DNA from: Candidatus Eremiobacteria bacterium
Lineage (GTDB): Bacteria > Vulcanimicrobiota > Vulcanimicrobiia > Vulcanimicrobiales > Vulcanimicrobiaceae
Direction: 5' to 3'
Length of the DNA: 64,000 nucleotides
Assembly: GCA_963758295.1 (NCBI GenBank)
Contig: CAVWUU010000003.1
Location: 1 to 64,000 of the forward strand
The position numbers and the translations under genes are program-made. Below are positions 1 to 64,000 of the stretch, one piece after another; within the stretch, counting starts at the first letter, position 1; the number at the start of each line of letters is the position of its first letter. The notes under the pieces are model-generated. The model saw only the letters and a list, made by a program, of their open reading frames with translations. It made no database searches and was not told where the DNA came from.

Positions 1-680
1 TCGTCAATGCGATGCCGAAGGGCTTGCCGATGGTCGCGCACTTACATAACGACTACGGCTTGGGTACGATCAATGCCATCACCGCAACGTCGTGCGGATT
101 CAAAGTTATTTCGGTGACGGCCAACGGCTACGGCGAACGCGCCGGCAACGTCAAGCTGCACGAATACGCGGTCGCAATGCGCGTGCTCTACGGTGTGGAG
201 ATTCCCGGCTTCAAGTACGATAAGCTTCGCGAGCTCGCGCGATTCATGGAGCGTATGAGCGGCATCCCGATGCAGCAGCACGAGCCCATCATCGGCTCGA
301 AAGTCTTCGCCCACGAGTCAGGCATTCATACGCATGGCGTGCTCATCGATCGCCGCATTTACGAAGCCGTTCCAAGCGAACTTGTCGGTGGAGAAACGAG
401 TTTCATTTTCGGCAAGCATTCGGGCGTAGCGCTCGTAGAAGACACGTTGCGCAAGCACTCGGAACAACTCGCTGCACACGGCGTCCAAGTCAGCAACGAA
501 CTTGCCGGCCGCGTAACGGAAGAGATCAAGCGTCTGCGTGAAGAGCGAGCTGCCTCGAGCTCGAGCGAAGAAACGATCGCTTTGTACGAACAGGCGATGC
601 GCAAGCTGTCCCTCACCGAAGACGACGTCGCGCAGATCGCGATTGCTTTGGGAGCGCCTCAAACCGCAGCAGCTTCTTAA
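1..680 (+). CDS. Isopropylmalate/homocitrate/citramalate synthase family protein (DRE-TIM), 5'-truncated by window
   Basis: Motifs HLHNDYGLG, NGYGERAGN, FAHESGIH, FGKHSG; ends without a LeuA-type C-terminal regulatory domain. Confidence 0.85.
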   Translation, partial: VNAMPKGLPMVAHLHNDYGLGTINAITATSCGFKVISVTANGYGERAGNVKLHEYAVAMRVLYGVEIPGFKYDKLRELARFMERMSGIPMQQHEPIIGSKVFAHESGIHTHGVLIDRRIYEAVPSELVGGETSFIFGKHSGVALVEDTLRKHSEQLAAHGVQVSNELAGRVTEEIKRLREERAASSSSEETIALYEQAMRKLSLTEDDVAQIAIALGAPQTAAAS

Positions 681-846
681 CACAATCGTCCACATGGGGC
701 CGCCGCTGTAGAAAAGTGCAGCAGAACAAAAAACGTCGTAGCGACGGCAGCGAACCCAAGGCGGCTGGCCGATTCCGTACGTCGCGAACGGTGCAGCGTC
801 AGCTATCATGCCATGGCAAACGCATGGGTGCGACGAATTGCGAGAG

Positions 847-1671
847 CTATGCGATAGCGCCGAGGCGGAAAGAAGCGACGAAGGCTTTGAAGATCGTCGG
901 GTAGTCGTCCGATATGAAACGGACGCTGCGTCCGCCGGTGCGTTCGAAGCCGGGAATCATCTGCAGCAAGTCGGCCTGTTCCGTTTTTCCGAGAAGCAGT
1001 TCCATAACGACGGGCGCTTCGAACGTGAACGGCTTCGCGTTGCCGGCCGCAGCAACGGCGGCAGCAGCGCCTTCGCGAATCATCGCTTGCGCAGCGCGCG
1101 GCGAAACGGAGTTTGCCGCGAAATTTCCGATCGACTCTTTGATCACGACGCCGTGCGTCCACGGCATCTGGGCTTGCACGCCTTCGACCGTCGTGCGATC
1201 GCCGGTAATCATCAAGAGCGGAACGCCGAAGTGCCCGAGCAATGCGGCGTTCAGCGTTGCCTCGCTGCAGCGAACGCCGTTCAAACGGGCTTCATAAATG
1301 ACCGACGGCGTATAGGTGTGGCAAAGCACGGCATTGGCGTCGCCGATTGCGCCGTGGTAGCCGACGAAAAAGGCGCCGCCGTACGTTTGGTCGACGTCCT
1401 GCACCATCGAGAACGGCTTGCGGTTGCCGAAGATCACGCGAACGTCTTGCGGAAGTTCTTCGAAGACGAAATTTCGCATCGGTCCATGCGAGTCGTTGAT
1501 CAGAACGTCGGTAGCACCGGCGCTTCGCGCGCCTTCAACGGCTGCCGCGATCTCCTGCGTGTAGTACCGTCGATAGATCTGGTACTCCGGATGCGGCGTG
1601 CGGGCGTCGACCTGTTGCCAGCTGCTGACGCCGGCGACGCCTTCCATGTCCCCGCTGATGTAGAGCTTCAT
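847..1671 (-). CDS. dppA: M55 family D-aminopeptidase (DppA-like), copy 2
   Basis: Starts MKLYISGDMEG at ATG 1671 (ATGA overlap with upstream stop); DSHG, GYHG, LCHTY, SE metal/catalytic motifs. Confidence 0.92.
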   Translation of the reverse strand: MKLYISGDMEGVAGVSSWQQVDARTPHPEYQIYRRYYTQEIAAAVEGARSAGATDVLINDSHGPMRNFVFEELPQDVRVIFGNRKPFSMVQDVDQTYGGAFFVGYHGAIGDANAVLCHTYTPSVIYEARLNGVRCSEATLNAALLGHFGVPLLMITGDRTTVEGVQAQMPWTHGVVIKESIGNFAANSVSPRAAQAMIREGAAAAVAAAGNAKPFTFEAPVVMELLLGKTEQADLLQMIPGFERTGGRSVRFISDDYPTIFKAFVASFRLGAIA

Positions 1672-2501
1672 ACGGGCGCGTTCGCCGCTCCGGCGATTCT
1701 CGCCGCGACGAGAAACGCGTTGAATGCTTCGAGATAGTCGTTTGTGGTGAACCGGATAGTGCGTCCTCCGATGCGCTCGAACCCCGGCAGCAGCTCGATA
1801 AAATCGGCATTGCCTACGTTCGCGGTTTCTATCGTTAGCTCGACCGGCGGTACGAACGTAAAGGGCTTTGCCGATTTGGCGCGCTCGACGGCCGTTTTCG
1901 CGCCTTCGCGAATCGCGCGTCGTGCGGCGGCCGGCGTCAACGAGTTGATGGAATAGTAACCGATGGACTCTTTGACGGCGACGCCCGTGACCCACGGCAT
2001 GAGTTGCGACGTCTGTTCGACGATCGAACGGTCACCGGTAATCATCAGCAACGGAACGCCGTAGTACCCGAGGACCGCGGCATTCAGCATCGCTTCGCTG
2101 CACGCAACGCCGTTGACGGAAACGCCGTAGATCGTCTCCGGCGCATAGGTGTGCGCGAGCGCGGAATCGGGCGTCCCGATTGCGCCATGGTAGCCGGTGA
2201 AAAATGCGCCGCCGAAGCCACGGCCTATTCCGTCGTTCATGGAAAGCGGCGTTGGGGAACCGGTGATCGCGCGCACGTCTTGGGGAAGTTCGTCCCACAA
2301 CACGTTGGTTTGATTCCAGTGCGAATCGCGAACGAGCACTTCATCCGCACCGGCGCTGCGCGCGCCTTCGATCGCCGCTGAAACTTCTTGCATCATGTAC
2401 CGGCGATACACCGGATATTCGTGGGCGTTCGACGGATCGACTTGCGGCCATGCGCAAACCCCGGCAGTCCCTTCCATATCCGCGGAAATGAAGAGCTTCA
2501 C
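1668..2501 (-). CDS. dppA: M55 family D-aminopeptidase (DppA-like), copy 1
   Basis: MKLFISADMEG, DSHW, GYHG, LAHTY, ITGD, VKES motifs. Confidence 0.92.
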   Translation of the reverse strand: MKLFISADMEGTAGVCAWPQVDPSNAHEYPVYRRYMMQEVSAAIEGARSAGADEVLVRDSHWNQTNVLWDELPQDVRAITGSPTPLSMNDGIGRGFGGAFFTGYHGAIGTPDSALAHTYAPETIYGVSVNGVACSEAMLNAAVLGYYGVPLLMITGDRSIVEQTSQLMPWVTGVAVKESIGYYSINSLTPAAARRAIREGAKTAVERAKSAKPFTFVPPVELTIETANVGNADFIELLPGFERIGGRTIRFTTNDYLEAFNAFLVAARIAGAANAPV

Positions 2502-2926
2502 TGCGACTGCGAAAGGCCGCTGCGGGCCTCCTCCAAACCGGTTTGCGCCGCGGAATTGTTCGGATTGATTTTGAGCGCGCGTTGATACAACGGAATCGCG
2601 TCGTTGTACTTTTGCACCGTGAGGTACATGTCGGCGAGTTGCGTGAGCGCGACGTCGTCATTGGGATGCGCGGCGATCCGTTCTCTCAGCGTCTTGAGCT
2701 GCACCATCACCGCTGCGGGCGGTCCGCCGCCCTGAACGCTGTTCGGGTTGCCCTGCTGCGCTTGCGTTGCTTGCCCCGGCGCGGCCGGACGGCCGAAGAC
2801 CGAACCCGTGACGCCGAAACCGACCGCGAGCAGATAGAACATGACAAGCAAAAATCCGCCGCCGAGCACGGCGACGACGGGCATGTAAATTCGCGGGGGA
2901 AGTCCCCGGCGCGGCGGATTAGTCAC
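2498..2926 (-). CDS. Membrane-anchored tetratricopeptide repeat protein
   Basis: N-terminal hydrophobic segment, Q/P linker, TPR (ALTQLADMYLTVQKYNDAIPLYQRALKINPNN); overlaps M55 start. Confidence 0.8.
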   Translation of the reverse strand: MTNPPRRGLPPRIYMPVVAVLGGGFLLVMFYLLAVGFGVTGSVFGRPAAPGQATQAQQGNPNSVQGGGPPAAVMVQLKTLRERIAAHPNDDVALTQLADMYLTVQKYNDAIPLYQRALKINPNNSAAQTGLEEARSGLSQSQ

Positions 2927-2927
2927 G

Positions 2928-3512
2928 ATGAGTCGTTTGGACGCTCGCCGAAATATTCCACCTGTGACCCACTCGGAAGCCGATCTGCAGCTGCTTTTTG
3001 CCCGGTTGAACTACCAGTTTTTCAACGGCGAAGCTCCCGATTGCCGGATACGCTTTAACGCGCGCTTTTCGAATTCGGCCGGACGAATTACGTACACCGG
3101 CCATCCTATGCTGATCGAGCTTTCTCCGAAACACTTCGAAAAATATCCGGAATCGCTCGAAGAGACGCTGCTGCACGAGATGATTCACGCGTGGTGTTTC
3201 GCAAAGTGGCGCGACACCGGCCACGGCGCGCGCTTCAAGAAGAAGATGCGCGAATGCGGCATGTCGTCGATCTATCACGATCTTGGGAACGTGCGTCCGA
3301 TGAACGAGTCGTCGAAGCGCTACATCTTGCGTTGCGAGCACTGCGCGTTCGAGACACTGCGGCGCAAGCGGCCCGGGAAACCGGCAAGCTGCCCGCGCTG
3401 CGACAAACGCCGCTTCAACCCGCGCTTTCCGCTGACGATTTATGAAATTACCGGACTCGAAGCGGTCGGAACCACGATCGACGGCCTGCGCGCCGCCCAA
3501 AAAGGCCGGTAG
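2928..3512 (+). CDS. SprT-like zinc metalloprotease with C-terminal zinc ribbon
   Basis: TLLHEMIHAW (HExxH), GHGARF, CEHC...CPRC; start uncertain (alternative GTG 2964). Confidence 0.88.
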   Translation: MSRLDARRNIPPVTHSEADLQLLFARLNYQFFNGEAPDCRIRFNARFSNSAGRITYTGHPMLIELSPKHFEKYPESLEETLLHEMIHAWCFAKWRDTGHGARFKKKMRECGMSSIYHDLGNVRPMNESSKRYILRCEHCAFETLRRKRPGKPASCPRCDKRRFNPRFPLTIYEITGLEAVGTTIDGLRAAQKGR

Positions 3513-3598
3513 AACGGGCGCCAGCCTGATAAAGGAATCCCTGTCGGCGACCTAAGTCCAGGCTGAAAACCGGCGAAAAGGGTGAAGATAGCAGGGCC

Positions 3599-5032
3599 AT
3601 GACGACTGCTAATTCGACGACCAATGGGTCAGTAAAAACGCGCGTCGAGACCGACTCGATGGGCAAAATCGAAGTCCCTTCCAACAAATATTACGGAGCG
3701 CAATCGGCGCGATCGCTCATCCACTTCGACATCGGTGAAGGCGCGTGGCCGCGCGACCTCATGCCGCTCCAGGTCATCAAAGCGATGGCGCAGCTGAAGA
3801 AAGCGGCGGCGCTCGTGAATCACGACCTCGGCAAGCTCGACGAAGAAAAGACCAAACTCATCGTGCAGGCCGCCGATGAAGTGATGGCCGGAAAACTCAA
3901 CGAGCATTTCCCGCTGCGCATTTGGCAGACGGGCTCCGGCACCCAAACCAACATGAACGTGAACGAAGTCCTTTCGAACCGCGCAATCGAGATTGCGGGC
4001 GGCGAAATGGGTTCGAAGAAACCGGTTCACCCGAACGATCACGTCAACATGTCGCAGTCGTCGAACGACACGTTCCCGACGGCCATGCATATGGCCGCGG
4101 CCGAAGCGGTGGTCGGAATGCTGCCCTCGGTGATGAAGCTGCGCGACGCGCTCGAAGAGAAGGCCGAGCAGTGGAAAGATCTGGTCAAAGTCGGCCGCAC
4201 GCACCTTCAGGACGCGACGCCGCTCACGCTGGGCCAAGAGTTCTCGGGTTACGTAACGCAGCTTGACCGCGCAATCGTCGCGATCAATGAAGCGCTCAAC
4301 CATATTTACGATCTTGCCATCGGCGGTACGGCCGTCGGTACCGGTTTGAACGCGCATCCGGAGTTTGCGGAGCGCATGGCGCACAAGCTTGCGGAACTGA
4401 CGGGTCTGCCGTTCCGCTCGCATCCGAATAAATTCACGGCGCTTGCATCGCACGACGACTTCGTGTTCGCTTCGGGCTCGCTGAAAATGCTCGGCGCCGC
4501 GCTGATGAAAATTGCGAACGACATTCGTTGGCTCGCCTCGGGTCCGCGCGCCGGCATCGGTGAATTGATTCTTCCGGAGAACGAACCGGGCAGCTCGATC
4601 ATGCCTGGCAAAGTGAACCCGACGCAGTCCGAACAGATGACGATGGTCGTCGCGCAGGTGTTCGGCAACGATTTGGCAATCAGCTTCGGCGCTTCCCAGG
4701 GGAACTTCGAACTCAACGTGTTCAATCCGGTGATGATTGCGAACTTCTTGCACAGCTGTCACTTGCTGAAAGACTCGTGCACGATGTTCCGCGAGCACGC
4801 GGTAGAGGGGCTTCAAGCGAACGAACCGGTCATTCAGAAGTATCTGAGCGAATCACTCATGACCGTTACGGCGCTTTCGCCGAAGATCGGCTACGACAAA
4901 GCTGCCGAAATTGCGAAACACGCCCATCACAAGGGCTCGACGCTGAAAGAAGCAGCGCTCGAACTCGGCCACGTCACTGCCGAAGATTTCGACAAGTACG
5001 TCGTTCCTCGGGAGATGACTTACCCGAAGTAA
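3599..5032 (+). CDS. fumC: Class II fumarate hydratase
   Basis: [49 protein letters not shown] signature. Confidence 0.97.
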
Positions 5033-5039
5033 GGCTACG

Positions 5040-5213
5040 CGCCCGCGGGCGCTAACGCCTTATCGCGTTTGCTTGGGGCTTCGCCCCATCGCAAGCCGCC
5101 CGCGGGCGCTAACGCCTTATTGGGTTTGCTTGAGGCCTGCGGCCTCATCGCGAGCGGCCACCGGGGCTAACGCCTTATTGGGTTTGCTTGAGGCCTGCGG
5201 CCTCATCGCGAGC
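5040..5213. repeat. Three tandem ~57-58 bp palindromic (REP-like) repeats
   Basis: GCTAACGCCTTA recurs at 5051, 5108 and 5166; each unit has a hairpin (TGGGGC-ttc-GCCCCA, or TGAGGCC-tgc-GGCCTCA twice). Confidence 0.85.
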
Positions 5214-5231
5214 CGCCACATTGACGAAGAA

Positions 5232-5262
5232 GGGAGCCGGTGAAGCGCCGGCTCTCTTTTTT
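5232..5262 (+). terminator. Rho-independent terminator after fumC
   Basis: GGGAGCCGG-tgaagcg-CCGGCTCTC followed by TTTTTT. Confidence 0.8.
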
Positions 5263-5279
5263 ATGGGAAAAGCGGGAGT

Positions 5280-6638
5280 ATGGCTACTGAGGAAGTGGAT
5301 GCGATCGTTATTGGGTCGGGGCAAGGAGGCAATCCGCTCGCGAGGGATTTCGCCAAGAGCGGGAAGCGTGTCGTCCTCTTCGAGCGTGACCGGGTCGGCG
5401 GCAGCTGTGTAAACTTCGGCTGCACTCCTTCGAAGACGTTTTTGGCAAGCGCGCACGCGGCCGGCCGCGCGCGCCAAGCTTCGGCAATCGGCGTAAATGC
5501 CCAACTAGCCATCGACGGAACGGCCGTCATGAATCGCGTGCGCAAAGTTCGCAACGACTGGCATGACGGAGCGGAGAAGCGCCTTACCGATGCGGGCGTC
5601 CGGATCGTAAAGGCGGAAGCGCATTTTACCGGCCCGCGCACCGTCGAAGGCGGCGCCGTTAGCGTGACCGCTCCGATCGTCATCATCGATACCGGCGTAC
5701 ACGCCTCTGTTCCCAACGTGCCTGGATTGGAAGGCACCCCGTATTTGACCAACCATTCGTTCTTCGATATCGAGACCGTGCCGGAAAGCATCCTCATCAT
5801 CGGCGCGGGGTACATTGGGTTGGAACTTGGCCAGGGCTGCGCGAGACTTGGGTCGCGGGTCGAAATCGTTGACGCCGGACCGGTGATGGCGCGGGAAGAG
5901 CGCGATGCTGCGGCCATCTTGCAACAGTCACTCGAGAACGACGGCGTTACCTTTCACTTGCAAACCGGCATCGAATCGGTGAAGTACGACGGTGCGTTTA
6001 GCGTCGTTCTCAAAGACGGTACGCAGTTGCAAGCTGCGGCATTACTCGTCGCCGCCGGTCAAGTCCCGAATACTCAAGCGCTCAACGCCGGCGCCGGCGG
6101 TGTGGAACTGGACGAGCGTGGCTACGTTCGCGTCGACGAACATTTACGCGCGACGTGCGAAGGCATCTACGCGATGGGCGATGTTGCGCGGCAGCCGGCC
6201 TTCACGCACGTATCGTGGGAGGACTACCGGCGCGTAAAAGACGTCATCGCAGGCGGAACTCGGACGCGCGACGACCGGCCGCTGGCGTACGTGTGTTTTA
6301 CCGAGCCGCAATTGGCGCGAGTCGGCATGACCGAAGAAGAAGCGCGAAACAGTGGTCTCGATGCCGTTTCGGTGCAGACGAATCTCAGCGACGACGCGAG
6401 AGGCATCGAATGGAATCTGACACAGGGCTTTTTCCGCATCGTCATCGACAAGAAAACCGAACGCTTTTTAGGCGCGACGTTCGTTGGTTACGAAGCGGGG
6501 GAACTGATCCACGTCATCTACGCGCACATGATGAACGGCGCGACGTGGCACGTCCTCGATGAGTCGGTGCACGTGCACCCGACGTTTGCAGAAGCGCTTC
6601 CGACGACCGTGAGAAAGCTCACCGGCGACCACGCGTGA
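5280..6638 (+). CDS. Flavoprotein disulfide reductase (RclA/YkgC-like, mercuric reductase/LpdA superfamily)
   Basis: GSGQGG FAD motif, redox CVNFGCTPSK, GAGYIGLE NAD motif, C-terminal HVHPT; no MerA C-terminal CysCys. Confidence 0.88.
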   Translation: MATEEVDAIVIGSGQGGNPLARDFAKSGKRVVLFERDRVGGSCVNFGCTPSKTFLASAHAAGRARQASAIGVNAQLAIDGTAVMNRVRKVRNDWHDGAEKRLTDAGVRIVKAEAHFTGPRTVEGGAVSVTAPIVIIDTGVHASVPNVPGLEGTPYLTNHSFFDIETVPESILIIGAGYIGLELGQGCARLGSRVEIVDAGPVMAREERDAAAILQQSLENDGVTFHLQTGIESVKYDGAFSVVLKDGTQLQAAALLVAAGQVPNTQALNAGAGGVELDERGYVRVDEHLRATCEGIYAMGDVARQPAFTHVSWEDYRRVKDVIAGGTRTRDDRPLAYVCFTEPQLARVGMTEEEARNSGLDAVSVQTNLSDDARGIEWNLTQGFFRIVIDKKTERFLGATFVGYEAGELIHVIYAHMMNGATWHVLDESVHVHPTFAEALPTTVRKLTGDHA

Positions 6639-6644
6639 AAACCC

Positions 6645-6663
6645 ACCGCGTTATAAACGCGGT
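6645..6663. terminator. Perfect hairpin between convergent genes
   Basis: ACCGCGTT-ata-AACGCGGT directly after the reductase stop; no long T-run. Confidence 0.45.
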
Positions 6664-6691
6664 TCTCCGAAGGATTGTCGGGCCGGCGCTC

Positions 6692-6847
6692 TTAGTTGTG
6701 CCGCACCAAAGCCGCGGTGTAAATCCAATGCAGAGTCGTCAGGCGATCGACGACCTCAGACGTGGCGGGCCGATCGTCTTCTAAAAGATCGATCATCCAA
6801 TCTTCGATAGCAATGGCGCGTATCGAAAATTCCTTGCTCTGGTTCAT
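6692..6847 (-). CDS. Putative 51-aa small protein (MNQSKEFSIRAIAIEDWMIDLLEDDRPATSEVVDRLTTLHWIYTAALVRHN)
   Basis: Manually translated, below the ORF-track cutoff; GGGAGG SD-like motif 13 nt upstream; fills an otherwise empty gap. Confidence 0.4.
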   Translation of the reverse strand: MNQSKEFSIRAIAIEDWMIDLLEDDRPATSEVVDRLTTLHWIYTAALVRHN

Positions 6848-7064
6848 GTCTTCCGTGGAGCCTCCCTAGTGCTGATACATTAGGCATCGGTAGGTTTACA
6901 AAGAGACTTGACGGGGTCATTGGGCCGGTCGACTCAATTGTCGAGGGAATCTTTACAAAGTAGAGCCGGACGCTGTTCATAACTTAAAGAGCGCCTGGTT
7001 ACCCGGCTCCTATACGACAACTGGGTCATCGCCGCCTCGCGACTAGGGAGCTCGCTCGAGAATC

Positions 7065-7099
7065 ACTATATTGACGATTTTCGATATAGTTGCTAGTAT
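7065..7099 (+). promoter_or_regulatory. Sigma70 promoter of ars operon with overlapping ArsR-type inverted repeat
   Basis: TTGACG (7071-76), N17, TAGTAT (7094-99) with extended TG; ACTATATTGA...TCGATATAGT imperfect palindrome over the -35; ATG 6 nt after the -10. Confidence 0.75.
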
Positions 7100-7105
7100 C
7101 GAAGA

Positions 7106-7438
7106 ATGTCGATGCAGCGATGCTGTCCCCCGGCTCGGATCGTGGAACGCGATTTCGAGGATTCGGCCGCGCTTTTGAAAGCGATCGCCGATCCGTATCG
7201 CCTCACCATGCTTGCTACTCTCGCCGCGGCAGAAGACGAAGTTTGCGTGTGCGATTTTACCGGCGCGCTGCCGCTCAACCAGCCGACGGTTTCCCATCAC
7301 CTTCGTATCTTGCGCGAGGCCGGCCTAGTTACGGGCGAGCGTCGCGGGACGTGGGTGTATTACCGGCTTGCGGCGGGCGCGCAGCATCGCCTGAACGGCG
7401 CAATAGCGTCACTCTTCCTTCAGAAAGCGACCGCATGA
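7106..7438 (+). CDS. arsR: ArsR/SmtB family arsenic-responsive repressor
   Basis: KAIADPYRL, EVCVCDF As-binding site, QPTVSHHLRILREAGLV, N-terminal CC. Confidence 0.93.
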   Translation: MSMQRCCPPARIVERDFEDSAALLKAIADPYRLTMLATLAAAEDEVCVCDFTGALPLNQPTVSHHLRILREAGLVTGERRGTWVYYRLAAGAQHRLNGAIASLFLQKATA

Positions 7439-7872
7439 AAACTCATCTCAACCTTGCGACAACCAATTTGCCGGCGAGCATGCAGTTCTACTCCGCTCTG
7501 CTCGACGCGACGCCTGCGAAAACCTTACCGGATTATGCACTCTTCATTGTCGAGGAGCCGCCGTTGGAACTGGCCCTCGACGGGCGTAAAACCGTTGCGC
7601 GAAGCGACGACGCGCATTATGGGGTGTGCGTCGAGAGCGTCCAGGACGTAGAAAAGGCGATTGCGCGGCTCCAAGCCTTGGGTCTGGTGTCTTCGATCGA
7701 ACGGAACGAAACGTGCTGCTACGCCAATCAAACCAAAGTCTGGGCGGTCGATCCGGATGGTCGCCACTGGGAAGTGTACGTCGTACACGAGGAGACCGAG
7801 GAGCGTGACGACGCGGAGACGGCCTGTTGTTCCGCTGACGGTGAATCGAGGTCGTGTTGCATCGCGTCATGA
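7435..7872 (+). CDS. arsI: ArsI/CadI family VOC metalloenzyme (C-As lyase-like)
   Basis: MKTHLNL start (ATGA overlap), AHYG, ETCCYANQTKVW vicinal Cys pair, DPDGRHWEVY, Cys-rich tail. Confidence 0.85.
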   Translation: MKTHLNLATTNLPASMQFYSALLDATPAKTLPDYALFIVEEPPLELALDGRKTVARSDDAHYGVCVESVQDVEKAIARLQALGLVSSIERNETCCYANQTKVWAVDPDGRHWEVYVVHEETEERDDAETACCSADGESRSCCIAS

Positions 7873-8369
7873 GCGCAGGCTCAATCGTGGTTCGTGAAGC
7901 GTGCGCGGGCGATGCGGAACGCATCCGTGAGATCTACAACGAAGGCATCGCAGATCGCATCGCGACGCTCGAATCAGCACCCAAATCAGCGGACGAGATC
8001 GCGCAATGGTGGGCGCAGCACGACCATACTTACGCGGTGCTGGTCGCCGCTGAAGAAAACACCGTTGCCGGCTGGGCGTCGCTGAACCGCTTTTCCCATC
8101 GGTGCGCGCACGCGGGGATAGCCGATTTATCGGTTTACGTCGCTCGCGAATGGCGCGGACGCGGCATCGGCGCCGTCCTTCTTGAAGAACTCGAACGGCG
8201 TGCGCAAGCGGCAGGCTTTCACAAGATCGTGCTTCACGCCTTGAATGAAAACGATCACGGAAAGCGTCTTTACCAAAAACGCGGTTTTGAACTCGTCGGC
8301 GTTTTTCGCGAACACGGCAACTTGGACGGCCGGTACGTCGACGTCGTGGCAATGGAAAAATTGCTTTGA
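7869..8369 (+). CDS. arsN: GNAT N-acetyltransferase, ArsN1/phosphinothricin acetyltransferase-like
   Basis: IYNEGIADRIATLE, ADLSVYV, RGRGIG; located inside ars operon. Confidence 0.8.
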   Translation: MSAGSIVVREACAGDAERIREIYNEGIADRIATLESAPKSADEIAQWWAQHDHTYAVLVAAEENTVAGWASLNRFSHRCAHAGIADLSVYVAREWRGRGIGAVLLEELERRAQAAGFHKIVLHALNENDHGKRLYQKRGFELVGVFREHGNLDGRYVDVVAMEKLL

Positions 8370-9489
8370 CGTTGCTTAAAAGAAGCGTCGCCGAAGGCCT
8401 CGGAACGGCGTTCTTGCTCGCTACCGTCGTGGGGTCCGGAATCATGGCCGAGCGGCTGGCCGGCGGAAATGTCGCGATTGCGCTTCTAGCAAACTCGGTC
8501 GCGACGGCTGGTGCGCTTCTCTGTCTCATCGCGGCATTGGGACCGATCTCCGGAGCACATTTCAATCCCGCCGTGACGCTGGCCGATGCGCTGCAATCCG
8601 GCCTGCCGTGGCGTGAAGTTCCGGCGTATCTCTTTGCGCAGATCGCGGGCGCGATCGGCGGCACCGGCGTGGCCAACGTGATGTTTGGGCTGCCGGTGTG
8701 GTTTCCGTCGCATCACAATCGCAGCGGACCGGCGCAATCGTTCAGCGAGTTCATCGCTACCTTCGGACTGTTGCTCGTCATTTGGGGGTGCGTGCGATTC
8801 CGGAGCGGCATCGTCCCCTTTGCGGTAGCCGGCTATATCGTAGCAGCCTATTGGTTTACGTCGTCGACGTCGTTTGCGAATCCGGCTGTCACGATTGCGC
8901 GCGCGTTGTCGGACACTTTCGCCGGCATTCGCGCGGTCGACGCGCCCGCGTTCATTCTTGCGCAGCTCGCCGGTGCTGCCGCAGCGACCTATTTATTCGC
9001 ATGGCTTGCTCCGATTGGGAGGCCCGAAGCCGAAGCCGTGCTCGTCCCTCACAAAGCTAAAGCGAGTGCCGAGTTTCAGGTGCGTTTTAAGCCGTTTGTA
9101 CTTTTCGTGTGCAAACACAACACCGGCCGCAGTCAAATGGCCGAAGCGTATTTGCGCCATTTCGCGGGCGGCGCGGTCGAAGCCGGCTCGGCCGGAACGA
9201 TTGCTGGGGATGCTCCCATCCGGGCGTCGTAGCGGCGATGGCAGACGACGGCATCGACATTTCGTCGGCCCGGCCGAAATTGTTGACCGAAGACCTTTCG
9301 GGACGCGCCGATCTCGTCATTACCATGGGATGCGACGTGGAAGGCGTGCCGCGAATCGACGATGATTGGGGTCTTCCGGACCCAAAGGGCCAGTCGAACG
9401 ATCGCGTTCGAGCGATTCGCGACATGGTTCGCCAGAAGGCGCAGAAGCTGGCGAAAGCCCTAATGGACGATGTGGCGCAGCGCCATTGA
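8366..9489 (+). CDS. Aquaglyceroporin (AqpS-like MIP) fused to LMW-PTP-type arsenate reductase; single frameshift near 9215-9217
   Basis: HFNPAVT and SFANPAVT NPA boxes run in frame into VLFVCKHNTGRSQMAEA (CX5R); ArsC continues in another frame (HPGVVAAM...ITMGC...WGLPDPKG); adding one C to the CCC run restores one ORF. Confidence 0.85.
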
Positions 9490-10242
9490 AGCGGCTGCAA
9501 TAATCAACGCCGCCCCGACGAACACCAGCAAGTTTCGCGATTTTAGCCGCAGCGAGAGGCGCGCGCCGACCGGGCCGCCGCAAAGGCCGCCCGCGACGAG
9601 CGGCAGCGCGTCAGCAACGCGGATGTCGTGCTGCGCGGCGTGTACGACCATACCGACGGGCGAGGTAAGCAGAATCGCAAAGTGAGACGTCGCGCTGATC
9701 GCATGCGCAGGCAAATCCGAGAAGTACAACAGCGTCGGCACCACGATAACGCCGCCGCCGATTCCGAACAAACTCGATACGAGACCGACGAAGAAACCGG
9801 CGCCTACCGCAAACCGCGACGACATCGCTTTGCGCCCGCGTAACTGCTCGTTTTCGGAGCGTCCGGCAACGCGATGTTCCGCGTTCCAAATCATATCGAC
9901 GGCAACGGCGATAAGAAACGTTGCGAAAACCCAATCGAACGCTTCGCCGGAAATATGCAGCACGAGAATCGCGCCGAGGATGCCGCCCGGCAAACCGCCG
10001 GCCGCAAAAAGCAGGCCCGTTCGAACGTGGACCCGCCGCTGCATCAGATAGGTGAAAGCGCCGCTAGCGCTATTGGCCATCACGAGGACGAGCGACGTGC
10101 CGGCCGCGTCGGCCGGGGCTAGTCCGAAAAATAGTCGCAGAATCGGGACGAGGATGAAGCCGCCGCCGAGCCCGACCATCGAGCCGCAGATGCTGGCGAG
10201 CAGCGCCGCTATGAAAAGCTCGATCGACGTCTGCACTTGCAT
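9460..10242 (-). CDS. Sulfite exporter TauE/SafE family membrane protein
   Basis: GSMVGLGGGFILVP and SLFGIGGGVIVVP repeated motifs; start at MQVQ. Confidence 0.9.
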   Translation of the reverse strand: MQVQTSIELFIAALLASICGSMVGLGGGFILVPILRLFFGLAPADAAGTSLVLVMANSASGAFTYLMQRRVHVRTGLLFAAGGLPGGILGAILVLHISGEAFDWVFATFLIAVAVDMIWNAEHRVAGRSENEQLRGRKAMSSRFAVGAGFFVGLVSSLFGIGGGVIVVPTLLYFSDLPAHAISATSHFAILLTSPVGMVVHAAQHDIRVADALPLVAGGLCGGPVGARLSLRLKSRNLLVFVGAALIIAAASMALRHIVH

Positions 10243-10244
10243 AG

Positions 10245-10302
10245 AAAAAAGCCCGCTGCCGCTATCGCGCCGAAACGCTGCGCGCAGCAACGAACCGCGG
10301 GC
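10245..10302 (-). terminator. Long imperfect hairpin with T6 after efp
   Basis: Minus strand GCCCGC...GCGGGC-TTTTTT, immediately before the tauE ATG. Confidence 0.55.
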
Positions 10303-10318
10303 ATTCGTTCACGGGATT

Positions 10319-10882
10319 TTATGCGTTAACGCGACCGATGTACCGGCGATCGCGCGTGTCAATGCGGACCAGATCGTCGGGATTGACGAAGAGCGGAACG
10401 TTGACGGTCGCTCCGGTTTCGAGCTTTGCCGGCTTGCCGGTGTTCGTCGCCGTATCGCCCTTGAATCCGGGATCGGTTTCCGTAACGCGCAGCTCGACGT
10501 GCGGCGGAAGTTCCACGCCGATCGGCAAGCCTTCGTGCAACTGCACGTCGACGACCATGCCGTCTTTCAAGAAGTCGGCCGGATCTCCAATGAGGTCGCG
10601 CTGGATCGTGATGTTTTCGAACGACTCCTGATCCATGAAATGGAAGCCTTCGTCATCGTTGTAGAGCATCTGCATCTGGCGGTTTTCGACCGTCGCGCGC
10701 TCGAGTTTTTCACCCGCGCGGAACGTGCGTTCCAGCGTCGTGCCGGTTTTCACGTTCTTCAGACGCGTGCGGACGAAGGCCGCACCTTTACCCGGTTTCA
10801 CATGAAGGAATTCGATTACGGTCCACAAGTTGTTGTCCACGACGACAGTGACGCCGTTGCGGAGATCGTTCGACGAAATCAT
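10319..10882 (-). CDS. efp: Translation elongation factor P
   Basis: HVKPGKGAAFVR, TDPGFKGDT, VPLFVN, IDTR. Confidence 0.98.
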   Translation of the reverse strand: MISSNDLRNGVTVVVDNNLWTVIEFLHVKPGKGAAFVRTRLKNVKTGTTLERTFRAGEKLERATVENRQMQMLYNDDEGFHFMDQESFENITIQRDLIGDPADFLKDGMVVDVQLHEGLPIGVELPPHVELRVTETDPGFKGDTATNTGKPAKLETGATVNVPLFVNPDDLVRIDTRDRRYIGRVNA

Positions 10883-10921
10883 GACCCGCCCGAATACGGG
10901 CTGAGGCCTCGAAAGCCCTCG

Positions 10922-11596
10922 TTAGGCCTTCTTCCGGAACAAGCCGATTCGGTTTTCGGTCCCGGTCCGCAGCCGGCCGAGATTTTCGCGGTGCGTCCAC
11001 AGGATGAAGATCGCCGCGAATACCCCGTAGACCGTCTCCGGGATCGACCGGGTGAAGAACCACAGCGCGAACGGCGCTACTACGTTTGCCAGCATGGAAC
11101 CAACGGACGAATACTGCGTAACCGCCAGCGCGCCGACCACCCAACCGAGGACAACGGCGAGTCCGGCCTTCCAGCTCAGCGCAAAGATCGCACCGAATGA
11201 AGTAGCAACCCCCTTGCCTCCTTTCCAGCTAAGCCAGGGTGAAAAACAGTGGCCAAGCACCGTGAAAATCGCAACAACAGAGGCGACGAGGGCTGCGAGA
11301 TCGAGCGTAACGCCGGCAGTGCCGTTGTTCAAACTTAGCGAGCCATGCACGAGCTCGTGCGCCAGGAATACCGGAACGAAGCCTTTTGCCGCGTCGAGCA
11401 GCAGGACCGCAACGGCGCCCGTTTTGCCGAGCGTTCGCAACGCGTTCATCGCGCCGATGTTGCCGGAGCCTTGCGTGCGAATGTCCGTGCGATAGAAGAA
11501 GCGCCCGATCAAATATCCGAACGGAATGGACCCCAGCAGAAACGCGAGGATCGCGATTACGATAAAGGCGACGATCGCAAGGGCGGCGACGCTCAC
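10922..11596 (-). CDS. plsY: Glycerol-3-phosphate acyltransferase PlsY
   Basis: LLGSIPFG, DIRTQGSGNIGAMN, GHCFSPW..KGGKGVAT, HRENLGRL. Confidence 0.97.
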   Translation of the reverse strand: MSVAALAIVAFIVIAILAFLLGSIPFGYLIGRFFYRTDIRTQGSGNIGAMNALRTLGKTGAVAVLLLDAAKGFVPVFLAHELVHGSLSLNNGTAGVTLDLAALVASVVAIFTVLGHCFSPWLSWKGGKGVATSFGAIFALSWKAGLAVVLGWVVGALAVTQYSSVGSMLANVVAPFALWFFTRSIPETVYGVFAAIFILWTHRENLGRLRTGTENRIGLFRKKA

Positions 11597-12963
11597 GGTT
11601 GGAGTTCCTCGCTCTCACGACGCGAACGGAATTCGAGCGTAATCGGCACGCCCTCGAAGTCGTAATGCTGCCGTATCGTGTTCTCGATGAAACGTTTGTA
11701 CGAAGACTGCACGAGTTCGGGATCGTTGCAGTGAAAAACGAACACCGGCGGATGCACCGCGGGCTGCGACGCGAAGTAGATCTTGAACAGCCGCCCGCCG
11801 ATCGCCGGCGCCGGATGCGCTAGCACCGCGTCACGAATAACGGCATTGAGCTGCGCCGTGGGGATGCGCCGGTCCAAGTTTTCTGCAACGCGATTTACGA
11901 CCGGCATGAGGCTGCCCAAGCGCCGTTTCGTCTTGGCCGACAGGAACGTGATCGGCGCGAATTTCGCAAACGGAATCAAATCGTGAATGACGTTGGCGAG
12001 TTCGCCCTGACTGAATTCGCCTTGCTGTTCGCGCGCCAGATCCCACTTGTTCCCGACGATGATGAGGCCTTTGCGTTCTTCGATCGCGATGCCCGCAAGG
12101 CGGCGATCTTGTGCCGTGACGCCAACCATCGAATCAAAAACGAGAATCGCAATGTCCGCCCGCGAGATCGCCTTGAGCGAACGCAGTGCGGCGTAGTATT
12201 CGATCGCGCCGTGCACTTCGGGTTTCTTGCGCACGCCGGCGGTGTCGATGAGGCGAATTTTGCGATCGTGAAATTGGAGAATTGTGTCGATCGCGTCGCG
12301 TGTCGTTCCCGGAACGTCGGAAACGATCGCGCGTTCCTCGCCGAGCATCGCGTTTAACAACGAAGACTTGCCGACGTTCGGACGTCCGATGATCGCAAGC
12401 GCGAGCTCGCCTTCGAGCATCGCGTTGGGCGCTTCCGGCGGAAGAAGCTCGACGATGCGGTCCAGCAGATCGCCGGTGCCCTCGCCATGAATTGCCGAAA
12501 CCGCCACAGGCTCGCCGAAACCCAGACGCGAGAATTCGCCGTGAATCGAAGCGAGCGCACTGGGCGATTCGGTTTTGTTGGCCACGAGCACGATACGCCG
12601 CCGCGTGCTGCGCAGAATGCGCGCCACGTCTTCGTCGAGCGGATTGAGCCCCGTCTGCGCATCGACGACGAAGACGACCGCGTCGGCTTCTTGCGCGGCG
12701 GCTTCGGCCTGCCGCCGTGTTGCCTCGGCGAATTGATCGCCGTGTGCCATATCGGCGTCGGGATCTATACCGGCGGTATCCACCATGCTAAACGTGCGGC
12801 CGCGCCACTCGCAGATGGCGTAGAGCCGGTCGCGGGTAACGCCCGGCGTATCCTCGACGATCGCGAGACGCTGGCCAATAAGACGGTTGAAAAGGGCGCT
12901 CTTGCCGACGTTCGGCCGTCCGACGACCGCTACCGTCGCGGGCCTGAGCGACCCGCCTTCCAT
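11593..12963 (-). CDS. der: Ribosome biogenesis GTPase Der (EngA)
   Basis: Two GRPNVGKS P-loops, PGVTRD/PGTTRD, DTAG, KH-like C-terminus. Confidence 0.98.
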   Translation of the reverse strand: MEGGSLRPATVAVVGRPNVGKSALFNRLIGQRLAIVEDTPGVTRDRLYAICEWRGRTFSMVDTAGIDPDADMAHGDQFAEATRRQAEAAAQEADAVVFVVDAQTGLNPLDEDVARILRSTRRRIVLVANKTESPSALASIHGEFSRLGFGEPVAVSAIHGEGTGDLLDRIVELLPPEAPNAMLEGELALAIIGRPNVGKSSLLNAMLGEERAIVSDVPGTTRDAIDTILQFHDRKIRLIDTAGVRKKPEVHGAIEYYAALRSLKAISRADIAILVFDSMVGVTAQDRRLAGIAIEERKGLIIVGNKWDLAREQQGEFSQGELANVIHDLIPFAKFAPITFLSAKTKRRLGSLMPVVNRVAENLDRRIPTAQLNAVIRDAVLAHPAPAIGGRLFKIYFASQPAVHPPVFVFHCNDPELVQSSYKRFIENTIRQHYDFEGVPITLEFRSRRESEELQP

Positions 12964-13060
12964 GGCAGATGATTCTTGCACGGGGGACGTACATTCGTAG
13001 CCGTCGCCCGGCTTACCCATCGGACGGACCAAAGCTGCATGCGGTCGAAGACCGGCTAGG

Positions 13061-13356
13061 ATGCGCTGGTTGCTTTATATCGCGTTGGGATACTCCATTT
13101 TGATGTTCGCCGCAGTCCCGACAGGCAGAGTCGCCTGGTGCTTTCTCGCGATTGGCCGCTGCCGTTCGGTCTCAACGGCCAGGGAGCCCATCCCGGAGAA
13201 ATCCGCGTCTTCGATAGGGCCGGCCGCGAACTCGATGAAGAACACGTGCCGGACATTGACGGCATCCGCGGCATCTATTGGACGCGCTATAAAGTCTATG
13301 TCACGCGCGCCGACGGCGACCGGCTGTTCCGCTCGTCTCTCAATCTTGCCCAGTAG
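13061..13356 (+). CDS. Small exported hypothetical protein, apparently split by one indel near 13095
   Basis: Hydrophobic start MRWLLYIALGYS joins the other frame ...RSPDRQSRLVLSRDWPLPFGLNGQGAHPGEIRVFDRAG if one base is added. Confidence 0.45.
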
Positions 13357-13376
13357 AGCTAAAGCTAACGATCAGC

Positions 13377-14774
13377 ATGCCCAATATTTACATTGAAACT
13401 TTCGGATGCCAGATGAACGAGGCCGATTCGCAGTACATTGCGGATCGCGCGGCGTCCGCAGGCTATGCGATTGCGACCAAGCCTGAAGAAGCCAACGTTC
13501 TGGTCTTGAATACGTGCACGGTTCGCGATAACGCGGAACGCCGCGCGTACGGCCGAATGGGACAATTCAAATCCCTGAAGGATGTCGACCCCGCCGTTCG
13601 GCTCGTCGTAATGGGCTGCCTTGCCGAGCAAGATCGCGATCGCATGCAGAAGCTTGCGCCGCATGTAGACGCGGTCTTCGGCACGAGCGAACTCGTAGCG
13701 CTGGGCAATCAGCTCGAGCAGTGGGCGCCGAACTTCGACGATATCGATTTCACGGAAGACCGGGCGCTCATGATGCCGCTCGGCGGGTCCGCCGACGCGG
13801 TCACCGACGCCTTTTCGCATCTTCGCGCCTTCGTGACGGTGCAACGCGGTTGTTCCTACTATTGCACCTTTTGCATCGTGCCCCACGTGCGCGGCCGTTT
13901 CGACCACCGGCCAATGCGCGAGATTCTCGCCGAGATTCAAACCCATCTTGCGAGCGGCGCGCGCGAGGTCATGCTCGTCGGCCAAACCGTCAATGCGTGG
14001 AAAGATCCGGCAACCGGTGAAGATTTCGGCGACCTGTGCCGCGCCGCGGCGTCGTTGCCCGGCCTCGAACGGTTGACGTTTATCTCGCCGCATCCAAAGG
14101 ACTTCACGGAGAAAGTCATCGCCGATCTTGCGAGCGTTCCGCAACTCAATGCGCGCGTGCATCTTCCGTTGCAGTCCGGCAGCGATCCGATGCTTCGCCG
14201 AATGAACCGCAAATACACGATGCGAGAGTTCCGCGAGAAGGTCGAGCTGATTCACCGGTATCTTCCGCATTGGGCGATTACCACCGATATCATCGTCGGC
14301 TTTCCGGGCGAAACCGACGCCGATTTCGAGGCAACGCTCGACTACGTGAGCACGAATGTTTTTGCAAACGCGTTTATGTTCATCTATTCGATTCGGCGCG
14401 GCACGCCGGCCGCGCGTTGGGAACAGGTTGCGGGCGACGTTTCAGCCGCGAGATTCCGTCGTCTTGTCGACGCGCAAAACGCTTCGACACGGGCCTACCA
14501 CGACGCTAAACTCGGACGCACCGTCCGTTGCCTGATTCAAGGGCCGTCGAAAAAAGATCCGTCGAAAATCGCCGCTAAATCGCTCGATAACGTCACCGTC
14601 ATTGCGCCCATGCCGCCCGATTACGACGAGGCCCTTTACGCGCGCGAGCCGTGGTTGGACATCACCGTTGAAACGGCATACGTTTGGGGATGCACGGGGA
14701 CGCTCGTCGCGCGTGCAGAACGATTTGCCGATGCCGGTACTTCCGTTGCGCAGCCGATGATCTCGTTGCTTTAG
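13377..14774 (+). CDS. miaB: tRNA-2-methylthio-N6-dimethylallyladenosine synthase
   Basis: TFGCQMNEADS, NTCTVR, GCSYYCTFCIVP radical SAM motif, TDIIVGFPGET. Confidence 0.95.
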   Translation: MPNIYIETFGCQMNEADSQYIADRAASAGYAIATKPEEANVLVLNTCTVRDNAERRAYGRMGQFKSLKDVDPAVRLVVMGCLAEQDRDRMQKLAPHVDAVFGTSELVALGNQLEQWAPNFDDIDFTEDRALMMPLGGSADAVTDAFSHLRAFVTVQRGCSYYCTFCIVPHVRGRFDHRPMREILAEIQTHLASGAREVMLVGQTVNAWKDPATGEDFGDLCRAAASLPGLERLTFISPHPKDFTEKVIADLASVPQLNARVHLPLQSGSDPMLRRMNRKYTMREFREKVELIHRYLPHWAITTDIIVGFPGETDADFEATLDYVSTNVFANAFMFIYSIRRGTPAARWEQVAGDVSAARFRRLVDAQNASTRAYHDAKLGRTVRCLIQGPSKKDPSKIAAKSLDNVTVIAPMPPDYDEALYAREPWLDITVETAYVWGCTGTLVARAERFADAGTSVAQPMISLL

Positions 14775-17270
14775 GTGTCCGAAACTCCGAGATTCTCGCC
14801 GATGCTCGAGCAGTACTTCGGGATGAAGGGAAAACATCCCGATGCGCTGCTGCTTAGCCGCGTCGGCGACTTCTACGAAGCCTACGGTGAAGACGCGGAA
14901 ACCGTCGCGCGCGCGTTGCAAATTGCGCTCACCAGCAAAGAAGCCGGCGGCGGCAAGCGGGTCGCGATGGCCGGTGTTCCGCATCACGCGCTTCCCGGGT
15001 ATCTCGCCAAGCTCGTGCAGCAGCGCTTCGTTATCGCGCTCGCCGAACAACTGGAAGCGCCGGTCCCGAACAAACTCGTCCGGCGCGACGTAGTGCGAAT
15101 CGTGACGCCCGGCACGCTCATCGAAGAACACCTTCTTGACGGCAAGCAAAACAACTATCTTGCGGCGATGGCGCTCGTGGGCGACACGTTCGCCCTCGCG
15201 TACGTGGACGTTTCTACCGGCTACTGTGCGGCAACCGCGATCGGCGGGGAAAACGCTTACGACGAAGTGCTCGCGGAGTTGGGACGCATCGGTCCGGCCG
15301 AGATCGTTGCCGATGTGCCCGCTGACATTCGAGCCGCGATGGCGGCCGCCATCGAAGCACTCGGTGCGCGCTTGGCCGCACCGGCAATCGGACTCGTGCA
15401 GACGCGCGATCGTCCGGCCATCGACGGCTTCTCGCTCGACGACTCCGCAGCAATGCATCGTTCGGTCGACGCGCTTTCCGGTTTCGTGCGGCGAACCGTA
15501 ATGCGCGAAGCGCAAGAGGGTGGCGCGGCATGGAGCGTCCCTCAGTATTACCACCGCCGGCAGTTCCTCGCGCTCGATCCGGCGACACGCAAACATTTAG
15601 AACTGACGCGGGCGCAAGGCGCAAACGCGCGCGCGACGCTGCTCGGGACGCTGGATGAATGCGAGACATCGATGGGCTCGCGCATGTTGTCTCGTTGGAT
15701 TATTGCGCCGCTGGTGGATCGCGATGCGATCGAAGCTCGTCAACAAGCCGTGCAAACACTGCTCGACGAACATGCGCGGCGCACCGCCATGCGCGAGCTG
15801 CTCCGCGGATGTTTCGACCTCGAACGGATCGCTCAGAAGGCCCGTTTCCGTCGCGCCGGCCCGCGGGATCTCGCGTCGCTGCGCCGCACGCTCGAGGTGT
15901 TACGTCCGCTTCCCCAAGTCGCGCCGCAATCATTAACGCAAACGATTGCGCGCATCACCGGATTCGAGGACATCCTCGAGGATCTCGCGCGCACCCTCGT
16001 CGACGAACCGCCCGCCCAGCTGGGCGACGGGGGCGTCATTCGGCCCGAAGCCGACGCCGAACTTGCGGAATGCGTGGAACTTCGCACTGATGCCCGATCC
16101 AAACTTTCCGATCTCGAAGAGCGGGAACGCGAACGCACCGGCATCAAGTCCATCAAGGTAAAGTATGCCAGCGCGTTCGGGTACGCTATCGAAGTTAGCA
16201 AAGCGTACGTCTCGCAAGTGCCGGCAGATTACGTCCGCAAACAAACGTTGACGACCGGCGAGCGTTTTATTACGCCCGAACTCAAAGAGCTCGAACTTGC
16301 GATCTCGACCGCGCAATCTCGGCAGCAGCGTCTCGAGCAGAAACTGTACGATGAACTGCTCGACCGTATCGGCTTGCGGGCGGAGGCTTTGCTGGATGCC
16401 GCGGACGCGATTGCGGAAATCGACGTGTTTTCCGCGCTCGCCCAGTGCGCGGCGGAACGCGGCTACGTGCGGCCGCAATTTATCGAAGGCAGTACGATCG
16501 ATATTGACGACGGTCGCCACCCGGTCATGGAAGCGATCTTACACGCCAACTTCGTTCCGAATGATTTGCATTTGCGCGAAAGCGATCATCGCTTCATCCT
16601 ATTGACCGGGCCGAACATGGGCGGCAAATCGACGTATTTGCGGCAAGCGGGGTTGCTTGCAATTATGGCGCAAGTTGGTTCTTTTGTGCCGGCGAAGGCC
16701 ATGCGTTTGGGCGTAGTGGACCGAATTTTTACACGCATCGGTGCCGGCGACGATTTAGCTTCCGGGCAATCGACGTTTTATATGGAGATGGCCGAGGCAG
16801 CCAACATCCTGCGCCGCAGTACGCATCGTTCGTTGCTGCTCATCGACGAAGTCGGACGCGGCACCGGAACGATTGATGGCCTTTCTATTGCCCAGGCGAT
16901 CTGCGAGTTTTTGCTGGGCCTCGAGGATCAGTCGCCGATGGCCTTGTTTGCGACGCATTTTCACGAGCTGTGCGCGCTTGCCGATCACTGGAACCTCGTT
17001 GCGAACTATCACATCACCGCCGTCGAAAACATGGCACGGGGCGGCGCTCCGGTTTTTTCACATCGCGTGCAACCCGGAAGTTCTTCCCGCTCTTTCGGCA
17101 TCGAAGTTGCGCGCATGGCCGGCTTGCCGGACGCGGTGATCGAGCGCGCCCAAGAAATCGCCGATACGCTCTCGGGCAAAGCCGACGTAGAAGAGCAAGT
17201 GCCGTTGCGCAAACGCATGACGCGAACGGCGTCGACGGAGCGCCAGCTGTCGTTCCTAAACGCCGAGTAG
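14775..17270 (+). CDS. mutS: DNA mismatch repair protein MutS
   Basis: PMLEQY, VGDFYE, TGPNMGGKSTY, STFYMEM, DEVGRGT, ATHFHEL. Confidence 0.98.
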   Translation: MSETPRFSPMLEQYFGMKGKHPDALLLSRVGDFYEAYGEDAETVARALQIALTSKEAGGGKRVAMAGVPHHALPGYLAKLVQQRFVIALAEQLEAPVPNKLVRRDVVRIVTPGTLIEEHLLDGKQNNYLAAMALVGDTFALAYVDVSTGYCAATAIGGENAYDEVLAELGRIGPAEIVADVPADIRAAMAAAIEALGARLAAPAIGLVQTRDRPAIDGFSLDDSAAMHRSVDALSGFVRRTVMREAQEGGAAWSVPQYYHRRQFLALDPATRKHLELTRAQGANARATLLGTLDECETSMGSRMLSRWIIAPLVDRDAIEARQQAVQTLLDEHARRTAMRELLRGCFDLERIAQKARFRRAGPRDLASLRRTLEVLRPLPQVAPQSLTQTIARITGFEDILEDLARTLVDEPPAQLGDGGVIRPEADAELAECVELRTDARSKLSDLEERERERTGIKSIKVKYASAFGYAIEVSKAYVSQVPADYVRKQTLTTGERFITPELKELELAISTAQSRQQRLEQKLYDELLDRIGLRAEALLDAADAIAEIDVFSALAQCAAERGYVRPQFIEGSTIDIDDGRHPVMEAILHANFVPNDLHLRESDHRFILLTGPNMGGKSTYLRQAGLLAIMAQVGSFVPAKAMRLGVVDRIFTRIGAGDDLASGQSTFYMEMAEAANILRRSTHRSLLLIDEVGRGTGTIDGLSIAQAICEFLLGLEDQSPMALFATHFHELCALADHWNLVANYHITAVENMARGGAPVFSHRVQPGSSSRSFGIEVARMAGLPDAVIERAQEIADTLSGKADVEEQVPLRKRMTRTASTERQLSFLNAE

Positions 17271-17271
17271 C

Positions 17272-17637
17272 GTGCCGCTCCGGCTCGACCACGCCGCACC
17301 CGTTCTCCCGGCGGTCAACTACAACAAATCCCTCGCTTTTTTTAAGGCACTTGGTTTCGACATCACGGAGTACGACCGGTATGCGGTCATGCGGCTAGGC
17401 GGTGCCGACATCCATTTGCAAGCCACGAACGATCGCGCGGCCAGCGAAAACGCGGTTTGCTATCTCTACGTGAGCAACGTCGAAATCTTTTATTCGATCG
17501 CCGTTGCGCGCGGCGGGCGCTCGCTCCAACCGCCGGTCGAGCGGGAGCGGGGCGTTCGGGAATGTGCGATTGCCGATCCGTCCGGCATACTATTACGGGT
17601 GGGTACCCCGCGAAAGAAAGCCGGCCGTGATAAGTAG
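17272..17637 (+). CDS. VOC/bleomycin-resistance family protein
   Basis: APVLPA..SLAFFKALGF, GVRECAIADPSG. Confidence 0.8.
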   Translation: MPLRLDHAAPVLPAVNYNKSLAFFKALGFDITEYDRYAVMRLGGADIHLQATNDRAASENAVCYLYVSNVEIFYSIAVARGGRSLQPPVERERGVRECAIADPSGILLRVGTPRKKAGRDK

Positions 17638-19312
17638 CATCCATCTGCTGGACCCGGTGACCGTCGGCCAAATCGCTGCCGGTGAAATTATCGAGCGTCC
17701 GCAGTCGGTCGTCAAGGAACTGGTTGAAAACGCGCTTGATGCGGGCGCGACGCGCGTTACCGTTTCCATCGAACGCGGCGGCCTCGATCTCATCGAAGTA
17801 ATCGATGACGGACAAGGGATCATGGCGCAAGATCTGCCGCTTGCGGTGCGCCGTCACGCGACGAGCAAGCTCGTCGCAGCGGAAGATTTGGAGTCGATTG
17901 CCACCTTGGGCTTTCGCGGCGAAGGCTTGGCATCGATTGCATCCGTTGCCAAGCTGCAACTGCTTTCTCGTACGTCGAACGGCGATGTCGGTTTTCGAAT
18001 CGTAGCGCATGCGGAATCCGCCGGTCCGGTGGAACCATCCGCAGCGCCGCGCGGGACACAGATTCGTGTGACCGGCCTTTTCGAAAACGTTCCGGTTCGT
18101 CGCGAATACCTGCGTTCGGCGAGTGCCGAATTCAATCGTATCTCGAGCTGGCTCTCGACGTTTGCCCTCGCCTATCCCCACGTAACGTTTGCACTTCGGC
18201 ACGACGCAAAAGAGGTGTGGGTCATGCCGTCCACGGGCGACGAGCACGAACGCCTCGCGATGGTCTTCGGAAAAGAAGCCGCTTCGAATCTCATTCCCTT
18301 GGAAACCGAGGCGGCGCGCATGCTCGACGGACGCGTGCGGGGATTTATCAGTGCTCCCGGAAGCGACCGCGGCGACCGGCGAATGCAACTGCTGTTCATC
18401 AACGGCAGGCTGTTGCGCAGTACGCTCTTAGCCGGCGCTTGGACCGCCGGCTATTCGACTTTTGCGATGATCGGGCGGCACCCATACGGCGTCTTGATGC
18501 TCGATCTTCCCGCCGAACACGTCGATCCGAACGTTCACCCGACAAAAAGCGACGTTCGCCTGCGTTTCGGCAATCAAGTCTTCGATGCCGTACGACGGAC
18601 GATCGCCACGACGCTGCGCAATCACGCCGTGTCGCGATTTACGGATGCGACCGCCGGCGGCGTTTCATTTTCGGCAAATACGATGGACGCTTCATTGCCG
18701 CACGTGCAATCGCTCTTCGAAAACGCCGGCACCGATGCCGATGACATTCCGGGCCACCGGCTTCGCGTGCTGGCGCAATTACATCGCACGTTCATCCTCG
18801 CAAGCGACGGCGACGGCATCTTGCTCGTGGATCAGCACGCTGCGCACGAACGCATTGCGTACGAGTCAATCGTGGAACGCGCGCGTGAACGCGCCCCCAG
18901 CGAACCGCTGCTCGTGCCATTGGTCGTTGAGTTGGACGGAACGCAAAGCGCAGCGTTGGATCGCGCCTTGGAATTCCTGCGGGAAGGCGGCCTCGAAATC
19001 GAACCGTTCGGCGAACGGACGTATCGTATTGTGGCAACACCTGCAGGCTTGGGTGCGAGGCCGTTCGATTTGCAGGGCTTCATTGAGGATTTGACCGACG
19101 AACCGAAGCAACGCGACGTGCGCGAAAGAGTGTGGGCTTCCCTCGCATGCCACTCGGTAACCGTAGCCGGAGAACGGCTCGCCTTCGAAGAGATGACGAC
19201 GCTCGTCGACCGCTTGCAAGTGTGTGCGAATCCGATGCATTGTCCCCACGGGCGGCCGACGATGGTAAGAATGCGGTCCGACGACATCGCCAAGATGTTC
19301 AAGCGGGTTTAA
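17627..19312 (+). CDS. mutL: DNA mismatch repair endonuclease MutL
   Basis: QIAAGEIIERP, ENALDAGA, GFRGEGL, DQHAAHER, CPHGRPT; start GTG 17627. Confidence 0.98.
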   Translation: MISSIHLLDPVTVGQIAAGEIIERPQSVVKELVENALDAGATRVTVSIERGGLDLIEVIDDGQGIMAQDLPLAVRRHATSKLVAAEDLESIATLGFRGEGLASIASVAKLQLLSRTSNGDVGFRIVAHAESAGPVEPSAAPRGTQIRVTGLFENVPVRREYLRSASAEFNRISSWLSTFALAYPHVTFALRHDAKEVWVMPSTGDEHERLAMVFGKEAASNLIPLETEAARMLDGRVRGFISAPGSDRGDRRMQLLFINGRLLRSTLLAGAWTAGYSTFAMIGRHPYGVLMLDLPAEHVDPNVHPTKSDVRLRFGNQVFDAVRRTIATTLRNHAVSRFTDATAGGVSFSANTMDASLPHVQSLFENAGTDADDIPGHRLRVLAQLHRTFILASDGDGILLVDQHAAHERIAYESIVERARERAPSEPLLVPLVVELDGTQSAALDRALEFLREGGLEIEPFGERTYRIVATPAGLGARPFDLQGFIEDLTDEPKQRDVRERVWASLACHSVTVAGERLAFEEMTTLVDRLQVCANPMHCPHGRPTMVRMRSDDIAKMFKRV

Positions 19313-19313
19313 C

Positions 19314-20210
19314 GTGCCCGGGCCCGTGCTAATTCTCGCGGGTGCTACCGCGTCGGGAAAGACCGGCCTTGCTATCGAGATCGCCCGGCGATACGACGGC
19401 GAGATCGTAAGCGCCGATTCGCGCCAAATCTATTCCGGAATGGCGGTTGGGACGGCCGCTCCAAGCGACGAGCAGTTACGATCCGCGCCGCACCACTTGG
19501 TTGGTTTTCTCGATCCAGCGGAACGCTATTCCGCCGCGCGTTTTGCCGCTGACGCAACGGCGGCCGTCCGCGAGATCCGTTCTCGAGGCAAAAACGCGAT
19601 CGTTGCAGGCGGTACGGGATTTTACATTCGCGCGCTAACGGGTGGCGTTGGATTGGCGCCGGAATTCGACGAGCGGGTGCGCGAACGGCTTGCGCGCGAA
19701 GCGCACGTTCATCCGCCGGAGTTTTTGCATCAGTGGTTGCAACAGATCGACCCTCAGCGGGCGGCGATGCTGCAGCCGGGCGACACGTATCGCGTCCTCA
19801 GAGCACTGGAAATTGCGCTTTCGCCCGAAGGAGCGGTGCAGCGGCCGGGCTCGTTGGACACGCTACAAACCGCGGGCATCCCGTATGAAAAGCTCTTCCT
19901 GGATCTGCCGCTCGAGGATTTGGACGACCGGATCGAGCGCCGAACGTCTTACATGCTCGCCTCGGGATTGCTCGAAGAAGCCGAACGAATCGGCGCCTGC
20001 GCAGTCGCCGCGAGTGCTGTCGGCTATCCGCAAGCGCTAGCCTATCTCAACGGCCACAGCACGCACGCGGAACTTCATGCGTCGCTCGCACGCGCTACTC
20101 GACGGTATGCCCGGCGTCAACGCTCCTGGTTTCGCAAAGAGCCTGACACGCTGTGGACGGACTCGGCTGGAATCCACGCTGTGGCAAGGGAAAAGCTCGG
20201 CGCGGCCTAA
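19314..20210 (+). CDS. miaA: tRNA dimethylallyltransferase
   Basis: GATASGKT, SADSRQIY, GGTGFY, YARRQRSWF. Confidence 0.97.
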   Translation: MPGPVLILAGATASGKTGLAIEIARRYDGEIVSADSRQIYSGMAVGTAAPSDEQLRSAPHHLVGFLDPAERYSAARFAADATAAVREIRSRGKNAIVAGGTGFYIRALTGGVGLAPEFDERVRERLAREAHVHPPEFLHQWLQQIDPQRAAMLQPGDTYRVLRALEIALSPEGAVQRPGSLDTLQTAGIPYEKLFLDLPLEDLDDRIERRTSYMLASGLLEEAERIGACAVAASAVGYPQALAYLNGHSTHAELHASLARATRRYARRQRSWFRKEPDTLWTDSAGIHAVAREKLGAA

Positions 20211-20221
20211 AGGGGCGAAAC

Positions 20222-20437
20222 ATGCCCGCTAGTCTGCAAGACACCTTTCTGGCCGAATGCAAAATTCATGGCACGGCGGTGACGGTGTACCTGATGAACG
20301 GATTCCAATTGCGCGGTATCGTCAAAGGGTTCGATCCCTTCACGCTGCTTTTGGAATACGACCACAAGACGCATCTCGTCTACAAACACGCGATCTCGAC
20401 AATTTCGCCCGCTGCGCCGGTCGAAGCCGCGCCATGA
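20222..20437 (+). CDS. hfq: RNA chaperone Hfq
   Basis: LQDTFL, VYLMNGFQLRG, LVYKHAISTI; follows miaA. Confidence 0.96.
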   Translation: MPASLQDTFLAECKIHGTAVTVYLMNGFQLRGIVKGFDPFTLLLEYDHKTHLVYKHAISTISPAAPVEAAP

Positions 20438-21225
20438 AGCCGCGCGTTGCTGTTGCGAAGATGCACGGCGCGCGCAATGACTTCCTTATCGTCGATGCGC
20501 GCGAAACTCCGTTACCGGACCCTATCGCGAATGCGCGCGCGTTATGCGACCGCAACGCCGGTATCGGCGCCGACGGCGTCCTATTGATCGAACCCAGCGA
20601 CGTGGCGGACGCGCGGATGCGAGTCGTCAATGCCGACGGCAGCGACGCCGAGATGTGCGGAAACGGCGTGCGCTGCGTCGCACGATACCTGGACGAGCGA
20701 GCGCCGTCGAAATACCATCGCATCGAGACGGCGGCGGGAATAATGGATGCAATGATAATCGAGCGCGGAACGACCTATCGCGTGCGCGTCGCCATGCCGG
20801 CTCCGGTGCTGCAGTCGCGCCCGCTGCCTTTTTCCGACGCGGTAGAAGTCGATACGGGCAATCCGCACCTCGTGCTGTTTCGCAGCGGCAACGAAATCCA
20901 ACTTCAGCCCTTCGGCGCCGATTTGCAGAGCGACCCGTACTTTCCGCAAGGAACGAACGTGCATCTCGTTCACGTCGTGGACGGACATACAATCGAGGCC
21001 GTTCACTACGAACGCGGCGCCGGACTAACGATGGCGTGTGGAACCGGCGCCGTCGCTTCGGCAGCCGCTTCGATCGATCGCGGATTGACGGCGAGCCCGG
21101 TGATCGTTCGGGTTCCGGGCGGCGAACTGGAAATCGAATGGGACGGCGGTGAAAAAGCGTTCATGACCGGGCCCGCCGTGCACGTGTTCGACACAACCAT
21201 CGATCTAGAAAATACCGCAGGCTGA
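20434..21225 (+). CDS. dapF: Diaminopimelate epimerase
   Basis: KMHGARNDF, EMCGNGVRC, GNPH, ERGAGLTMACGTG. Confidence 0.96.
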   Translation: MKPRVAVAKMHGARNDFLIVDARETPLPDPIANARALCDRNAGIGADGVLLIEPSDVADARMRVVNADGSDAEMCGNGVRCVARYLDERAPSKYHRIETAAGIMDAMIIERGTTYRVRVAMPAPVLQSRPLPFSDAVEVDTGNPHLVLFRSGNEIQLQPFGADLQSDPYFPQGTNVHLVHVVDGHTIEAVHYERGAGLTMACGTGAVASAAASIDRGLTASPVIVRVPGGELEIEWDGGEKAFMTGPAVHVFDTTIDLENTAG

Positions 21226-21228
21226 ATC

Positions 21229-22437
21229 GTGGCCGGGCTGGCGTATTGCGACGCGAAGGGGCAGATCTTTTTCGACGAGACCTATACGGCACTCGCCGAC
21301 GGCGGCGTCGTTCGCGAACCTCGGGTGGACGAAGTGATTCCGGCACCGGCCGGCACGGTCGAGATGATTCTTCCTGGTCGCCGGGCGATGACGACCGAAG
21401 GTCCGCTGCGGCGGAAGTACGCGTTAGCGGCGATTTTGCCGGCGGGATACACGCGTCTGCTCGTGCCTGCGTACGAAAAGGAAGCCGATGCCCCCACGCT
21501 ACCGCTTTTCGGTTACACGTTCGCGGCCGTAGTCAACGACGAGCTGTACGTCGCAGCCATGAAAACCGACGAGAGCGAAGATTGGCAGCCGCGGTACTTC
21601 GGCGAAGGCGAACTGGAGAAGATGCTTGCCGATCGCATAGCAAGCGATCCGGGAAACCGCGTTCTCGCGCAAGTTGCGTTGTGCTCGCGCGAATACGGCT
21701 GTTTCACCGCGCAGAATGTCTTCCTCGAACGCGGCGAAGCGGCGCTCCCGGTTTCTCCGAAGTGCAACGCTCGTTGCGTCGGCTGCATTTCCGAACAGGA
21801 ACCCGAGACCGGCCTCGACTCGCCGCAAGAACGGATCGCCTATGAAACCGATGCGTCGGACTTAACAAAGATCGGCGTGCATCATCTCGAGCGCGTTTCC
21901 GACGGCATCGTGTCGTTCGGGCAAGGCTGCGAAGGCGAGCCGCTCTTACGCTCGATCACGATCGCTTCCGCCATCGAACGAATTCGCGGGGCGAGAAAAA
22001 ACGGCACGATCAATTTGAATACGAACGGCAGTCTGCCAAGCGCGCTGGCGCGATGCATCGACGCCGGACTGCAAGCCGTGCGCATCAGCTTGAATTCGTT
22101 CCGTCCGCACGCGTACGCCGCATATTATCGCCCCCTCGGATATACGCTCGACGACGTTCTGGAATCGATTCGTCTCGCTGTCGCGCGGGGGCTCCGCGTC
22201 AGCCTCAATCTGCTCACGCATCCGGGCGTAACCGACGACGAAGAAGAAATCGCCGCGATGTCGTCGTTTTTGCGTGAAGTGCCGGTCACGATGATTCAGA
22301 CGCGGACGCTCAATATCGACCCCGAGTGGTATTTCGATGCCGTCGGACGTCCGGCGAATCCGCTTGGAATGCGCCATGCCGTCGAGGCGATTCGTGACCG
22401 GCACGTCGCCGTGGGAAACTTCACGCACACCCATTGA
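21229..22437 (+). CDS. Radical SAM protein of unknown function
   Basis: CNARCVGC (Cx3Cx2C), SFGQGCEGEPL, NLNTNG. Confidence 0.88.
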   Translation: MAGLAYCDAKGQIFFDETYTALADGGVVREPRVDEVIPAPAGTVEMILPGRRAMTTEGPLRRKYALAAILPAGYTRLLVPAYEKEADAPTLPLFGYTFAAVVNDELYVAAMKTDESEDWQPRYFGEGELEKMLADRIASDPGNRVLAQVALCSREYGCFTAQNVFLERGEAALPVSPKCNARCVGCISEQEPETGLDSPQERIAYETDASDLTKIGVHHLERVSDGIVSFGQGCEGEPLLRSITIASAIERIRGARKNGTINLNTNGSLPSALARCIDAGLQAVRISLNSFRPHAYAAYYRPLGYTLDDVLESIRLAVARGLRVSLNLLTHPGVTDDEEEIAAMSSFLREVPVTMIQTRTLNIDPEWYFDAVGRPANPLGMRHAVEAIRDRHVAVGNFTHTH

Positions 22438-23522
22438 AGATCTGGCAGATCCTCGCTGTCGTGGCAGCCGGTGCGGCGTTCGGCTTCGTGCAGCCGGGCA
22501 AATTGACGTACGCCTTCGGACACTCCACGTTGTACGTCTTTCTGCCGGCGCTGCTCTTTGAAGCCGCGTGGAATTTGCACTTTCGCGCCATGCGGCGGTT
22601 CTGGGCGCCGATTGCGACGCTCGCGATTCCGGGTGTTGCCCTAAGTGCAATGCTCGTGGCCGGGGCGCTTTTCGCAGTGCGAGTCCCGTTCGGCGCCGCG
22701 CTATTGACCGGCGCCATCCTCAGTGCGACGGATCCGATCGCCGTCGTTGCGGTTTTTCGGCGGCTCCGCGCGCCGCTGGCTTTGAGCACGATCGTGGAAT
22801 GCGAGTCGTTGTTCAACGATGCCGTTGCGGTCGTGCTTTATCGCGCCTTGGTGCAGACCGTCGATCCGGCTAATGCAAAGACCGCTCTTGGGCTCATCGT
22901 CGCGGCTTCGTTCTTGGGATCGGCGGCCGGAATTGCACTCGGCGTTGCAATCGCGTTTGTGGCGGCGGGAGCGTTACGCCGGCGAAGAGATGCGCGCATT
23001 CAAATCGTCGCAACGCTGATCTGTGCGTATGGAAGCTATTTCCTCGCCGAAACGCTGCATGCATCAGGAATCTTTGCGACGATCTCCTGCGGAATCGCTC
23101 TCCGATACTTTGAGAGGGCCTGGGTCACGCTGAGCATCGGCGAAGAGGTGGAAGGACTCTGGAACCATGTCGCGCTCGCGGCTAACGTGCTCGTGTTTTT
23201 CTTGACGGGCGCAGCGCTCAGCCTAGCCGAAGTCGTTCGCTATCCGGCGTTCGTCGTGGCTACGTTGGCCGGATTGGTCGTGTCGCGCCTGGGCATTTCC
23301 GCTCTGCTGATTCCGGCGCGCTTTCCACGTGAATGGCTCGACGTGGTTCGAATCGCGGGCGTACGCGGGGCGCTGTCCCTGGCGTTAGCGATCGCGTTAC
23401 CCGAGGGCATGCCATATCGCGGCGCGATTGTAGCGGCCGCGTTTGCGGCGGCGCTGGCGACGATCGCATCGAGCGCGTTGACTGCCCCGGCGCTCGTAGC
23501 ACGGTCCGTGCGATCGCGCTAG
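22434..23522 (+). CDS. Cation:proton antiporter (CPA1/NhaP-like)
   Basis: FLPALLFEAA, SATDPIAV, ESLFNDA, GVRGALSLALA. Confidence 0.92.
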   Translation: MKIWQILAVVAAGAAFGFVQPGKLTYAFGHSTLYVFLPALLFEAAWNLHFRAMRRFWAPIATLAIPGVALSAMLVAGALFAVRVPFGAALLTGAILSATDPIAVVAVFRRLRAPLALSTIVECESLFNDAVAVVLYRALVQTVDPANAKTALGLIVAASFLGSAAGIALGVAIAFVAAGALRRRRDARIQIVATLICAYGSYFLAETLHASGIFATISCGIALRYFERAWVTLSIGEEVEGLWNHVALAANVLVFFLTGAALSLAEVVRYPAFVVATLAGLVVSRLGISALLIPARFPREWLDVVRIAGVRGALSLALAIALPEGMPYRGAIVAAAFAAALATIASSALTAPALVARSVRSR

Positions 23523-25438
23523 ATCGTCAAACGCTCTTCTACGATAATCAAATTGGCGCCGAAATCCGGCGAGGCACCGGCCGGCTCCGACGGCAGTCCG
23601 GTGAAGCTGTTGTGGCGGAACTGCACCAAAGTCGCCGCCGTCTTTGACTCCCTTATTTGCGTCCCGGCGAAGTACGTGCTTTCACCGTAGTCGAGCGGCG
23701 TCGTGGCCCACGTGCCTTTCATGCCGTAGCGCGCATAGCCGCCCGCAACCACGGCATTTTGTGCGATCGAACGTGAGTACGTCAACGCGATTTGCGGAGC
23801 CACGTAATCCACCAAGTCTTCCGGGTGTTGCGCGAATGCGGGGCGGTGTTCGGCATCTACGACGTAATCGAAAGTGATGGTGCCGAAAGGCCGGTGCCAG
23901 GCAAGCCATGCTGCGTATTGCGCTTGCGAACCCAAGGTAGCGAATGCGTCGAGTTGGGGAAGGAAGAATCCGTCGACGAAGCCGGTCTGATGGACGTTGG
24001 CGAGCGTTGCCGCGTCGATCTGGCGGTAATTAGCGTACTGCGCGCGCCACTCGAGGGGACCGCCGTCGACGAAGTATTTCAAACGGAATCCTTGGCGATT
24101 AACTCCGATCGCGGTGTTGTCGTTTAACTGATAGTTCGACTTCAGCCATTGTCCGGGCCAGGACCACGCCGAACTCCAAACGTTCTCGGGAACACCGTAC
24201 GGGAGAATGGCTGTCGCGTAGCGCGGCTCGAACCGAAACCATTCCGCCGCAGCAGTTGCACGGCCGTGTTTAGTTTTGAGTGCCGCACGATAATAAGCGC
24301 CGGGTCGCTGGGTGCCCGGTTCAAAAACGCCTGCGGCGTCGTACCATTGACGCGCGGCCTGTATAGCAGCCTCCAGCGAACCCGAGACGTGAAACGATGC
24401 GGCAACTCCGGCGATCGTCGCACGCTGGCCTCCAAGGACGCTTACCGGAAGTTCACCCTGCGGGCCTCCGACGGTCGTCGCTCCGGCGCCGTACATGGTC
24501 GTAGTAGAAATTGGCAGGCCACCGGTTGACAAATGTAAGAATTCTGCCGCATAACGCGTGCCCTGGCCGTGGTCGATTACTGCCGAGCCGATCGTTATGT
24601 GCGCGCTCGTTCCAGGCAGTGCCGGCAAAGCGGCGCTGCTAAGTTCAAACGACGCGAGCCCGCGGTTCGCCGTGACGTCGACTCCAAGTAAAGGCAGCCC
24701 CGGCTCCGGCGATGGCCAAGAATCCAGCAAAGGAGGTTGTGCGTTCAACGTTTCTGCGGGCGCGACCCCGAGCGCGGGCGTTACGCTCGTGAAGGCCGGT
24801 TGAATGAAGACGAATCGCTCGCTTTGCGTAAGATCGAAATATCCGGCGCGAGCAGCCCAGGATCCATCGCGTGCCGAAAGCGCTCCGCTAAGCACGGAGA
24901 ACCGAAATGCCGTTGCGTAATCGCTGTTCGCCGAAACCGGAAAAATAATGGCGTACCGCAGCGCCTGATTGCCCAGGTGCGGATTGAATGTAGGGAGCAA
25001 GTTTTCGCCCCAATACATCAAGTTGGCGGTGCTTCCGCTAGAAAAGCCGGCGCCCAATTGCAGCGAGGCATCGAAGCTGCGCCCGTGATAAGCCGGCGTA
25101 ACGCGATACTGCAACAGCGCCGCCGTTCCAGGAATTTGCACTGCGCTGGTCCAGAGGTCGTACGGCGTGTTAGGCGAGAGTGGCGAACCGTTGCCGAATT
25201 CCGCGCCCTCGGGCGGTGTGATTCCCGCACCGTGCGTTCTCTGATCGATATAGAGATTCTGGCCGTCTAGCGACCATGTTATCGTACCCGGAACCGGCGA
25301 AGGAGAAGGAGACGGTGAAGAACCCGGCGCGTCCTGCGCGTAAGCAATACCGGTATTTGCGCGGAGCAATACTAACACAGCAGTAAACACAAAACCGGCG
25401 CTTCTCACGCGGCGGTTCATTCGAGCCGCGGCCCGCAT
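23519..25438 (-). CDS. Exported hypothetical protein, probable outer-membrane beta-barrel
   Basis: Signal peptide, PS-rich linker, aromatic-rich alternating beta-strand pattern to the C-terminus. Confidence 0.6.
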   Translation of the reverse strand: MRAAARMNRRVRSAGFVFTAVLVLLRANTGIAYAQDAPGSSPSPSPSPVPGTITWSLDGQNLYIDQRTHGAGITPPEGAEFGNGSPLSPNTPYDLWTSAVQIPGTAALLQYRVTPAYHGRSFDASLQLGAGFSSGSTANLMYWGENLLPTFNPHLGNQALRYAIIFPVSANSDYATAFRFSVLSGALSARDGSWAARAGYFDLTQSERFVFIQPAFTSVTPALGVAPAETLNAQPPLLDSWPSPEPGLPLLGVDVTANRGLASFELSSAALPALPGTSAHITIGSAVIDHGQGTRYAAEFLHLSTGGLPISTTTMYGAGATTVGGPQGELPVSVLGGQRATIAGVAASFHVSGSLEAAIQAARQWYDAAGVFEPGTQRPGAYYRAALKTKHGRATAAAEWFRFEPRYATAILPYGVPENVWSSAWSWPGQWLKSNYQLNDNTAIGVNRQGFRLKYFVDGGPLEWRAQYANYRQIDAATLANVHQTGFVDGFFLPQLDAFATLGSQAQYAAWLAWHRPFGTITFDYVVDAEHRPAFAQHPEDLVDYVAPQIALTYSRSIAQNAVVAGGYARYGMKGTWATTPLDYGESTYFAGTQIRESKTAATLVQFRHNSFTGLPSEPAGASPDFGANLIIVEERLTI

Positions 25439-25444
25439 TACTTT

Positions 25445-26281
25445 TTAAAGCGACATAAAAGACAGGCCGGCGCCTACATAGCGCTGCTGTTGACCGCTCG
25501 TTGTAGACGGTTGAACGCCCACTTCGATGTCGACCTGAAGGCTGGAGCCAAAATCGTGTGCGAGCCCATAATCGATAAGCGTTCGGTCGCCGACACCCGT
25601 GCCGCTGTTGCTAAAGTATGCATACTCGGCAAAGAATTGCGAATTCTTCGGAAGTGCGATGGATGCCACAAATGACGGCTCGAAGGCGAAAAAGCGCGAG
25701 CTGCGGCCGTTAGAGCTTGGCCCGAAAAGCGAGTTGAATCCGAGGGTTCCTCCGATTCCGAGCACGGAGTTGACGCTGTACGACCAGTTGAAATTTGCGG
25801 CGTATTGCGGAGCGCCCGCCGTAAATCGCGGTGAACCGCTGGGAACCGTGAATGCCGCGTTCGCGCTGCACGAAGCCTTTGCGCTATAACCGAGGACGTA
25901 CTTCAGGCCCGCACCGGCGTCGGAAGCGCCGCGCGCAATCGTACCGCCGGCAGAAGTTACGACGATCGAGGGAGGCGTGATTTCGTATTCGAGACGATCG
26001 TCGGCGCTTCCGATGCGAAGGAACGCTTGAGGAAATGAAGCCGTATGCCCCTGGGCCGAACCCGTCGTCACCGCGTTCGTGTAACCCGTTTCGAGCAGCG
26101 ATTTGTGCGCTTGCACGGTGCATACCGACGTTGCGACGGTCGGCCGCGTAACGATGGAGAGCATGGAAGTGCAGGGATAAGGTGGCGGCGATGGGGGCGG
26201 CGCCGGTGTTTGGCCTCTGCAAGCGCCCATTGTGGCGGCATAAGAAAGCGCGCACAGGGCAACGCCCTTACTGATACTCAT
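25445..26281 (-). CDS. Outer-membrane 'transporter' (MetA-pathway/phenol-degradation-like beta-barrel)
   Basis: Signal peptide, TRPT...LLETGY, SDAGAGLKY, C-terminal YVGAGLSF. Confidence 0.7.
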   Translation of the reverse strand: MSISKGVALCALSYAATMGACRGQTPAPPPSPPPYPCTSMLSIVTRPTVATSVCTVQAHKSLLETGYTNAVTTGSAQGHTASFPQAFLRIGSADDRLEYEITPPSIVVTSAGGTIARGASDAGAGLKYVLGYSAKASCSANAAFTVPSGSPRFTAGAPQYAANFNWSYSVNSVLGIGGTLGFNSLFGPSSNGRSSRFFAFEPSFVASIALPKNSQFFAEYAYFSNSGTGVGDRTLIDYGLAHDFGSSLQVDIEVGVQPSTTSGQQQRYVGAGLSFMSL

Positions 26282-26288
26282 CGTGGCT

Positions 26289-26298
26289 AGTGTACACT
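26289..26298. promoter_or_regulatory. Palindromic -10 element (AGTGTACACT), possibly a bidirectional promoter
   Basis: Reads TACACT on both strands; 7 nt upstream of the minus-strand ATG 26281 and upstream of the kdp operon. Confidence 0.4.
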
Positions 26299-26383
26299 CG
26301 TGGGCCGCGAGCGATAAGCATCCGAACGGATCATCCTTTCGGCGGCTGCCAAAAGCGCTACGCGGTCGTTATTCTACTCTCGT

Positions 26384-26467
26384 ATGCTCGAACTCGGACT
26401 CGTCGTGCTTTCAATTGCCTGTTTCGTGCTTCTGGACTGCTATGTTGCCGGGTGCGAAAAGGTTTAA
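26384..26467 (+). CDS. Small hydrophobic Kdp-associated peptide (27 aa, MLELGLVVLSIACFVLLDCYVAGCEKV)
   Basis: Manually translated; single TM ending YVxGCE; stop 4 nt before the kdpF ATG. Confidence 0.7.
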   Translation: MLELGLVVLSIACFVLLDCYVAGCEKV

Positions 26468-26471
26468 TCGC

Positions 26472-26561
26472 ATGCGTTTCGACGACATTTTGGGCCTCGC
26501 TTTAACCGCTGTCGCGCTCGCGTATCTGGGCTACGCGATGCTGCGCCCGGAAAAGTTTTAG
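26472..26561 (+). CDS. kdpF: K+-transporting ATPase subunit F
   Basis: MRFDDILGLALTAVALAYLGYAMLRPEKF; YLxYAxxxPEKF signature, directly before kdpA. Confidence 0.93.
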   Translation: MRFDDILGLALTAVALAYLGYAMLRPEKF

Positions 26562-26567
26562 ACCCAG

Positions 26568-28268
26568 ATGACCGTTACCGGCTGGCTTCAGGCCATAAGC
26601 TTCTTCCTGATCATCCTGGCGTTAACCAAACCGCTGGGTTCGTATATGGCCCGGGTATTTGCCGGCGAGCGTACTTGGCTCTCGCCGGCGATCGCCCCAC
26701 TAGAGCGGGCGATCTATTGGATTTGCGGCGTGCGCGAACACCAGGAGATGACGTGGTATGCCTATGCGTTATCCATGCTGGCATTCTCGGTGGTTGGGCT
26801 GGTGTGGGTCTACGCCGTGTTGCGCACGCAGAAGTGGCTTCCGTTGAACCCGCAGCATTTCGCGAACATGGCGCCCGATCTAGCGTGGAACACGGCCGTG
26901 AGCTTCCTGACGAACACGAACTGGCAGTTCTATGCCGGCGAAAGCACCATGAGCTATCTTTCACAGATGGCCGGCTTGGCATGGCACAATTTCGTGTCGG
27001 CCGCTGCCGGCGTCGCCATTGCGGTAGCCGTTGTGCGGGGCGTGGCACGAACGAACCTCAAGACGCTGGGCAATTTCTGGGTCGATTTGACGCGCGCGCT
27101 GCTCTACGTATTCCTGCCCTTAGCGTTTATCGGAACACTTTTTTTGCTGTGGCAGGGCGTCCCGCAGAACTTCGATGCGTACGAGCAAATTACGACGCCG
27201 GAAGGCATATCGCAAACGATCACCGGCGGTCCGATGGCTTCACAAGAAGCCATCAAAGAGGCGGGCACCAACGGCGGCGGTTTCGTGAACGCAAACTCAG
27301 CCGCTCCCAACGAGAACCCCACGCCGCTTAGCAACTTTTTCGAAATGCTGTTGATCTTGTTGGTCTCGGCCGGACTGGTTTACATGTACGGCAAGATGGT
27401 CAAGGACACGCGTCAAGGCTGGGCGATCTTTACCGCGATGTCGCTGCTGTTCTTCGCCGGATTCGCCGTTGCATACTGGGCGGAATCGGCCGGCAATCCG
27501 ATCGTGCACCAGCTGGGCGTGGCCGGCGCAAATATGGAAGGGAAAGAATGCCGGTTTGGCGCCGGCGCGTCCGCACTCTTTGCGACCATCACGACCGATA
27601 CGTCATGCGGCGCGGTAAACGCGATGCACGATTCTTTCACCGCGCTTGGCGGTCTCGTGGCTCTTGTCAATATGCAACTCGGCGAAATCGTTTTCGGCGG
27701 TACGGGAAGCGGACTCTATGGCATGATCGTCTTCGTTGTGCTTACCGTATTCATCGCCGGGCTCATGGTCGGGCGAACTCCTGAGTTTCTCGGCAAGAAA
27801 ATCGAGCGCCGGGAGGTGCAGTTCGCGATTCTCGCAGTCCTCGTTACGCCCGTTTTGTCCCTCGTGCCCGCGGCCGTTGCGGCCACCATTCCTGCGGGTT
27901 TGGCGACGCTGAATAATGCCGGACCGCACGGCTTTTCCGAGATTCTATACGCCTTTACGTCGACGAATGCCAACAACGGCTCGGCCTTCGCCGGCCTTTC
28001 GCCAAACCTATTCTACAATCTGACGACGGGAGTAAATATGATGTTCGGACGCTTCGCCGTGGCGATTCCGGCGCTGGCGTTAGCAGGATCGTTAGCCGGA
28101 AAGAAAGCCGTCGCGCAAGGCGTTGGAACGTTCTCTACCCATTCCGGCATCTTCATCGCACTGCTTGTGGGCGTCATCGTCATAGTCGGCGCGCTGACGT
28201 TTCTTCCGGCTGACGCACTGGGCCCGATCGTGGAACACTTGCTCGTGCTTCAAGGGAAGACGTATTAA
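26568..28268 (+). CDS. kdpA: K+-transporting ATPase subunit A
   Basis: [33 protein letters not shown]. Confidence 0.98.
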
Positions 28269-30316
28269 TGCTGTCCCAACGGCGTCTCGAGCGCCGGCCC
28301 AAAGGCCGCCCGCTCCTCGATCGCGCAATCGTTTCGCGAGCGGTTCGCGATTCATTTGCAAAACTGGATCCGCGGTGGATGGCACGCAATCCCGTCATGT
28401 TCATCGTTGAGGCCGGTGCGGTCGTTACATCGCTATTTTTTCTTCGCGACTTGCTTCGCCACACCGGAAGCGCCGGATTTGATTTAGCAATTGCCGTGTG
28501 GCTGTGGTTTACCGTGCTCTTTGCAAACTTTGCCGAAGCCGTCGCTGAAGGACGCGGCAAGGCGCAAGCCGATTTTCTGCGGCGGACGAAGAGCGATACG
28601 CTCGCGAAGCGCTGGACGACGAGCGGCCTGGAGACAGTCCGCTCGACGGATCTGCGCAAAGGCGACGTCGTCCTTGCCGGCGCCGGCGATCTGATTCCGG
28701 GAGACGGCGAAGTGCTCGAAGGCGCTGCAATGGTCGACGAATCGGCGATCACGGGAGAATCCGCGCCGGTCGTGCGCGAGGCGGGTGGCGACCGAAGCGC
28801 CGTTACGGGCGGCACGCGCGTTTTGAGCGATGTGATCCGGGTGCAGATTACGGCAAACGCCGGCGAAACGTTTCTCGATCGGATGATCGGCCTGGTTGAA
28901 GGCGCGCAGCGTAAGAAGACGCCCAACGAAATTGCGTTATCCATTTTGCTGGCGGGTCTTACGATCGTCTTTCTTATCGCCGTGGCGACGCTGTTGCCGT
29001 TTTCGATTTATGCCGGTGCGCGGCAAACGCTGACGGTGCTGATCGCTCTGCTCGTGTGTTTGATTCCCACGACGATCGGCGGACTGCTTTCCGCGATCGG
29101 GATTGCCGGCATGGATCGCGTCATGCAACGCAATGTACTTGCCATGAGCGGGCGCGCCGTCGAAGCGGCGGGCGACGTCGACACGCTGCTCCTCGACAAG
29201 ACGGGAACAATCACGCTCGGTAACCGCCGAGCTTCGGAAATTATCGTTGCGCCAGGCGTCGAACCGGCGGAAGCCGCCAAGATCGCGTACCTTTCATCGC
29301 TAGCCGACCAAACGCCGGAAGGCCGGTCGATCGTCACGCTCGCGCAGCAATTCGGCGTGACCAACGGCGAGCCGGAGCATTCACGGTTCGTGCCGTTTAG
29401 CGCCTACAGCCGAATGAGCGGATTGGACTTTGACGGCATCAGCATTCGCAAGGGCGCTCCCGATTCAGTTACCGCCTGGGTTCGCGAGCGCGGGGGCGAA
29501 CCGCCGGCTGCCCTTGCGGCCGACGTAGAACGCATTGCCCGCGCCGGCGGCACGCCGCTGTTGCTCGCGCAAGATCGTACCGTTCTCGCCGTGATCCATT
29601 TGAAAGATATCCTCAAGCCGAACATGCGCGAGCGGTTCGATCGTTTGCGCGCGATGGGAATTCGCACGGTGATGATTACCGGCGACAATCCGCTTACCGC
29701 GGCCGCAATTGCAAGAGAAGCGGGCGTCGACGACTTTCTCGCGGAGGCGACGCCGGAAGCGAAAATGGATTTGATCAAGCGCGAACAGGATTCCGGGCGT
29801 CTCGTTGCTATGGCGGGCGACGGAACGAACGACGCGCCCGCGCTCGCGCAAGCCGATGTGGGCGTCGCTATGAACTCCGGCACGCAGGCGGCGAAAGAGG
29901 CGGCGAATATGGTCGATCTCGATTCCGACCCAACGAAACTCATCGAGGTTGTCGAAATCGGCAAGCAGTTGCTCATGACCCGCGGGGCGTTGACGACGTT
30001 TTCTATCGCGAACGACGTCGCGAAGTACTTCGCGATTTTGCCCGCCATGTTTACCGCCGCTTATCCCGCGATGAGGGTGTTGAACGTCATGCGGCTGGCG
30101 ACGCCGCAAAGCGCGATTCTTTCAGCGGTGATTTTCAACGCGCTCATCATTGTCGCGCTTATCCCGCTCGCATTGCGCGGAGTGAAATACGAACCGCGCG
30201 GCGCCAATGCAGTCCTTCGGGAAAACGTCTTGATCTACGGCCTTGGCGGCATCGTCGTGCCGTTCGCCGGAATAAAACTCATCGACTTGCTGCTCGCAGG
30301 ATTTCATTTGACGTGA
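28268..30316 (+). CDS. kdpB: K+-transporting ATPase subunit B
   Basis: [30 protein letters not shown]. Confidence 0.98.
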
Positions 30317-30324
30317 GGTTCGCT

Positions 30325-31191
30325 ATGCTAAGACCGTTCGGCACGGCTTTTCGCCTTACGATCGTTACGGTCGTGGTCTTCGGCCTTGTCTATCCCTTGC
30401 TCATGACCGCAATCGCGCAAGTGCTTTTCCCGTATCAGGCGGCCGGGTCGCTGGTGAAATGGCACGGCCGCGTTGCGGGTTCCGCAATAATCGGGCAGCT
30501 GTGGACGAAGTCGCAGTATTTCCATGGGCGGTCGTCCGCCGCCGGCAAGAACGGTTACGATCCCACGGCAACCGGCGGAACGAATCTCGGCCCGAGTTCC
30601 AAGAAGTTCGTTGATTCGGTGAAATCGGCGGTCGCCGAGCTGCACAAAGAGAATCCGGACGCGCAAGTTCCGATTCCGGTCGATCTCGTAACTTCCAGCG
30701 CCAGCGGCGTCGATCCCGATATCAGCCCGCAGGCGGCGTATTACCAGGCACCTCGCATCGCGCGAGTGCGGCACGTGACGGTCCAGCAGATAAATTCGCT
30801 CATCGCACGCCACGTGCAGCCGCGAACGTTCGGATTTCTCGGCGAGCCGAGGGTCAACGTGTTGGAATTGAACCTCTCCGCGGACGAAGCTTATTCGGCG
30901 TCGACGAGCCGCGCGTCCGTAACCGGTTTGGGCCGAGCCAAGACGATGAGCTCCCGGGCTCCTTCGTCCAGCAGCCGTCGTGCGAAGGCATTGCGCGCGG
31001 GCCAACGCGGCGTTCGATGGGTGCCGCCGACTGCGACCATCGTCTCCCGTTGCATGCGGGCGACTTCAATGAGCCGCTTTGCGGCATCGTCGACACGATC
31101 GTTGATAAAGTCGCCATTCAGGGTTCGCGCGACGCGTTCGAATTCCGCAAGCTGTTCCGTATCAACCTTATCGCGGGTCTCCGCAATGTGA
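30325..31191 (+). CDS. kdpC: K+-transporting ATPase subunit C; ORF runs ~100 codons past the usual end, antisense into the kdpD-like gene
   Basis: YPLLMT, YFHGR, VTSSASGVDPDIS, GEPRVNVLELNL; GAGG SD before ATG 30325. Confidence 0.93.
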   Translation: MLRPFGTAFRLTIVTVVVFGLVYPLLMTAIAQVLFPYQAAGSLVKWHGRVAGSAIIGQLWTKSQYFHGRSSAAGKNGYDPTATGGTNLGPSSKKFVDSVKSAVAELHKENPDAQVPIPVDLVTSSASGVDPDISPQAAYYQAPRIARVRHVTVQQINSLIARHVQPRTFGFLGEPRVNVLELNLSADEAYSASTSRASVTGLGRAKTMSSRAPSSSSRRAKALRAGQRGVRWVPPTATIVSRCMRATSMSRFAASSTRSLIKSPFRVRATRSNSASCSVSTLSRVSAM

Positions 31192-33047
31192 GCGATCGCA
31201 AAATCCACTTCCAGCCGCAGTGCGAGGCGCGCCGCTTTGCGAACGAGCAACATGTCTTCACGGCGCGCCACGACGCTCAGCAAGAGCCGGTCGAAGGGGG
31301 CCGCGATGCGTTCGCGCGTTTCCGAGCGAATTGCCTCGCGAATTGCAAGCTCTCGCAGCGACGCGAGGTTGTCGGTGCGGAAGAAATTCGAGAGCGCCGT
31401 CTCGATGCGTTCGGGCGGATAGATCTTTCCTTGACGCAGCCGTTCGCGAAGCGTTTCGGGCGAAACGTCGATAAGAATCACCTCGTCGGCAAGCGGCAAA
31501 ATTCCGTCGGGCAGCGTTTCGCGGACGACGGTGCCCGTGAGGCGGTACACCACGTCGCTGAGCGCTTCCAGATGCTGCACGTTGAGCGTGGTGATGACGT
31601 CGATGCCGGATCGAAGGAATGCCAGGACGTCCATAAAGCGTTTGGGAGCAAGCGACCCCGGTGCGTTAGTGTGCGCCAGTTCGTCTACGAGCAAAACGCG
31701 GGGTTTACGCGCGAGCACCGCGTCGCGGTCCATCTCCGCATGGACTATGCCGTCGTGCGCGACCGCCTTGCGCGCGACAACTTCAAGGTCCCCGATCATG
31801 GCGGCGGTTTCCGCACGGTTGTGTGTTTCCACGAAGCCGATGAGCGTGTCGACACCTTCGGATTTCAGTTGATGTCCGCGATCGAGCATGGCATAGGTCT
31901 TACCGGCTCCGGCCGCGGCGCCCAGGTACACCGTGAGTTTCCCGTAGCCGATTTTCATCCGGTCTCCGAGCGTCCCCGAGAGCGGCGTGGTAAACGCGGA
32001 TTGTTCTAAATACGATTGCGTTGCGTCGACGACCACGATGTCGCGCTCGACTTTGGTATTTACGAGTTTCGCGGCAAACTTGCCGTTCGGAACGGCAACC
32101 ATGGAAGCACGGAGCGCATTGAAGTCCACGCGCTGCGGGTCCTCGGCGGGAAGCAAATCGGCGTTATGTGTCGACGCCAAAATCTTCAGGCTCGCCAAAT
32201 CGCACGCCGAAGCCGGCAGCACTTCGAGCGCGAGATCGAACGCCGCGGCGACCGGCGCACTGCGTGTAAGAAAGACCGGCGCATCGACGTCGGGTGTCAC
32301 GATCGCCACTGCCGTCGACGTGCTGGCGGCCGAAACGATCGGGATCGTCAAATCGTCGATCGTTCGCAGCAGCAGTTCGCGCAGCATGGTGAGCGTCGAC
32401 TCTTTGAAGATGCCGTTGCCTGCGCGCTCGATGTCTGCGTCGGGTACGACCTTGCCTTGGTGGAGGCGTTCGAGCAGCAGCTCGGGAGAAGCATCGAGGG
32501 CGATGACGTCGTCGGCGCCCTTGAGGAACGACATCGGCACGACTTCGCGTACGGGAAACCCCGTCAGCGTCTCGGCAGTCGCAGAGACCGTTTCTAAATG
32601 CTGAATGTTGAAGGCGCCGAGCACCGAAATCCCCGCCTGGCGGAGCGCCATCGCATCCTGCCATCGCTTTCCGTTCAGCGAATCTGCGAGATTGCCGTGC
32701 GCCAATTCGTCGAGAATGACGACATCGGGTTTCGCGGCAATCGCCCCCTGCAAATCAAACTCTTCGAACGTCTGGCCGCCGGTGTTTACTTGCCGGGATG
32801 GAATGCGCGGAAACTCTTGCGCCAAACGCTCGAGATCCGGACGCCCTTTCGTCTCGATCCAGCCGATTGCGACGCGCCGTCCCGAGATCTGCAAGCGGCG
32901 TCCGTCGGTAAGAAGCCTCCGCGTCTTTCCGGCGCCGGGCGCAGCGGCGATATACACCGTCAGACGGGCCCGTTCGCCGAACTCGCGCAGCAGTTGGGTA
33001 GTCGAACTGCGACGGCGTTCTTCGAGTTCGTCCGGGGAGAGATCCAT
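30891..33047 (-). CDS. kdpD: Soluble protein with two tandem KdpD N-terminal sensor domains (each followed by a USP-like region); no TM or kinase domains
   Basis: Module 1: YIAAAPGAGKT, LDELAHGN, KRWQD, NIQHLE. Module 2: YLGAAAGAGKTYAML, VDELAHTNAPGS, TTLNVQHLE, GKIYPPERIETALSNFF. Confidence 0.9.
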   Translation of the reverse strand: MDLSPDELEERRRSSTTQLLREFGERARLTVYIAAAPGAGKTRRLLTDGRRLQISGRRVAIGWIETKGRPDLERLAQEFPRIPSRQVNTGGQTFEEFDLQGAIAAKPDVVILDELAHGNLADSLNGKRWQDAMALRQAGISVLGAFNIQHLETVSATAETLTGFPVREVVPMSFLKGADDVIALDASPELLLERLHQGKVVPDADIERAGNGIFKESTLTMLRELLLRTIDDLTIPIVSAASTSTAVAIVTPDVDAPVFLTRSAPVAAAFDLALEVLPASACDLASLKILASTHNADLLPAEDPQRVDFNALRASMVAVPNGKFAAKLVNTKVERDIVVVDATQSYLEQSAFTTPLSGTLGDRMKIGYGKLTVYLGAAAGAGKTYAMLDRGHQLKSEGVDTLIGFVETHNRAETAAMIGDLEVVARKAVAHDGIVHAEMDRDAVLARKPRVLLVDELAHTNAPGSLAPKRFMDVLAFLRSGIDVITTLNVQHLEALSDVVYRLTGTVVRETLPDGILPLADEVILIDVSPETLRERLRQGKIYPPERIETALSNFFRTDNLASLRELAIREAIRSETRERIAAPFDRLLLSVVARREDMLLVRKAARLALRLEVDFAIAHIAETRDKVDTEQLAEFERVARTLNGDFINDRVDDAAKRLIEVARMQRETMVAVGGTHRTPRWPARNAFARRLLDEGARELIVLARPKPVTDARLVDAE

Positions 33048-33124
33048 GGGCCTGCACGATTCGCCGCGGCCTGTCGCACATACCCGCCGCAGGCGGGCCC
33101 TTCAAGGGCGCGAAGCGAGTTCTA

Positions 33125-34660
33125 GTGATCGCGCCGCTGTGCTACGCGCTCCTGATCCTTGCTTGGATCGTGGACCTTCTTACGCCGCAATCGTTCGTCG
33201 CGGCAATCTTCCTGAACGGACCGATCGCGCTTTCGGCGCTCGCTTTGCGAACGCGCTTGACGCTGCAGCTAACCGTGCTTGCGGAGCTGGCAAACGTCGT
33301 GGCCGGCTATGTCAACGGCATGCAGGCCGGCGGCCATTGGGACGCGATTGCGCTCGGCGATCGGGGGATTTCCGCCGCGACGTTCCTGTTGGTAGGCGCC
33401 TTGACGATGCGGGCGCAGGAAAGCGCGCGGCGCGCAGGAGAGAGCGAAGAACGGCGGCGTGGAATCGAACGTGAACGATCGTTGCGCCACGCAATGGAAA
33501 ACGTGCGGGCGACGCTCAATTTGGAGCTGGTGATGCGTGCCGCCGTGCGTGAAGCACAACGGCTTACCGGCGCGGAACATGTCGCTCTTATCGTGAAAAA
33601 GTCCGCACTCGACGTTCCCGATACGTACGAGATCCGTTCGGACAGCGATGAAATCGAATTGCGGCGGGCGCCCTTGACGCCGGAAGTAGCTTCGCTGGTA
33701 GAGCGTGCCCGAGGGGAAGAAACGTTCGTTCGGGTCAGTGCCAAGGACCCGCTCGGACGGCTCCTAGGCGAGAATGCGTTCGTTGCGGCGCTTAATCTGG
33801 ACGAAGCGGGGATTGCTTTGCTGATCGGGTGGGGCGAACGCGTTCCAACCGAAGACGATAGAAGCAGCGTTCTCGCTTTCGTAGCAAATCTCGGCATTGC
33901 GTTGCGTCAAGCACGCCTATTCATCCGCTTGGCGGAGCAGAACGAACAGATCGCGCAGCAGAAGGACGAACTCCAAGGCCGCAACGACGTGATTCGCGAC
34001 ATCGTTTATGCACTAGCGCACGACCTGCGCACGCCGCTTGCCGCGGCCGATTTGACGATGACGCAAGCGCTAGAAGGCGCGTACGGGGAGCTGCCGCCGC
34101 GTTATCGCGAAATTCTTCGTACGGCGATCTCTTCAAACGTCGACGTCCGCCGTTTGGTGGAAACGCTATTGCTCGTGGCAAGGTACGAAGCCGGCGAAGA
34201 TTCGCAATTGAGAATGGCCGAGTCGGTTCTGCCTCTCGTTATGCGCGTTACGGAGGAGTTGCGGCCAATGGCCGACGTGAAGCGCATTTCCCTGACCGTG
34301 ACGCCGCAGAGCCGCCCTACTTTCGTCCTCGTGGATCCGAACGAGCTTCGCCGGGCAATCACAAATTTGGTTGCAAACGCCATTGAAGCGACGCCGGCGA
34401 ACGGCCATGTGAGCGTCGGCGCTTTCGAACGCGAGGGAAGCGTAGTTGTAGAGGTGATCGACGACGGCTACGGCGTGCCGCCGGCGAAACGGCCGGCGCT
34501 GTTTCAGCGCTTCAGCGGCGTACGCACCGGCGGCGGAACGGGGCTAGGGCTCTACATCGTCCGCAGAATCGCGGAAAAATACGGCGGTGCGGCAGGCTAC
34601 ATGCCGCGGGAGCCCGGAAGCCGATTTTTCTTGGAGCTGCCGAAGGTAACGTCGGTATGA
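33125..34660 (+). CDS. Membrane sensor histidine kinase (~4 TM - GAF - HisKA - HATPase)
   Basis: Hydrophobic N-terminus, GAF-like middle, ALAHDLRTPL, NLVANAI, DDGYG, GTGLGL. Confidence 0.92.
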   Translation: MIAPLCYALLILAWIVDLLTPQSFVAAIFLNGPIALSALALRTRLTLQLTVLAELANVVAGYVNGMQAGGHWDAIALGDRGISAATFLLVGALTMRAQESARRAGESEERRRGIERERSLRHAMENVRATLNLELVMRAAVREAQRLTGAEHVALIVKKSALDVPDTYEIRSDSDEIELRRAPLTPEVASLVERARGEETFVRVSAKDPLGRLLGENAFVAALNLDEAGIALLIGWGERVPTEDDRSSVLAFVANLGIALRQARLFIRLAEQNEQIAQQKDELQGRNDVIRDIVYALAHDLRTPLAAADLTMTQALEGAYGELPPRYREILRTAISSNVDVRRLVETLLLVARYEAGEDSQLRMAESVLPLVMRVTEELRPMADVKRISLTVTPQSRPTFVLVDPNELRRAITNLVANAIEATPANGHVSVGAFEREGSVVVEVIDDGYGVPPAKRPALFQRFSGVRTGGGTGLGLYIVRRIAEKYGGAAGYMPREPGSRFFLELPKVTSV

Positions 34661-35289
34661 GCCCGTTGCGCCCGCGCGTCGTCATTATCGAAGATCACGC
34701 GCTTACGCGTGAAGGGATGAAGACGGCGCTTTCCGCCGGGTTCGACATCGTCGGCGAAGCGCCGGACGGCATTTCCGGTCTGAGCCTAGTCGAAACTTCG
34801 CGGCCCGACGTCGCAATCGTCGATTTGGGGCTTCCGGGGCTGGACGGCGTCGAACTCACGCGGCGCATTCGCGAACGCGTTTCCGGAACGCATGTGGTCA
34901 TTGTCACGATGGTCGACGTGGAAGAAGAAGTGATTGCCGCATTGGCGGCCGGCGCCGATGCATATTCTTTGAAGTCGGCGCCCGCTCAAGCGTTAGCGGA
35001 TGCGGTTCGCATTGCCGGCGAAGGCGGCGCATACTTCGATCCCCGCATTGCGCACGTGGTACTCTCGCGGTTCGCTCCGCGTCGCGAAATTTCGCCGGGG
35101 CCGCTGACGCCTCGCGAACGGGACGTGCTGGCGCTCATTTCCGAAGGACACGGCAACACGGAAATCGCGAGCGAATTACACATTGGGCTCGGGACGGTGA
35201 AAGGTCACATCCGCGATATTCTGGAGAAGCTTTCCGCGGCCGATCGCACGCAGGCGGCGGTGACGGCACTCCGGCGCGGTTTGATTTAA
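34657..35289 (+). CDS. NarL/LuxR family response regulator
   Basis: IEDH, IVDLGLPGLDG, LTPRERDVL...TVKGHI; ATGA overlap with the kinase. Confidence 0.93.
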   Translation: MSPLRPRVVIIEDHALTREGMKTALSAGFDIVGEAPDGISGLSLVETSRPDVAIVDLGLPGLDGVELTRRIRERVSGTHVVIVTMVDVEEEVIAALAAGADAYSLKSAPAQALADAVRIAGEGGAYFDPRIAHVVLSRFAPRREISPGPLTPRERDVLALISEGHGNTEIASELHIGLGTVKGHIRDILEKLSAADRTQAAVTALRRGLI

Positions 35290-35984
35290 CGGACCGGCTG
35301 CGCGCAGCCGAAGATCGCTTGCAGTTTCTCGGCGGCGCCGTTCTTCACGACGGCGACGATCTTGTCGTTCAGGCGCAACTGGGTGTCGCCGGTCGGAATA
35401 ACCATTTCCGCCTCGCTCTCGCGTTCAATCGCAACGATCACGCTATTGCGCGGCAACGAAAGTTCTGCGAGGTGTTTGTTCAGAACGGGCGATTCTTGGC
35501 GGACGGTCATGCGAACGAGGCTCAAGTTTCCGGTACCGAACAAATGCATCGTCTCCAGCGCCGCGCGATAACTGGCGGCGTTCACGTGTTCGTTCAGCAC
35601 GTCGAGGATGATTTCAGTCGAAGAAATGACCGTAATCGGATCCTCGGGATCCAAGGAGAGAAAAATCTCTTTGTTGCGCGGGTTGTTCACGCGGGCGATG
35701 CAGCGCGCTTGCGATTTCTTCTTCGTAAGCAGGACGACGACCAGGTTGTCCTCATCGTCGCCCGTGTCGGCCACCACTACGTCGGCGCGGTTCACCCCGG
35801 CCGCTTCGAGGACTGTTGGGTCGCAGCCGTCGCCGACGACGGTGATTTGGCGGTCGATCAGCGTTTCGAGGGCCTTGGCTTTCTTCTCGACCTTCTCGAC
35901 TACCACGACTTCATGGCCTTGGTTGATGAGCGCGCGGGTTAGGTACGAGCCCACTTTGCCGCCGCCGACGATTAGAATGAACAT
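35286..35984 (-). CDS. trkA: TrkA family K+ uptake regulatory protein (RCK_N + RCK_C)
   Basis: IVGGGKVG, DTGDDEDN, IARVNNP, IPTGDTQL. Confidence 0.9.
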   Translation of the reverse strand: MFILIVGGGKVGSYLTRALINQGHEVVVVEKVEKKAKALETLIDRQITVVGDGCDPTVLEAAGVNRADVVVADTGDDEDNLVVVLLTKKKSQARCIARVNNPRNKEIFLSLDPEDPITVISSTEIILDVLNEHVNAASYRAALETMHLFGTGNLSLVRMTVRQESPVLNKHLAELSLPRNSVIVAIERESEAEMVIPTGDTQLRLNDKIVAVVKNGAAEKLQAIFGCAQPVR

Positions 35985-36659
35985 TTATGCCGTTTTCGCC
36001 TGAGGCGTTACGCCTTGGAACATCTGCGCGAATTCGCTGATTGCTTCCGGCGCGACGATTGCGTTGACTTCGTCTCCTACCTCTAAGACGAGATCGTTGT
36101 ATGCCACCATGACGCCGCTCGAGCCGCGACGGATGGCGGCGATGCGAATGCGCCCGGGGGCTTCGATGTCGCCGACTCGTTTGCCGGCGTCCGCTTCGGT
36201 TACCGTCGCTGCGAGCGACGTGACCTTTCCAAAGTCGAAGGAGTGCACGGGATCCCACGGCGCTTCCATGAGCGTGTCGCGGATCAACTTTGCACCGACG
36301 GTGGTCGGTACGACGGTTTGAATGCCTAGCTCGCGATACATCTGCCCGCGGGGCGGATCGTAAATGCGCGCTACGATGCGTTTGATCTTGAACATTCGCT
36401 GCGCGATGAGCGCCGCCATAATGTTGCGGTTGTCGCCGTCGGTGCAGGCAACGAAGCCGTCTGCCGACGCTGCGCCGGCGCGCTTGAGAACATCGTAGTC
36501 TATACCGGTGCCTACTACGACGTGTCCTTTGAACTTTTGACCGAGCCGTTTGAATGCCGCGGGGTTTTCATCTACGACGATGATCTCGTTGCCGTCGGCA
36601 TCGAGAAGTTTTGCGAGTAAAGAGCCGACGCGTCCGCAGCCGACAATGAGATATCTCAT
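35985..36659 (-). CDS. trkA: TrkA family K+ uptake regulatory protein (CeoB-like)
   Basis: IVGCGRVG, TDGDNRNI, VARIYDP, LGIQTV. Confidence 0.9.
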   Translation of the reverse strand: MRYLIVGCGRVGSLLAKLLDADGNEIIVVDENPAAFKRLGQKFKGHVVVGTGIDYDVLKRAGAASADGFVACTDGDNRNIMAALIAQRMFKIKRIVARIYDPPRGQMYRELGIQTVVPTTVGAKLIRDTLMEAPWDPVHSFDFGKVTSLAATVTEADAGKRVGDIEAPGRIRIAAIRRGSSGVMVAYNDLVLEVGDEVNAIVAPEAISEFAQMFQGVTPQAKTA

Positions 36660-36744
36660 GGGCAGAACGTAGGGTTCAAGCGCCCCGGTTTTTCCCCTGG
36701 CGGCAGGAGCTGAACCTAAACTTCAGAATAAGCGGGAGTTTTGT

Positions 36745-36818
<74 letters not shown>

Positions 36819-36829
36819 TATTCTCTAGC

Positions 36830-36861
36830 CCGGGGCTTGCGATATCCATCGCGAGCCCCGG
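36830..36861. terminator. Stable hairpin after tRNA-Pro
   Basis: CCGGGGCTTGCGAT-atcc-ATCGCGAGCCCCGG. Confidence 0.6.
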
Positions 36862-36889
36862 AACATTCCTAGGGTAATGACGCTCAAGC

Positions 36890-37297
36890 GTGTTCTCGCA
36901 ATTTAGCCCGGCCTCATGGCGCGTTCTGCGCGCAGCAGAACAAGAGTGCCGAAATCACAACCATTATTACGTCGGTGCCGAGCACCTAATGGTTGCATTG
37001 CTCGAAGAGCGCGATCCGCAGATCATGGACGAACTGTCCGCATCGGGAGTCGACGTGCGCGATGTCCATGCCGAAGTGCGGCGCAGCTTGGGTACGGGCG
37101 AAGAGCGGCTCTGGGAAGGCATCCTCGTAACGCCGCGCGTACGGAAGATCATTGCGCTAGCGGAAGACTCCGCAGGCGAGCATCCGGTCGATCCGGTGCA
37201 TCTGTTTCGCGCGTTACGCGCCGAGGGCGGAAGTCTAGCGGCGGAAGTTTTGCGGCGCACGGCTGCTTCTCGAAACACCGCCGGCCTGGCCGAGTAA
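36890..37297 (+). CDS. Stand-alone Clp N-terminal domain protein
   Basis: AEQECRNHNHYYVGAEHLMVALL and TPRVRKII repeat, no AAA+ domain. Confidence 0.85.
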   Translation: MFSQFSPASWRVLRAAEQECRNHNHYYVGAEHLMVALLEERDPQIMDELSASGVDVRDVHAEVRRSLGTGEERLWEGILVTPRVRKIIALAEDSAGEHPVDPVHLFRALRAEGGSLAAEVLRRTAASRNTAGLAE

Positions 37298-37307
37298 GCA
37301 CGCAAGC

Positions 37308-37925
37308 GTGGAACATCTTCAAAGCAGCATCATTGCGCTCGTCGATCACTTTGGATACGCCGGGCTTTTCATCGGCATGGCGCTCGGAAACATCGGCGCA
37401 CCTATCGGCAGCGAAATCGTTCTGCCGGTCGCCGGAGGCCTAACGGCCACGGGTCATCTACCGTTTCTGTGGCTCACCATCGTCACGGCCGTCGCCGGCG
37501 AACTCGTCGGCGGGACGATCGGATACGCGGTCGGGCGCTTCGGCGGACGTCCACTGGTTGACAACTACGGCAAGTACGTTCACTTGACGCACGAAAACCT
37601 CAACCGCGTTCACGCGTTCTTCGAGAAGTACGGAAACTTCGCGATCTTCATTTGCCGCTTCGTTCCGGTGATTCGCGGAATCGTTTCGATCCCTGCCGGA
37701 CTCGCCGAGATGGATCTCGGACCCTTTTACTTTTGGTACTTCCTCGGTTCGCTGGGCTTTTGCGGCGGCTTGATCTTGGCAGGCAGTGCTTTTGGCGGAC
37801 ATCTCGACGAAATGCTGCCGCTCATTCACAAGTCGGGGCTAGTCGTACTCGCCGTTGCGGTCGCGGTCGTTATCGCGGCCCTACTTATCGTTCGCGCTCG
37901 CGCTAAAACGCCGCAAGTCCGTTAG
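37308..37925 (+). CDS. DedA family membrane protein
   Basis: PIGSEIVLP, GYAVGRFGG, RFVPVIRGIVSIPAG. Confidence 0.92.
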   Translation: MEHLQSSIIALVDHFGYAGLFIGMALGNIGAPIGSEIVLPVAGGLTATGHLPFLWLTIVTAVAGELVGGTIGYAVGRFGGRPLVDNYGKYVHLTHENLNRVHAFFEKYGNFAIFICRFVPVIRGIVSIPAGLAEMDLGPFYFWYFLGSLGFCGGLILAGSAFGGHLDEMLPLIHKSGLVVLAVAVAVVIAALLIVRARAKTPQVR

Positions 37926-39189
37926 GCGCGCCGCGGCCGGTGGGCCCGTCGTACCCGGTGCCCGCTTCGCAAGCGACGCTGGGCGTGCAATAGCCGTTGT
38001 TTCCTTGCGTGATATCGTAGAACGCGCTTTGCGGCGCGGTCCAAAGGCTGCGCCCGGCGTTAGCCGCTAACGTCCCGGCATTGTTCGCGAGCGCGTAGAT
38101 CGATGCCACGAGCGGCGATGCCGCGCTCGTGCCGCCGTCGACGAACCAGCCGCCCGCGTTGCCTGCGCTTCCCGTGTAAGTGTTCCAAACCCAGAGGCCC
38201 GGATTGAACGGATCGGCAAACGCCGCGACGTCGGATTCCATGCGATTGATGCAGCCGGTGACGTTCGCGTTTTGCCACGACGGGCGCGCGACGTCTTTGC
38301 TGCAGCCGCTGCCGCCGTTGCTCCATGCGAACTCGTCCCAACCGCGGGCGCTCGAAGTGTCCTGGTACAACGACGTTCCGCCGACCGCGACGACGCTGCT
38401 GTAGCTCGCCGGTTGTTCGGGACCGCCGTAATAGCTGTCGTCGCCGGTGCTTGCCGTGATGAACGTATTCGGATGCGTGTAATGGGAACTTGCCGCTTGA
38501 TATTCGGGACCGCCGTAAGAGTTTGAAATCGCTGTTGGATTCAGCGCCGCGGCGGTGTCTTCGGCCGACGCGAGATCGCTCGCGCTGTTGCTGTTCGCTT
38601 CAACGAGCACAATGCGGCAGTTCGGGCAGGTCGCCGAAACGACGTCGAGATCCAGGGCGATTTCGCCGGCCCAGCCGGTATTGGTTTGCGGATAACTCGC
38701 TTGCGCGCCGCCTTGATTCAATTTCTTGAAACAGCCGTTCGCGCTGGTGCACGCCGCCAGGCCAAAATAGCTGCGGTAGTGCGCCATATCGCTCTCGGCA
38801 TTTGGATCGTCGTACGCATCAACGATAGCGACGACGGCGGCGCCGTTTCCGGCCGACGGCAGATTGTAAACGCGTGCAATGTCCGCTGGACGCAGAGGTC
38901 CCGAATACGAGCTGCCGTTATCCATCCGGTGAAGGCTCAGCGACTTGATCATCGGCTGAATCGACGATGCGTCGTTACGAATCAAGGCATAGCATGTCAT
39001 GAACCCCGCCGTAGCTGCGGGACAAGCGTGTTGCAGCGCCGTTGTCGACGACGGCGGTGTGATCGTGCCGCCGCCGCTTCCGGCCGTTCCGCCCCCGGTC
39101 CCGGGCAACGCGCTCGAACCGCCGCCGCCACCGCAGGCCGCGAGGCAAAAAGCGAATACAACGAGCGCAAAAGCTCGCAAATTTTTCAT
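37903..39189 (-). CDS. S53/S8 family serine peptidase, lipoprotein
   Basis: Lipobox LAAC, IVDAYD, EIALD, SNSYG, GGTSAASP, GYDGPTGRG. Confidence 0.9.
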   Translation of the reverse strand: MKNLRAFALVVFAFCLAACGGGGGSSALPGTGGGTAGSGGGTITPPSSTTALQHACPAATAGFMTCYALIRNDASSIQPMIKSLSLHRMDNGSSYSGPLRPADIARVYNLPSAGNGAAVVAIVDAYDDPNAESDMAHYRSYFGLAACTSANGCFKKLNQGGAQASYPQTNTGWAGEIALDLDVVSATCPNCRIVLVEANSNSASDLASAEDTAAALNPTAISNSYGGPEYQAASSHYTHPNTFITASTGDDSYYGGPEQPASYSSVVAVGGTSLYQDTSSARGWDEFAWSNGGSGCSKDVARPSWQNANVTGCINRMESDVAAFADPFNPGLWVWNTYTGSAGNAGGWFVDGGTSAASPLVASIYALANNAGTLAANAGRSLWTAPQSAFYDITQGNNGYCTPSVACEAGTGYDGPTGRGAPNGLAAF

Positions 39190-39298
39190 GACACGCTCCA
39201 ACGAATCGGATGAACTCAAAGTTCTCTCCGTTTTTTCTTATCGGCGTAAAATCGGCAAATTGCAGGAGACCGACCGAAAGCGAAGGACGGCTCGCTTG

Positions 39299-40897
39299 TT
39301 AGGTCAGGCCGTCATAGCCTTTTTCCAACCAGCGGAGCGCCGCTGCACGACGCCGGCGTAAACTTTCGACGGTTGCTTGGGCGATAGGGCCGCCGAATCG
39401 TTGGTTCAGCGTTGTGTGGATCTTGCGATGCTCGATTCTGAAGCGCTGGGAGACCTGCGCGACCAGCGCCGAAAGCGACGCACGCAATAGCTCTTTTTCT
39501 TCAGCGATGCTGAGGACCGGTTCGGGCTCCGGCTCGGTTTCTTCGTGTGGTTCTAACGTTGCGACTCGCGCTGCGACGTGCAGGGCGTCTTCCAGGTAGG
39601 CGCTGGGATTGAAGAGCGGTCCGTAGTCCAAGACGCGTTCGCCGTCGACGTTGGCGGCAATCGCCTCAAAGTGATTGTCAGCTTCGCTCGCGTTCGGTCT
39701 GCAAGCGTTGCGCCAGCTCCAGCTCTTCCAGTTCGCGCTTGACGTGAAGCACGCCGCGGACGTCGGCGGTTACGCGAGCTGCAAGTTCGCGTAAGCGCTG
39801 ATCGTCGGGGAGATAGACGAACGCCTGTTGCATGCCGCCTTTTTGCGCACGAACGAAGCGGCCGCAAAACTGGCGAAAATACATTTCCGTCACGACGTTG
39901 CTGGCATAGACGCCGACGCGCAGACGCGGGATATCGACGCCTTCGGAAACCATATGCACCGCAACGATCCAGGGATCGTCGCTGCGCGCGAACGATGCAA
40001 TTCTTCGCGAGGCGTCATCTTCGTCGGAAAGGACGATCGCCGGCTTTGCGCCCGTACGCGCTTCCACAAAGCCGGCGAGAAAACGCGCGTGCTCTTGATT
40101 CATCGCAATTGCCAGTGCGCCCGCGTCGGGATGCTCGCCACGGCGCAATTGCATCAGCGCTAGCGTGCGCCTTTGTCGATGACGTCGCCGATCCAGGCTT
40201 CGTGCACGAGCACGGTGCGCAGCCGTTCGCTCATGCGGCTCTTCGAGCGCAGCGCTTGGTCGAACGAAGAGGCGTGCAATTCGCCATCCTTGCTGACCCA
40301 TTCGGCGTAACCGCCCTGCAACGGAAAAACGAGGGGCGGCAAACGCCGTCTCTGAGTGCGTCGGCGTAATCGTACGAGAAATCCGGCATGCATTCGCCAC
40401 GCTGATAGTGAACGAATGGAATGGCGCTTCCGTCCGAGCGGAACGGGCGTTCCGGAAAGGCTGATACGGTGAACGGCGCCGCCGAAGGCGTCCTTCAACG
40501 CGGCTCCCCAGCTCGCAGCGTCGCCCGCGTGGTGAATCTCGTCGAGCACGACGAGGGTTGGGACATTTGCAAGACGTTTGTATAGATGCGGCGCCGCAGC
40601 GATCTGTTGATAGGTGATCGCGGCGCCGTGTACGTCGCTCGCCAGCGCGCCCGCGGCATTCTCGAATCGGTGATCGATGCGAATGCCCGCCTGCGCCATA
40701 GCGGCCGCCGTTTGCGCTTTAAGGTGTTCGCGCGGAACGACCACGAAGATGCGGCGCGCGCGGCGTTCGGCAAGCACCGCGTGTGCCAAGCGCGCGGCAA
40801 AGCGGGTCTTGCCGGCACCCGGCGTCGCCACGATGAGCGCGTCGCGCGGCTGCTCGGACCACCAAGCGTCGAATGCTTCGCGCTGCCAACGCCGCAA
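39299..40897 (-). CDS. DEAD/DEAH-box (SF2) helicase, split by several indels
   Basis: ATPGAGKT, LDEIHHAGD, LSGTP, MVSEGVDIPRLRVGVY, FRQFCGR spread over three frames. Confidence 0.85.
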
Positions 40898-40995
40898 CGC
40901 CAGCCTCCATCGCTGAACTGACCTTCCATCATGGGAAGCCGCTCTGATTCAAAGCCTTCGGGGCCGTCGCCTCGAAGGAATGTGATACCGACATC

Positions 40996-42995
40996 ATGAC
41001 GACGACCGGACAAGCACGCACCCTCGAGCAAACCCTCGCGCAGATTCCCGACTCGCCGGGCGTTTACCAAATGATTGCACGAGACGGGACGATCCTTGTA
41101 TATCGGGAAAGCGGTTTCGCTGCGCAATCGCGTGCGTTCGTACTTCCAGGACTCCGCCGCGCACCACATCCGCACGCAAGCAATGGTGGAGCGCGTCGCC
41201 GACGTTCGCACGATCGTCGTCAACAACGAAGTCGAAGCGCTGATTCTCGAAGCGAATCTGATCAAGCGGCATCAGCCGCCCTTCAACGTCCGCCTTCGCG
41301 ACGACAAGCGGTATCCGTATCTTGAAGGTGACGAACGAGCCGTTTCCCCGCGTCGTATTTACGCGCATGGTTAAGGACGACGGCGCGCGCTATTTCGGCC
41401 CGTACACGAACGCTCACGGCCTGCGGGAACTGATCGACCTCGTGCGTTTGGTCTTTCCGTTGCGCACCTGCCGCGAGCCCATCGACGGGCGCCGAAAACG
41501 GCCGTGCCTGCAGTATCACATCAAGCGTTGCCTCGCGCCTTGCGTCGGCTATCAAAGCGAAGCCGGAGTACGACGCGCTGATCAACGAAGTCGTGCTATT
41601 TCTGGAAGGCAAACAAGACTCGCTGCTTCGGCGCCTTCAGGCCGAAATGGTGGAGTCGGCCGAAGGATTCAATTTCGAAGCGGCCGCGCGCATTCGCGAT
41701 CGCATCATTCAAGTGCGCCGCGTACCGGAGTCGCAAAAGGTCGTCTGGACGTCGCGGCTCGATATGGACCTGATCGCAATCGCGCGTTCGCAAGGCCAGG
41801 CGTGCATGCAAGTCTTCATGGTGCGCGGCGGCAAGCTCATCGGCCAGGAGCATTTCATTCTCGACGGCGTGCACGATCAATCCGACGCGGAATTAATGGA
41901 TGAGTTTCTGAAGCAGTTCTATACGGCCGAACCGCGAGCGCTCCGGAGAACGGCGTGCTTTCTCCGGCGCCGGGACGCATTGCGCGCGACAATCAAGTTC
42001 CCGTCCCGGTAAAACAACGCGCCCGCGCATCGCGCCGGCAGCGCGGCCGCCGTGCCAAAGGAAGTGCTTGTGCAAGAGCTTCCGCGCGAACGCGGCGTGA
42101 TCGAAGCGTGGCTGACGACGCTGAAAGGCCAGCGCGTACGCATGCTGAACCGCAACGCGGTTCGCGCGCCGACTACATGCGGCTGGTGCAGAAGAACGCC
42201 GAACAGAACCTGAAGGCCTTCTTAGTGCATCAAGAAGTGCAGGAGACCGCGCAAGCCCTTTCGTTGACGGAGCTTGCCGATGCGTTGGAGCTTCCCGAGC
42301 CGCCGCATCGAATCGAGTGTTACGACATCTCGAACATTCAAGGCACGAACCCGGTATCTTCGATGGTCGTATTCGTCGAAGGGCGCGCGAAGAAGAGCGA
42401 GTACCGCAAGTTCAAAATTCAGTACGATAAGGGCCCAAACGACTTTGCGATGATGCAAGAGACCTTGCGACGGCGCTTACGCTATTTGCGCGCGCGAAAC
42501 GGATTCCGAAACAAACGGCCCCGAACGCGAGCTTGCGAAAAAAGAAAAGTTCAACAAGAAGCCGGACCTGTTGCTGATCGACGGCGGCAAAGGGCAGTTG
42601 AACGCCGTGGTCGAGGTTCTCGAAGAGCTGGACATGACGGGTATTCCGGTTGCGGGTTTGGCGAAAGAACACGAGTGGCTGTATCTGCCCGGACAGGGCG
42701 AATCCGATCGTGCTGCCGCCCAACTCCGCGGGCTTGCATTTGGTCATGCGCATTCGCGACGAAGCGCACCGTTTTGCCGATCACGTATCACCGGCAGCGT
42801 CGCGCCAAAGCGATGACGCAGTCCGCCCTGGACGCGCTCGCAGGCGTCGGGCCGGTTCGCAAGAAACGGTTGCTTGCCGCGTTCGGGTCGGTCGCGGCGA
42901 TCAAGCGTGCGACGATCGACGAGATCGCCGCCATCAAAGGCATGACTCCCGCACTGGCAGCGCAAGTGAAGAGCGCGCTCGAAGGAGGTTCCTGA
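40996..42995 (+). CDS. uvrC: Excinuclease ABC subunit C, interrupted by multiple single-base indels
   Basis: [70 protein letters not shown], HhH tail in alternating frames. Confidence 0.93.
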
Positions 42996-43366
42996 TGCAC
43001 TGGCTTTTACGCTTCATTATTACGGCCATCGCGATGTATGCGATCGCCGCCTACGTTCCCGGCTTCCATCTTACCGGCTGGGGCGCCGCCGTCATTGCCG
43101 CCCTCATCTTCGGCATCGTCAACGCGATCATCGGGCCGGTACTCCGGCTGATTTCGTTGCCGTTGACGATTCTAACCATCGGGCTCTTCTCGATCGTCGT
43201 AAATTGGATACTCTTCGCGCTTGCGGTTTGGCTTTCGCCGGGGTTCAAGACGACCGGATATCCCTGGCCTGCGTGGGAGTCGACGCTTGTCGGCGCCATC
43301 ATCATGATGCTCGTGAGCATGTTCGTAACGGCTCCGCTTGGCCGCCGGCCCCGCGAAGAAGTGTAA
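42995..43366 (+). CDS. YvlD/DUF360 'phage holin family' membrane protein
   Basis: GIVNAIIGPVLRLISLPLTILTIGLF; GGAGG SD. Confidence 0.85.
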   Translation: MHWLLRFIITAIAMYAIAAYVPGFHLTGWGAAVIAALIFGIVNAIIGPVLRLISLPLTILTIGLFSIVVNWILFALAVWLSPGFKTTGYPWPAWESTLVGAIIMMLVSMFVTAPLGRRPREEV

Positions 43367-43475
43367 GACTTAACGCCAAGGAGCCGTTTCCTTGGAGTAA
43401 GGCTGTCCGCCGGGCCCGAACGATCCGATAACCGGGTGTGGCCCTTAGCTTTGGATTGCACGAGGAGAGTTTCGG

Positions 43476-45664
43476 ATGACGGACCGGGCGGTCCAGAAGC
43501 CGCGCGTTTTTTTGACGCGCGCGTACGCAATTCCAACGCGGTTTGGCATTGACCGGAGTTGCGGCGGTCGCCGCGACGACGCTAATCAGCGCCGTTCTTG
43601 GAACGTTCGAGAAGATAGAGTTGCTCTGGGTCGTTGTGCTGGCGGCGGTATTCGCTGCGGTGTTGCTTCCCTTAGCGCACTGCGTTCGATCGTCGGTGTT
43701 TGGCGTACGTTCGCGATCGCATGACCGTGGATTCGGGCCTTTCGTTTTCCGAGGCCGTTGCGCGCTTGAAACGGTTTCGGATGCAGATCGTCGTGCAGTT
43801 CGTGGCAGCCTACGGCATAGGTGCCGTCGTGGTTATCAGCCTGGCGAACGTGCTCGCCGGCTTGCCGATTACGATGAACGTCTCGTCCACATTGGTGGCC
43901 GGCCTCATTGGTGGCGCGATGGTGGAAGGCGCGCTCAACTACTTTAGCGCCGAAGCCTTGGTTGCCGAGTTGATCGCGATCGTCGCGAGCCTGCGCGGCG
44001 AGGCGGCACCCGTTTCGACGAAAGCTCGCGGCGGCATCGGCTTGCGCTTCATGACGGTGCTTGCGGTGGTTATTACCGTAACCGTTATTGCGATGGGCGG
44101 TGCTTCGATGCATCTGCTGCTGGGGCTCAATGCCGGGCGCATCAAACAAGACGAAATTCTGCGCCTCGGCGCAATCTACGCCGTCTGTTCCCTTGCCGTT
44201 GCACTGGTCATTGCGGTACTCGCCTCAAGGATTCTCTCGCGCAGCATCGCCAAACCGATTTTGCGCACCGTCGATTTGATGGAACGCTTGCGTCGCGGAG
44301 ACATCCTCCACGAAGACGAGCTCCACTCCGAGCCGCGCGCTTCGCATGAAGCGGGGTTGCTCGTAGCGGCCTTTGCGGAAGCAAATACAGGGCTGCGTCG
44401 CCTCGCGCGCAGCGGCGAACGCCTCGCTTCAGGCGATCTTTCCGTGAAGATCGTTCCGACGTCCGAACGCGATGTCGTAGCGATTGCCTTCAAACGCGTA
44501 GTAGAAGTGATTCAAACGGTCGTCGGCAACGTTCGCTCCACGGCGGAGTTGCTTGAGACTTCGGCGGCCTCTCTCGCGACGCGAGCCGACCAGTTCGTGA
44601 ACGACGCGCGCAGTAACTACGACGATCTTTCCGCCGTGTCGAAGAAGATGCGACCGCTGGACGGCGCCGTCAATGCGCTGGCGAGCGGCGCGCGGGAGCT
44701 ATCCGAGACAGCTTCGGGCGCGCGTGCGACAGCCGAACGCCTCGGCGCCGCCGCGCACAGCAACGCGGCCGGGCTCGATCAGCTTTCGCAAACGGCGAAT
44801 TCGACGATTGAGGCGGCCAACGAAGTGTTGCGCATCTCCGGATCCGCCGGAGCCAGCGCCGATGCAGCGAGCGCGGCAATCCTTCAAGCCGATCGGACCT
44901 CGGAAGAGGCGGCGAACGTGATGTCGGAACTCGTTAGAACCATCGAAACGCTGCGCATGAGTTCGCTGCAGATCGGTTCGATCACGGAAAAGATCGACGA
45001 AATCGCCGATCAAACGAATCTGCTTGCGCTTAACGCCGCCATCGAAGCGGCGCGTGCGGGCGAACACGGCCGCGGCTTTGCGGTGGTCGCCGATGAAATC
45101 CGCAAACTTGCCGACTCGTCGGCGAACGCGACGAAAGAGATCGCGTCGCTGATCCGCTCGGTCCAAGAAGAAACCGATCGCGCCGTTTCGGTTACGCGCC
45201 GCGGCAGCGATGCCGTTGAACAGGGTCGCACCAAGACCTCGCAAGTCGCTGACGCGCTCGAACGCATCGTCGACAGTGTAAACATCGTGCAACATCGTAT
45301 CGAAGCCGTTGTCCTGGCGCAGCGCGAACAAAAACATGCCACCGACGCGCTCATTGAATCGACCCTCCTGGTCGAACGGCTCACTGGCGACAATGCCGGC
45401 ATGGCGGCGTCGCTTTTGGTGCTCGCGGAGAAGCTGGAGCGTTCGGCCGGCGCAGGCGCAGGAGCCGTGGGCGGTGCGACCTCGCTTGTCGCTTCGGTCA
45501 CGCAACGCGGCGAACGCATCGCCGCCGCGTCGGACGAGATGCAGGCGCTTACGACGTCCTTACGCGACGAAGCCGAACGCATCCGAAGCGCGGTCGGCGA
45601 GTTCCGTCAAGATGCGACTTTGCTAGGCCCGGCGCAACGTGCGCTCCCCAGGCGAGAGGTCTAG
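43476..45664 (+). CDS. Methyl-accepting chemotaxis protein; N-terminus broken by about two indels (43540-43700)
   Basis: [37 protein letters not shown]; multiple TM segments and HAMP; GAGGAG SD before ATG 43476. Confidence 0.9.
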
Positions 45665-45708
45665 CGGAAACCGCGGCTTGCACCCCCGGAAACCGCGGCT
45701 TGCACCCC
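45665..45708. repeat. Perfect 22-bp tandem duplication upstream of ssrA
   Basis: CGGAAACCGCGGCTTGCACCCC twice. Confidence 0.85.
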
Positions 45709-45709
45709 G

Positions 45710-45718
45710 TGTTATAGT
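45710..45718 (+). promoter_or_regulatory. Extended -10 promoter of ssrA
   Basis: TGtTATAGT ending 14 nt before the mature 5' end. Confidence 0.6.
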
Positions 45719-45732
45719 TGGTAGGCGTCCGC

Positions 45733-46087
45733 GGGGCTGAATTAGGCTCGACGAGGAGATCCGCGGTCGGCGTCAGCAAGCGGAGTTGCGAGCTCTCCTA
45801 AAACGATCGCAACGGCAATATCTGCCAACAACGAATACGCACTGGCTGCCTAATTTAGGTTAGTCACCGGACGCAGAGGGTCGGCCCGAACCGCTCTGCC
45901 TTCCGGCCAATAATTCGGGCTGGTACGGTCGCCTGATCTGACGATCGTACGAGATTAAGGGTCTGCTGCGCACGGTAAGTCCCGCTTTGAGACGTCCGTG
46001 CGAGTAAGCTAAAATCGAAGCTGAGCTTGGAGAACGCGTCGGCTAGGCTTTTCGGACTCGGGGGGCAGTACCCCGACAGCTCCACCA
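45733..46087 (+). ncRNA. ssrA: Transfer-messenger RNA (one-piece), tag (A)ANNEYALAA
   Basis: 5' GGGGCTGAATTAGGCTCGAC, 3' CAGCTCCACCA with G3-U70; tag ORF 45824-45853. Confidence 0.96.
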
Positions 46088-46105
46088 AATACGCGCTTTA
46101 GTCCA

Positions 46106-46315
46106 ATGAATGCATATTCGTTGGACTATTTCGTTTCGGACCCACGCGATGTATACGTCGAGACGGGCTTTTCGAACGCATGCTCGCGTCGGTGGTTCGT
46201 CGTGCAAGCTTGCACCGGCGATTTCCCGGAACGACGCATCCACGTCGAATGTGCGCGCGGTACGCCGGATGATCTACTGACCTATGAGGTTACCTTTTAC
46301 CAAGAGCGGGCGTGA
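46106..46315 (+). CDS. Hypothetical 69-aa protein
   Basis: Fills the gap after ssrA; no recognised motif. Confidence 0.4.
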   Translation: MNAYSLDYFVSDPRDVYVETGFSNACSRRWFVVQACTGDFPERRIHVECARGTPDDLLTYEVTFYQERA

Positions 46316-46387
46316 TGTCACTTTCTTGGGTTGTGGTTGGCGTACGCGGCGGCTGGGGGCTCTTCCGCGTTCATCTCTATCCAGCCG

Positions 46388-46717
46388 TTACGATCCCCGC
46401 ACGACGGTGATCGTTTCGTAGGTCTGAACTGAATAAGATTTTGCGGTTTCGACGATGTCCGTCACCACGCGTCCGATTTCCGCATCGTACTGCGCCGTGC
46501 TCCAGGCATCCGCGCTTTCCCAGACTGAAACGACGGATACGTCGGTTTTGCCTTCATTCAGCATCACCACGCATCCGATGAACCCTTTCCTGTCCGGAAC
46601 TAAGGTTTCAGCGGCGTTCCGAACCTCGCTCGAAATTCGCGTAACATCGCCCGAACCGAGATTAAAGGAAAGAACGCTAACGAATCTAGACGACTGATCG
46701 ATCGTAATTGCCGCCAT
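46388..46717 (-). CDS. Antibiotic biosynthesis monooxygenase (ABM)-like dimeric alpha/beta barrel protein
   Basis: KGFIGCVV...VVSVWESADAW; GGAG SD before MAAITID. Confidence 0.7.
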   Translation of the reverse strand: MAAITIDQSSRFVSVLSFNLGSGDVTRISSEVRNAAETLVPDRKGFIGCVVMLNEGKTDVSVVSVWESADAWSTAQYDAEIGRVVTDIVETAKSYSVQTYETITVVRGS

Positions 46718-46817
46718 TCGATTTCTCCATACGAGAGCATAGAAGAGCTCCACGAAGGCAGGGCATTCGTCGGATATCGCGCTGGAACCGCCGCAAGCTG
46801 GAGCGGTACGGCGTTTT

Positions 46818-47003
46818 TTATTTTTCGCTGACGTCACTTATGCCCGGTGCGGGCCGCGTAGACGTCATTACGCTCAATATCTCTGCACGGGGCGGCAAAT
46901 AGTCGTGTTTCTTTTGGGCGTGCTCTTGTGTCGCGCGAACCACGTCCTCTTCCGTTTCACCGCTGAAAACGGTACCGCAGGGTGGGCAGAGTGCATATTT
47001 CAT
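46818..47003 (-). CDS. DUF1059-like small metal-binding protein
   Basis: CPPCG.VFSGETEEDVV...EHAQKKH. Confidence 0.75.
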   Translation of the reverse strand: MKYALCPPCGTVFSGETEEDVVRATQEHAQKKHDYLPPRAEILSVMTSTRPAPGISDVSEK

Positions 47004-47653
47004 CGACGTTTCCTTTCAGTAAGCTCGAGTAAGAATCCACGCACCATCGCGCGGGCGGCGAAGCGAATCGCCTCGACCGTTGCCTGCTCTTCGAGATCGC
47101 AGGCGTCGCGCAGCACATTAAGAGTCTCCACGCCTAAAAGAGTGCCGAGGGATCGGACCATAACGGCGTAGGTCGAGGGCGAAACTTTCGTTCGGAGAGG
47201 TTCGAGGACGCCATCCCACGCGAGGACCCATGGGCCGCTTAGCAACGGAATGTGCCGTTCGTGCGCCTCCGCCAGCGAGTGTTCGAACGAAATCTTCAAC
47301 AGCGTGCGCAACTCCGGCTCGTGCCGGATCAAGAGCGGCGCCAACTCCGTGAACACGGCATCCACGCGTTTGACGATCTCTGTTTGATCGCGTACGCGTG
47401 CGACGGCTTTCTTAACTGCGTCGATGAGCGGATCTGCACTGGCTTCGGCCAACAGCGTCTCTTGCGTGGGAAAGTAGCGGTAGGCCGTCGTGCGCGAAAT
47501 GCCGGCGGAATCCGCAACATCCGCTACGCTTGGGACCCTTCCCGATTCGCGTAGCGTTCGCGCCGCTTGCAACAGCTGCGTGCGGGTGCGCTGCTTTTGC
47601 GCAACTCGGCCGCCGTTCGAAGCTTTTCCCGCGGCGACTTGACGGAAAATCAT
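47000..47653 (-). CDS. TetR/AcrR family transcriptional regulator
   Basis: TRTQLLQAA...SVADVADSAGISRTTAYRYFP. Confidence 0.92.
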   Translation of the reverse strand: MIFRQVAAGKASNGGRVAQKQRTRTQLLQAARTLRESGRVPSVADVADSAGISRTTAYRYFPTQETLLAEASADPLIDAVKKAVARVRDQTEIVKRVDAVFTELAPLLIRHEPELRTLLKISFEHSLAEAHERHIPLLSGPWVLAWDGVLEPLRTKVSPSTYAVMVRSLGTLLGVETLNVLRDACDLEEQATVEAIRFAARAMVRGFLLELTERKRR

Positions 47654-47675
47654 GGCACCTTTATAGTACCAGAAT

Positions 47676-47705
47676 ACCGTTATGGGATTCAAGTACCATT
47701 ACGGT
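47676..47705. promoter_or_regulatory. Putative TetR operator between divergent tetR and cupin genes
   Basis: ACCGTTATGG-N10-CCATTACGGT inverted repeat (one mismatch). Confidence 0.55.
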
Positions 47706-47731
47706 GCACCCCTAGCCGAACGGAGGCCTCA

Positions 47732-48172
47732 ATGCTACACGAGCGAGCCCTACATCACGTTGCGCCGGGTGACGGGCCCTGCATCCGTTACGGCGGACAA
47801 GAAATGCGCGTCAAACTGGATGCAGCCAAATCAAACGGCGAGTTGACGGTCATCGAAGACGTTATTCCGCCCGATTCAGGACCGCCGCTCCACGTCCATG
47901 AAAGAGAGAACGAAAGCTACTTCGTGCTCGAAGGCGACTTTGAATTTGTTTGCGGTGCTGATAAAGCGACCGGCGGCCCCGGGACCTTCGTGTTTGCTCC
48001 GCGAGGCATGCCTCATCGTTTCAAAAACGTCGGCAGTACGCCCGGTCGCGTGCTCTTTGGTTTTACGCCCGGCGGCGTTGAAGCATTCTTCGCCGAGCTG
48101 GGTGCGCGAACGGAACTTACTCCGCAAATCATGACCGAAATCGCGGCCAGCCACGGAATCACCATCTTGTAA
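47732..48172 (+). CDS. Cupin domain protein (quercetinase-like)
   Basis: GPPLHVHERENESYFVLEG, APRGMPHRF; GGAGG SD. Confidence 0.9.
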   Translation: MLHERALHHVAPGDGPCIRYGGQEMRVKLDAAKSNGELTVIEDVIPPDSGPPLHVHERENESYFVLEGDFEFVCGADKATGGPGTFVFAPRGMPHRFKNVGSTPGRVLFGFTPGGVEAFFAELGARTELTPQIMTEIAASHGITIL

Positions 48173-48236
48173 CTTGAAAAAACGGGAATAAGCGGGCGCT
48201 TACGGGAGTTCCGCTTCGAGACAGGAGTCACGGCCG

Positions 48237-49256
48237 GTGCCGCCTCGGCGTTGTCGCTTCGTTGTGCGGTATTGCAAGATTTTTAGTCCGGCTGTCTTCG
48301 CGTGGCTTGCGCTTTGCGCAGCTGCGACGGTCGGGAACGCGCAAACTATGCCGAGCCCCTCACCGTCCCCGTCTGCGCGCCAGGCGCTCTCCGATGCGTG
48401 GTGGACGGGTCCGCTCCTGGCGCCCTCTGCGGGATCGTTGCCGCGCGGTCATATGTTAATCGAACCGTATGTTTACGACGTCGCGCAGTACGGAAATTTC
48501 AACGGTAACGGCGCGGTTAACGGGGTACCGCATTCGAACGGATTCGGGTCTCTTACCTATATCATCTACGGATTGGGAAACCGTTTAAGCGTCGGTGCTA
48601 TTCCGGTGTTCGCGTATAATACCGTGGCGAACGGGCCAAACAGCACGGGCCTGAAATTCGGTGATTTCGCCGTGCAAATGCAGTACCAGATCGTGCCTTA
48701 TCGACCGGGCAAGTGGATCCCCATGACGGCAATCAACGTTGGAGAAACGTTTCCAACCGGGAGGTACGATCGACTCGGCGATCGAGCTGCCGACGGAGTG
48801 GGAAGCGGAGCGAACGCGACCACCGTGTCGCTTTACACCCAAACGTATTTTTGGATGCCGAACGGGCGAATTTTGCGTTTCCGATTGAATGCTTCACAGT
48901 CGTTTTCCGGCACTGCCAATGTTACCGGCGTGAGCGTTTACGGCACTCCTGAAGACTTTCGCGGATACGCAAAGCCGGGTAACGGTTTTACCATTGACGT
49001 CGCGCAAGAATACAGCATCACGCGCAACTGGGTATTTGCGGTGGACGAGGTCTACCATCATAGCGGGAACACCCAGGTCGTCGGAACCAACGGCGTGACG
49101 AACAGCGGACAAAGCACCACGTATTATCTCGCCCCGGCGATCGAGTACAACTGGACGCCCAACGCCGGCGTGATTGCCGGCTTACGCCTCGTCCCGGCCG
49201 GCACGAATACCGCGGCGACCGTGACTCCGGTGATGGCAATTAATATCGTGCATTGA
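48237..49256 (+). CDS. Outer-membrane 'transporter' family beta-barrel
   Basis: Signal peptide, DAWWTGPLLA, IEPYVY, FPTGRYD, APAIEYNW; start uncertain. Confidence 0.7.
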   Translation: MPPRRCRFVVRYCKIFSPAVFAWLALCAAATVGNAQTMPSPSPSPSARQALSDAWWTGPLLAPSAGSLPRGHMLIEPYVYDVAQYGNFNGNGAVNGVPHSNGFGSLTYIIYGLGNRLSVGAIPVFAYNTVANGPNSTGLKFGDFAVQMQYQIVPYRPGKWIPMTAINVGETFPTGRYDRLGDRAADGVGSGANATTVSLYTQTYFWMPNGRILRFRLNASQSFSGTANVTGVSVYGTPEDFRGYAKPGNGFTIDVAQEYSITRNWVFAVDEVYHHSGNTQVVGTNGVTNSGQSTTYYLAPAIEYNWTPNAGVIAGLRLVPAGTNTAATVTPVMAINIVH

Positions 49257-49259
49257 ACG

Positions 49260-49993
49260 CACAACTGCGCCTTTTACGATTCATGCGTTCGCAAAGATGC
49301 GCTGGTTGCCGTACGATACATCGCAATCGCGGGAGTGCCGCCGACCCATCCGGTTTCCGCACGAATCTCTTCACTCTTGAGAATCTCCAAAAGCTCCACG
49401 TAGTGCTGCAGATGGTCTTGCGCGGACGCCGCCGCCGCGAGCGGCGTCGTGGCTTTTGCGGACCGGCGAGCGACATTGGCCGCACTCGAAACAACGCAGC
49501 CTTCACCGCGCCGACCGATGTTCCGAGCGTCGATGCCGTTTCGTCCAAAGAGTTGCCGAGAACATCCTTCAGAATGAGCGCCCCGCGTTGCACGGGCGGA
49601 CGTTCAACGAACACGCTGGAGCGCGGCTTCAACCAGCGCGGGATCCACGCAATCGTCCTCGGGCTACGCGCGTTCCGGAACTTCGGGAACGACGTCGAGA
49701 TTGTTGCGCTCGTAACGCCTTAGAAAATCCATAGCGGTGTTGTGAACGATGGGAAAATCCAGGATTTTAAGTGGGCGGTTCGATCATCTGGGCGAGGGCG
49801 TAGTACGCTTTCGCAAGCGTATCTTGCACTACGTCCTCGCCGTCGAATACCGAACCGGTCATGCGAGCGCAACACCGATGGAGCTCGGGACGAGTGCGTC
49901 AACGAGATCCATGAAGCGGTCGCGCGCCTCGGCCATGGCCGGCAAGAAGGCGCGCGTTTCGTTGTCTATCTTGATTGCGCGGTACTCCGTCAA
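49260..49993 (-). pseudogene. Degraded ECF sigma-70 factor
   Basis: Frame-switching fragments [71 protein letters not shown]; in-frame TAG near 49665; AGGAG SD before TTG 49993. Confidence 0.8.
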
Positions 49994-50098
49994 TGTCTCC
50001 TACAACTCGCGTTCCGCGCAGGAGTTTCCGTTCCTCGAAATGCGAGCGCGTCCGGCACGGCATACTTCATCAGTCGCCGTGCCGGACGTAGTCTCGCG

Positions 50099-50494
50099 CT
50101 ACTTCGGAGTTGCGACGAACTGCAGTTGTCCGGCATCGGCGCCGTTTACCGACGAGCCGACGATTTTTTGGCCTTCCAGGTGACCGTTGATTTTTAACCG
50201 CGCGTTGGATCCGAAATCTATCCAGATCCGTGAACCGTCGACGCCGCCGGTAACCGGGACGAATTGCCCGTTGTCGTCAGGACGGTAATAGCCGTGCAAA
50301 ATGCCGTTGCCGTCGTCGATCAGTTGGAGCGAGCCCGTGACCGGATACGGTGATCCGTACGTCTGCGTGAGTGCGGTGCTATACGTTTGCGTGATCGGAC
50401 CGGACGATTGCACGGCAAGCGTCGCGGCCGGGGTGCCCAGCATGCAGGCGACCGCAAAGGCGATCGTGCGCGGGGCGAGCTTATTGAGAATCAT
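50099..50494 (-). CDS. Secreted hypothetical beta-rich protein
   Basis: Signal peptide MILNKLAPRTIAFAVACMLGTPAA; GILHGYYRPD, VTGGVDG. Confidence 0.7.
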   Translation of the reverse strand: MILNKLAPRTIAFAVACMLGTPAATLAVQSSGPITQTYSTALTQTYGSPYPVTGSLQLIDDGNGILHGYYRPDDNGQFVPVTGGVDGSRIWIDFGSNARLKINGHLEGQKIVGSSVNGADAGQLQFVATPK

Positions 50495-50619
50495 GAGTCG
50501 ATTAAAACCCATTTCGCTGAGAATCGCATGCGCATGGAGCGGCGTCCGCTTGCTTGCGAACTTTCCAGCGAAATGGGTTCGTTGTCTCTTCAGCAGATGC
50601 ATGTGGAGGGACAACAACC

Positions 50620-51993
50620 ATGCAAAGACTCGCAAGCGTGCTCGCGATCGTTCTCGCTGCGACAGCAGCGCCGGCCTTCGCTGTTGCACACGCGGAGCGC
50701 CCAACAGGCGGCGAACGGCCTCCCAGCGTGGAGCGCGCCGACCGGCCGGCAACGGAGCGGCCGGCTGTGGCCGAACGCGCCTTCGCAGAAAGGCCGGCAG
50801 CAGTCGAACGTCGCGCACCGGTGGGACGACCAGCGCCGATCGAACGGCCAGCGCCCATCGAACGAGCAGCGCCCATCGAACGCGCCGCCCCGATCGAGCG
50901 CTCCGCTCCGACCGAACGCGCCGCTCCGATTGAACGTCGAATTCGAATCGAACGTGCCGCGCCGGTGGAACGGGTTGCGCCGGTCGAACGCCCGCGCGTT
51001 ATGGAGCCGCGAGTCGAAGCCGCTCGTCCACAAATCATTGAAGTGCAACGGCCACGGATCGTCGCCCCGGTCCAACGTCCGCGCATAATCGAACGCGCGG
51101 CGCCCCGCATCGTGCGCGAGCCGCGCATGGTAACGGCACCGCGCATCGTGCGCGAGCCGCGAATGGTAGCGGCACCGCGCATCGTGCGCGAGCCGCGCAT
51201 CGTTCGTTCGGAACCGCGTGCGTCGTTCGTGCAAACCTATCCGCGATCGGTGGTATTCGGCAATCGTGCTCGCCAGTTCGTGCGTCCGCGCATCGAGTAC
51301 GTGCGCGAGGCCTTCGTGCGCCCGGTACGCCTCGTGCGTACGTATAACATCCGTCCCCACCGGTACGTTCGTTATTTCGCGCCCGTCCCGGTCGGATACG
51401 TGTATAGCGGCTATGCTCCGATCTATACGGCGCCCGTCTACACTACGTACCGCACGCAGTACGTCCCCGTAGTAGTAGGGTCGGCATATACGCCGTACGC
51501 GCCCTTCTACGGTTACGGCGCTCAGGGTACGCCCTGGCAAACCTACAACAACGGCGGCTACGACAATAACGGTGGCTACGACAATAACGGCTACGGCTGG
51601 AACGGCAATGGCTGGAGCGATAACGACGAAGACGATAATGTCGCGGCCTATCCGGTGCAAAACAATTACCCCGTGCAATATCCGTATCCCCAGCAGCCGT
51701 ACTACGGCTACGGCAACAACGGCTATCCGTACCCGCCAAGTTACAACGGGCCCGGTTACGCACGCTACGGGAGCTATTCGAATCCGTTCGGCAACGCGCA
51801 GTTGCAGGGCATCGTGCTTTCCAACAATGGATCGACGGTCGTGGTTCTTACGCCGAACCTCACGCCGGTTTTCGTAAACCTCGCGCCTGCGCAACAGCTG
51901 GGCTACGTCAACGGTTCGATGCAGCCCGGATCGGTGATTCAGGCTTTCGGCTACTCATCCGGAAGCGAGTTTATCGCAACGGCAATAGATTAG
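50620..51993 (+). CDS. Secreted low-complexity repeat protein
   Basis: GGAGG SD; signal peptide; ERAAP(I/V) repeats, IVREPRMVxAPR repeats, YxNNGG repeats, short globular C-terminus. Confidence 0.8.
   Translation: MQRLASVLAIVLAATAAPAFAVAHAERPTGGERPPSVERADRPATERPAVAERAFAERPAAVERRAPVGRPAPIERPAPIERAAPIERAAPIERSAPTERAAPIERRIRIERAAPVERVAPVERPRVMEPRVEAARPQIIEVQRPRIVAPVQRPRIIERAAPRIVREPRMVTAPRIVREPRMVAAPRIVREPRIVRSEPRASFVQTYPRSVVFGNRARQFVRPRIEYVREAFVRPVRLVRTYNIRPHRYVRYFAPVPVGYVYSGYAPIYTAPVYTTYRTQYVPVVVGSAYTPYAPFYGYGAQGTPWQTYNNGGYDNNGGYDNNGYGWNGNGWSDNDEDDNVAAYPVQNNYPVQYPYPQQPYYGYGNNGYPYPPSYNGPGYARYGSYSNPFGNAQLQGIVLSNNGSTVVVLTPNLTPVFVNLAPAQQLGYVNGSMQPGSVIQAFGYSSGSEFIATAID
51106..51200 (+). repeat. 36-bp coding tandem repeat (~2.6 copies)
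   Basis: CGCATCGTGCGCGAGCCGCG(C/A)ATGGTA(A/G)CGGCACCG. Confidence 0.85.
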
Positions 51994-52042
51994 AAAATGT
52001 GTTCATCCAGCAATTTTCAGAAACGGCGGCTACGATAAAAGC

Positions 52043-52588
52043 ATGAACAGCAACATCATCCGCTCCGCCATCGCCGCGGCGGCGATGTGCGGAGTAATGG
52101 TCACCTCGATTCAGGCGCCCGCGCGCGCCGACGGTGCGGCAACTACGCGCACGATTATTGGTGCGGCAGCAGCGATCGCCGGCATAGCGACCGCAGTAAA
52201 CGTCGCACGCAAACATCAACAAGCGAATTCCGTGCAAGGGTATCTGCCCGACGGCAGCACCGTCTATGCGGACGGACACGTAGTCTCGACTAACGGCTAC
52301 TCCTGGTACCCGGGCAATCAAGGACAACAGGTCGCCTGTAACAACCAGCAGTGCTCGATCTACGGCAGCGGCCAATCCGGTTATAACAACGGCGGCTACA
52401 ATAATGGCGGCTACAACAACGGCGGCTACTACGGCAATAGCAACAGCGGCTATTACGGCAGTAACGGCGGCTACTACGGCAACAACAATAACAACAATAA
52501 CAACAACAGCGGCTATTATGGAAATGGCCAGTACGGAACCGGTTACTACCAACAGGGACATCGCAAGCGGCACGGTCCCGGCGCCTAA
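52043..52588 (+). CDS. Secreted Asn/Gly/Tyr-rich low-complexity protein
   Basis: Signal peptide, glycine-zipper-like IGAAAAIAGIA, YNNGG x3, poly-Asn, GYYG repeats. Confidence 0.8.
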   Translation: MNSNIIRSAIAAAAMCGVMVTSIQAPARADGAATTRTIIGAAAAIAGIATAVNVARKHQQANSVQGYLPDGSTVYADGHVVSTNGYSWYPGNQGQQVACNNQQCSIYGSGQSGYNNGGYNNGGYNNGGYYGNSNSGYYGSNGGYYGNNNNNNNNNSGYYGNGQYGTGYYQQGHRKRHGPGA

Positions 52589-52616
52589 AAAAACCAAAAC
52601 ATGCTAGAGTAGAGCG

Positions 52617-53867
52617 GTGCTCGATGAGATTCTTCGAGGACCGCTCTCTTTTCATACGGTCGCACCTCCCGCATTACACCCGTTCGACGGCCTAGACGCC
52701 GCCATGCGGGAACTTGCGATCGCGTTGCAAGCCCAGCCGCAACGTGCCGAAATTCATGCGGCGATAGGGAACGGCTTTATCCGCCAAACCCGATACCTGG
52801 AAGCGATCGAAGCTTATCGCACCGCAGCACGATTGGACGCCCAATCCGCCGCTGCCCGTCTCGCGCTCGCAGAATTGCTGTTTGTTGCGAAAGACCACCG
52901 AGCGACAGCGGCGCTCGGCGATGCGCTGGCATTGCAGCGAGCTTATCACGATCCGGAACCGCCGGCCAAGCGAACGCGCGTGGCGATGCTTTTGCGTGAT
53001 GCATCGTACAGCGTCAACACGCCGCTCGAGTTGATTGCGGATCGCTCCGAACTCGCGCTCGACAAGTACTACATTGAGGAGGCCTCGCCCGCGTTTCCAG
53101 CCGATGTGGTTTTTTGCGCCTTTGGCCACTCGCGCAACGGGACGGGAATCGTCGACCGGGCCCTGGAGTTTGCGCGCAGGCTGGATCGTCCGTTGATAAA
53201 TGATCCTCGAGCGCTGCCTTCGATCGCCCGCGAGCGGCTACGTGAAACGCTTGGGGGCATCCCGAGCGTCACCGTAGTCGATACGCGAATCGTCAAGCGG
53301 GAAGAGCTGCGGTTCACGGGAGCGCATCTGGTGCGGCCGCTCGACACCCACGCCGGTTCCGGCTTGCGGCTCATCGAGAGCGAAGAGGCCCTGAAGGAGC
53401 ATTTGGAACTTCATCGTGCCTGCGCATATCATGTCTCGCCGTTTGTTGAGTACGTATCGGGCGACGGGTTCTACCGCAAATACCGGATCTTGTTTGTAAA
53501 CAAAATGCCGCTTCCATACCACCTGGCGATCTCGCCGCGATGGATGGTGCACTATCGCGGTACGCCGATGGCGCGGTACGAGTGGATGCGATCCGAAGAA
53601 AGGGCGTTTCTAGCCGAGCCGCGCCGGGTTTTTCCGATGTGGGACGATGCATTGGCGGCGGTCCGAGATCGCATCGGTCTCGACTATTTCGGCATTGATT
53701 GCGCGATGCTCGGTGACGGAACGCTGCTGATTTTCGAAGCGGACGCCGCGATGCTCGTTCACGACGAAGAACCGGGCAGCGTTTTCCAATATAAGAGACC
53801 GGCGATCGATGCCATCCGCCGGTCTCTGACGCAGATGTTTCGTAACGCGGCTTACAGCACTTCGTAG
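52617..53867 (+). CDS. TPR + ATP-grasp (RimK/glutathione synthetase-like) protein
   Basis: TPR N-terminus; LINDP, LVRPLDTHAGSG, YRKYRILF, YHLAISPRWMVHY, LDYFGIDC, IFEAD. Confidence 0.75.
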   Translation: MLDEILRGPLSFHTVAPPALHPFDGLDAAMRELAIALQAQPQRAEIHAAIGNGFIRQTRYLEAIEAYRTAARLDAQSAAARLALAELLFVAKDHRATAALGDALALQRAYHDPEPPAKRTRVAMLLRDASYSVNTPLELIADRSELALDKYYIEEASPAFPADVVFCAFGHSRNGTGIVDRALEFARRLDRPLINDPRALPSIARERLRETLGGIPSVTVVDTRIVKREELRFTGAHLVRPLDTHAGSGLRLIESEEALKEHLELHRACAYHVSPFVEYVSGDGFYRKYRILFVNKMPLPYHLAISPRWMVHYRGTPMARYEWMRSEERAFLAEPRRVFPMWDDALAAVRDRIGLDYFGIDCAMLGDGTLLIFEADAAMLVHDEEPGSVFQYKRPAIDAIRRSLTQMFRNAAYSTS

Positions 53868-54571
53868 ACGCGCAAAAACTCCTCGGTAAGTGCCCATGCT
53901 TGCCGCGCTGCGGCTTCGTTATAGCTTTGGCGTTGGTCGCAGAAAAAGCCGTGATCCGCGTGGGAAAACTCGACTTGTTCGTGCGTCTTTCCGGCAGCGC
54001 TGAGGGCGTCGGCGACGGAGCGCCGCTGCTCCGGAGGGATGTGTGCATCCAAGCCGCCCCAAAACATCAAGAGCGGTGCCCGCTGCCCCCCTGCGAGCGG
54101 AAGAAGGTCGGGCGCGATGCCGCCTCCATAAAACGAAATTGCGGCGGTCAGACTGACGCACGTATTCGCAATAAATGCGACCCGGCCACCCATGCAGAAG
54201 CCGACTGCCGCGATGCGCGTCGGCTCAACGCGCGGCTCTTGCCGCAGCCAGCGATGCGCAGCCTCGACGTCGGCAACGATGCCTTCGCGCTTAAGCGCTC
54301 CGATGTGCTCGCGAACGCCCGCGAAATCGGTGTACGAACCTTCGAATCCTGAAGGGGCGGTGCGATGGAAAAGTTCAGGAGCGATCGCCGTGAAACCCAG
54401 ATTGCCAAAACGATCGGCGACGTCGCGAATGTGCGCGTTGACTCCGAAAGCTTCTTGAAACACGAGAATTCCAGGTCCACTGATCACCGCGGATGGGCGT
54501 GAAACGTAGGCGTTCATCACCGAACCGTCGGAAACTTCGAGTGAAACGCGTTCGGTCGAAAGGGCCGACAA
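53852..54571 (-). CDS. Dienelactone hydrolase family protein
   Basis: QEAFGVNAHI, GFCMGG, DAHIP, ADHGFFCD. Confidence 0.93.
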   Translation of the reverse strand: MSALSTERVSLEVSDGSVMNAYVSRPSAVISGPGILVFQEAFGVNAHIRDVADRFGNLGFTAIAPELFHRTAPSGFEGSYTDFAGVREHIGALKREGIVADVEAAHRWLRQEPRVEPTRIAAVGFCMGGRVAFIANTCVSLTAAISFYGGGIAPDLLPLAGGQRAPLLMFWGGLDAHIPPEQRRSVADALSAAGKTHEQVEFSHADHGFFCDQRQSYNEAAARQAWALTEEFLRVYEVL

Positions 54572-54644
54572 CGAAGTTCTCCTCTCTGAAATGCGCGTAC
54601 CCAGGAAGGACGCGCGGCATGCAAAGCCGCAGAATTATCCTTGT

Positions 54645-54995
54645 ATGGGCGCGCTTCTTGAGATTCACCTTGTAGTCGCATTTTTAGTCGTGCTTTGCGC
54701 ACTAGTTTTTAGCTGGAACGACCTGGGCCGCCGCGTGGTCAACGCCGTCGCGGCGCTGCAATTTTTACTCGGGCTCGTCCTCGCCGGGGTTATGGGCGCG
54801 AATCACGTACCGATGCCGCCGAATCTGTGGCTGCACGTGCTTTCGGCGTTGCTCGTGCTGGGCGCTTACGGGATGTCGATGCGTTACGGCAAACGCGCCG
54901 GCGGAGCGCGCACGGCGTTGATCCTTTCGATCGTAGGGTTCGTGCTCGTGTTCGTAACGTTCTGGCTCGGCTTGCACATGGCTGGAAAAGTCTAG
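54645..54995 (+). CDS. Small four-TM membrane protein
   Basis: Four hydrophobic segments; upstream of the GerMN gene. Confidence 0.7.
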   Translation: MGALLEIHLVVAFLVVLCALVFSWNDLGRRVVNAVAALQFLLGLVLAGVMGANHVPMPPNLWLHVLSALLVLGAYGMSMRYGKRAGGARTALILSIVGFVLVFVTFWLGLHMAGKV

Positions 54996-54998
54996 GCG

Positions 54999-55520
54999 AT
55001 GAAAGCCGGAAGAGTACTGCTTCTCGTCGTTCTCCTTATCGTCGTCGCCGGGGCATCATGGTTCTATTTCAGCCATCGCCAACCGGCGCCGGCAGCACAT
55101 CTCGTTGTCTACTACACGAAGGTCGACGGCCGTTCGCTCGGCACGTGGACGGTTTCCATGCGTCCGCAGCAGACCGGCGAGTCGGGGCCGGAGCACATTC
55201 ACAACGAGGCTACCATCGCGGCGGTTCAGGCTGTGGCCGGTCCGCCGTCGGACGTTCAAGCGGTCCGTTTCCCGGCGGGAACCCGGGTGAACGGCGTAAC
55301 CGTTAACGGAACGGTCGCAACGGTCGATTTATCTAATGAAGTAACTAATCAGGGCGGCGGGTCGTTCGGCGAAAACGGCGAGTTCAAGGGACTCGTCTAC
55401 ACGCTCACGGGCATCCCGGACGTCGACGCCGTGCAAGTTACGATTGCGGGCCATAAGCTCCAAACTCTCCCGGGGGGACACCTTGAACTGGACACGCCGC
55501 TTCGCCGCTCGGATTGGTAG
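54999..55520 (+). CDS. GerMN domain protein
   Basis: FPAGTRVNGV, ATVDLS, GGSFGE, LVYTLTGIPDVDAVQVTIAG. Confidence 0.9.
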   Translation: MKAGRVLLLVVLLIVVAGASWFYFSHRQPAPAAHLVVYYTKVDGRSLGTWTVSMRPQQTGESGPEHIHNEATIAAVQAVAGPPSDVQAVRFPAGTRVNGVTVNGTVATVDLSNEVTNQGGGSFGENGEFKGLVYTLTGIPDVDAVQVTIAGHKLQTLPGGHLELDTPLRRSDW

Positions 55521-57438
55521 CGCTCTAGCGCTCCTGGTCGCGCTCCAGCTCTCGCCGGTTCCGGCGCGCGCGGACGGCGCGACGTTCCTCTACCATAATC
55601 AGCCGCTCGCTTTCAGCCATCTCTCCCAGAGCGCCGGCTCGACGATGGTCGGCATCAACGATCCCGGCTTGCGCGCGCTTCTTCGTGAAATCGGAGCCGT
55701 CGTCACCTGGCACCCGGGCGAACGGTACGTATTGATCACTACCGCCGAGCCCATCGTCGTGAACTTCTCCGTTGGCGACACTCGCTACGACGTCGGGCCC
55801 CTTTCGGCGCAGGCAAGCCAAGCGCCGTACGTTGGGACGAACGACGAAGTTTTCTTACCCTTGAACGAGTTACTTGGAGCGCTTTATCTGGCGCCCAAGC
55901 GCGACGGCAATGCGACGGTTCTCCAACCGCAACTCGCATCGATCGACGTGCAAGGCGGCGGTTCCGAGGCCGTGCTTGTTGCGCGCGGCGGCGCGCCGCT
56001 GCATCCGCGCGTCGTGAGCGACGCGGGCGATAAGGTCGTGTACGAATTCGACGGCGTCGGCTCGACGCTCAACCGCAACCGTTCGGTGAACGCCGGCGGC
56101 ATTCGCGCGCTGGAAGTCAACGCCACCGGAAGCGCGCGCGATCCGAAGACCTTTGTGACGGTGCTGCTGGAGGCAGGCGCGCGTCACGACGCGCCGCGCA
56201 GCAACAACGGTGATTTCGAAGTCGCATTCGGCGGCAGCGGGGGTGCGCCGCCATTGGTTGCAGCCGCTCCGGCAACACAGCCGCAGCAACAGCAAACCGA
56301 GACGCCCGCGCCCGCGTCACCCGAAACGAGTCCCCAAGCCTCGCCGCTCGCGACCGACACGCCGGCGCAAAGCGGCGCGACGGTCACTAACGTCAGCGTC
56401 GCGCCTGCGAGCGACGGCGCAACGGTCACAATTGCCGTTAATGGAAACGCGACATTTGAATGGCACCGCTTGCGCGAACCGGATAACCGGTTCTGGATCG
56501 ACATCAAAGGTGCGTCGCTGCAAGGCCCGGCTCGCGATGAAACGGAGTCCGATCCACTCGTCTCCATGCGCGTACGTCAGAACGACGCGCAGACGGTTCG
56601 CATTGCGCTCTCCCTTTCGGGGACGAAAAACCTCACCGTTTCGCCGTCGGCTACGGGCCTTACGATTACCGTCGGCCGGGACGAAGTGGCAGACGTGCAA
56701 CGCTCCGGAAGCGGCAGCACGGGCAGCGTCGTCGCCGTCAACGAACCGCCGCAGACCCTCGTAACGCCGGTTCCGGCCGATCAGTACGGGCAAAATCAAT
56801 CGGAGGCGAGCGGCGATTGGAAATTCGCTCCGCGTAGTTCCTACGTGCCGACGAATCCAAAGCTCATCGTCATCGATCCGGGCCACGGCGGAAGCGATCG
56901 CGGCGCGATTCGCAACGGCACCGCTGAAGCCGATCTTACGCTCGACATGGCTAAGCGCTTGCGCGACATTCTCGTGGCGCGCGGTTGGCAAGTGCGGATG
57001 ACGCGCACGACCGACGTGGACGTGTATGCGCCCAACGATTCGGCACGTGACGAACTTCAAGCGCGCGTAAACGTTGCGGCGAATGCCGGCGCCCGAATGT
57101 TCGTGAGCATTCACGTAAACAGCTTCATCAACAGCGGGCCGAGCGGCACCACGACGTACTACTCCAAGCCGATGGACGTGCCGTTGGCGCAAACCGTCGA
57201 GCGGCAACTTCCGGGATTGCTCGGCACGAAAGACGACGGCACGGTAAAAAGCAAACTCTACGTTACTTTGCATTCGCCGATGCCGGCGATCCTGATCGAG
57301 ACGGCGTTTCTTTCCAATCCGTCGGACTACGATCGTCTCGTCACGTCGGATTGGCGCCAAAAGTTGGCCCAGGGTATCGCCGACGGTATCGACCGCTACG
57401 CGCAAAGCAATCCGGTTCCGAGCGGCGCCGGCCAATGA
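55483..57438 (+). CDS. N-acetylmuramoyl-L-alanine amidase (AMIN + Amidase_3)
   Basis: Signal peptide; PDNRFWIDI AMIN; IVIDPGHGGSD, E, FVSIHVN, PAILIETAFLSN. Confidence 0.93.
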   Translation: MNWTRRFAARIGSALALLVALQLSPVPARADGATFLYHNQPLAFSHLSQSAGSTMVGINDPGLRALLREIGAVVTWHPGERYVLITTAEPIVVNFSVGDTRYDVGPLSAQASQAPYVGTNDEVFLPLNELLGALYLAPKRDGNATVLQPQLASIDVQGGGSEAVLVARGGAPLHPRVVSDAGDKVVYEFDGVGSTLNRNRSVNAGGIRALEVNATGSARDPKTFVTVLLEAGARHDAPRSNNGDFEVAFGGSGGAPPLVAAAPATQPQQQQTETPAPASPETSPQASPLATDTPAQSGATVTNVSVAPASDGATVTIAVNGNATFEWHRLREPDNRFWIDIKGASLQGPARDETESDPLVSMRVRQNDAQTVRIALSLSGTKNLTVSPSATGLTITVGRDEVADVQRSGSGSTGSVVAVNEPPQTLVTPVPADQYGQNQSEASGDWKFAPRSSYVPTNPKLIVIDPGHGGSDRGAIRNGTAEADLTLDMAKRLRDILVARGWQVRMTRTTDVDVYAPNDSARDELQARVNVAANAGARMFVSIHVNSFINSGPSGTTTYYSKPMDVPLAQTVERQLPGLLGTKDDGTVKSKLYVTLHSPMPAILIETAFLSNPSDYDRLVTSDWRQKLAQGIADGIDRYAQSNPVPSGAGQ

Positions 57439-58187
57439 TCGGGGTTTTTGATTCGGGCCTCGGCGGACTAAGCGTCGTCCGCCGGGTGCGCGAGCGTTTG
57501 CCGCTGGTAGACGTACTGTTCTTCGCGGATCAAGCGCACGTGCCGTACGGCGATCGCACGCCGGAAGATTTGCACCGGCTGTTGCACGCGAACCTCGAGT
57601 GGCTCGATGCGCGCCAGCCCCGCGCCATCGTCATGGGCTGCAATACTTCGTGTGCCATTGCGGATCTCTATGGCTGGCCCGATACGAAGGCCGTGGTGTT
57701 CGATCTCATCGAGTCGGCCACGCACGCCGTTCAGGCTTCGGGCGCGAGGCGCATCGGCGTAGTGGCAACGGCCGCCACCGTGCGGTCCGGCGTCTACGCC
57801 CGGCGTATCGGCGCGACCATCCCCGGAAGCGAAGTCACCGAAGTAGCCGCACCCGCGCTCGTTCCCCTCGTCGAAGCGGGGAAGAGCCGAGATGAAGAAG
57901 CGCGGATCGCCGTGGCGGACGCGTGCGCCGGCTTACCGGCAAACTTGGACGCCGTCGTCCTCGCCTGCACGCACTATCCGCTGCTCGACGAACATTTTGC
58001 GGCGGTACTCGGGCCGTCGGTCATTCGCATCGACCCGGCCTTCGTCCAAGCCGAGCGAGTGGCCGCGCTCTTTGAAGCCGCGGGAAAGACGGTCGAGACC
58101 GGCACCACCGAATACGTTACGAACGGCGATTCCGAACTCTTTCGCGAAAATGTGGCTAAGCTTACGGAAGTCCCCCTTTCGAGTTAA
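57435..58187 (+). CDS. murI: Glutamate racemase
   Basis: IGVFDSGLGGLSV, PYG, MGCNTS, LACTHYP. Confidence 0.96.
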   Translation: MIGVFDSGLGGLSVVRRVRERLPLVDVLFFADQAHVPYGDRTPEDLHRLLHANLEWLDARQPRAIVMGCNTSCAIADLYGWPDTKAVVFDLIESATHAVQASGARRIGVVATAATVRSGVYARRIGATIPGSEVTEVAAPALVPLVEAGKSRDEEARIAVADACAGLPANLDAVVLACTHYPLLDEHFAAVLGPSVIRIDPAFVQAERVAALFEAAGKTVETGTTEYVTNGDSELFRENVAKLTEVPLSS

Positions 58188-58250
58188 GTCACCTCCAGTT
58201 CATGTAGGCGTGGTTAGCTCGAAGATATCCGTCATCATAGAGGAGATGCC

Positions 58251-59156
58251 GTGCCGATTCTTCCCGCCATGCCGCCCCAGACGCTCGAGTCGAAGGGCGG
58301 TTTCGATTACGTCAACGTCGACGCCGTAAACCGTCGAGTGTACGCCGCTCACGGAGGCGCGAGTTCGCTGCTAATCGTTAATGCCGACACCGGCAAGGTG
58401 CTTGGTGAAGTGAAGGTCGGCGCAATGGCCGGCAACGCCGTCAATCCCGCGAACGGCCACGTCTTCACCGGCGACGGCGACGACAAAGCAATTTCCGAAG
58501 TCGATCCCGTCGCCATGAAAGAAGTGCATCGTATTGCTGTCGACGGTCCGGTGGACGCGCTCATGTTCGATCCGTCCAACGGCCACATCTACGGCGACGA
58601 AGACGACGGCACGCGAATCTTCGTGGTAGACGCGAAAACGTTCAAGCTTATCAAAGCGATCAACATTCCGGGACACAAACCCGAGTATCTGCAGATCGAT
58701 CCCAAAACGCACGAAGTGTACCAGAACATCGCCTCGGATTCAGAAATCGCCGTGATCGATCCGGTGAAGCTCGACGTTACCCGAACGATCAAGACCCCGG
58801 AGCTCACGAACAACCATCCGCTACAACTGGATGCGGCAAGCAACTCGCTCTTCGCTGCCGGCGAAAACGGCAAAATGTCGGTGTATTCGACCGACGGAAA
58901 ACAACTCGCAACGGCGGCGTATCCCGGACGCGTCGATCAATGCGATTACGATCCGCAACATAGCATGCTTGCGTGTTTTGGCGGCGGAATCACGCTGTTT
59001 TCCTACGATGGAACGCACGCGCCGCAGATGTTAGCGCAGCTCGCCGTCTCCAAAGGCATGCATACCGGCGCAATCGATCCGAAGACTGGAAATATTTGGG
59101 CCGTTTGGAGCGATCCGTCGGGCGCGCACGTTCAAGCCTTTACATACCACAAGTAA
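58251..59156 (+). CDS. YncE family beta-propeller protein
   Basis: GFDYVNVD, repeated blades, KPEY, MHTGAIDP. Confidence 0.8.
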   Translation: MPILPAMPPQTLESKGGFDYVNVDAVNRRVYAAHGGASSLLIVNADTGKVLGEVKVGAMAGNAVNPANGHVFTGDGDDKAISEVDPVAMKEVHRIAVDGPVDALMFDPSNGHIYGDEDDGTRIFVVDAKTFKLIKAINIPGHKPEYLQIDPKTHEVYQNIASDSEIAVIDPVKLDVTRTIKTPELTNNHPLQLDAASNSLFAAGENGKMSVYSTDGKQLATAAYPGRVDQCDYDPQHSMLACFGGGITLFSYDGTHAPQMLAQLAVSKGMHTGAIDPKTGNIWAVWSDPSGAHVQAFTYHK

Positions 59157-59182
59157 GTCATGACGCGCGTGGGGTCCGTCGT

Positions 59183-59857
59183 TTGCGAATTCTGATCGTT
59201 GAAGACGATGGTCCCCTGCGCGAGCTCATCCAACGAGGGCTCAGCGAAGAGGGCAACGTCGTGGATGCCTTGCCGGATGGTTCGCAGGCTGAAGCCTACG
59301 TGAGAATGACTCCGTACGACGCCTTGATTCTTGATTTGAATCTGCCCGGGGAAGACGGCCTTTCGATTTTGCAGCGTTTACGTGCCGGCGGCATAACGGT
59401 TCCGGCCCTGGTTCTTACGGCGCGCGATGCGGTGGAAGACGTGATCGCCGGACTGGATGCCGGTGCCGACGATTACCTCCGTAAACCGTTCGCGTTCGGA
59501 GAACTGGAAGCGCGTTTGCGTTCCATTGTTCGCCGGCCGCCGTCTTACACCGATAGCATTTTGCGTGTCGGAGATATCGAGTTCAATTCCGGAACGCGCA
59601 CGGCAATGCGCAACGGGCGTGTGCTGCCGCTGACCGCAAAGGAAAGCGAATTCCTCGAGATCCTCATGCGTAACGCGGGGCAGATCGTCACCCGGCGTGC
59701 GTTAGAAGACCGGTTGTGGGATCGCCAGTCCGAAATAGCATCGAACGTCTTGGACGTCTATGCACGCCGCTTGCGATTAAAGCTGGGCGAAGGCGGCGAA
59801 GCAGCGGTGTTGCAAACCGTGCGCGGTATCGGTTATCGCCTCGAGCCGGCGACGTGA
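59183..59857 (+). CDS. OmpR/PhoB family response regulator
   Basis: ILIVEDD, ILDLNLPG, GADDYLRKPF, TVRGIGY. Confidence 0.95.
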   Translation: MRILIVEDDGPLRELIQRGLSEEGNVVDALPDGSQAEAYVRMTPYDALILDLNLPGEDGLSILQRLRAGGITVPALVLTARDAVEDVIAGLDAGADDYLRKPFAFGELEARLRSIVRRPPSYTDSILRVGDIEFNSGTRTAMRNGRVLPLTAKESEFLEILMRNAGQIVTRRALEDRLWDRQSEIASNVLDVYARRLRLKLGEGGEAAVLQTVRGIGYRLEPAT

Positions 59858-61149
59858 GCATCCGGGCGCGCTTCATCATCGCGGTCGTCGGGACGCTTGC
59901 CGTCGCGCTGGCGCTCTTTGCGGCGCTTTCCATTATCGCCATCGACCGCACGTTACATTCGTCATTGGATTCGAATCTGAACACGACTGCGCGAGCAATT
60001 GCGGCCGCAATCGACGTGCGCCACAACGAGCCGCAGCCGGATGCCGGCGACTTGCAAGAGATCGCGACGCTACGCGCGTCGGCGCGCGCCGCTATCGTCG
60101 ATTCACGGGGGAAGACGCTCGCGGGCGATGCGCCGGTCGATTTTCATTCAGACAAAGATACGCGCATTGCCGTCGCGAGCATCGTACGCCACGGCCAATT
60201 TGCCGGACGAGTCCTCGCCTGGCGATCCGACGAGTGGATCGACCAGATGGACCGCATTGCCATGCTCATTTCGTTTGCCGTTGGAGCGCTGGTGCTCGCG
60301 ACGGGAGCGCTCGTCGCGTATCGCGTTGCCGACACGGTCGTTGCTCCCATCGATCGCGTCGCGTCCCTGATGGAACGGATCGAAGGACGCGATCTTTCGT
60401 TGCGAATCGGCGTCCTCGGCATTGCGGAACTCGCCCGTTTAGCGGCATCTTTCGATCGGATGCTTCACCGGCTGGAATCGGCGTTTACGCGCGAACGGCA
60501 GTTCACAGGCGACGCATCGCACGAACTACGCGCGCCGCTTGCCGTCGTTCGAGCGGAAGCGGAGCTCGCATTGCGCCGGGATCGCACCACGGAAGAGTAC
60601 CGGCGCGCCTTCCAAGGCGTGTTGCATGAAGTCCAACGACTGGAAACGCTCATCGACGATTTGCTCGCGGCTGCTCGGGCGGAAGCCGATGCGGTGGATC
60701 GCCGCCCGGTTGACATTGCCATGCTCGCACAAGACGTTGTGGACCGGTGCCGTGTCGCCGCAGAGGTGAAGCACGTTACGATCGTTTCCGAGGACGCCCA
60801 TGAGGAAGTCCTCGTGGATCCGCTCGGGGTTGAACGCGCGTTGCTTGCGGTAGTGCATAACGCAATCGCGTTCGCTCCGGCGAACGGCACCGTCCGCATT
60901 GGGATCGAGTCCGAAGCAGCGGGTACGTCGGTCGTTGTGCGCGATGATGGTCGCGGTTTTTCGGATGAGGCTCTATCGCAGGCAACGCAGCGCTTCTGGC
61001 GCGCAGACGGTGCCCGTCCTCGCGGAGGCACCGGCCTCGGCCTCGCCATCGCCCGCGCGATTGTCGAAGCGAACGGCGGCGAACTTCGCCTCGGAAACAA
61101 CACCACCGGCGGCGCTTGCGTGTCCTTGCATTTCCCTTCGCCGCCCTGA
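59854..61149 (+). CDS. Sensor histidine kinase (2 TM, HAMP, HisKA, HATPase)
   Basis: FTGDASHELRAPL, NAIAF, DDGRG, GTGLGLAI. Confidence 0.94.
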   Translation: MSIRARFIIAVVGTLAVALALFAALSIIAIDRTLHSSLDSNLNTTARAIAAAIDVRHNEPQPDAGDLQEIATLRASARAAIVDSRGKTLAGDAPVDFHSDKDTRIAVASIVRHGQFAGRVLAWRSDEWIDQMDRIAMLISFAVGALVLATGALVAYRVADTVVAPIDRVASLMERIEGRDLSLRIGVLGIAELARLAASFDRMLHRLESAFTRERQFTGDASHELRAPLAVVRAEAELALRRDRTTEEYRRAFQGVLHEVQRLETLIDDLLAAARAEADAVDRRPVDIAMLAQDVVDRCRVAAEVKHVTIVSEDAHEEVLVDPLGVERALLAVVHNAIAFAPANGTVRIGIESEAAGTSVVVRDDGRGFSDEALSQATQRFWRADGARPRGGTGLGLAIARAIVEANGGELRLGNNTTGGACVSLHFPSPP

Positions 61150-61264
61150 AGAGGCCGAGCGGGTTAGAGTTCATAGTGGCGTCATGCAGGCGTGCGAGAA
61201 TTGACCTCGTGAGCCGCTAGGCGACGGACGAAAGTAGAAAGGGCCGATCCTGCATCTCGAACGC

Positions 61265-64000
61265 GTGCCGCTGCGGCACGAGCGAAGCATAATTTTTCTC
61301 GTGGTCGTGTTGACCGTGCTGGGAGCATGGGCGTACACGGCTATTCCAGCTTCGATTTTCCCGACGATGAGCTTCGCCCGGGTGGACGTGGTTGCCGGTG
61401 CGGGTGATTTACCGCCGGACCGCGTTCGCATTGCGGTCGCCCAGCCGTTGGAGCGCGCATTCACCGGCTTGCCCTCGGTGACGCGCGTTCGCTCGACTTC
61501 CGCGCAAGGCAACGCGGAGCTGATCGTCGAGTTCGATCCGCATACCGACGTTAATACCGATCTTCAGCAAGTTTTCCAGGGCATCTCGAGCGCGCGCGCA
61601 GGGCTTCCGGCCGGCACTAACGTTGATGCCACGATCATCAATCCGAATAGCGAACCGATTCTGTCCTATGCGTTCGTTTCGAGCGAACTCTCCCAAACGG
61701 TTGTCCATGAAATGCTCGCGCAGAATCTCGTGCCGCAATTTTACGGCATCCCGGGCCTCGCGCGGATGCTTGTCGTTGGCGGACCGCAGCGTGAGTATGC
61801 CGTCCAACTCGACGCCGGCGCCTTGTCGACGCGCGGGTTGAGCGCGGCCGACGTAACGAAAGCTTTGGGCGAAGCCAACACCGTGGTATCGCCCGGCATC
61901 GTCAATTCCTATGCCCAGCGGAATATCATTGTCGTCGATTCGCGACTGACGTCGGCGCAGGCCCTAGGCGAAGTCGCGATTCCGCTCGGCGCACATGACT
62001 CGGTGCCGTTGCGCGCGCTCGGAAGCGTCAAGCTGGGCGTGGCGCCGCTTACGGACCAGATGTCGTTCGACGCCAACCACGCCGTTGCGATAAATTTCTT
62101 TGCGCTGCCGGGCGCGGATGCGGTGAAGATGGCCGACGCGGTTGACGCGCGCATGGCGCAATTTGCGCCGCGTCTCCCGGGTGGCATTGCCGTGCACAAG
62201 TATTGGGATCAAACGACGTTAGTGCGCGATTCGCAGAAGAGTCTTCGCGACGCAATCGGCATCGGCGCGGTTCTGGCCATCCTCGTCATCTTACTGTTCT
62301 TGCGCAATTTGCGCATGACGCTCATCGCCGCTCTGATCATCCCGATCGCCGTTGCGACGGTGATCTTCGCGATCGGCCGTTTCGGCCAAACTCTGAATTT
62401 GATGAGCGTCGGCGGCTTGGCGGTTGCCGTGGGTCTGATCATCGACGATGCGATTGTCGTGATAGAAAATGTCGCGCGTCACCTTCACGAGCGCCCGCGC
62501 GCGAGCGGTGAAAGCGCCCGGCAAGCTTCGCGGCGCGTCGTCCCGGAGGCTATGCGTGAGTTGATCGCGCCGATGACCGCCTCGACGATCACGACCGTTG
62601 TCGTGTTCGTTCCACTCGCTTTACTTTCAGGGGTGTCCGGTTTCTTCTTTCGAGCCTTAGCCATTACGCTAGCGGCGTCGCTCGTCGTGTCGTTGTTGCT
62701 GGCGATCTTCGTGACGCCAATCGTCGCTTCGGTCCTGGTTAAACCAGCGGCCGAGCCCCATGACAACGGCGGATTTACCGGCGCCATTCTCGCGCGGTAC
62801 GAGCCATTGTTGAGATGGGCATTGGCGCATCGCACGGCCGTTTACGTTGCATCCGCGGTCGTGCTTGTCGTTACGGTGTTGCTTCTCACGCATCTTCCAA
62901 GCGATTTTTTGCCTTCACTGGACGAAGGTCAATTCGAAATCGGCTATCGGATGCCGGTCGGCACGACGCTTGAAGAGAGCGACGCTGCCGGGACGCAATT
63001 GGAAAAAGTGGCGCTTTCCGACCCCGCCGTCGCGTCGGTTGGGCGCTTTACCGGGATCGACACCAACGGCTTCTCGCCGACGCCGCCGCGTACGGGGACC
63101 ATTCGCGTAACGCTCAAGCCTAAGAACCAGCGCGCCGGTTACGACGACGTAAGCGGTCGTATGCGTGACACCATGCAGGGCGCGGTTCCCGCTGCTGAGC
63201 TGGACTTCCATCAAATTTTGGAAGATATGATCAACGACATGTCCGGCGCACCTTCGCCGATCGAGCTTACGTTGAACGGGCCGGACCAATCGACGCTAAT
63301 CGCTTCGGCCAAAGACGTCGCCGATCGCCTTGGCAGACTGCAAGGCGTGACCGACGTATATTCCGGTGTGAACTATGACGATCCCGCGATACGAATTGCC
63401 CCGAACGGCTCGCGCCTCGCAGCGCTTGGAATGGGCGTTACCGACATTGCCGATGCGCTCGGAGCGGCGACGCTCGGAAACGTGGCAACGCAGGTCTCGG
63501 GTGGAACGCAGCTCGTTCCCGTTCGTGTGGTCGTGGGCGATGCATCCGCGCCGCTCGACCGGCGGCTTCTGCCGACGGGCGCCGGCGCAATGCCTCTAAA
63601 TTCGCTTGCGAGCACGTCGAACGATCGCGCGTCGTCCGACATTGTCGAGCAGAATGGCGCGCGAATCGACATCGTAACCGCAAACTATAGCGGGAAGAGT
63701 CTTTCCGCCGTCATCGACGAGATCCGTGGAGCGATGAACAGGCGCCACTGCCGCCCGGGTATACGTGGTCGATCGGCGGCCAGTACGAGGCGCAACAATC
63801 GTCGTTTCGTGAATTTGCAACGGTGATCGGCATCGCGATCGCTCTCGTGTTCTTTGTGATGGTTGCGACGTTCCGGTCGTACCGGCTGCCGCTGGTAATT
63901 CTTACGGCCATTCCGCTTGCGCTGATCGGGGTCGCGCTCGGACTGGTCCTGACACGGACGCCGTTTAACGTTTCGTCCTTCATGGGCTTGCTGTTGCTTG
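61265..64000 (+). CDS. RND efflux permease (AcrB/CzcA family), one indel near 63741, 3'-truncated by window
   Basis: LNLMSVGGLAVAVGLIIDDAIVVIEN, FLPSLDEG; continues in another frame as PLPPGYTWSIGGQYE...IPLALIG. Confidence 0.92.

Follow-up and report, generated by a model that had tools for sequence, protein, structure and literature searches.

A Tandem KdpD N-Domain Protein beside a Deinococcus-Type Kinase/Regulator Pair in the kdp Locus of Vulcanimicrobiia

The kdp locus of a soil bacterium of the class Vulcanimicrobiia raises the question as to what a soluble protein with two KdpD N-domains may do next to a separate membrane histidine kinase as well as a response regulator. All three genes lie beside kdpFABC in the 64,000-nucleotide stretch of DNA analyzed here (the window, Table 1). 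A sequence-only reading had proposed that the soluble protein regulates the kinase in trans, with the kinase representing the missing C-terminal half of KdpD. That reading overlooked that the N-domain of KdpD acts on KdpB as an atypical serine kinase (PMC11018627). According to this study, E. coli KdpD1–230 phosphorylates S162 of KdpB by means of G36/K37/T38, W39/R190 and D109/E110, and a short KdpD-Usp protein does likewise. Since the N-domain has this activity, inhibition of the pump is a more likely main role for the tandem protein than sensing in trans.

Table 1. Coordinates of the Features of the kdp Locus in the Window
Feature	Position	Strand	Remarks
predicted kdp operator	26319..26348	+	CC-N4-GG twice, 13 bp apart, followed by GGCGGNTG; ~22 bp 5' of the -10 hexamer
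predicted -10 element TATTCT	26370..26375	+	8 bp before kdpG-like start; TAnnnT-like hexamer similarly spaced in aligned sites
gene for 27-aa hydrophobic peptide before kdpF	26384..26467	+	small ORF conserved in most of 101 upstream regions
kdpF	26472..26561	+	PF09604, E 1.7e-9
kdpA	26568..28268	+	PF03814
kdpB	28268..30316	+	TGES serine kept; S165 = E. coli S162, predicted substrate
kdpC	30313..31191	+	PF02669 at residues 11–191; homology ends near residue 193
tandem KdpD gene	30891..33047	-	soluble, 718 aa, (KdpD N-domain + degenerate USP) x2; likely double atypical serine kinase
module 2 N-domain	31332..31943	-	PF02702, 280 bits; G382/K383/T384, Y385, D455/E456, R536
module 1 N-domain	32358..32972	-	PF02702, 216 bits; G40/K41/T42, D113/E114, R194 invariant
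divergent gap, tandem gene/kinase	33048..33124		77 bp; no operator copy
membrane histidine kinase	33125..34660	+	four-helix N-terminus, GAF, DHp (H299), CA; DR_B0082 family
NarL/LuxR-type response regulator	34657..35289	+	Response_reg + GerE; acceptor D56 read from sequence; DR_B0081 family

The Tandem Protein, the Kinase and the Regulator

A Pfam profile search confirmed that the tandem protein contains two KdpD N-domains. Both PF02702 stretches score above the cutoff with no stop codon in between, and they are the only such domains found in this 82%-complete genome. The motifs by which the modules had been recognized lie at residues 38–42 and 380–384 (GAGKT), 113–117 and 455–459 (DELAH), and 147–152 and 489–494 (NIQHLE and NVQHLE). 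Over 218 residues, the N-domains share 40% identity. The protein matches the fold of 2r8r (TM 0.95 of the target, rmsd 1.5; Foldseek E 2.7e-21), and its best NCBIfam match is NF038185, a KdpD-like non-kinase potassium sensor (two stretches, E 1.7e-150). The score of 501 bits falls short of the family cutoff of 550, and the model describes a single module of 373 residues. As claimed before, hydropathy analysis indicated no transmembrane segment (a single window above 1.5). The USP-like segments fared less well. The AF2 model (pLDDT 88, pTM 0.62) shows alternating beta strands and alpha helices at residues 245–340 and 587–703, but Pfam Usp does not match the protein from the window and matches only 15/56 orthologues weakly (best E 5e-4). 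The USP assignment is therefore a weak one by Pfam, suggested by position and predicted secondary structure.

The adjacent kinase is divergently oriented at precisely the distance reported before. Pfam identified HisKA and HATPase domains, and the predicted structure begins with four helices. The Pfam GAF profile PF01590 matches 41 of 51 orthologues and leaves the kinase from the window unmatched, the GAF fold of which was recognized structurally (3mf0, Z 16.7, rmsd 3.2, 160 aligned). The order of GAF, DHp and CA is that of the C-terminal half of canonical KdpD, which upholds the domain order in the earlier proposal but not homology of the membrane part. DUF4118 was detected in none of the 51 orthologues at E values up to 1, nor elsewhere in the genome; canonical and truncated KdpDs from the same phylum do score for this domain. 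With a profile of the kinase, similarity to E. coli KdpD starts no earlier than residue 599, and direct comparison (28% identity, 73 bits) is no better than for other kinases of the same genome (up to 84 bits). Searches with the whole fold mainly tracked the catalytic domain and did not probe the membrane helices. The ESM Atlas returned unnamed clusters, with one weak lead (score 0.88) to a cluster carrying DUF4118 on 46% of its members. Judged by these comparisons, the kinase is not demonstrably the split-off half of KdpD, and remote kinship is possible. The regulator is of the NarL/LuxR type, as the sequence-only reading had it: the output domain is GerE/LuxR, and the winged helix of the OmpR family (Trans_reg_C) is absent.

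Relation to Known kdp Systems

The kinase and the regulator belong to families known from Deinococcus. The best plasmid matches of the kinase are Deinococcus kdp sensor kinases. Its similarity to DR_B0082 (34% over 495 columns, E 5e-58) extends over the full length including the membrane part, and DUF4118 is absent from DR_B0082 as well. Between the regulator and DR_B0081, identity is 50%. In the reverse direction, DR_B0082 and DR_B0081 find these two proteins as their best matches in the genome (G000). In D. radiodurans, DR_B0081 is needed for induction of KdpB and binds the promoter (Dani et al. 2017, PMC5716572). The D. radiodurans kdp system (DR_B0088 as KdpD-N, DR_B0082, DR_B0081) comprises a soluble KdpD-N, a membrane kinase on a chain of its own and a regulator of the NarL/GerE type. 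The layout is thus a published one, built from the same kinase and regulator families, and not new. Deinococcus, however, has a single KdpD-N encoded within the kdp operon, and its kinase and regulator genes are read divergently from kdpB. Here KdpD-N is doubled; its gene converges on kdpC and diverges from the kinase gene. E. coli KdpD shares the N-domain fold, the catalytic residues and the KdpB target serine with the tandem protein, but it is a single polypeptide with DUF4118 and acts with the OmpR-type regulator KdpE.

The doubling of the N-domain has also been catalogued. The supplement of PMC11018627, as far as available, lists a class "KdpD domain, Usp domain x2" in 86/5495 species, mostly Bacillota but also Gloeobacter (Silberberg et al. 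2024). Alicyclobacillus acidocaldarius, for example, has KdpE and another KdpD chain besides such a protein. Proteins of this class resemble the tandem protein in architecture and length range and likewise have no transmembrane or kinase part. In many Bacillota members, Walker B of module 1 is mutated, whereas both Walker motifs are intact here and only the aromatic residue discussed below is lost; the USPs are more eroded here. The rows listed in this supplement contain no Vulcanimicrobiota entry or term, and the available text reports no assay of an x2 protein. We found no description of the system of this lineage in the open-licence literature, and a term search of the available parts of PMC3610689 and PMC2714519 returned no passage on split KdpD.

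The kdp Operon and a Predicted Operator

The operon opens with a gene for a peptide that has no Pfam match and that we take to be KdpG-like. Given the position of the putative -10 element, the transcript would be leaderless. At the other end, the kdpC frame continues past its homology and overlaps the tandem gene's 3' end in antisense. De novo motif discovery upstream of kdp operons yielded motifs with information contents of 16.7 and 19.9 bits (8.7 and 8.8 bits for shuffled sequences). Sites were found in 63/101 upstream regions and, further upstream, in 26 of the 38 remaining ones, which amounts to 89/101 operons; of the 12 regions lacking the site, five offered at most 1504 bp. In G000, the best site scores 43 bits and the next non-overlapping one 20 bits. 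Even where a porin gene has been inserted before kdpF (25 loci, 1272–1481 bp; a BBP2 porin in 4/4 loci checked), the motif still heads the operon. The NarL-type regulator likely binds this predicted site, to which it is linked by co-occurrence only. The motif is a new prediction, and we regard it as the DNA site through which this regulator likely turns the kdp genes on. It is GC-rich, in contrast to the T-rich site proposed for D. radiodurans (PMC5716572).

A wider regulon in G000 was considered and dismissed, with the three other motif matches examined lying in or over long ORFs at 20 bits or less. Pattern matches in G214, G245, G267, G061, G093 and G178 score below 10 bits and were taken as chance. 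Rfam matched only tRNA and tmRNA in the window and nothing else in seven related loci; a ydaO riboswitch, having no Rfam support in any of these, was dropped.

Function of the Tandem Protein

With the exception of W39, all catalytic residues of the published E. coli assay (Walker A GKT, Walker B DE and the adenine arginine) are invariant in both modules of 56/56 orthologues. The counterpart of W39 in module 2 is Y385 (Y in 45 and F in 7 of 56), so that an aromatic residue is kept. In module 1 this position is R43 (R in 40, H in 12, Y in 4), and the aromatic residue that stacks on adenine is mostly lost. The retention of the catalytic residues in both modules, and the loss of the aromatic residue from most module 1 sequences, are additions of the present analysis. 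Module 2 is the one closest to canonical KdpD. Module 1 has invariant residues of its own (K67, W129, P171) and alterations in several canonical surface motifs. A quick domain tree placed the two modules in separate clades, with a long stem branch (0.7) for module 1, a topology compatible with in-lineage duplication or fusion.

These features are best explained by two-level control of kdp through separate proteins, a reading that we consider probable but far from certain. When K+ is scarce, the membrane kinase would transfer phosphate to the NarL-type regulator, which would bind the predicted operator and turn on kdpFABC. When K+ is ample, the tandem protein, as an atypical serine kinase, would phosphorylate Ser165 of KdpB and stop the pump. 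The transcriptional role of the regulator is likely by analogy with the regulator knockout and EMSA in D. radiodurans, and the serine-kinase role is likely by analogy with E. coli and D. geothermalis biochemistry. More tentatively, module 2 may be the main KdpB kinase and module 1 a built-in regulatory partner that binds nucleotide through an altered adenine pocket and presents an altered surface. Activity on KdpB would give the tandem protein a job that requires no contact with the histidine kinase. As to a ligand, the genome encodes a diadenylate cyclase (DAC). The c-di-AMP motif of Firmicutes KdpD USPs, (A/G/C)xSxSxxN (PMC8214093), occurs in 0/56 USP1 and 0/56 USP2 segments, and D. radiodurans KdpD-N lacks it too; the USPs may still bind c-di-AMP in another mode.

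The distribution of the genes shows how closely they are associated. The kinase and regulator genes are consistently found as neighbors of the tandem gene and in genomes that have kdpA, while searches for a canonical KdpD came back empty; none of the findings named in advance as refuting the sequence-only reading thus turned up. The trio co-occurs in 185/231 Vulcanimicrobiia genomes; the kinase and KdpA are each present in 186–187 and coincide in 185. Nine of the 231 genomes retain the tandem gene with no detectable kdpA or kinase, a survival that counts against the preferred explanation, and catalytic residues are intact in 8/9 tandem proteins examined from such genomes. Relative to TrkA, the N-domains evolve faster in seven genomes without pump and kinase than in 71 others (3.05 vs 1.31 for module 1; 1.61 vs 0.91 for module 2), in a comparison where the tips are related by kinship and the terminal branches include time before the loss. 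This acceleration weakens the idea of an independent role for the tandem gene.

The preferred reading has to be weighed against a division of labor, refined from the sequence-only reading, in which module 2 phosphorylates KdpB and module 1 docks on the GAF domain of the kinase to set its kinase/phosphatase balance, rebuilding KdpD from two chains. The tandem gene is convergent on kdpC, has no operator and lies head-to-head with the kinase, which suggests some connection with the kinase and speaks against the preferred reading; the published short KdpD genes sit within the kdp operon (PMC11018627). The head-to-head arrangement (gap of at most 170 bp) is found in 58/64 loci with room for it, and tandem gene, kinase and regulator stay together where kdpFABC lies on the other side (L067, L069, L081). 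The layout is nevertheless broken in two loci (L070, L082) and in G279. In four examined genomes, of five that keep the kinase but have neither tandem gene nor pump, the GAF domain has been lost from the kinase; the junctions differ in two ways, and the cases fall at three places in a tree. An old paralogue family of GAF-less kinases was considered and rejected: among five genomes with two matches, the second copies found (in three genomes) are full length. In G273, which has no kdp, a variant motif (20 bits) and the K+ transporter gene kup come after the GAF-less kinase and its regulator, in line with the transcriptional arm of the preferred reading. GAF-less kinases in genomes without tandem gene and pump, one of them beside kup, are a further addition of the present analysis. 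However, pump and kinase are always lost together in these genomes, so that coupling of GAF to the tandem protein is indistinguishable from coupling to the pump, and GAF-length paralogues in G139, G217 and G287 have no tandem gene within about 1.5 kb. Although the largest rate increase upon loss of kinase and pump is that of module 1, the ratio of module 1 to module 2 rates is not significantly higher in the seven genomes (p 0.19). Together with a membrane part that is not DUF4118, these points make such docking doubtful. We hold the same reservation about its broader form, in which module 1 would couple pump inhibition to transcription across the class through the GAF domain of an unrelated Deinococcus-type kinase, and partnerless kinases would delete GAF and be reused, for example, on kup.

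Less probable still is a second client of the tandem protein (such as the neighboring TrkA pair, the Na+/H+ antiporter or a Kup transporter), served by module 1 with its own invariant residues. In loci without pump and kinase (L091, L095, L115–L120), where each side has undergone deletions of its own, the tandem gene is still found between nhaP, the omp-like gene or radSAM and the trkA pair, and an unrelated tandem KdpD from another class directly precedes kup (L100–L102). Yet trkA adjoins the tandem gene in only part of the loci, and besides evolving faster, the proteins in genomes lacking pump and kinase show decay (K383T in G122, deletions in G236, H117R in G214). In G131 and G067, the operator survives next to a kdpG-like gene that is truncated, which suggests recent loss. 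Finally, the substitutions at the W39 position, the changed surface motifs, the long stem and the degenerate modules of other x2 proteins are what one would expect if module 1 were a catalytically dead scaffold that merely replaces the partner of a homodimer. The invariance of its Walker A, Walker B and R190-equivalent residues, unlike in degenerate Bacillota modules, weakens this suggestion of the sequence-only reading and renders it very improbable.

The preferred reading of two-level control overturns nothing known about Kdp regulation. Since both layouts are known from other bacteria, the locus of this soil bacterium represents a variant found across its lineage rather than a new system. 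Its value lies elsewhere. The locus provides a clear-cut candidate for the operator of a NarL-type kdp regulator, and the kinase offers candidate membrane sensing residues (D17, T20, P21, P33 and R80, invariant in 51/51 orthologues). With complete systems, genomes that have lost both pump and kinase, and kinases that sit next to kup and have no GAF domain, the Vulcanimicrobiia provide a natural series for testing x2 proteins and the signal of Deinococcus-type kdp kinases.

Architecture of the locus

As the sequence-only reading had proposed, two KdpD N-terminal modules are encoded in one open reading frame, and the divergent kinase with its NarL-type regulator was confirmed by the ORF positions and a GerE output domain. 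The two PF02702 domains are 40% identical. The tandem gene is the sole source of PF02702 matches in this 82% complete genome, where neither a DUF4118 protein nor a canonical KdpD was found.

Features of the kdp region and other genes in the window
Feature	Position	Strand	Remark
Two secreted or outer-membrane-like genes	23519-25438; 25445-26281	-	No Pfam family; divergent from kdp
Predicted operator	26319-26348		CC-N4-GG units
27-aa membrane peptide gene	26384-26467		Ahead of kdpF; no Pfam match
kdpFABC	26472-31191		Convergent on tandem gene
kdpC	30313-31191		Lacks relatives' stop
Tandem KdpD gene	30891-33047	-	ORF, 718 aa; two PF02702 domains
Kinase	33125-34660	+	Start 77 bp from tandem gene, opposite strand
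NarL/GerE regulator	34657-35289	+	Overlaps kinase stop
trkA (two genes)	35286-36659		After regulator
tRNA	36745-36818		
uvrC and adjoining helicase-like gene	~40160-42995		Appear broken over several frames
tmRNA	45733-46087		

The kdpC frame extends antisense across roughly 300 bp of the tandem gene; its missing stop is a mutation or an assembly error. The frame breaks in uvrC and its neighbor suggest sequence errors. The 27-aa peptide, kept in most relatives, is probably a second small Kdp subunit. Homologues of the 278-aa protein from the secreted or outer-membrane-like pair recur close to kdp. The trkA pair adjoins the regulator in many relatives too, and no TrkH-type membrane gene was seen beside it.

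Published relatives and conservation

Among plasmid proteins, the kinase matches kdp kinases of Deinococcus best. It aligns with DR_B0082 of D. radiodurans over 495 columns at 34% identity, membrane part included. The regulator shares 50% identity with DR_B0081, and both are GerE-type. The parts of Dani et al. 2017 (PMC5716572) used here describe a KdpD-N, sensor kinase (SK) and regulator (RR) layout in Deinococcus and cyanobacteria, term the SK the C-terminal half of KdpD, and report that the Deinococcus RR binds the promoter and is required for KdpB induction. A split KdpD with a NarL regulator is thus already on record. Our tests give no support, as far as the membrane part is concerned, for the idea that the kinase is the C-terminal half of KdpD: DUF4118 matches none of 51 kinase orthologues, nor DR_B0082, and the kinase profile aligns with E. 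coli KdpD from residue 599 onward only.

The doubled KdpD protein has precedents as well. According to the sections of Silberberg et al. 2024 (PMC11018627) consulted, the KdpD N-domain phosphorylates KdpB at S162, the same reaction is carried out by a short KdpD-Usp protein controlled by c-di-AMP, and a "KdpD domain, Usp domain x2" class occurs in 86 of 5495 species. Our profile search also shows doubling to be widespread: two N-domains occur in 27 of 143 representatives examined among the matches listed, including members of Gloeobacter, Sporolactobacillus, Armatimonadota and Dormibacteraeota. The locus is thus a combination of two published layouts. In separate x2 proteins from another class (L100:8404-10629, L101:7088-9451, L102:2891-5131), the second Walker B is degenerate (DDLAA in L100 and L101); their genes lie directly upstream of kup, and the loci examined contain no kdp genes. 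KdpD proteins of 646-665 aa ending after GAF occur in four loci from other classes of the phylum (L104, L105, L110, L111), and Pfam finds DUF4118 and GAF but no kinase in L104, L110 and L111.

The survey covered 300 further genomes from the phylum, including 231 in the same class (kin, mostly incomplete), with KdpD (strong matches), the kinase N-half (residues 1-280) and KdpA as queries. All three occur together in 185 of the 231, KdpD alone in 9, KdpD and KdpA without kinase in 1, KdpD with a kinase fragment in 1, the kinase alone in 5, and none in 30. Two weak KdpD matches (G297, G151; E about 5e-4) were left out, and three genomes flagged unpublished are included (G128, all three; G264, KdpD only; G233, kinase only). 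Nearly every KdpD-positive genome gives two matches, counted as matches rather than as single ORFs. The kinase N-half query found no match among 69 genomes of other classes. Of 67 class loci picked to sample many genera, 64 extend far enough on the kinase side; 62 of these have a kinase match there (one a fragment), and in 58 the arrangement is head-to-head within 170 bp. In L226, L227 and L228 there is also a second kinase/regulator pair, paralogous to the first and full-length, and the repeat upstream of the L227 pair looks different.

A predicted operator upstream of kdp

De novo motif discovery across 101 distinct regions upstream of kdpA yielded a motif roughly twice as informative as those from shuffled controls. 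Scanning with a matrix seeded from the site in the window, a partly circular step, located it in 63 regions. The 38 others played no part in training; 26 of them carry the motif in the same orientation, in 25 cases at a distance of 1272-1481 bp upstream, and the remaining 12 lack it. In all four far-upstream loci checked, the intervening gene encodes a BBP2 beta-barrel porin (L042:3509-4543, L061:1900-3078, L070:956-2113, L079:3399-4502). This insertion between operator and kdpF is seen in many relatives, and the porin is likely co-induced with the pump. The exact pattern occurs in 158/206, 1/3 and 14/22 genomes of the three families of the class, and a reversed control pattern matches far less often. 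Within its own genome the window site reaches 43 bits, against 20 for the best separate site elsewhere. Several genomes hold a second, inverted copy facing genes divergent from kdp.

The predicted operator overlaps the -35 region, which would fit an activator site, and we infer that it belongs to the NarL/GerE regulator. The best independent hint comes from G273, where an orthologous pair with a GAF-less kinase shares the recognition helix and precedes a 20-bit motif variant and kup. Operator sites above 5 bits are absent from the G089 and G160 loci; the G188 locus has a 12-bit site. The D. radiodurans kinase-kdpB gap (L220:16790-16830) holds two GC-rich CC-N4-GG units that loosely resemble the operator by eye, and also the T-rich tract proposed in PMC5716572.

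A proposed two-arm explanation and its alternatives

We favor, with some reservation, a two-arm explanation. Kinase and regulator would drive transcription through the predicted operator, and the tandem protein would inhibit KdpB at S165, the predicted target serine kept in the window, with module 2 (the C-terminal copy) as main catalyst. GKT, DE and the R190 equivalent are conserved in each module of 56 of 56 tandem proteins; the aromatic at the W39 position is kept in module 2 and is mostly Arg in module 1. That module 1 is a dead scaffold seems very improbable. The close relatives of module 1 that have a source name all belong to this phylum, and ordinary KdpD comes next only after a gap. 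The genome encodes a diadenylate cyclase (DAC), and the Firmicutes USP c-di-AMP motif is absent from all 56 tandem proteins.

Regulation of the kinase in trans by module 1, as the sequence-only reading envisaged for the sensor, would be compatible with the two-arm explanation and is a tentative possibility. The kinase is GAF-less in 4 of 4 kinase-only genomes examined, as a GAF-tandem link would give, but a GAF-pump link fits equally. Among GAF-less orthologues (L122-L125), L124 lies beside kup, and L123 and L125 are divergent from an APC permease; in the window's genome, C1 encodes a close relative of this permease near 714000, and a kup gene lies on C4 around 1129000. A second client of the tandem protein is unlikely, although eight KdpD-only genomes examined retain the tandem gene in its usual position, with kdp gone on one side and kinase and regulator on the other, and 8 of the 9 such proteins inspected (from these eight and G067) have intact catalytic residues. 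We read these as lingering genes: relative to TrkA, both N-domains evolve faster in 7 testable KdpD-only genomes than in the 71 used for comparison (p 0.0005 and 0.012; the tips are not independent), and deletion remnants persist in G131 and G067.

To the published layouts, this analysis adds class-wide fixation, an intact but altered module 1, a predicted operator and GAF-less derivatives.
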